Positions 1 through 25,683 of a stretch of DNA of 25,683 nucleotides are shown here, piece after piece (position 1 is the first letter of the stretch; each line of letters opens with the position of its first letter). The stretch spans positions 1 through 25,683 of the forward strand of contig JAGVFW010000017.1 in NCBI GenBank assembly GCA_020057405.1. The letters are read 5' to 3'. Position numbers and translations under genes: made by a program. Source of the stretch: an archaeon. GTDB taxonomy: Archaea > Micrarchaeota > Micrarchaeia > Norongarragalinales > UBA97. The notes below the pieces were generated by a model that saw only the letters and a list, made by a program, of their open reading frames with translations, ran no database searches and had not been told where the DNA came from.

Positions 1-95
1 ACGGCTTTGGCCGCCTGCAGTACGAGCTCATCGTGCCCAAGACCGCAGCTTACGGCAACGCGGGCTACGACTTCTACGTCGAACTCGGCAACTAA
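1..95 (+). CDS. 3' end of a hypothetical protein (partial, runs off window start)
   Basis: Open frame from position 3: GFGRLQYELIVPKTAAYGNAGYDFYVELGN, TAA at 93-95. Third codon positions are strongly C/G, like neighbouring real genes. Not in the ORF track. Confidence 0.75.
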   Translation, partial: GFGRLQYELIVPKTAAYGNAGYDFYVELGN

Positions 96-98
96 GCC

Positions 99-118
99 GC
101 CGCGCTAAAGCTCGCGGC
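99..118. terminator. possible hairpin between convergent genes
   Basis: GCCGCG (99-104) / CGCGGC (113-118) inverted repeat right after the TAA. No clear adjacent U-tract. Confidence 0.25.
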
Positions 119-162
119 CAGAGAAAATCAAATTACTATTCGGCACCATACGCAGGCGCTAG

Positions 163-507
163 CTACAGGAGCTTGAGCCCGCCCGTAATCCTGTCAATCT
201 CGCCTTCGGGCGCAGGACCGATTGCGACCGCCGTCGGCGTGCCGGGCACCACTTGCGTATGGCCCGCGTCCTTGACAAGCGCCGCCGGGAGCTTGGCCGC
301 CTTGGCCTTCATGAAGACGTCAAGGAGCTCCGCCTCGCTAGAAACCTTAAGCGTGATTTTCTTGCTCCCGCTCTCTTCCCACTCGGACGCGTCGGCGTCA
401 CGAGCGAGCTTGTAAGCCATCAGCGAAGCGTGGCTACCTTGGGCAACCATCTTGCCCTTGCCCATCTCAAGGTCAGCCCGCACGACAATAGCCTGCTTGT
501 AATCCAT
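163..507 (-). CDS. pth2: peptidyl-tRNA hydrolase Pth2 (archaeal/eukaryotic type)
   Basis: Motifs YKQAIVVRADLEMGKGKMVAQGSHA, KKITLKV, DAGHTQV, AIGPAP, ITGGLKLL. ATG at 507 preferred, about 25 nt downstream of minus-strand TAAATAT. Confidence 0.96.
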   Translation of the reverse strand: MDYKQAIVVRADLEMGKGKMVAQGSHASLMAYKLARDADASEWEESGSKKITLKVSSEAELLDVFMKAKAAKLPAALVKDAGHTQVVPGTPTAVAIGPAPEGEIDRITGGLKLL

Positions 508-542
508 AACCAATTATAGCCGCCTGCAGGATATTTACCCTT
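508..542. promoter_or_regulatory. compact divergent archaeal promoter pair (pth2 / nurA), probably leaderless
   Basis: Plus-strand TTATA at 514-518, about 25 nt before the nurA ATG. Minus-strand TAAATAT at 531-537, about 25 nt before the pth2 ATG. Confidence 0.55.
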
Positions 543-1616
543 ATGCTCTCGAACGACCTCAAGCGCGTTGCCGACGAAGTCCGCGGCCTCCAGTCAAGCC
601 GGGCCCTCGCAGTCGCGGCCCTAAAGGAAACCGACGGGGCCCTCGGCGCATTTGACGTGCTCGAGAAAGGCTTGCGCCTGCGAACCATACCCGTCGTGCC
701 GTCCGGCCGCGTTGTCGCTGTTGACGGCGGCATCGTAGCGCAGGAATTCCACGGCATTGACCTGTTCCTCGTGCGCGCCTGCGCAGTTGCCTTTGACTAC
801 GAGAACGGCAAAGTCAAAAGCTACAACTACCACCCGTCACGCCTTCCTCCTTACGCAATCCACGCCCGCCACTCGCTCCAGTCGCACGAATTCGCTTGGT
901 TCAACGGCCTTCTGCGCCTCGAGTCCGAACTCTCCTGCGCAATCGCGGCCGCAGAAAAATTTTCTCCAAAAGTGCTCTTGCTTGACGGCAGCATCATGCC
1001 GCAAGTAAGCGACAGGCCCGCCCGCGAGAGCCCAGCGTACTCCGCTTACGAGGACGTCTTGGACAAATTCAAGCAACTCTACACACTCTCGCAAAAGCAG
1101 GGCTTCTGGCTCGCCGGCGTAATCAAGGACTCGCGCGGCAGGCATTTCCTCGACCTCATCGCAAGCGCCGCAGGAGGCAAGCTCAAGGAATTTTCGCAAG
1201 TGCTCGAGCGGACTAACGATACGGTCTTCCTCTACGACCTGCTAGCAGAAGGCGAGCGCACCCCCGCCTTCAAGTACTCTAGCGCCGCAAGCGAACACGT
1301 CGTGTTGCGCGACCTAGGCGACTGGAGCCGCAAGATAGCCAGCTTCTACGTCAAGCCCGCGCCATTCGACAGGCCGCTTCGCGTCGACTTTCTGCTAAAC
1401 GGCACAGCCGCCGACATTCCCCCGCTTGCCGACCTGATTTGCGCCCTCTCAAAAGGCAACAAGTCCTACGCCTACCCCGCAGTACTCATCGAAGCCGACA
1501 TGCAGGCGGCGATGAACCCCGACGAAGCGCGCTTCTTCTCCGACGCCCTCTTCGCAACCCTCGGCCGCGGACCCGACTTGATGGAACTGCGAAGAAACTC
1601 AAGGCCGTTTAGGTAA
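543..1616 (+). CDS. nurA: DNA double-strand break repair nuclease NurA
   Basis: VAVDGG, LLLDGS, GVIKDS, PLRVDF and YAYPAVLIEAD..A motifs of the NurA RNase H-like fold. C-terminal RRNSRPF. Confidence 0.92.
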   Translation: MLSNDLKRVADEVRGLQSSRALAVAALKETDGALGAFDVLEKGLRLRTIPVVPSGRVVAVDGGIVAQEFHGIDLFLVRACAVAFDYENGKVKSYNYHPSRLPPYAIHARHSLQSHEFAWFNGLLRLESELSCAIAAAEKFSPKVLLLDGSIMPQVSDRPARESPAYSAYEDVLDKFKQLYTLSQKQGFWLAGVIKDSRGRHFLDLIASAAGGKLKEFSQVLERTNDTVFLYDLLAEGERTPAFKYSSAASEHVVLRDLGDWSRKIASFYVKPAPFDRPLRVDFLLNGTAADIPPLADLICALSKGNKSYAYPAVLIEADMQAAMNPDEARFFSDALFATLGRGPDLMELRRNSRPFR

Positions 1617-1621
1617 GACTG

Positions 1622-2569
1622 ATGAAATTCGCAAAGATGCTGCTGGTTGACGTTGACGAGTCAAAGTTAGATGGCGCGTTTTGGAGAAAGTTGGATGTGC
1701 TTGCAAGCGAACGCATTCACTTTCCAAAAGACGGCCCGGCCGCCAGAAAAGAAATTGAAACCACCGACTGTCTTCTCGTCAGTTTCAACGTCAAGGTAGA
1801 TGCGGCGCTGCTTGGCCTTTCTCCCAAGCTAAAATACGTTGGCGTCCTTGGAACCGGATATGGCAAGGTCGACGTAGGCTATTGCAAAAGCCGGGAAATT
1901 GCCGTCACCAATGTCCCCGGATACAGCACCGAAGGCGTTGCTGAATTCACCATCGGGGTAATCCTCGAACAATGCAGGGAGCTTGCAAAGGCAAGGCGCC
2001 AAGCCGAGGCAGGGAACTACTCCGACGCAGGCTTTTCCGGAGTCGAACTCAAGGGCAAGACCTTCGGCGTCATCGGCCTTGGCCAGATAGGCGGCCGAAT
2101 TGCGCAAATAGCTTCCGGATTCGGTTCCGAGGTTATTTACTGGTCGAGGGAAAAGAAACAGGACTTCGAATCTAGGGGAATCGCCTATGCACAAATCAGC
2201 GTTCTTCTCGCGAAATCAGACTTCATTTCAATTAACCTCGCCTTAAACGAGCAAACTCGGAATTTTCTTAACGCCGACGCGATTGCAAAAATAAAGCCGG
2301 GTGCGGTTGTGGCGAACACTGCGCCAATGGAGCTGCTGGACTTGGGTGCTCTTGAGGCTAGACTGGCAAAAGGTGACCTAACCTTCATCCTCGACCATTC
2401 TGACGAGCTGTCTCAACCGGATTTGGCGAAGCTAAAGTCGTTCAAAAATTGCTTGCTTTATCCGCCCATCGCTTATTTGACAAAAGAAGCCCGGCTTGCA
2501 AAGCAGGAAGTATTCGTGAAAAATGCAGCCGACTTTCTGGCCGGAAAGCGAACGAATCGCGTAGTCTAA
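1622..2569 (+). CDS. D-isomer-specific 2-hydroxyacid dehydrogenase family protein (atypical active site)
   Basis: LKYVGVLGTGYGKVD, VTNVPGYSTEGVAE, ELKGKTFGVIGLGQIG (GxGxxG), SDFISINLALN..T. Canonical Arg and His positions are replaced. Confidence 0.88.
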   Translation: MKFAKMLLVDVDESKLDGAFWRKLDVLASERIHFPKDGPAARKEIETTDCLLVSFNVKVDAALLGLSPKLKYVGVLGTGYGKVDVGYCKSREIAVTNVPGYSTEGVAEFTIGVILEQCRELAKARRQAEAGNYSDAGFSGVELKGKTFGVIGLGQIGGRIAQIASGFGSEVIYWSREKKQDFESRGIAYAQISVLLAKSDFISINLALNEQTRNFLNADAIAKIKPGAVVANTAPMELLDLGALEARLAKGDLTFILDHSDELSQPDLAKLKSFKNCLLYPPIAYLTKEARLAKQEVFVKNAADFLAGKRTNRVV

Positions 2570-3219
2570 TTCGTGGCCCTGACGCACTTGCCGCCAGCGT
2601 CGGGATAATCGCCGTCAAGTGCGCATTCCCAGCCGGAAGGACACCCGAAGGCCGCGATGCCGCCGCAGAATTGCGTTGTCGCGTTAAGCTCAAGGGGCCG
2701 CGTGTCCGCAACCACGGAGAGAAAGTCGTTTGGAGAAACGTTATCCACGAATAAGTTGAATTCCGACGGCGTGATAACCTCTTCGCAGGCGGTTCCCCTG
2801 CTTGAAAACTCAAGGCGCACGACAATCGCGGAGTTTGACAAGTCGCGCACCGCGCTTGCCTTTACGCTGTCGCACGGCGTGGGCTTGAAGACCGTGCCTT
2901 GCACGCGTGCCGACTGCCCCATCACCGTATAGGTATAGTATTCGTCGGCGTTGTAGTCCGCAGGCAAGTCAGTCAGGCCGCGAACTGCCATTTGTTCGAA
3001 ATCGTGCTGCACAGCAGCAGGCGGACGCGCGAGGTACCCGAAAAACAATAGAGCCATTACCGCCAAGACTGCAACCGCAAAGACAAACGCCGGCTTAAGA
3101 AAAAACGGGCGGGGCGCGGGTGCGGAAATTTGTTTTACGCCCGCTTTTCGCGCCGGCTTTTCCTTCGCGCGGATTGTCTTAGTCGTTCGGTTTGCTTTCT
3201 TTCTTCTCGCGCTCGCCAT
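2566..3219 (-). CDS. membrane-anchored hypothetical protein with C-terminal Cys-rich module
   Basis: Basic N-terminus, one TM helix (FVFAVAVLAVMALLFFGYL), extracellular Cys pair, terminal FCGGIAAFGCPSGWECALDGDYPDAGGKC. ATG directly abuts the gatB stop. Confidence 0.8.
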   Translation of the reverse strand: MASARRKKANRTTKTIRAKEKPARKAGVKQISAPAPRPFFLKPAFVFAVAVLAVMALLFFGYLARPPAAVQHDFEQMAVRGLTDLPADYNADEYYTYTVMGQSARVQGTVFKPTPCDSVKASAVRDLSNSAIVVRLEFSSRGTACEEVITPSEFNLFVDNVSPNDFLSVVADTRPLELNATTQFCGGIAAFGCPSGWECALDGDYPDAGGKCVRATN

Positions 3220-4602
3220 CTATTTTTTCGCCAGCGCTTTTCTCAACATTTCCTGCGCCTGAGTGGGCGAGGCCATGCCCTTTGTCTCGCGCATCACGAG
3301 GCCGGCCAGGAAGTGAAGCGCCTCGGGCTTGCCGCTGGCGAAATCCGCGGCAGGCTTGGGGTTCGCCGCAATCACTTTTTCGACAACGGCCAAGAGTTCG
3401 TCGCCGCCGTGGACGCCGAGCAGTCCCTGCTTTTGCGCATTCGCCCTCGGGGCCCTGCCATGGTCAAGGAATTCTATCAGCAGCTGCTCGCCTACCTTCT
3501 CGGTCACTTCGCTTGTGGAAAGCATTTGCAGCAATTCGCAGAGCAGTTCGGGCGTAAGCTTGCTTTGCTTAAATGACCGGTTGCGCCAGTTAAGCTGCTT
3601 TTTGAGCATTCCGCGCATGAGCCTCGCAGCGATTTTCGCATCCGTCTTCTTCGCGATTTTCTCAAACGCGTCGGCGTATTCCTGCTCCAGGCAAATGGCG
3701 TACGCTTCCTCTGCAGTGATGCCGTATTGCTTTGCAAGCCTGGCCCGCTTTTGGCGCGGCAGTTCCGGCATCTGCTTTGCAAGCTTCTCAACCATTGCAG
3801 GCGTAACGATGAGCGGGGGGATGTCGGGGTCAGGGAAGTACCGGTAGTCGTCGGCAGTCTCTTTCCTGCGCAGGCCGATTGTGATGCCGCGGCCCTCGTC
3901 AAAGTGGCGCGTTTCCTGCCCGTAAGTTACGCCGTGCTTGACGAGATTGCGCTGGCGTGTTTCCTCAAAAGACAGCGCCGTTACCACGCCCTTGAAGCTG
4001 TTGATGTTCTTCACTTCAATTCGGGGGTGGCCCTCGATGCTGATGTTTGCGTCAACACGCGTGCTGCCAGGCTCGACTCGCGCGGCGTTAAGGTATTCGA
4101 GGATTGCGCCCAGCTCCTCCAAAAACTGCCTCGCGTGCTCTGGGGAAGTGAAGTCCGGGTCGGTGACAATCTCGACTAGCGGAATGCCCGACCGGTTATA
4201 GTCAACTTCGCCAGTGCGCAAGTCGTAGCGGCCCGGATCCTCTTCGAGATGGCACTCGCGTATGCGCACTCCGGCCAACTCGCCGTCAATTGCGACAGGC
4301 AGTGAAGTTCGCTGGTAGCCGCTTGGCAGGTCTGGCCAAAAGTAGTGCTTGCGGCGGACGTAAATCGGCTCGTTCGTGACGACTTTGCAGCTTAGCGCCA
4401 ACGCAATTTGCACGACTTTCCCTAAAATCTCTTCATTCACCCCAGCTGGCTTTGAGCCAGGCTGGCCGCTGCACGTGGGGCACACTAGAGAATTTGCCGG
4501 CACCTCGAGGTACTTTTCAGTCGGGCAGCTGCAGAATAGCTTTGAGGCGCTTGCAAGCTGCACGTGCACTTCAGTGCCGATGACTGTCTTCAATTTGACC
4601 AA
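3220..4602 (-). CDS. gatB: Asp-tRNA(Asn)/Glu-tRNA(Gln) amidotransferase subunit B
   Basis: IGTEVHVQL..SKLFCSC, RKHYFWPDLPSGYQ, HLEEDPG, DYNRSGIPLVEIVT, RVDANIS, EVKNINS, DYRYFPDPD, YqeY-like tail. TTG start about 25 nt after minus-strand TTTTATT. Confidence 0.97.
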   Translation of the reverse strand: MVKLKTVIGTEVHVQLASASKLFCSCPTEKYLEVPANSLVCPTCSGQPGSKPAGVNEEILGKVVQIALALSCKVVTNEPIYVRRKHYFWPDLPSGYQRTSLPVAIDGELAGVRIRECHLEEDPGRYDLRTGEVDYNRSGIPLVEIVTDPDFTSPEHARQFLEELGAILEYLNAARVEPGSTRVDANISIEGHPRIEVKNINSFKGVVTALSFEETRQRNLVKHGVTYGQETRHFDEGRGITIGLRRKETADDYRYFPDPDIPPLIVTPAMVEKLAKQMPELPRQKRARLAKQYGITAEEAYAICLEQEYADAFEKIAKKTDAKIAARLMRGMLKKQLNWRNRSFKQSKLTPELLCELLQMLSTSEVTEKVGEQLLIEFLDHGRAPRANAQKQGLLGVHGGDELLAVVEKVIAANPKPAADFASGKPEALHFLAGLVMRETKGMASPTQAQEMLRKALAKK

Positions 4603-4690
4603 GGGAACTTTAGGCGGCGCAGCGAATAAAAGCCCGCGTGATTGGCGTGGGCGCAGTTAATATTATCCGGATGCCGCCTTAGTTTCGCTT
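4603..4690. promoter_or_regulatory. divergent promoter region gatB / sigma-70-like gene
   Basis: Minus-strand TTTTATT at 4625-4631. Plus-strand TTAATATTAT at 4657-4666, about 25 nt before ATG 4691. Confidence 0.55.
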
Positions 4691-5776
4691 ATGGTATCTT
4701 CGAGGCGCGCCCCGATTTCAAGTGAAACGGCACGGTTGCGGCGGGAGAAGGCGGACCGGTTCCACTGCTTTGCAGTTGACTTATACCGTCAAAAGGCACG
4801 GCTTCCAAACGCAAGCGCCCTGAAGGCTTTGGAAAACGCAGAACACCGCCGGATTGTCGAAGAGCAGGGTGGGCCAGAAAAAACTGCAGAGCTTCTGCAA
4901 ATGTGGAAGGCAAGCGTGTTGAACCAGTTGCCTGAAAATGACTTTAGCCTGGCCTTGGCCAAAGCCGGCGACAAGCAAGCAATGAACCGGGTTGTTAGCG
5001 CAAATCTGGGCCTGGCCGCAGTTGCCGTCAAAAATTTTTCGCGCCTTAGAGCCCCGCGCGGAATGACGCCGCAGGATGTCGGGCAATCGGCAATAATTCA
5101 CCTGCATGGGGCGGTCCAAAACTTCGATTTTACTCTCGGCTATCGATTTGGCACTTTTGCCATTACTCACATCTATAACAGCTTGTGTGGAGAATGGCGG
5201 GACGCGGGAATGATTCGCGTGCCACGCACCATGCGGGAAAAGCAGTCTAAACTGGAGAAAGCCGAAACCCAGCTCAAATTACGCCTTGGACGAAAGCCGT
5301 CGGACGACGAGGTTGCGGATTTGATGAAGATAATGCCAAGCGTGCTTGCCGAATTGCGGAACGCGAATACCGATCCCGCGTCGCTAGACGCCCCCGTGCC
5401 AAACCGGGGCAGAGGCACTGTTGAATTAGGCTCGCTAATTCCCGAAAAAACAAGCATTGGAGCTAATTTGGAAATCCGCGCCCTTACCGGGGCGTCCTTG
5501 CGCGGCCTTTCGACCCTGCCAGAACGGCAGCAGTTTGCAATACGGGCGATGACGCTTCTTCCGTATCCCGCGCCGTCAAGCGAGCTCGAGCACAAGCTAA
5601 ATGCGCTTATCAAAGACCGCGACGAGCCGCCAACCCAAGCCGAGGCAGCTTCCCACCTTGGCATTAGTGAGAGCCGATTCAGCCAATATTTCAGGGACGG
5701 CAAGACAAGATTGCGCAAGCTCATAACCGAACAAGGTTGGAATCCGTCCGAGCCAAAGAAAAAATCGAAGAAATAA
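4691..5776 (+). CDS. sigma-70 family RNA polymerase sigma factor-like protein (divergent, regions 2-3-4)
   Basis: Region 2: AKAGDKQAMNRVVSANLGL...QDVGQSAIIHLHGAVQNFDFTLGYRFGTFA. Region 3: MIRVP...LGRKPSDDEVADLM...SLDAPV. Region 4: LSTLPERQQFAI...TQAEAASHLGISESRFSQ...RLRK. Confidence 0.9.
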   Translation: MVSSRRAPISSETARLRREKADRFHCFAVDLYRQKARLPNASALKALENAEHRRIVEEQGGPEKTAELLQMWKASVLNQLPENDFSLALAKAGDKQAMNRVVSANLGLAAVAVKNFSRLRAPRGMTPQDVGQSAIIHLHGAVQNFDFTLGYRFGTFAITHIYNSLCGEWRDAGMIRVPRTMREKQSKLEKAETQLKLRLGRKPSDDEVADLMKIMPSVLAELRNANTDPASLDAPVPNRGRGTVELGSLIPEKTSIGANLEIRALTGASLRGLSTLPERQQFAIRAMTLLPYPAPSSELEHKLNALIKDRDEPPTQAEAASHLGISESRFSQYFRDGKTRLRKLITEQGWNPSEPKKKSKK

Positions 5777-5785
5777 TAGTGCGCC

Positions 5786-6484
5786 TTATCTCCCGCGTTC
5801 GACTGCAGTCCTGCTTTGCTCAAGCATGCGGTTGAGCCTGTCGTAGAGGCGCGCCGCCTGGGCCTCCGAAACAAGGAGACTCAGCTTGGTAACCGAATTG
5901 AATATGGCATAGACGTTGATTCCTAGCGCGTCTAGCTGGTTTGAGACGAAGGCTAGCACCCCCGGCGTCATGTTCGCCTCGCGGTCGTACTCGATAGTCA
6001 AAAGCGCGAGGGCGTCGTACTCAAGCAAAATGTCATCGCGGTCGACTTCAGCCTTAATCAGCGGGAGAAACTTCCTACCCGTCGCGACCATGATTTCCTC
6101 GCTTCGCTGCAGCACATACATCTTGTCGCCCTGATGCCAGTTGACGTACTTGCGTTCAAGCTCGATTATTTTCGAGTAAAGCTCGCTAGTGCGGCGCAAG
6201 TGCAAGAGAACCATGCCGGTCCTAAGGATGATGCGCGCCCCCGCAAGCACGCGCAGCGTCTCCGAGTTTTCGTCCTTGCCCGAGGCAGCCTTGGCGTAAC
6301 GGCGAACAGCCATGATGAGCGAGTCCATGCTCGCTTTTCTCCCGCCCATCTTCTCCTCGACCGCGGGCTTGATGAATCGGGCTAGCGCGCTGTAGTTGAT
6401 TAAATCGTTTTCCAGCGGAAGCTGCAGAAAACCCATTTCCTCCATAACTGCCGAGACGAGCTCGGCCACGCTGTCCTTTCCCAC
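5786..6484 (-). CDS. archaeal ACT-domain protein with N-terminal helical, possibly DNA-binding, domain
   Basis: SVAELV...LINYSALARFIKP...IMAVRRY N-terminus and C-terminal ACT-like TPGVLAFVSNQLDALGINV. GTG start 24 nt downstream of minus-strand TTTATA (6508-6513). Confidence 0.85.
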   Translation of the reverse strand: MGKDSVAELVSAVMEEMGFLQLPLENDLINYSALARFIKPAVEEKMGGRKASMDSLIMAVRRYAKAASGKDENSETLRVLAGARIILRTGMVLLHLRRTSELYSKIIELERKYVNWHQGDKMYVLQRSEEIMVATGRKFLPLIKAEVDRDDILLEYDALALLTIEYDREANMTPGVLAFVSNQLDALGINVYAIFNSVTKLSLLVSEAQAARLYDRLNRMLEQSRTAVERGR

Positions 6485-6507
6485 ACGACAATCACAACCG
6501 CAAGACC

Positions 6508-6529
6508 TATAAATGTCCCATTTGGGACA
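6508..6529 (-). promoter_or_regulatory. TATA box with abutting palindromic operator-like site
   Basis: TGTCCCA-TT-TGGGACA perfect 7-bp inverted repeat (6514-6529) directly upstream of minus-strand TTTATA (6508-6513). Confidence 0.6.
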
Positions 6530-6578
6530 CTATTTTTGGGTTTAAGTCTTTAGGACAACTAAGCGGTCACGACACAAG

Positions 6579-6587
6579 TTTTTAATA
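6579..6587 (+). promoter_or_regulatory. TATA-like box upstream of candidate ncRNA
   Basis: TTTTTAATA, ending about 23 nt before the G-run at 6610 that opens the closing stem. Confidence 0.5.
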
Positions 6588-6609
6588 ACCGGATGAAGTT
6601 GTCCTTTCT

Positions 6610-6729
6610 GGGGGGGAACGGAAGCGTGCGCTTCTGTCGCATCCCAGGCAAGGAACCTCAGGAGGTTCTTCCGCCGTTATTGTTGGTCGCTTTGCTATGG
6701 ATGCGCAAGTCGTCCGGCCGTTTCCCCCT
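6610..6729 (+). ncRNA. candidate structured non-coding RNA (about 120 nt), family not recognised
   Basis: 12-bp terminal stem 6610-6621/6718-6729. Nested stems 6638-6644/6699-6705 and 6647-6653/6690-6696. Hairpins 6622-6633 and 6654-6667. G-U pairs favour the + strand. TATA at the expected distance and pyrimidine-rich 3' flank. Confidence 0.55.
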
Positions 6730-6777
6730 TGGCTCTTTCGTAACCTATTATTAACCGCTTTCCACCAGTAGATAACC

Positions 6778-7386
6778 GTGGCTTCGTTCTTCCGGATTCT
6801 GACAATAGCCGTCGTAATTGCCTTCGCGGCCCTCCTAGTGCTTTCTTTCGTGCCCCTCCAGGCAGTCTCGACGCAGGAAAACGCTGCGAAAATCGTGTTT
6901 TCCGACCTCGACAGCGACCCCGTAATTTCCGCAAACAACCACGTTTACTCGCTATTTTCGGCCGAAAAGGCCGCGGACGGCCAGTGGCAGGTGGTAGTCA
7001 AGGTCACCTTCGACCCGCACACCGCCTGTCCCAAGGCATTCATCCGCACCTACCAACTCATGCCAATCCGCCACGGCATTGACAAGACAATCACTTCCAA
7101 CTGCATTGCCGGCACGCCAATCGCGTTTCCCGAAGAGGCAATCCTTGCAGCCTCAAAAACCGCGGGTGCCAGTTCAGTCCAGCCTCTTGTCGAAGCTTGC
7201 GGCTACGAACTACCAATTGTTGACGCCAAGGCAAGGGAATACTGTCCCAACGCCGACCTGACGCGGCTGCACGCCGCGGCAACCGCCTACCCCTCCTCAG
7301 CAAAGTGGCTGACCGAGTGGGCAGGCGCCAACGATAGGGTGCTAGTCGCCCTAGACGCAAACGGCAACGAAGTCAGCTCGCGCTAA
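6778..7386 (+). CDS. secreted or membrane-anchored hypothetical protein with four Cys
   Basis: N-terminal hydrophobic helix (ILTIAVVIAFAALLVLSFV), good coding bias, GTG start about 25 nt after TATTATTAA (6746-6754). Confidence 0.8.
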   Translation: MASFFRILTIAVVIAFAALLVLSFVPLQAVSTQENAAKIVFSDLDSDPVISANNHVYSLFSAEKAADGQWQVVVKVTFDPHTACPKAFIRTYQLMPIRHGIDKTITSNCIAGTPIAFPEEAILAASKTAGASSVQPLVEACGYELPIVDAKAREYCPNADLTRLHAAATAYPSSAKWLTEWAGANDRVLVALDANGNEVSSR

Positions 7387-7420
7387 AGAAAGCAAAAACT
7401 CCCGCGGCAAAGGCGCGGGA
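7385..7420 (-). terminator. hairpin plus U-tract terminator between convergent genes
   Basis: TCCCGCG (7400-7406) / CGCGGGA (7414-7420) stem, followed on the minus strand by GTTTTTGCTTTCTTT. Confidence 0.55.
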
Positions 7421-7443
7421 AAAGTGGGCGGTGCTTGTTATCC

Positions 7444-7650
7444 CTAGATGACTAGGATGAGGATTCCGAGCACGATTAAGAACAGGCCTAGCCACGCAAA
7501 GCCGCCGACGATAAAGCCGTTGACAATCAGGCTGATGAAGCTTGTCGCAAGCCCGACTTCACCGCCGCGGAAGAAGGCAGTGTACCAAGTGGCTGCTAGG
7601 ACGATAAGCCCAATCAAAAGGCTTCCGATACCGGTTTTGTTCATACTCAA
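7444..7650 (-). CDS. small two-TM membrane protein
   Basis: Two hydrophobic helices. Strong GGAGGT Shine-Dalgarno upstream. Start is TTG 7650 or ATG 7644. Confidence 0.78.
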   Translation of the reverse strand: MSMNKTGIGSLLIGLIVLAATWYTAFFRGGEVGLATSFISLIVNGFIVGGFAWLGLFLIVLGILILVI

Positions 7651-7745
7651 ATCAAACCTCCAAACTAACGCAAGCGGAATAATGCATATAACCGTCTGGC
7701 ATTATAAAAAGATTTGGCTTGAAGAAAAAGCCAACCCGTGATTGA

Positions 7746-8804
7746 ATGAAGATAATCTCCTATACGGACGAGTCGGGGCTATTGCACGTTCACCCGCACA
7801 CCCTTGAGGACCTCTGGGTGCTCTCAAGAGTGGTCAGTGCCGGCAGCGAAGCAGAGGCCGGAAGCTGGCGCCGATTCAAGGCCGAGCGGGAAGTCGACAC
7901 GCGGGCCGAAAGCGGGGAGAAAAAGCCAGTGCGCCTACGGCTGCTAGTCGAAACAGTCGAGTTTGCCGAAAGCGCCAACCGCCTGCGCATCACCGGCAAA
8001 ATCACTTGGGGAGAGCCCGAGGAATTCATCCAAATCGGCGAGCACCACACCCTCGACATCGAAGTCGGAAAAGCCTTCAAGCTCCACAAGCGCCTCACTG
8101 CCTATGACAAGCACCTCCTGCGCGAGGCCCAAGACCGAAGCGCTAACGTGAACGCCCTAGTCGTCCTCATCGACGACGAAAAGTCAACGACTTACATGCT
8201 AGACCCCCGCGGCTTACGCGAGCTTTTTGAGATGCGAAACACCGCAAGCAAGCGCACGCCCGAGACGCACGAGTCCCTCACCAGAAAGTTTTATTCCGAG
8301 CTAGCCGAAGGCCTGGGCCACCACAAGGCACAGTGGCTCGTAATCGCCGGCCCCGGCTTCGAGCGCGACTCGTTCTACAAGTTCCTAGAGGAAAAGAAGC
8401 CCGCTATGCTCGAAAAAGCACTAGTCGAGCACACGAGCAATGCCGAGAGAACCGGTGCGACCGAACTCATGAAAAAAGGCCTGATGGAAAAACTCTTAGG
8501 CAAGCAGAAGCTCTCGCGCGAATTCAAGGCACTCGAAGAACTCAAGACCGCCCTAGGCCGGGGCGACGGCATGGCCGTCTACGGCTTCCCCGACGTAAGC
8601 CAGTCCCTCACGCTAAAGGCCGTAAAACTGCTTTTAGTGCTAGACGAAGTGCTCCGCAAGAACCCAGACGCGGGAACGCTTGCCGACGAAGCAGAAAAAA
8701 CGGGCGCCGAACTACTAATCTTCGACTCTTCAGACGACGCCGGCCAAGAGTTCGCCAGCTTCGGCATCGCCGGCCTCCTGCGATTCAGGACAAAATACGA
8801 GTAA
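7746..8804 (+). CDS. pelA: mRNA surveillance / ribosome rescue protein pelota (aDom34)
   Basis: PHTLEDLWVL, RLRITGKI, GEHHTLDI, IAGPGF, AVYG..V, AGQEFASFGIAGLLRF; eRF1-like domains. Confidence 0.96.
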   Translation: MKIISYTDESGLLHVHPHTLEDLWVLSRVVSAGSEAEAGSWRRFKAEREVDTRAESGEKKPVRLRLLVETVEFAESANRLRITGKITWGEPEEFIQIGEHHTLDIEVGKAFKLHKRLTAYDKHLLREAQDRSANVNALVVLIDDEKSTTYMLDPRGLRELFEMRNTASKRTPETHESLTRKFYSELAEGLGHHKAQWLVIAGPGFERDSFYKFLEEKKPAMLEKALVEHTSNAERTGATELMKKGLMEKLLGKQKLSREFKALEELKTALGRGDGMAVYGFPDVSQSLTLKAVKLLLVLDEVLRKNPDAGTLADEAEKTGAELLIFDSSDDAGQEFASFGIAGLLRFRTKYE

Positions 8805-8826
8805 TTCAAGCAGCTTGGACTTCAGG

Positions 8827-9417
8827 CTATTCGCACGCCACTTCGATTCCGGCAAGCTTTCCAGAATCCCCAGACACGTCGATGCGCACCAACGCCTCCG
8901 TCTTGCGTACCGACAGCTTCCGGTTGATTGAAAGCGTTTCCCGACGCACGGCGTTTGGGGACTTTACCTCCTCCTTGACCGACACGACTAGATTGCCCTC
9001 AAGGTTGCAAGTCGAGTCGCTCACCGTCCCCTCGACACCGACACCGCTAAAACTCGCAGAATAAACGCCGTCGGAGAGAACAGCCGAGGCGTTCTCGAAG
9101 TACTTCGCGGCCTTCTCGCGAGCGAGCGCAAGAAACGCGTTTGAGCCGGTGCGCCCGCACCCGCAAGTAGTGTAAGCCGAGTCTACAACCACGTCAGTTG
9201 CAGTCAATTCAGCCAATTTCTGGCCGTCGCCAAACCGCCAGCCGACATTGCCCGCCTCAAGGGCGGCAACAGCCGCGTTCTTGTCTCCGCCAAGCTGCAC
9301 CGCAAGCGCGGCAGCAGCCGCAAGCACCATAATCGCAAGCGCAAAAGCGAATACTGAGGCAAAACCCCGCAGCGCTCCCGCGCCTCCTACAACCGCCACG
9401 CCGTGATGTTTTCTCAT
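8827..9417 (-). CDS. pilin-like membrane-anchored protein (putative minor pilin)
   Basis: ATG 9417 overlaps the upstream TGA (ATGA). LRG/FASVFAFALAIMVLAAAAALAV resembles a class III signal. Last gene of the pilus cluster. Confidence 0.65.
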   Translation of the reverse strand: MRKHHGVAVVGGAGALRGFASVFAFALAIMVLAAAAALAVQLGGDKNAAVAALEAGNVGWRFGDGQKLAELTATDVVVDSAYTTCGCGRTGSNAFLALAREKAAKYFENASAVLSDGVYSASFSGVGVEGTVSDSTCNLEGNLVVSVKEEVKSPNAVRRETLSINRKLSVRKTEALVRIDVSGDSGKLAGIEVACE

Positions 9418-9800
9418 CTTGCCACCCACACGCTCTGGCGAACCGCGCTACCGGCGTCCGGCTTGTTAAACCCGGCCGCCTGGGCGGACTTTTCCTTCAC
9501 AAAGCAGTCGAGCTCGTTCTTGCAGCCAAGCAAGTTAGGCACTACAATCGCATCCGCCCTCACCCACTCTCCCGATTCGGGCTGATTTTCAGTAAACTTC
9601 ACTCCAGCCACCTGCGCGGCGTCGGTAGGGTTGATGCCAATGGAATTCTTTAGCTCAAGGTAGTCGCGTCCAAGGCCCGCGAGGCTTGCGATGCGCTCTT
9701 CGCCACCCGAGGAAGTGCCGGCTACCACGACCGCAGTCGTCACCGTGGCTACTATGGCAAGCGCAATAAGCGCGTCAAGGCTAAACGCAAAGGCCCTCAT
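9414..9800 (-). CDS. class III signal peptide protein (minor pilin)
   Basis: MRA/FAFSLDALIALAIV. ATG 9800 overlaps the upstream stop (ATGA). Confidence 0.78.
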   Translation of the reverse strand: MRAFAFSLDALIALAIVATVTTAVVVAGTSSGGEERIASLAGLGRDYLELKNSIGINPTDAAQVAGVKFTENQPESGEWVRADAIVVPNLLGCKNELDCFVKEKSAQAAGFNKPDAGSAVRQSVWVAR

Positions 9801-10117
9801 TCGCAAGTCAACACCTCAAGCAGGCACGGCCTGCCGTTGCAGTTAACCATCCTTCTTGCAGAGAACACGTCGCTGGGGCACTCAAAGCCGGCGCAGCCGT
9901 TGGTGCCGTTGCCGTACTTCAGGCAATGGATTGGTGCGCTCACATTCACGCCGTCCGCGACAGAAGCGGCAACCGCATCAGCAAGAGTAGATGAAATTTC
10001 AGCGTGCTTGGCACCCGAAGCGAGCGCCGCCTGCACCGCTCCCGAAGCAAACCCCGCCACAATTGCCATTACCGCAATCGCGATTACGACGTCTGCGGAA
10101 ATAAGCTGGCCCCTCAA
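9797..10117 (-). CDS. class III signal peptide protein (minor pilin, Cys-rich C-terminus)
   Basis: RG/QLISADVVIAIAVMAIV. Start reassigned to TTG 10117, which overlaps the upstream TGA. Six Cys in the C-terminal half. Confidence 0.75.
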   Translation of the reverse strand: MRGQLISADVVIAIAVMAIVAGFASGAVQAALASGAKHAEISSTLADAVAASVADGVNVSAPIHCLKYGNGTNGCAGFECPSDVFSARRMVNCNGRPCLLEVLTCE

Positions 10118-10521
10118 CCGCACCTTCCCTCGGAAATTTCTATTGAACTGCCGGCTTTTGCGATGCAAAGCCACTGGCGAGCCGCGTGGCTGCAGTCAAA
10201 CGCCGCGCCCTTTGAAATAGGGCAAGCGGACCTGGCGCGGGCCGCGCCCCCGCCTGCAGAAACGGTGAACGAATCCCCCGTGCCAATGTCCGCAAACCCG
10301 GACGACGGGCACTCTATTTCAAGCGAGACACTCGCGCCCGAAACGCACGCGGCGTTGGCGACCCTCGCGATTTGCGCGGCCAACAGTTCGGCCTGCACTA
10401 GCTTGGACGACTGCGAAGTCGATTCTCCTACCGTTGAGGCGTAGTTTGACGCCAAAAGCGCGGCTGCCGCCAGAAGCGCCCCGGCAAGCAACAGCTCAAC
10501 TGACAACTGCCCGCGGCTCAC
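10114..10521 (-). CDS. class III signal peptide protein (pilin)
   Basis: MSRG/QLSVELLLAGALL (Q+1, E+5). GTG overlaps the bcp stop. Six Cys. Confidence 0.8.
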   Translation of the reverse strand: MSRGQLSVELLLAGALLAAAALLASNYASTVGESTSQSSKLVQAELLAAQIARVANAACVSGASVSLEIECPSSGFADIGTGDSFTVSAGGGAARARSACPISKGAAFDCSHAARQWLCIAKAGSSIEISEGRCG

Positions 10522-10973
10522 TCAATCGCCTCAAGCGCCGCAGCCGCGTGGCCCTTTGGCGTGACTCCGCGGAAAATCTTTTTGATGCGGCCATGGGGCC
10601 CGATGACAAACGTGTTGCGCAGGGTGCCGTCAAACTCGCGGCCCATGAACTTCTTTTTCCCCCAACTTCCGTACGCCTTGATTACATCCAGGCCCGGGTC
10701 GCTAAGCAAAAGAAAGTTCAGGCCGAACTTTTTAGCAAACCGGCCGTGCGATTCCGGCCCATCCTTTGAAACGCCGACAACAACCGCTCCCTTTGCCTTA
10801 ATCGCCTTTTGCGCGTCTCGGAACTCGCAGGCCTCAATAGTGCAGCCCGGCGTGTCGTCCTTGGGATAAAAATAGAGCACGAGCGGACGGCTCGCAAACT
10901 CGGAAAGCGAGTGTTCCCTTCCATCCGCGTCCTTTAGAGAAAAGCCAGGCGCGCGGTCCCCTTCCTTTAGCAT
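10518..10973 (-). CDS. bcp: thioredoxin-dependent peroxiredoxin Bcp/PrxQ
   Basis: MLKEGDRAPGFSL, LYFYPKDDTPGCTIEACEFRD (CxxxxC), GVSKD, LLSD, RNTFVI. Real start is most likely ATG 10973. Confidence 0.95.
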   Translation of the reverse strand: MLKEGDRAPGFSLKDADGREHSLSEFASRPLVLYFYPKDDTPGCTIEACEFRDAQKAIKAKGAVVVGVSKDGPESHGRFAKKFGLNFLLLSDPGLDVIKAYGSWGKKKFMGREFDGTLRNTFVIGPHGRIKKIFRGVTPKGHAAAALEAIE

Positions 10974-11038
10974 GGTTGAAAACATACTACTGTCACTTGC
11001 CTTAATTGCCTTGCGGTCAAGCGAAGGCCAAAACCGCC

Positions 11039-11440
11039 TCAGCCGCTTACGCAGTACTTCGCGAACACGCCACTCACGCAATTCCCGTCAGCCGGCCGCG
11101 ATGGCGAGAGCGTGCTTGCCAGTGCCAAAATCATTGCCTTACGCATCTCGCTGCTGACTGGCACCGGGTTGCCGCTGATTGAAACCCGCGGCGTGATGTC
11201 GTATTGGCTGCCGTTTAGCAAAAACTCCATCGAAGTCAGGTCCAGCCTCTCCACCAAAGCCTCGTTAAACGCGCCCGCCCTCGCGCTCGAGAGCGCCATG
11301 CTTGCCTCAGACTCCCGCATGGCAGGCACAATCATCGCCGCGGCAACCGTCGTTACGAGTGCGGCGACGATTAAAAACTCGATTGCGCCCTGACCGCGGG
11401 AAAACAATCCAACCGCCCACCCGCGTCCCGAATGCCTCAA
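11039..11440 (-). CDS. class III signal peptide protein (pilin)
   Basis: SRG/QGAIEFLIVAALV. Start probably TTG 11440 (overlapping the upstream TGA) or TTG 11407. C-terminal Cys pair. Confidence 0.75.
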   Translation of the reverse strand: MRHSGRGWAVGLFSRGQGAIEFLIVAALVTTVAAAMIVPAMRESEASMALSSARAGAFNEALVERLDLTSMEFLLNGSQYDITPRVSISGNPVPVSSEMRKAMILALASTLSPSRPADGNCVSGVFAKYCVSG

Positions 11441-11880
11441 GGCATCATCTCGCACGATACCCGCACGACGCCTTCCGCGTTTCTGGCCTTGATGTTGAAC
11501 CACCCTGCAGCAGGGTTCTGCGGCGGGCAGCCTGGTAAAAATTCCACTGCAGTCGCAAGCACGCGCGAACTGGACACGCGTTTTTCAATCGAGGGATGCG
11601 CGTCGCACTCAAAAAAAGAATCAGCGCCGTTTTTCGAAAGAATGAGGCAGACACTGCCCGCGGGGATGAACACGCTGCCGCTGACTTGTGCGCCGCTGCC
11701 TTGGAGGTAAACCGCGTTGACCCACGCTGCGACAGAATCGACTGCAGCCTTAGACATCGTCGCCTTGCGCAATGACTCTGCGTCAGACAAGTGGCCCTGG
11801 GCCGTTACGAGCATTCCCGCCGCAAGCGCCACGAGAAAAGCCGCGACTAAGAAAAACTCGACGCTGATTTGCCCCCTCAT
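11437..11880 (-). CDS. class III signal peptide protein (pilin)
   Basis: MRG/QISVEFFLVAAFLV, amphipathic helix then V...G.G motif, four Cys. Confidence 0.85.
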   Translation of the reverse strand: MRGQISVEFFLVAAFLVALAAGMLVTAQGHLSDAESLRKATMSKAAVDSVAAWVNAVYLQGSGAQVSGSVFIPAGSVCLILSKNGADSFFECDAHPSIEKRVSSSRVLATAVEFLPGCPPQNPAAGWFNIKARNAEGVVRVSCEMMP

Positions 11881-11881
11881 T

Positions 11882-12793
11882 CTAAACCCACCTTAGCCCA
11901 AGCGAGATGACGAACCCAAGCGCAACCGCGGGCGCAAACGCCACGCTCTCGCGCACTTCCAACTCCCTTACTCCGAGCCCCTTTAACTTCGTTATCTCGG
12001 TCCTCGTGAGGCCGGCTGCACGCGAGGAGTCGGCAACAACATCGCCCCCCGGCCTTGTAAACGGCGAGATTTTCCCCCCAAGCGCAGACGAGAGCACAGC
12101 CGCCGCGGTAGGCCTCTTCCATACGACTGCTTTTCCCCCAACGCTTAGGATGGTGACGGCCGGAATGTCCCCCTCCCGCAATTCCGCCACTTTTTTGGTA
12201 CGCCGAAGCGCTGAGGCCGCAACTGCCGGAAACGCGAGGGAAAGAAAAGAGATTGCAAACGCGGCGGCAAAACCAACGGCAACGGAATTCAGCGCGCTCG
12301 ACTTAACCAAAAACGAAATTCCGCCTGCCACAACCGCCCCCGCGGCACCAGCCTTGCAAGCTTTGATGGAAACCGCCCCCCAGTCAAACTTGGCCCCAAG
12401 CGCGCGTCCCCCAAACGCAATTGCCGCAATGGGAAGCATCGCAATCACCGAGTTTAAGAAAAGCGTGGCAAAAGCAAACGGCGAGGGACCGCCCGACGCG
12501 ATTGCGTAGAATGCAGCCATTACGGTGAAGAACTTCGCGTCCCCGCCAGCCCACGCGCCAATCCGGTAGGCTGCGTAAGCGAATGCAAAAGCAATTGCAA
12601 CAGACGCGGCGAACCCCATTGACAGGTTACCCGTAAGATACGCCAGCGCGACCGCCGCGCAAGCAAACACGGCAGTCACGGCGTTTGGTACGCGCCGCTC
12701 CCGCAAGTCAGTGATAGTCGCAATGGCACCAAAGGCAACTGCGAGTGCAGTTGCAGCGCCGCTCTCAGCACCGTAAACGGGTATAGGAAACAT
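11882..12793 (-). CDS. A24 family prepilin peptidase (EppA/FlaK-like)
   Basis: ITDLRERRVPN and GAWAGGDAKF carry the two catalytic Asp. Multiple TM helices. Archaeal C-terminal domain ELREGDI...GLTRTEITKL...AFAPA. Confidence 0.92.
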   Translation of the reverse strand: MFPIPVYGAESGAATALAVAFGAIATITDLRERRVPNAVTAVFACAAVALAYLTGNLSMGFAASVAIAFAFAYAAYRIGAWAGGDAKFFTVMAAFYAIASGGPSPFAFATLFLNSVIAMLPIAAIAFGGRALGAKFDWGAVSIKACKAGAAGAVVAGGISFLVKSSALNSVAVGFAAAFAISFLSLAFPAVAASALRRTKKVAELREGDIPAVTILSVGGKAVVWKRPTAAAVLSSALGGKISPFTRPGGDVVADSSRAAGLTRTEITKLKGLGVRELEVRESVAFAPAVALGFVISLGLRWV

Positions 12794-12795
12794 CG

Positions 12796-12966
12796 TTACC
12801 TTACCAGCATGGCTATTGCCTCGGCCCGCTCGCTCCTAACGCTAGCAGCAACAGTGTCCGAAATTCCGCGAAGCTGCAGCACGAGGCTGACGGCAACGAC
12901 TAGGATGGCCAAGCCGACGGCCACCAAAAGAAGGTATTCGGTCGCAGCCTGCGCGCGGTCATCCAT
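12796..12966 (-). CDS. small class III signal peptide protein (56 aa pilin), absent from ORF track
   Basis: Translated by hand: MDDRA/QAATEYLLLVAVGLAILVVAVSLVLQLRGISDTVAASVRSERAEAIAMLVR*. Fills the gap between flanking genes. Confidence 0.85.
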   Translation of the reverse strand: MDDRAQAATEYLLLVAVGLAILVVAVSLVLQLRGISDTVAASVRSERAEAIAMLVR

Positions 12967-12972
12967 TATAGT

Positions 12973-13185
12973 TCACCCATAGCAAGTGCCGTTTGAAGTG
13001 CAGTTAAGCAAGTTGCGCAACTCGTGGGCATTGTCCGCCACCTGCCCGCCGATTTCGGGAACAACTGCCGAGCGCAGCACGATGACTACCGTGGCGACAA
13101 TCATCATCACGCCCGAAATGAGCAGCACGTACTCAAAGGCGCCCTGCGCTTTCTCTTCGCCAAGCATGGCAAAAACCCTTTTCAC
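12973..13185 (-). CDS. small class III signal peptide protein (pilin)
   Basis: EKA/QGAFEYVLLISGVMMIVATVVIVL. GTG 13185 overlaps the upstream TGA; alternative ATG at 13167. Confidence 0.85.
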   Translation of the reverse strand: MKRVFAMLGEEKAQGAFEYVLLISGVMMIVATVVIVLRSAVVPEIGGQVADNAHELRNLLNCTSNGTCYG

Positions 13186-13286
13186 GCAAGCACCCTCGTC
13201 TTTACAATGTACGCGACAGTCGCCACTAGCAGCACTGCCGCGCCCACCATGAGCAGGTACTCCATCGAAGTCTGCCCTTTTTTCAT
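13182..13286 (-). CDS. minimal 34-aa class III signal peptide protein (pilin)
   Basis: MKKG/QTSMEYLLMVGAAVLLVATVAYIVKTRVLA*. ATG overlaps the upstream stop (ATGA), and its TGA overlaps the next GTG. Confidence 0.8.
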   Translation of the reverse strand: MKKGQTSMEYLLMVGAAVLLVATVAYIVKTRVLA

Positions 13287-14224
13287 CCGCATCCCGCTAC
13301 GCTGCCGCCAAGCAATGCAAACCCGGCCGCTTTTCCGAATTCGAATACTGCGAGCGCTATTAAAACCATTAGGGGTGCCCGCGCCGCGTAGGCCCACCCG
13401 TTGCCCTCCCGCACGATGCCGGTCGCAACCGCGACAATCGCCGCAAGCACGGCGAGGAACACGGCAAGCAGCGAGTTTAGGAACACCAGGCTCGTTATCG
13501 CAGTGACCGGGCCAAGCGAGCACGAAATGCCTGCGCCAACGAAAGACACGATGTTTAGCGTGAAGCCGAAGATGAATGGCGCCAGGATCAGGGCGCTTGC
13601 GTTAAGGAACACCACGTGCATCGTCGTGCGCGTAGCCCGTTCGCGCCTGATGCGGGTAACATCGCGCGCGTCATCCGCAATCGCCGTCATGACGTCGGCA
13701 ACGCCGGCGCCCGCCCTCTTGGCGTCACTCACGATTGTCGCCACGCGCAAAAAGAGCTTCGAGCCGCTTGAGAGGGCCGCGTCGTGCATTGCTTCCTCGA
13801 AAGTCTTGCCCTTGCGCATGCGGTCGAGGGCTTGCGACAGCTCTTCACTAAGAGGGCCGTAATCATTGCGCGCCGCTTCCCCAAGCGCCGACTCGAGGGT
13901 CCCGCCCGCCTTTAGCACGATTGCCACGTGCTTTAGCGCGTCAGGCAAGTTGTCATCAATCGCCTGCACCCGCTCGTCACGCATGCTAATTGGGAGGGCG
14001 AAAAACAGCGAGAGGATCGCGAGGAAGACCACGATCCCGACGGCGAGGCCGTTGTCGCCAAACTGAGTTGGCACCAATATGGCTGAGGCCGAGGCTGCGG
14101 CAATTGCCGAGGCCGTTGCAAGCACCAAAAGCGCGACGGCGAAGGCAAACGGGCCTACCGGCATGCCCGACTTCTCGTAAAGCCGCCCGATTCCCTCAAA
14201 TGCCTTAACCGCCATTTTTCTCAC
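13283..14224 (-). CDS. type II secretion system F family / TadC-like pilus platform protein
   Basis: IDDNLPDALKHVAIVLKAGGTLESAL...YGPLSEEL...GKTFEEAM; multiple TM helices. Confidence 0.92.
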   Translation of the reverse strand: MRKMAVKAFEGIGRLYEKSGMPVGPFAFAVALLVLATASAIAAASASAILVPTQFGDNGLAVGIVVFLAILSLFFALPISMRDERVQAIDDNLPDALKHVAIVLKAGGTLESALGEAARNDYGPLSEELSQALDRMRKGKTFEEAMHDAALSSGSKLFLRVATIVSDAKRAGAGVADVMTAIADDARDVTRIRRERATRTTMHVVFLNASALILAPFIFGFTLNIVSFVGAGISCSLGPVTAITSLVFLNSLLAVFLAVLAAIVAVATGIVREGNGWAYAARAPLMVLIALAVFEFGKAAGFALLGGSVAGCG

Positions 14225-15309
14225 GCAGTTGGCTCAATTGACTTTATGAATGCAAGGATGCCTACCGACAAAAGCGCGATTGCAGCAAACGCCAGTGCCA
14301 CCAGCACCGGACTGAAGCTGCCGCCCAAAAGCGGCAATTGCACTACTGAGGCGACAATCGTGAGCACGACGGGTGTCACGACCGCGACCATGGTAAAGAC
14401 GATGGCGACCAAGTTCAGCTTTTCCGTAAAGTCGCGGATGCGCATGCGCGACTCGTACGACGCGTCATCAGCAATTCCCGAAATCACGTCCGCAAGCGAG
14501 CCCCCCGTCCTAAGCGAGCGGTTGATTTGCGTCACCGCCTGGCGCAGGCCATTCGATTTCGTCCGCTCGTGCATTGCCTCAAGGGCATCCTCGATGCCCA
14601 TCGCCTCTAAAGACAAAAGAAACTTGCGGATTTCAGTGCTAAGGGCGCCGTAACCCCCCTGCTCCACGCTCTCCATCGCCCGCTGGAACGGCACGCCCGC
14701 GCGCACCTGCGTTGCCAAGTGCCGCAGGGCAAAAGGCAGTTCCCTGTCGATTTGCGCCGCGCGCTTCTTAGCAATCCTACCCGGATAGACTAAGAGCAAA
14801 AGATTCGACGCGGTGAAAGCGACGACGCCTATTGAGATTGACAAAAGAACGGAGTTAAGCGGTTGCACTTTTCCAAACGCCGTGAGCGCAAGCGCAATGA
14901 GCGTGACCGCGGTGCCAAGGGCCGCCGACGCGGTCGTCGCTATTGCCATGTACGCGCTTTGGTTGAGCGTGAGGCCGCTTGCGGGCAAGTCGCGCCGCAG
15001 TCCGCGCGCCGAAGGCATCCTTGAGAAGAGCCGCGCGAGGGGGGCGAGGATGAGCTTGAGCGCGGAGTAGGCGGCCGCGGCATTCCTGATTCCGGCGCCC
15101 GGGTTTTTTCCAACGTCAATCCTGTAAAAATCCCATTCGGCCACGCCGTATTTTATGCGCGCGGCCTGGGGGCTCTCGACCTTACCTCCAGCCGTCATTC
15201 GCTTGGCAACCTCGTCAGCACGCTCTAGCTCGCCCCTGCGCGCCTGGGTCACATCGTAGGAATCGCCCTTCTCTATGGCATCGCGAATGCGTTGCAGTCT
15301 ACCGGGCAT
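14221..15309 (-). CDS. type II secretion system F family / TadB-like pilus platform protein
   Basis: IDRELPFALRHLATQVRAGVPF...YGALSTE...TGGSLADVI. Start probably ATG 15309, just after the ATPase stop (ORF track extends to 15372). Confidence 0.9.
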   Translation of the reverse strand: MPGRLQRIRDAIEKGDSYDVTQARRGELERADEVAKRMTAGGKVESPQAARIKYGVAEWDFYRIDVGKNPGAGIRNAAAAYSALKLILAPLARLFSRMPSARGLRRDLPASGLTLNQSAYMAIATTASAALGTAVTLIALALTAFGKVQPLNSVLLSISIGVVAFTASNLLLLVYPGRIAKKRAAQIDRELPFALRHLATQVRAGVPFQRAMESVEQGGYGALSTEIRKFLLSLEAMGIEDALEAMHERTKSNGLRQAVTQINRSLRTGGSLADVISGIADDASYESRMRIRDFTEKLNLVAIVFTMVAVVTPVVLTIVASVVQLPLLGGSFSPVLVALAFAAIALLSVGILAFIKSIEPTA

Positions 15310-15323
15310 GCCATCGGCTCCTT

Positions 15324-16880
15324 TCAGGCCTTGCCCTGTTTTTTGAGCGCGTAATTCTGCGTCACGCGGCACACTTCGGAGAGTTCGCGCACGCCTTTTG
15401 CGTTAAGGTCGCGAAGAACTTGCTCCCGTGCCTCTAGTTCCGCCAGAACCGAGTCGCGCGTGCCGCCCGCGTACTTGGCAAGCATTTGCACGTAATTGGA
15501 TTGCGCTCCCGTAGGGCCGATGGTGTCCTTGACCGGGTCCCACTCGTAGAGCACTTGCATGCTTGGCATCGCGCCGGGTTCGGAGGGGACGAGTTCGGCA
15601 ATTTCGCTCACGCGCCTGATGAGGCCCTTGCGCCTGTCGTAGATGCGTTGCTGCATGATGATGAAGTTGAGCGCTGAAAGCATGATGGTCGGCACGCTCA
15701 TCGGCGGACTCGTGAGGCGAGAGATCGTTTCGCGCGCGCTGTTTGAGTGAAGCGTACCGCACACTCCCCTGTGTCCGGTGTTCATGGCGCTAAAGAGCGT
15801 GTAGGCCTCCTCGCCGCGGATTTCGCCGATGATGATCCTATCCGGTCTCATGCGCAGCGCGTTTTTCAAAAGCGTGTTGGCGTCAATCTCGCCAGTGCCC
15901 TCGACCCCGGGAGGCCGCACTTCAAAGCGCACCCAGTGGTCAAAAGGCAGCTTGATTTCTGCAATGTCCTCGATGCTAACGAGCCGCTCGTAGTTGGGCA
16001 CAAAGCTTGTAATCGAGTTAAGCGTAGTTGTCTTTCCGCTTGCCGTCCCGCCTGCGATGATGAGGTTTGCCGGCATCGCGCCCATGCCCTCCGAAATGAG
16101 CCAGAGGAACGCGGCGATCTCGTAGTTAAGCGTGCCGTTGTTGATGAGGTCAATGATGCTGATCGGGTCGGTCCGAAACTTCCGTAGCGTGATGGTCGCG
16201 CCGTTTAGGCTCACAGGCGACAGCGTGGCGTTCACGCGCGTGCCGTTTGGCAGCCTCGCGTCAAGGAGCGGCGACTGCAAGTCAATGCGCCTGCCGATGT
16301 TGCGGGCGATTCGATCAATGAGGTCGGTGATGTCCCGGTCCTCATAAAAGACGATGTTCGTCTTCATCATCTCATACTTTCGGTGGAAGACGTAGACGGG
16401 CTTGCCAGTGCCGATTACCATCACTTCCTCTAGCGCGTCGTCGGAAACGAGCGGGTCAAGCAGGCTGAAGCCCACCATCTCGCGAACGACTGCCTTGGCG
16501 TAGAATTCTTTCGAGTTTGCCGGGATTTTTAGCTCGGGATAGGCGTCGATGATTTCAAGAACGCGGGCGACGTACCTGTCGCGCGCATCAGATTTGGTCT
16601 CAAAGAGCGCCTCATCCACGTTGATTACGCGCGCAGCAACGTCAAGGATGGCGTCGATGAGCTCCTTTTCCTCTCCCCGGTAGCGTGGTACGGGCACTTC
16701 ATAAAGCAGCAGGGGCTCGCCCCTGGCTTTGTATACGCTTGCCTCTCCGTAAGAGTCAACTAGTATGCGCTCGCCGGAGGCGTCTGGAGTTCCAGCCGAC
16801 GCAGGCTGGACGCTTGGAGCTACCTGCCGTGCAGGCGATTCCATCTTGGCTTTTCGCAAAAGATCATAGAGAACGGGCAT
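15324..16880 (-). CDS. type IV pilus assembly ATPase (CpaF/TadA/VirB11 family)
   Basis: Walker A GGTASGKTT, Asp box SIEDIAE, Walker B LRMRPDRIIIGEIRG, His box TGH...TLHSNS. Confidence 0.96.
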   Translation of the reverse strand: MPVLYDLLRKAKMESPARQVAPSVQPASAGTPDASGERILVDSYGEASVYKARGEPLLLYEVPVPRYRGEEKELIDAILDVAARVINVDEALFETKSDARDRYVARVLEIIDAYPELKIPANSKEFYAKAVVREMVGFSLLDPLVSDDALEEVMVIGTGKPVYVFHRKYEMMKTNIVFYEDRDITDLIDRIARNIGRRIDLQSPLLDARLPNGTRVNATLSPVSLNGATITLRKFRTDPISIIDLINNGTLNYEIAAFLWLISEGMGAMPANLIIAGGTASGKTTTLNSITSFVPNYERLVSIEDIAEIKLPFDHWVRFEVRPPGVEGTGEIDANTLLKNALRMRPDRIIIGEIRGEEAYTLFSAMNTGHRGVCGTLHSNSARETISRLTSPPMSVPTIMLSALNFIIMQQRIYDRRKGLIRRVSEIAELVPSEPGAMPSMQVLYEWDPVKDTIGPTGAQSNYVQMLAKYAGGTRDSVLAELEAREQVLRDLNAKGVRELSEVCRVTQNYALKKQGKA

Positions 16881-16910
16881 ACTGTGCTTAGCCCGACAGT
16901 ATAGAAAAGC

Positions 16911-18008
16911 TTACTGGTTTGTCTTGAGGTTAACGGTTATCGGGATAGATATTCCCGGGCTGTTAAGGCACGTGCCGGTAATCTGGAGCGAGCCAAAGTA
17001 AGACTCCGTATCAGGCAATGATGGGGGCGTGATGCGAAGCAAGATGTAGTTTTTGTCGCCAGGCGCAATCGCGTTTCTCCCGTTTTTGCTATCTCCGAGC
17101 ACTTCGATGTTAAAGCAACTTTTGCCGTCGGAACCGCACGCGCTCTGAAGATTTCCATCGAGGACAAGCCGGGTCGCGAAGTTCTCAAGCGTTACCGTGC
17201 CGGTATTTCGCACCGTAATCCGCCGCGCCTTGTCAGAGCCAGGCGTGTACGAGATTTCCGACTCGCTCGTCTCAAGCTGCAGGGGCTTTCCGACTGAACC
17301 GCCTATCTCGACTTTCTTTGTAGTGCCCTTGACCCTGATGGCGCCGCTAAGCGCTACGCCGCTGTCGGAACCCGAAGTGTCTGGAAGTTCTGCAAAAACG
17401 CTAAAGTTGGCAGACTCATTGGGGCCAATCACCCGAGAGCTTCCTTGAACTGCGAAGTAGCGGCTGAAATCAGTGTCGCCCTCGGAAACCAGTTCTGCAG
17501 AGAACGGGTCATCGCCAAAATTCGTGACCTCGAGGTAGAACCGGTCCCGGCAGGCGCTTGCGAAAGACTGCGGGATGTCGGTCGCGGTAATTTCGATGCC
17601 GTTTTTCCGCTCCACCTGCACTATGATGGTGTTTGCGCCTTCTGTAAGCAGCACGGGAGTGCTGGCAATGTTGTAGCCGCTTCCGGCCTCAACCGAAATG
17701 AACATCTGCGTCTGCGTCGGCAGGCCGTCAAAAACCGCCGTGCCGCCTGCTGTAGTGAGCTGCGTTGTGCCAACCGACTTTCCGGACGCGTCTGTAAAGT
17801 ACACCTGCGCGCTGTCAAGCGCCCCCCCGTCAAGCTCGCTGACTGTCACGATGACTGAACCGGGCTTCGGTGCCAAAAAGAAAAAATAATACGCGGCTAC
17901 AATCACGACGAGGGCCGCAACAATGTAGATGAGATACGGCTTAACCGGCGCTAGGGCTGCCTTGGCCTTCTCTAAAATGCCCTCTTCCTCTCCAATGTTG
18001 TAGTCCAT
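16911..18008 (-). CDS. membrane-anchored surface protein with beta-sandwich (Ig-like / carboxypeptidase-regulatory-like) domains
   Basis: N-terminal TM (YLIYIVAALVVIVAAYYFFF). Beta-rich motifs LEVTNFGD, ITVRNTGTVTL, IAPGD. TATA (TTATAAA) about 26 nt upstream. Confidence 0.8.
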   Translation of the reverse strand: MDYNIGEEEGILEKAKAALAPVKPYLIYIVAALVVIVAAYYFFFLAPKPGSVIVTVSELDGGALDSAQVYFTDASGKSVGTTQLTTAGGTAVFDGLPTQTQMFISVEAGSGYNIASTPVLLTEGANTIIVQVERKNGIEITATDIPQSFASACRDRFYLEVTNFGDDPFSAELVSEGDTDFSRYFAVQGSSRVIGPNESANFSVFAELPDTSGSDSGVALSGAIRVKGTTKKVEIGGSVGKPLQLETSESEISYTPGSDKARRITVRNTGTVTLENFATRLVLDGNLQSACGSDGKSCFNIEVLGDSKNGRNAIAPGDKNYILLRITPPSLPDTESYFGSLQITGTCLNSPGISIPITVNLKTNQ

Positions 18009-18059
18009 TTCAAACTAAGTTGTCGAGCCGGCTTTATAATCGCTTGCGGTAAGCGCAGC

Positions 18060-19880
18060 TCACTTCGCCTTGCCTATCCCGAGCGCCTTTTTCACGTCCT
18101 CTGGCGCGGCAACGAGCCTCAGCTCCCGCATTGCAGCCTCAAAGCTGCCGGCGGCTTTGACCAGCTGGCTGACTTTCTCAAACGGCAGCCGCGTGAGGCC
18201 GGCAGCAACGACGACTTTTTGCGCCGGCAGTCCCGACTCCGCCATCCGCCTTAAGAGTTCCGGCATCGCCGCCTTGACGATTTTTTCTTCAGACAAAAGC
18301 TTGAACGCGGCCATGATTTCAGTTTGCGGCACGCCGTCTATTGCAACGCCCTCGCGGCGCAGTGCGGTTGTCGTCTGCAAGAGAACTCCGGCTGCGTAGC
18401 CGGGCTCGATTTCCCTAAGCCCGACTACTTTTTCAAACAATTCGGCGTGCTCGCTTGTCACAAGCTCGCGCGCAATCGCGGGCTGCAGTCCCGCCTTCTC
18501 GTAAGCTTTCGCCTGTTCCTCAAATGACGGAGGCAGCGCATGTTGGAGGGCCGAGAGTTTCTTTGAGTCAACTGCAATCGGGGGCACGTCAGTCTCAGGA
18601 TACATCCTTGCCGAGCCGGGCAGCGGCCTCATGAACTTGCTGATGTTGCCAGCCGCTTTGCGCGTTTCCTTAGGTACGCCGTCAAATGCCGCAAGCGCGC
18701 GCTTTTGCACAGCCTCAAGCCCGGCGACCGTGCGCGCTTCCGAGTCCGAAAAACAGGCCGCCCACGCGTCGCGCGAGCTGCAGGAAAGCGAGTTTGCAAC
18801 CGCTTGCGCCTCGGCCGGCCCGATGCCGTACTTGCTTAAGTCCTCGTCCGAGTGGATGATGCCCGTAACCCCTGCGTGTGCCTTTGCGTAATCGCTTAGT
18901 TCGGTCCCAAAGCGGTGGCCGGGCATCAGCTCTTTTCCTAAAAGCCCGGCAAACCCCTCGAGCTTGACTGCCATCACCTGCTGGCGTTTATCAAGCGCGC
19001 TTCGCACAAGCTTGGATTGCGTACTGCTAAAGACGGCGGCAACGCTTTTGAAACCCGACTCGCTTTTAGGCGCACCCCGCTTCTTCAACTCGTCGCGAAT
19101 CCACAAAAGCCACTCTTGCCTCGAGCCCTCATTCTCCACAATCGCCTCAAGCGATGCGAGTTCCTGCACGCCCTTAATCTCGCAGCGCGTGCCACCCGCG
19201 ACGCTCACGTTAAGGTCCTGCCTTATCGTGCCGATGCCGCGCTTGACTAGCCCCCTGGCACTGCGCAAAAGCATTCCGATTGCCTCCGCCGTTTCCCGCG
19301 CCTGCTTTCCGCTAGTGATTTCGGGCGCAGTCGCAATCTCGATTAACGGCACGCCCGACCGGTCAAGCCTATAAGACGCGGTTGCGGCCTTCTGCTCAAC
19401 GATGCCGGCGCTTTCCTCCTCAAGGCAAATAGTGGGAATGGTAATCACGCCGCTTTGCGTCTTCACCCTCCCGTTGACCGCGATTAAGGCCGTCCTCTGG
19501 AAGCCCGAAGGCGCACTGCCGTCAACTACGGTCTTTCGCATGAACCGCACCTGGTCAAGCACGCGTGCCTCAAGCATGAGCGAGACTTTAAGCGACGTTT
19601 CAACCGCCTCGGGGCTGGGCTCTCGGGGCGGCTCGTCGTCTGCCTCGACAAGGCAGGTGTTCTCGTCAAAGAGCAGGTATGTGAATTCGCGTGTCCTGCC
19701 GGCCTCAAAAGCCGCCGAAGGGTCGACTTGCCCAAGCTCACCAGCGACCGCCCTGAGCCTTCGCCTCATCGTGGCGACGGGCTCGGCGTCATCGCGCGTC
19801 TCGTTCGGACACCTGCAGAAAAGTTTTGTCGGCGATGCGAGCCGCTGGTGAATTTCAAGCCCGCATTTGATTCTAGCCAT
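18060..19880 (-). CDS. gatE: Glu-tRNA(Gln) amidotransferase subunit E
   Basis: CGLEIHQRL..TKLFCRC, RRLRAVAGELGQVD, MRKTVVDGS.PSGFQRT, LDRSGVPLIEIAT, KRGIGTIRQDLNVS, AspRS-like insertion (GIIHSDE), RPLPGSARMYPETD. Confidence 0.97.
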   Translation of the reverse strand: MARIKCGLEIHQRLASPTKLFCRCPNETRDDAEPVATMRRRLRAVAGELGQVDPSAAFEAGRTREFTYLLFDENTCLVEADDEPPREPSPEAVETSLKVSLMLEARVLDQVRFMRKTVVDGSAPSGFQRTALIAVNGRVKTQSGVITIPTICLEEESAGIVEQKAATASYRLDRSGVPLIEIATAPEITSGKQARETAEAIGMLLRSARGLVKRGIGTIRQDLNVSVAGGTRCEIKGVQELASLEAIVENEGSRQEWLLWIRDELKKRGAPKSESGFKSVAAVFSSTQSKLVRSALDKRQQVMAVKLEGFAGLLGKELMPGHRFGTELSDYAKAHAGVTGIIHSDEDLSKYGIGPAEAQAVANSLSCSSRDAWAACFSDSEARTVAGLEAVQKRALAAFDGVPKETRKAAGNISKFMRPLPGSARMYPETDVPPIAVDSKKLSALQHALPPSFEEQAKAYEKAGLQPAIARELVTSEHAELFEKVVGLREIEPGYAAGVLLQTTTALRREGVAIDGVPQTEIMAAFKLLSEEKIVKAAMPELLRRMAESGLPAQKVVVAAGLTRLPFEKVSQLVKAAGSFEAAMRELRLVAAPEDVKKALGIGKAK

Positions 19881-19897
19881 TTTCTCATTCTTCCCCT

Positions 19898-21436
19898 TTA
19901 GTGCCTGAAGTGCCTATGCCCGCTAAACGCCATCGCAATCCCGCGCTCGTTGCAGGCGGCGACGACTTCGCCGTCGCGGATGCTGCCGCCAGGCTGGATG
20001 ATTGCGGCGACCCCAGCGTCTGCAGCGGAGTCGATTGCGTCGCGGAACGGAAAGAACGCCTCGCTTGCCATCGAGCTGCCGGCGACTTCAAAGCCGTTTT
20101 TTCTCGCGCGCTCTACTGCAATCCTAACTGAATCCACGCGGCTGGTCTGCCCGATGCCAAAGCCGATTGCCTGGCCCGACACTGCAAGCACGATTGCGTT
20201 TGACACGCAGTGCTTGACGTACTTTAGCGCGAATTCCATCGCAGCCACCTGGCCGCCCGACGGCTTGACCTTCGTCGGGAACGACAGTTCCCCCTCCTCG
20301 CAGCAGTCGCTCTCCTGCACGAGGACACCGCCGAGAATGCTCCGGTACTCGACTTCCTTTTGCCGTGGTGCGGCAAAGAAGTTCGACGCGTCAAGCACGC
20401 GCAGGTTCTTTTTTTCAGACAAGACTTCAATCGCCTGCGGCTCAAAGCCGGGTGCAATCACGACTTCAAAGAAGCGTTCGGCAATGGCTCCCGCAGCGCT
20501 GGCGTCAAGGGGCCTGTTGAAAGAGACGATGCCGCCAAATGCGGAGGTGGGGTCGCAGGCGAGCGCCTTTGCGTACGCCTCTACGGGCGTCTTGCCCGTC
20601 GCTCCGCCGCAGGCGTTTGCGTGCTTTAGTATCGAGCAGCTGCACTCGCTCCCCCAGTCCTCCAGTGCGAGCTTGAGTGCAAACGACGAGTCAAGAAAAT
20701 TGTTGTAGCTCATCTCCTTTCCCTGCAGTTGCCTCATGCCGGAAACGCTGGGCCCTGCTCCTACCCCAGATGCGGCGTAAAGCGCACCCCTCTGGTGCGG
20801 GTTCTCGCCATAACGCAGTTCCTGCACTTTCTCAAGCACCTCGACAACCCGTTTTTCCGGAAAGCCGGCGCCGAAGTGTCGTGCAATCGCCGAGTCGTAA
20901 GCGGCAGTAAGCGCGAAAGCGATTTTGGCAAACTCCCTTCTAGTCGCGTTGGCGACATGGCCGCCGTTGCGCAGCTCCTCAACCACCGTGGCATACTGCG
21001 ACGATGAAGTGACGATGGCAACGTCTTCCCAGTTCTTTGCAGCTGCGCGGGTGAGTGCAACCCCGCCAATGTCAATGAGCTCGATAAGCTCGTCCTCGCT
21101 TGCTCCCGCCGCTATGCCCGCCTCAAACGGGTAGAGGTTGACGACGACGATGTCGATTGCCTTTACCCCGTTTCGCGCGACTTCGTCCTCGTGAGATGCA
21201 GACCCGCGCTTGTATAAGATGCCCGCGTGGATTCGCGGATGAAGCGTTTTGACGCGTCCCCCGATTAATTCTGCCGCGCCAGTGTAGTCGCTTGCTTCAG
21301 TGACCGGCAAGCCCGCGCTTCTCAAGACTGCCGCAGTGCCCCCTGTTGCCATGAGCTCGAAGCCCCGCGCCGATAGCTCGGCTGAAAACTCGGCGACTCC
21401 CGCCTTGTCGTGGACGCTTATTAGTGCAACCGGCAT
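19898..21436 (-). CDS. purH: bifunctional AICAR formyltransferase / IMP cyclohydrolase
   Basis: LISVHDK, GGRVKTLHP, IDIGG, LRYGENPHQ, SYNN, KHANACG, SAFGG, AFFPFRD, QPGGSIRD, RHFRH. Confidence 0.97.
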   Translation of the reverse strand: MPVALISVHDKAGVAEFSAELSARGFELMATGGTAAVLRSAGLPVTEASDYTGAAELIGGRVKTLHPRIHAGILYKRGSASHEDEVARNGVKAIDIVVVNLYPFEAGIAAGASEDELIELIDIGGVALTRAAAKNWEDVAIVTSSSQYATVVEELRNGGHVANATRREFAKIAFALTAAYDSAIARHFGAGFPEKRVVEVLEKVQELRYGENPHQRGALYAASGVGAGPSVSGMRQLQGKEMSYNNFLDSSFALKLALEDWGSECSCSILKHANACGGATGKTPVEAYAKALACDPTSAFGGIVSFNRPLDASAAGAIAERFFEVVIAPGFEPQAIEVLSEKKNLRVLDASNFFAAPRQKEVEYRSILGGVLVQESDCCEEGELSFPTKVKPSGGQVAAMEFALKYVKHCVSNAIVLAVSGQAIGFGIGQTSRVDSVRIAVERARKNGFEVAGSSMASEAFFPFRDAIDSAADAGVAAIIQPGGSIRDGEVVAACNERGIAMAFSGHRHFRH

Positions 21437-21439
21437 TTT

Positions 21440-22771
21440 TTACACCAAAAACTCCCTTTCGGTTAAGCGCGAGTTAAGCTCGCCTGCCATGTTGTGCGCC
21501 ATTGCAGCCGCCACTTCGCCGGGCTTGCGGTTTGCAAGCACCCAGCCGAGCTTGACGTAAGCCGTTTCGGGCAGCATGTCCCCGCAGTAAATAACTCCCA
21601 TCGATTTCATCAGCCGGGCAGTCTCGTAGACGAACGCGTTTGTGGTGCCATACAAGCATTGCGTGGCAACCGCGACCGTAACGCCGGCGTCAATGGCTTT
21701 CTTGATGGGAGCCTCCCACGCGAATTTCTTGTCAAGGGGCCGCATGGGAACGTGGCCGAGCGCCGTTCCCTCAATCACCACGCCCTTGTACTTCTTTGAC
21801 ACTAGGTAGTCGAGCAGGTCTGGAGGCGAACCCGGATAGGCTTTTAGTATTGCCGTCTTTTCCTCAAAGCCGGGCTTGACGACGACCTTGCCTTCCCCGC
21901 GCTCGCGGCATTCCTGTAGCTTCTCAATCCTGCCATCGGGCCATATCTTGGCAAGCGGCAGGTCGTTGATTGGCCGGAAAGCATCTCGGCGGGAAGTGTG
22001 CATCTTTCTTGCCTTTGTCGCGCGAATGGCGTGGCAGTAGCTGTCGTCGGAATTCGCGTGCATCACGATTGCCACTTCCGCAATGTCGCCCCTGCCGGCG
22101 TAGTGCGCAGCGCCAATCAGGTTCATCGTACCGTCAAAGCTGCCGCGGTCGGGCGACTTCATGGCGCCGACCAGTGCGACTGGCTTTGAGAGGCCGTCGA
22201 GCATGAATGAAAGAGCGGCGCCAGTGTAGTGGAGCGTGTCGGTCCCGTGCATCACGATTGCGCCGTCGGCACCCGCGTTTAATTCCTTGGCAACCTCTTT
22301 TGCGATTCCCGACCACTCGCGGGGCGACATGTTCTCGCTGAATATTCGGAACGGCGAGAGCATTTTTCTAAAGTTCACTATGCCCTCGAGTTCCGGCGTG
22401 CCTTCGAAAATCTCTTCGGGCGAGAGTGCGGGCTTAACCCCGCCAAGGGTGTAGTCAACTCGCGCGCTTATCGTGCCCCCCGTCGCTATCATCGAGATTT
22501 CAGGCAGGCCGGCGCGCTTTTTCGGCACTCTTGTAACCGGCTTGACCGAGGCGACCTTGGGCCTTAGTTTCTCGACCACGCAGCCTTTTGCGCACTTTAT
22601 GCTCATGTCGTAGCCGCTTGACAGCTTGATGACGATGCAGTCCTCATCGCCGGCGACATTCGGCATCAGTGTTCCCGAATAGTCGAGGCCGCTTGCCTTT
22701 ACCCTCACCACGTCGCCTTCACTGGCGCCCGACTTTTTGATTGCGGCATTGACTGCCTTTGAGTACGCCAT
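21440..22771 (-). CDS. gatD: Glu-tRNA(Gln) amidotransferase subunit D
   Basis: GatD N-terminal barrel (IKLSSGYD), TGGTIS.RVDY, HGTDT, RKMHTSRRDAF, DMLPETAYVKLGW. Confidence 0.97.
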   Translation of the reverse strand: MAYSKAVNAAIKKSGASEGDVVRVKASGLDYSGTLMPNVAGDEDCIVIKLSSGYDMSIKCAKGCVVEKLRPKVASVKPVTRVPKKRAGLPEISMIATGGTISARVDYTLGGVKPALSPEEIFEGTPELEGIVNFRKMLSPFRIFSENMSPREWSGIAKEVAKELNAGADGAIVMHGTDTLHYTGAALSFMLDGLSKPVALVGAMKSPDRGSFDGTMNLIGAAHYAGRGDIAEVAIVMHANSDDSYCHAIRATKARKMHTSRRDAFRPINDLPLAKIWPDGRIEKLQECRERGEGKVVVKPGFEEKTAILKAYPGSPPDLLDYLVSKKYKGVVIEGTALGHVPMRPLDKKFAWEAPIKKAIDAGVTVAVATQCLYGTTNAFVYETARLMKSMGVIYCGDMLPETAYVKLGWVLANRKPGEVAAAMAHNMAGELNSRLTEREFLV

Positions 22772-23257
22772 TTACTTCTTCCCCTCTGCCTGGATGTGAA
22801 TCGCGCCCGCTTCCTTAGTCGAATAGAAAGACTCAAACGTGAGGGTCTTGTCGACTCCGGGGATTTCGCGAAGCACGTCGAAGACGAACTCGCCAATCTC
22901 GCGCGTGCTCCCGCCCCGCACCTTTAGGATGATGTCCCACTCGCCCGTAATCACGTAGGCTTCCTGCACAATCGGGATTGACGAAATGCGTTCGGCAATC
23001 TGCTTGAATGTGGCCAACTGCTTTCCCTGCTCCGAGCGGTACCTAAGGCTAATCAGCACGAACGAAGTCGCCGGCTTGCCCACCTTCTCCGCATCAAGGA
23101 TTGCCGCGTACTTTTTAATAACTCCTTCCTTCTCGAGCTGGCGCACGCGGTCGTGAGCCGTGCTAAGTGGCATTCCTGCCGCCTTGGCCAGTTCCTTCAG
23201 CCCCGCCCGGCCGTTCTCCTGAAGCGCCATCAGCAAGGCGACGTCTTTTGCCTTCAT
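22772..23257 (-). CDS. Lrp/AsnC family transcriptional regulator
   Basis: LQENGR...ELAKAAG...STAHDRVRQLEKEGVIKKY HTH and RAM domain (ITGEWDIILKV). Stop abuts the gatD ATG. Confidence 0.95.
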   Translation of the reverse strand: MKAKDVALLMALQENGRAGLKELAKAAGMPLSTAHDRVRQLEKEGVIKKYAAILDAEKVGKPATSFVLISLRYRSEQGKQLATFKQIAERISSIPIVQEAYVITGEWDIILKVRGGSTREIGEFVFDVLREIPGVDKTLTFESFYSTKEAGAIHIQAEGKK

Positions 23258-23368
23258 ATTAATATCCCGTAAGATTTCCGAAAATATTAGTGAAAAGACG
23301 TATATTTAATACTTTTTACGGGTTTTTTTGCACAAACTATTTAACTACGAATCTCGCAAAAGTAGTTA
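23258..23368. promoter_or_regulatory. AT-rich divergent control region with inverted repeats
   Basis: CCCGTAA (23266-23272) / TTACGGG (23316-23322). TAACTAC-N13-GTAGTTA (23342-23368). TATA-like TATTTAA at about 23303 and 23338. Confidence 0.5.
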
Positions 23369-23491
23369 CCCGAATTCTGCCTTGGGGCGTCGGGGAAGAC
23401 CGCGGCTCATTCAAATTCTAGGATTGCCTCCTTGGGGTTGCCCGGACTCTCCGCCCCTAATCTCTGTAGCTCTAGTCGGAGGACTGTAGTC

Positions 23492-23671
23492 ATGGACACA
23501 ATCACCTACTGTGAAGTATGCAACCAATTATCAAACAATGAAGTTCGGCAAGTCAACCGCAACGGCGAGTTTTTCGCCGCCTGCAAAGCCTGCCGCTTCA
23601 AGTACGGGCTTGCGCCACTGCCGCTACCCGTTGGGGCGCTCGGGTCCATGCCCGAAGCCTCGCCAGGCTAA
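23492..23671 (+). CDS. small zinc-finger-like protein (59 aa, CxxC...CxxC)
   Basis: MDTITYCEVCNQ...ACKACRFKYGL. GGAGG at 23478-23482, 9 nt before ATG 23492. Confidence 0.72.
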   Translation: MDTITYCEVCNQLSNNEVRQVNRNGEFFAACKACRFKYGLAPLPLPVGALGSMPEASPG

Positions 23672-25260
23672 AGTGGCTTGGCAACGTAGGCGCCTTCACG
23701 GGCGTACCCGCGCTTGTAGTAGTACTCGCGAACCCCGACGCCGCTGGTCACGAGGACTTTGCCGCAGTCCCATTCCTCTTTCGCAATGCGCTCGGCTTCC
23801 AGAAGCAGCCGCTTGCCGTAACCGTGGTGCTGCTCGGCCCCGATAAGCTTTTCGCCAACGGCAACGTGCTCGCCGTAAACGCGCAGCTCTCGCACGCCCG
23901 CGGTTGTCGAGTCAATCTCATTTCGGAAAACATTGTCCGCATTCGGCAGCCTGAGGCGCAGGAATCCGACGAGCAAGTCATTCGTCACATCTTCATAGCT
24001 CAGGAAAACTTCCATTCCCTTGCTTGCCTCATAATCGAGCCGCTTGAGTTCCACTGCCCCCTCATCGACTTTCTTGCCGAACTTGAGCTCGCTTATTCCC
24101 GCCTGCCGGCACCGAATGCACCTGCACTTGATTTCCTTCTCGATGCACTTTGCCGCGACGTACTCGCGCAGGTTTAGGTTCTTTACCCCTCCTGCAATCT
24201 GGTGGGTTGGAATGTCCCTGTCAACGCGCATGATGCGCACGTAATCCGGCACGTACCTCTTGCACTCGGCAATCACTTCGGCAGCAACAGCCGTGTCGTA
24301 GGGCGTAAACTCGCCCCTTTGCCACATATCGTGCAGCTCCGTTCCCGCAATGACGAGGGTGGGGTAAATCTTGAGCATGTCGGGCCGGAATTCCGGCTCG
24401 TCAAACAAGCGCCTGAACATTGCCACATCCTCCTGCGGGCTCGAAAAGAGCCCCGGCATGAAATGGTAGCACACTTTTAGGAAAGAATCCTTGCAGTTTG
24501 CAGTTGCTGCGACAGTTGCAGACACGCCATGGCCCCTGCGCACCTTGTGGAGCTTCTCGTCGCTCAAGCTCTGCACGCCAAGCTCGATGCGGGTTGCGCC
24601 CCACTCGAGAAGTTGGCTCACCTGTGCAGGCGACGCGCAGTCGGGCCTCGTCTCAAAAGTCAGGGCCACCATCCGGTGGGGAGCAGTTTCGTTTTGCCGG
24701 ATGGCTTGCTCGAGCGAATCGCTTTTTTGTTCGTTGAACGCATCGTAGAGCCCCTTCAAAAACTCGCGCTGGTACTCAAGCGGCTGGACGTTGAACGTGC
24801 CGCCCATCACGATTGCCTCGCACTTGCTCGTCTCGTGGCCATTGTCGCCAAACTGCCGCAGGCGCGCGGCCGCCTGGCGGAACGCGTCAAACTCGTTTTG
24901 CCTTGCCCGAAGGGCCGCAGGCTCGTGGCCAGTGTAGCTTTTTGCCGCAATGTCGCTAGTTGGGCAGTACGCGCAATTATAGGGGCAGCTGACCGGCCGG
25001 ATCATGACTGCGACAACGGCAACGCCGCTCTTGCTGCGAACTGATCCTTTGCGCAATGCCGGCACGAGCTCGTGCATTCCAAGCGCTTTGGCCGCAGCAA
25101 TGAGGTCGTCATTGCCAACCACCTGCGCAAGGCCGTAGGCCGACGCGTGCTTCTTCTTAAGGGCTTCAATCTCATTCCTTCCGATTTTAGGCATAAGCGC
25201 AAGTTCGCGAATGCAATCTAGGGCCGCTGAATTTTTGGCGTTTACGACTGTAATCTGCAT
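23668..25260 (-). CDS. elp3: tRNA uridine(34) acetyltransferase Elp3 (radical SAM + GNAT)
   Basis: SGVAVVAVM, CPYNCAYCP, KSYTGHEPA, MGGTF, ETRPD, ELGVQS, PDMLKIYPTLV, RELRVYG, QHHGYGKRLL, SGVGVREYY. Confidence 0.97.
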   Translation of the reverse strand: MQITVVNAKNSAALDCIRELALMPKIGRNEIEALKKKHASAYGLAQVVGNDDLIAAAKALGMHELVPALRKGSVRSKSGVAVVAVMIRPVSCPYNCAYCPTSDIAAKSYTGHEPAALRARQNEFDAFRQAAARLRQFGDNGHETSKCEAIVMGGTFNVQPLEYQREFLKGLYDAFNEQKSDSLEQAIRQNETAPHRMVALTFETRPDCASPAQVSQLLEWGATRIELGVQSLSDEKLHKVRRGHGVSATVAATANCKDSFLKVCYHFMPGLFSSPQEDVAMFRRLFDEPEFRPDMLKIYPTLVIAGTELHDMWQRGEFTPYDTAVAAEVIAECKRYVPDYVRIMRVDRDIPTHQIAGGVKNLNLREYVAAKCIEKEIKCRCIRCRQAGISELKFGKKVDEGAVELKRLDYEASKGMEVFLSYEDVTNDLLVGFLRLRLPNADNVFRNEIDSTTAGVRELRVYGEHVAVGEKLIGAEQHHGYGKRLLLEAERIAKEEWDCGKVLVTSGVGVREYYYKRGYAREGAYVAKPL

Positions 25261-25301
25261 AATAGTATTAGGGGAAAGAAAGGGCTATTAATCCGGTAAA
25301 C

Positions 25302-25683
25302 TTAGCTCTGGAAAATGCCGCTGGCGAAGGCGAGGACCGCGTACGCCAGCTGCTCGGCGCCGGGGAAAAGCAGCACGCCCCTTGAGGCCGCCTTCAAGTC
25401 GGTCAAGAGTGAAGTGCCGACGAAGAGCGTCGTCGCAGCCATTGACTTGATGCGGTTGCTTGAGAGCGATGTTCCGGTAAACTCGAGGCGGAACTCGCCG
25501 GTTTCGGGAGCCTTGACTGGAAAGTCGAATGTTATTTTCGAGTTGTGCGGCACGAAGAAAGTCTGGCTTGCCTCGAGTTCCTTTGGCAGCCCCGTGACCT
25601 TGACTTCAAACACATCGCTCGCGCTGCCCTTGTTCTCAAGCTCAAGCTGGTAGACTGCGGTGGAGCGTGACGGCACTTTAACC
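25302..25683 (-). CDS. 3' part of a surface protein with Ig-like domain and hydrophobic C-terminus (partial)
   Basis: Frame is open to the window edge. YQLELENKGSASDVFEV...FPVKAPETGEF beta-sandwich pattern, then a hydrophobic tail. Confidence 0.7.
   Translation of the reverse strand, partial: VKVPSRSTAVYQLELENKGSASDVFEVKVTGLPKELEASQTFFVPHNSKITFDFPVKAPETGEFRLEFTGTSLSSNRIKSMAATTLFVGTSLLTDLKAASRGVLLFPGAEQLAYAVLAFASGIFQS

What the first reader, a model, noticed from the sequence alone, without database searches (positions are those of the whole stretch)
4691..5776. Intact bacterial-type sigma-70 factor homolog embedded in an archaeal chromosome
Seen: a 361-aa ORF with sigma-70 regions 2, 3 and 4 in canonical order (GDKQAMNRVVSANLGL; AVQNFDFTLGYRFGTFA; IRVP; LGRKPSDDEVA; SLDAPV; LPERQ; LGISESRFSQ). 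It lies 88 bp from gatB and 9 bp from an archaeal ACT-domain gene, with no integrase or transposase nearby, and has a TATA-like box about 25 nt upstream like its neighbours. Established: archaea initiate transcription with TBP/TFB/TFE and need no sigma; sigma region 2 binds the beta' clamp helices, which have an archaeal RNAP counterpart used by TFE and Spt4/5. Inference: a domesticated sigma could act on archaeal RNAP, work as an RNAP-independent DNA-binding regulator, or be an effector aimed at a bacterial partner. It could also be a recent transfer now decaying.
Basis: partly seen in the sequence, partly recalled or inferred. Interest (0 to 1): 0.9.

Follow-up and report, generated by a model that had tools for sequence, protein, structure and literature searches.

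The report
Derived sigma-70 homolog in a Micrarchaeota genome
A small symbiotic-type archaeon carries an intact, selectively maintained copy of the bacterial promoter-recognition protein (sigma factor) although it has no bacterial RNA polymerase; such genes have been reported in related archaea, but nobody knows what they do there.

Summary
Window 4691-5776(+) encodes a 361-aa sigma-70 family protein. Pfam finds regions 2, 3 and 4 in order, and the AlphaFold model's best PDB matches are all bacterial sigma factors.

The contig is archaeal (NurA, GatD/E, Pelota, PibD, Elp3). The 1.22-Mb genome has TBP, TFB and only an archaeal RNA polymerase. A genome of the same class is titled Candidatus Micrarchaeota.

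It is not a chimera. An independent metagenome contig (L018) has the same gene order.

It is a single-gene insertion. gatB and the 232-aa neighbour are directly adjacent in three genomes of the same family.

It is not decaying. dN/dS is 0.26, its composition is host-like, and a TATA box sits where this genome's promoters have one.

It shares an 18-32-residue region-4 insertion (PYPxP...E...N..I) only with other Micrarchaeota sigma genes. None of 139 other homologs has it. Substitution trees leave its position unresolved.

Many near-universal core-binding and promoter-contact residues are replaced, identically in all three orthologs.

Sigma-70 genes in DPANN archaea were reported in 2021, so this is a new variant of a known oddity. 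My best guess at function, which is inference, is a sigma-fold regulator acting inside the archaeon rather than a canonical sigma.

The parts
4691..5776 (+). Sigma-70 family gene, 361 aa (P0001). The start ATG is conserved in L018.
4658..4666 (+). TATA-like box TTAATATTA, -33 to -25 from the ATG. L018 has TTTTTATTT at the same place.
   Evidence: genome-wide A/T peak at -30 to -26 over 540 genes
4691..4966 (+). N-terminal region (residues 1-92): helical, modelled at lower confidence, with no significant similarity outside its own orthologs.
4967..5236 (+). Sigma region 2 (residues 93-182; Pfam r2 at 113-172). Derived residues S133, A134, H137, H160, Y162, N163 and G167 replace near-universal E, G, G, W, R, Q and R.
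5237..5470 (+). Sigma region 3 (residues 183-260; Pfam r3 at 183-243), including the SLDAP segment.
5471..5731 (+). Sigma region 4 (residues 261-347; Pfam r4 at 307-343), with a helix-turn-helix.
5549..5623 (+). Region-4 insertion (about residues 287-311; PYPAPSSELEHKLNALI), modelled as an extra helix. It is shared only with other Micrarchaeota sigma genes.
3220..4602 (-). gatB, the left flank of the insertion. It is divergent from the sigma gene.
4622..4650 (.). Block conserved between the window and L018 in the gatB-sigma spacer. It is probably the gatB promoter (inference).
5786..6484 (-). 232-aa conserved hypothetical gene, the right flank. It lies directly next to gatB in genomes G002, G003 and G005.

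Best explanation
What it is: a resident, selectively maintained sigma-70 family gene of a Micrarchaeota (DPANN) archaeon, not contamination and not a decaying transfer.

How it got there: it belongs to a sigma lineage that circulates within Micrarchaeota and is marked by an extra helix inserted in region 4. It arrived as a single gene, with an archaeal promoter, between the 232-aa gene and gatB in the recent ancestor of this organism and of the L018 organism.

What changed: it then evolved fast. It replaced many residues that bacterial sigmas use to hold the beta-prime clamp helices and to read and melt the -10 and -35 elements. It has since been kept under purifying selection.

How it most likely works (inference, not shown): as a sigma-fold DNA-binding or transcription regulator inside the archaeon. 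It would use its region 3/4 helix-turn-helix units and a remodelled region 2, rather than acting as a canonical promoter-specificity subunit of a bacterial polymerase.
For: Identity and fold:
- Pfam r2, r3 and r4 are found in order.
- 64 PDB sequences match at E<=0.001 and the 60 listed are all sigma factors, best SigA at 4e-18.
- The AF2 model has pLDDT 85.8, and its 49 listed Foldseek matches (top ranks, listing runs to rank 50) are all sigma-factor chains.

Archaeal host:
- Window genes include NurA, GatB, Pelota, PibD with Arc_PepC, GatE, GatD and an Elp3-type gene.
- The genome has TBP and TFB and only a sub-cut-off, archaeal-type match to bacterial rpoC.
- The record title of a genome of the same class names Candidatus Micrarchaeota.

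Not a chimera: the independent contig L018 has NurA, hyp217, gatB, sigma, hyp232, hyp202, hyp97 and Pelota in the same order.

Insertion:
- gatB and hyp232 are 65-86 bp apart in G002, G003 and G005.
- In G001 a different 608-aa ORF sits there.

Maintained:
- dN/dS is 0.26 at dS 0.89. Five housekeeping-type neighbours give 0.08-0.15 and two short hypothetical genes give 0.22 and 0.47.
- Tetranucleotide correlation with the genome is 0.81, against a mean of 0.76 for random 1086-bp pieces.
- The TATA box lies at the genome's usual position.

Micrarchaeota lineage:
- The spacer between R285 and position 319 is 33 residues in 3 of 3 orthologs and 33-47 in 12 of 29 Micrarchaeota or subfamily rows. 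It is 8-20 in 139 of 139 other homologs. The motif is alignable.
- The C-terminal part has 7 of its 8 best local hits among those rows.

Derived residues:
- Positions 133, 134, 137, 160, 162, 163, 167, 327, 328 and 331 differ from residues held by 93-153 of 157 other homologs.
- The derived residue is the same in all three orthologs at the seven region-2 positions (133, 134, 137, 160, 162, 163, 167) and at 328; positions 327 and 331 vary among the three.
Against: - No experiment or expression data exist for this gene, so the mechanism is inference only.
- Substitution-based trees do not settle the origin. FastTree puts the three orthologs outside the Micrarchaeota group. The mixture-model quick tree puts them inside it, with SH-aLRT 92 with P0022 and 79 for the group. 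A constrained tree with the FastTree partners has a log-likelihood 10.7 higher, p-AU 0.65.
- Regions 2 and 3 find their best local hits among other homologs of unknown taxonomy.
- The organisms of P0022 and P0025 are unknown.
- Only three orthologs exist, so 'fixed' derived residues rest on a small sample.
- dS near 0.9 is close to saturation, so dN/dS is rough.
- Deeper members of the Micrarchaeota group keep canonical sigma residues (for example Q132 in 15 of 17, G134 in 16 of 17, R167 in 15 of 17). That would fit a polymerase-bound role better than a free regulator.
Confidence: 0.55

Rival explanations
1. Rival 1: it is a working partner of the archaeal RNA polymerase. Region 2 would dock on the Rpo1 clamp coiled-coil, the site used by TFE and Spt5. 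The protein would then direct or modulate initiation at a subset of promoters, as a hybrid sigma/TBP-TFB system.
For: - The archaeal clamp coiled-coil is homologous to the beta-prime clamp helices and is highly conserved in this group.
- Micrarchaeota sigma genes are frequent. Sigma70_r2 scores over the cut-off in 25 of 68 genomes of the order, with up to 6 matches per genome.
- Deeper members keep region 2.2 and 4.2 residues in genomes where no bacterial beta-prime was found. None of the 5 sigma-bearing genomes checked, nor G000, scored over the cut-off.
- The gene is under purifying selection.
Against: - In the window's own protein the region 2.2 motif is altered: E133S, G134A, G137H.
- No direct evidence of binding exists.
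- TBP and TFB are present and the genome's promoters look ordinary for an archaeon.
Confidence: 0.17
2. Rival 2: it is cargo of a mobile element or virus of DPANN archaea. It would serve that element, or a defence function, and was left at an integration hotspot.
For: - The same gatB/hyp232 junction holds a different insert in G001. That insert is a 608-aa ORF with XRE-type helix-turn-helix hits.
- The distribution among relatives is patchy.
- Two DPANN viral genes annotated as rpoS, one in a prophage, were reported in PMC12647753 (passage read).
- There is a weak match to the defence-associated sigma MzaA.
Against: - Only a single gene was inserted, with no integrase, transposase or phage genes among the 28 window ORFs scanned.
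- No terminal repeats were convincing.
- No close relative turned up in viral contigs or phage records. Identity was at most 31%.
- The MzaA scores are far below family level: 52 bits against a cut-off of 800, and 26 bits in PADLOC.
- Neighbours of other Micrarchaeota sigma genes are ordinary metabolic genes.
Confidence: 0.15
3. Rival 3: it is a canonical sigma for a bacterial RNA polymerase. The contig might be bacterial contamination, or the protein might be delivered to a bacterial partner.
For: The full sigma fold and region order are present.
Against: - The contig and its synteny are archaeal and are reproduced in L018.
- Genome contamination is 0.27%.
- No bacterial beta-prime was found.
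- Near-universal core-binding and -10/-35 residues are replaced.
- No anti-sigma domains were found.
- Known Micrarchaeota hosts are archaea (recalled, not from a call).
Confidence: 0.04
4. Rival 4: it is a neutral remnant of a transfer, on its way to loss.
For: - It is the fastest-evolving of the large genes at the locus. Amino-acid identity to L018 is 67.5%, against 85-88% for gatB, NurA, Pelota and hyp232.
- Canonical residues have been lost.
Against: - Full-length frames are intact in three orthologs.
- dN/dS is 0.26.
- Most of the derived residues are the same in all three orthologs.
- Composition is ameliorated and the promoter and start codon are conserved.
Confidence: 0.05

Closest known systems
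Bacterial group 1/2 sigma-70 factors (SigA/RpoD, RpoS)
   Same: It has the same fold and the same order of regions 1.2-like, 2, 3 and 4. These factors give the best PDB sequence hits (SigA 4e-18) and the best fold hits.
   Different: - Identity to anything outside its three orthologs is at most 38% among 1.84 billion representatives.
- It scores 81 bits against a cut-off of 384 for the RpoD/SigA subfamily model.
- The tryptophan pair of region 2.3 (W433/W434 in E. coli numbering, recalled) is T/K-H here.
- Region 4.2 reads S-E-S-R-F-S-Q where the consensus is T-R-E-R-V-R-Q.
- Region 4 carries an extra helix.
- The host genome has no bacterial polymerase.
Group 3 sigma factors (SigB/SigF/SigG, FliA)
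   Same: Its size is similar, it lacks the tryptophan pair, and it has a WRD-x-G-x-IRVPR segment resembling the group 3 pattern. Model TIGR02980 scores E 9e-22.
   Different: It scores 77.8 bits against a cut-off of 234. No SpoIIAB/RsbW-type anti-sigma domain is found, and STAS occurs only inside a 546-aa frame.
Sigma-70 genes of DPANN archaea (family fam00359 of PMC8204110)
   Same: Both are sigma-70 family genes on archaeal contigs, alongside TBP, TFB and TFE, with no anti-sigma factor found. The paper raises the same open question about function (passage read).
   Different: The paper reports them as most prevalent in Woesearchaeota, whereas this one is in Micrarchaeota. Whether this protein falls in fam00359 could not be checked because supplements are closed. 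The region-4 insertion, the locus history and the derived residues were not in the passage I read.
rpoS-annotated genes of DPANN viruses (PMC12647753)
   Same: They are divergent sigma homologs linked to DPANN archaea, one of them in a prophage (passage read).
   Different: No viral relative of this protein was found, and there are no phage genes beside it.
MzaA, the sigma of the MZA anti-phage system
   Same: A sigma-70 domain match: NCBIfam E 4.5e-14 and PADLOC E 6e-7.
   Different: It scores 52 bits against a cut-off of 800. It is half the length of MzaA and no partner genes lie nearby.

Membership tests
Sigma-70 family (Pfam clan of Sigma70_r2/r3/r4) | Region 3 domain | tested here: met
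   PF04539 scores 43.9 bits against a cut-off of 25.3, at residues 183-243.
Sigma-70 family (Pfam clan of Sigma70_r2/r3/r4) | Region 2 domain | tested here: met
   Marginal. PF04542 scores 23.0 bits against 24 in hmmscan and 25.3 bits, over the cut-off, in the genome search. Full-length sigma models align across it with E down to 7e-23.
Sigma-70 family (Pfam clan of Sigma70_r2/r3/r4) | Region 4 helix-turn-helix domain | tested here: inconclusive
   PF04545 scores 19.6 bits against 24.1 (E 6e-4) at residues 307-343. The model shows helices at 278-288, 298-307, 316-323 and 327-347 with pLDDT near 98. An insertion splits the domain.
Sigma-70 family (Pfam clan of Sigma70_r2/r3/r4) | Sigma fold over the whole length | tested here: met
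   AF2 pLDDT is 85.8. Foldseek lists 49 chains (listing runs to rank 50), all sigma-factor chains, with E from 1e-11 to 5.5e-9.
Functional bacterial sigma factor | Near-universal residues of regions 2.2, 2.3/2.4 and 4.2 | tested here: not met
   Window residue against the residue in the 157 other homologs:
- S133 against E in 121 of 157
- A134 against G in 146 of 157
- H137 against G in 153 of 157
- H160 against W in 137 of 157
- G167 against R in 139 of 157
- S328 against E in 103 of 157
- S331 against R in 115 of 157

Functional bacterial sigma factor | A bacterial core RNA polymerase in the same cell | tested here: not met
   The TIGR02386 search of G000 gave only a 297-bit archaeal-type match against a cut-off of 963.5. 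The genome is 90.6% complete.
Functional bacterial sigma factor | Binding to the polymerase and promoter-specific initiation | not testable with these tools
   This needs biochemistry.
Group 1 sigma (RpoD/SigA) | Score over the NCBIfam subfamily cut-off | tested here: not met
   TIGR02997 scores 81.3 bits against 384.5.
Group 3 sigma (SigB/F/G) | Score over the NCBIfam subfamily cut-off | tested here: not met
   TIGR02980 scores 77.8 bits against 234.35.
Micrarchaeota sigma lineage with the region-4 insertion (defined here) | Insertion of 18-32 residues with the motif PYPxP...E...N..I between regions 4.1 and 4.2 | tested here: met
   The spacer is 33 residues in the window protein. It is 33-47 in 12 of 29 Micrarchaeota or subfamily rows and 8-20 in 139 of 139 others.
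Micrarchaeota sigma lineage with the region-4 insertion (defined here) | Placement inside that group in a sequence tree | tested here: inconclusive
   It falls inside the group in the mixture-model quick tree and outside it in FastTree. The AU test does not reject the outside placement.
DPANN sigma-70 family fam00359 (PMC8204110) | Membership in the authors' protein cluster | not testable with these tools
   The supplementary table is closed. Only the text passage was read.
MzaA (MZA defence system) | Score over the equivalog cut-off, and partner genes present | tested here: not met
   NF041931 scores 52.2 bits against 800 and PADLOC gives 26 bits. No defence families were hit by the two flanking hypothetical genes scanned with PADLOC.

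The most novel reading that the evidence does not exclude
Micrarchaeota would keep a private, diversified lineage of sigma-derived factors, marked by an extra helix in region 4, that work with the archaeal RNA polymerase. Region 2 would sit on the Rpo1 clamp coiled-coil and the remodelled region 4 on the Rpo2 flap/wall or on DNA. A bacterial-style promoter-selection layer would then sit on top of TBP/TFB initiation. The window's gene would be a fast-evolved, specialised member of that lineage.
Probability: 0.15. Interest if true: 0.9.

Novelty: new variant of a known kind. Interest (0 to 1): 0.55.

Why it matters
Sigma factors and the TBP/TFB system are textbook markers that separate bacterial from archaeal transcription. 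Sigma genes kept under selection in archaea that lack a bacterial polymerase mean one of two things. Either the sigma fold has been re-used for another job, or a sigma can work with an archaeal polymerase. The second would change how the two initiation systems are compared.

This locus offers a clean test case:
- one gene with known insertion boundaries;
- an ortholog for comparison;
- a signature insertion that defines a Micrarchaeota-wide group from which more canonical members could be chosen for biochemistry.

Tried and rejected
Co-fold: I folded sigma residues 50-185 with residues 1-345 of this genome's own RpoA, both supplied as alignments. The tool returned no verdict (score 0.02 against a mark of 0.32, controls not run). 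This counts neither for nor against binding.

Sequencing runs for window 3800-6600: none was listed and no RNA holder was listed. Read coverage across the junctions and expression could therefore not be examined, and read laying was not used.

Close relatives in species-representative genomes: none with P0001. In metagenome contigs only L018 was found.

Viral origin:
- The phage collection gave 95 records, all below 60% identity; the 15 listed range from 24.7 to 31.1%.
- Viral contig scans with A3, P0022 and P0001 found nothing.

Target-site duplication or terminal inverted repeats around the insertion: only short two-copy matches of the kind expected by chance. The alignment of the junction with relatives is uninformative.

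RNA genes: no Rfam family and no tRNA in the window.

Anti-sigma partners:
- no HATPase_c_2 match;
- no zf-HC2 match;
- one STAS match, inside a 546-aa frame, which I did not examine further.

N-terminal 'FHxFA' similarity to P0022, seen in alignment A2: not significant when tested alone, with no hit at E<=10. I dropped it as evidence.

Phylogeny:
- I first read the FastTree result as placing the window clade with P0014, P0005, P0065 and P0079.
- I then read the mixture-model tree as placing it with P0022.
- The AU test showed that the free quick search had missed a better tree and that neither placement is rejected. I therefore rest the affiliation on the insertion, not on the trees.
- Rows left out of the 61-row tree: 4 very long Micrarchaeota rows, and 125 of the 147 remaining representative or other hits that were neither window clade, Micrarchaeota/subfamily rows nor the 10 nearest FastTree rows. 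The 22 kept were sampled at random.
- The 'other' rows are the best hits to P0001, not to the Micrarchaeota proteins, and their organisms are unknown.

Literature searches: I found no functional study of an archaeal sigma homolog. Only the two presence reports cited here turned up. Supplementary tables and figures of PMC8204110 and PMC12647753, which may list or place such genes, were not seen.
Full report
THE OBSERVATION

Pfam finds three sigma domains in canonical order:
- Sigma70_r3: 43.9 bits, cut-off 25.3.
- Sigma70_r2: 23.0 bits, cut-off 24. In the six-frame genome search it scores 25.3 bits, over the cut-off.
- Sigma70_r4: 19.6 bits, cut-off 24.1.

NCBIfam sigma models align across residues 65-285 with E down to 7e-23, yet none comes near its family cut-off. 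The RpoD/SigA subfamily scores 81 bits against 384, and SigB/F/G scores 78 against 234.

Against PDB sequences, 64 match at E<=0.001 and the 60 listed are all sigma factors, the best being mycobacterial SigA at 4e-18. An AlphaFold2 model built on a 116-row alignment has mean pLDDT 85.8. Its 49 listed Foldseek matches in the PDB (the listing runs to rank 50) are all sigma-factor chains, with E from 1e-11 down to 5.5e-9. The protein is therefore a sigma-70 family member by sequence and by fold.

THE HOST IS AN ARCHAEON

- Of 28 window ORFs scanned with Pfam, the recognisable ones include NurA, GatB, a Pelota (TIGR00111 over its cut-off), an archaeal prepilin peptidase with the Arc_PepC domain, two T2SSF and one T2SSE pilus genes, GatE, GatD, PurH, an Lrp/AsnC regulator and an Elp3-type radical SAM protein. 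None is an integrase or transposase.
- The window is the whole of contig C3 of a 1.22-Mb, 17-contig genome, 90.6% complete and 0.27% contaminated.
- That genome has TBP and TFB.
- A search with the bacterial beta-prime model finds only an archaeal-type largest subunit, at 297 bits against a cut-off of 963.5.
- A genome that the genome tool places in the same class (G352) carries a record title naming it a Candidatus Micrarchaeota archaeon. The window's organism is therefore a member of the DPANN group Micrarchaeota.

NOT A CHIMERA, AND WHERE THE GENE CAME TO LIE

An independent 9,994-bp metagenome contig (L018) has the same order: NurA, hyp217, gatB, sigma, hyp232, hyp202, hyp97, Pelota. Its sigma is 67.5% identical in protein. 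By comparison, gatB, hyp232, Pelota and NurA are 85-88.5% identical.

In three genomes of the same family (G002, G003, G005), gatB and hyp232 lie directly side by side, 65-86 bp apart. In the genome of the same genus (G001), a different gene fills that gap. It is a 608-aa ORF with XRE-type helix-turn-helix matches.

The simplest history is that a single sigma gene was inserted at the hyp232/gatB junction in the common ancestor of the window organism and the L018 organism, and that this junction accepts foreign genes. I found no convincing target-site duplication or terminal repeats.

THE GENE IS MAINTAINED

- A Nei-Gojobori comparison of the window with L018 gives dN/dS 0.26 for sigma at dS 0.89. 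The values are 0.08-0.11 for NurA, Pelota, hyp232 and gatB, 0.15 for hyp217, and 0.22 and 0.47 for two short hypothetical genes. dS is close to saturation, so these are rough figures.
- The gene's tetranucleotide make-up correlates with the genome at 0.81. The mean for 300 random pieces of equal length is 0.76, with sd 0.13.
- The ATG is conserved in L018, and both contigs have an A/T box at the same distance. The window has TTAATATTA at -33 to -25.
- Over 540 genes of this genome with at least 60 nt of upstream spacer, A/T content peaks at -30 to -26 from the ATG (0.58-0.64 against about 0.48 elsewhere). Runs of six A/T cluster in the same bin, 347 against 19-145 in the other bins. This is the pattern of archaeal TATA boxes with leaderless messages.

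The sigma gene thus carries a host-type promoter in the host's usual place. 'A recent transfer now decaying' is not supported.

HOW ISOLATED THE PROTEIN IS

Among 1.84 billion representative proteins, only its own cluster scores below 1e-30. The next hit is 6e-21 and identities are 28-42%. In total 19,925 proteins score below 0.001. The word-indexed search found two orthologs, P0003 at 74% and P0004 at 68%, the latter being the L018 protein.

SIGMA GENES ARE COMMON IN THIS ARCHAEAL GROUP

- Sigma70_r2 scores over its cut-off in 25 of 68 genomes of the window's order, and in 10 of the 22 that are at least 90% complete. There are up to six matches per genome.
- A profile of the window protein and its nearest full-length relatives (A3) matches at E<=1e-10 in 27 of 401 sampled genomes of the phylum.
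- Five of these sigma-bearing genomes were searched with the bacterial beta-prime model, and none scored over the cut-off.
- The window's own genome holds a second sigma gene. It is a 194-aa ECF-type protein on contig C9 that passes the TIGR02937 cut-off, 91 bits against 42.9.
- Neighbours of six other Micrarchaeota sigma genes are ordinary genes: an HD phosphohydrolase, a sugar isomerase, a TIM-barrel enzyme, a metallophosphoesterase and a DEAD-box helicase. There is no shared partner gene.

This matches and extends the one published report I could find. PMC8204110 (one passage read) states that sigma-70 genes (its family fam00359) occur in DPANN genomes, are especially prevalent in Woesearchaeota, are not explained by mis-binning, and come without anti-sigma factors, so that their role is unclear. 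PMC12647753 (one passage read) adds two DPANN viral genes annotated as rpoS, one in a prophage.

WHERE THE WINDOW'S SIGMA BELONGS

Substitution trees do not settle this.
- FastTree on 190 rows puts all 27 Micrarchaeota ORFs plus P0022, P0025 and P0036 in one group (support 91) and the window's three orthologs elsewhere, next to long branches.
- A site-heterogeneous quick tree on 61 rows puts them with P0022 (SH-aLRT 92), inside a 20-row group made only of Micrarchaeota and subfamily rows (support 79).
- A tree constrained to the FastTree grouping has a log-likelihood 10.7 higher than that free tree, p-AU 0.65. The position is therefore unresolved.
- Taken piece by piece, regions 2 and 3 find their best local hits among other homologs of unknown origin. 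For the C-terminal part (residues 261-361), 7 of the 8 best hits are Micrarchaeota or subfamily rows. The N-terminal 92 residues find nothing.

A rare structural character is clearer.
- I counted the residues between the conserved arginine of region 4.1 (R285) and the first helix of region 4.2 (position 319).
- The count is 8-20 in all 139 other homologs that have both anchors, and 15 in 100 of them.
- It is 33 in all 3 window orthologs, and 33-47 in 12 of 29 Micrarchaeota or subfamily rows.
- The inserted segment is alignable, with a shared pattern of PYPxP, then an acidic residue, then N..I. It occurs in proteins of G352 (another order) and of G008, G029, G030 and G034 (the window's order).
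- In the model it forms an extra, confidently predicted helix at residues 298-307.

On this character, the window's sigma is a member of a sigma lineage that is particular to Micrarchaeota, not a separate recent import from a typical bacterium. Two caveats apply. The organisms of P0022 and P0025 are unknown, and the comparison set consists of best hits to the window protein.

HOW FAR IT HAS MOVED FROM A WORKING BACTERIAL SIGMA

I compared the window clade (3 rows), the 17 rows that grouped with it, 13 other Micrarchaeota rows and 157 other homologs, column by column.

The 17-row group mostly keeps the near-universal residues:
- D129 in 16 of 17
- Q132 in 15 of 17
- E133 in 12 of 17
- G134 in 16 of 17
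- F153 in 16 of 17
- R167 in 15 of 17
- R329 in 13 of 17
- Q332 in 13 of 17

The window clade has replaced many of them:
- S133, where 121 of 157 others have E
- A134, where 146 have G
- H137, where 153 have G
- T or K at 159 and H at 160, where 119 and 137 have W
- Y162
- N163
- G167, where 139 have R
- In region 4.2, S328, and S, Y or N at 331, where most have E and R

The derived residue is the same in all three orthologs at positions 133, 134, 137, 160, 162, 163, 167 and 328; positions 159, 327 and 331 vary among them.

By my recollection of the E. coli literature (not from a call), these positions lie in three places. One is region 2.2, which holds the beta-prime clamp helices. One is regions 2.3/2.4, which read and melt the -10 element. 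One is the recognition helix for the -35 element.

The branch leading to the window clade is long, 1.54 changes per site, while the clade itself is under purifying selection. That pattern fits a change of function followed by conservation better than it fits decay.

MECHANISM

What is shown: the gene, its fold, its archaeal setting, its insertion history, its constraint, its promoter, and its kinship by the region-4 insertion.

What is inferred: its function.
- I think it most likely acts inside the archaeon as a sigma-fold DNA-binding or transcription regulator that no longer works as a canonical sigma (confidence about 0.55).
- The main rival is that it, or at least its more canonical Micrarchaeota relatives, works on the archaeal polymerase through the clamp coiled-coil. 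That coiled-coil is homologous to the bacterial sigma docking site and is almost invariant in this group. I give this about 0.17.
- A role as cargo of a DPANN mobile element or virus gets about 0.15. It is supported by the hotspot and the published viral rpoS-like genes. It is weakened by the lack of any viral relative or element genes nearby.
- A canonical bacterial role, contamination and neutral decay are each unlikely.
- The single co-fold I could run gave no verdict and is listed only under what was tried.

COMPARISON AND NOVELTY

The protein works like nothing that has been tested. It is a member of the sigma-70 superfamily by fold and domains, but it fails the tests for groups 1 and 3 and for a functional bacterial sigma. 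It is an instance of the known but unexplained class of DPANN sigma-70 genes.

New here, as far as my six literature searches show:
- the Micrarchaeota setting and frequency;
- the signature region-4 insertion;
- the single-gene insertion history;
- the evidence of constraint;
- the set of derived residues.

I rate it a new variant of a known kind, with interest 0.55. The finding is real and puzzling, but the headline was already in print and the function remains open.

Noticed in passing
G000:C9:975-1559 (-) (locus L010): A second sigma gene in the same genome. It is a 194-aa ECF-type protein that passes the TIGR02937 sigma70-ECF cut-off (91.1 bits against 42.9). No zf-HC2 anti-sigma domain was found in the genome.
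   Followed up: partly
G000:C11, locus L012:505-3948 (-) (P0166): The largest RNA polymerase subunit is a single 1147-aa ORF covering both the A' and A'' parts. Open frames of 1137-1167 aa occur in G008, G030 and G059 of the same order. G352, in another order, has the usual split (842 + 370 aa). From memory, the A'/A'' split is regarded as general in archaea.
   Followed up: partly
G001:C6, locus L056:1388-3214 (-): In the genome of the same genus, the gatB/hyp232 junction holds a different insert. It is a 608-aa ORF with two XRE/MqsA-type helix-turn-helix matches and no sigma similarity. The junction therefore looks like a hotspot for gene insertion.
   Followed up: partly
window 5786-6484 (-): This 232-aa gene is conserved and syntenic across the family (47-87% identity) but has no family assignment. 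Pfam gives only a sub-threshold DUF7523 hit and NCBIfam gives nothing. It is not recognisable as an ACT-domain protein.
   Followed up: partly
window 18060-22771 (-) and 3220-4602 (-): The contig carries both GatD/GatE (archaeal Gln-tRNA amidotransferase), with purH lying between gatE and gatD, and a separate GatB.
   Followed up: no
G352 contigs C48, C32, C30 (loci L082, L080, L081); G034 (several contigs): Some Micrarchaeota genomes hold several sigma paralogs: three insertion-bearing ones in G352 and up to six Sigma70_r2 matches in G034. Some have long N-terminal extensions (567, 597 and 739 aa) and a region 1.2 match.
   Followed up: partly
window 11882-16880 (-): A cluster for an archaeal type IV pilus-like apparatus: a prepilin peptidase with the Arc_PepC domain, two T2SSF-family membrane proteins and a T2SSE ATPase. 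A CARDB-like protein follows at 16911-18008.
   Followed up: no
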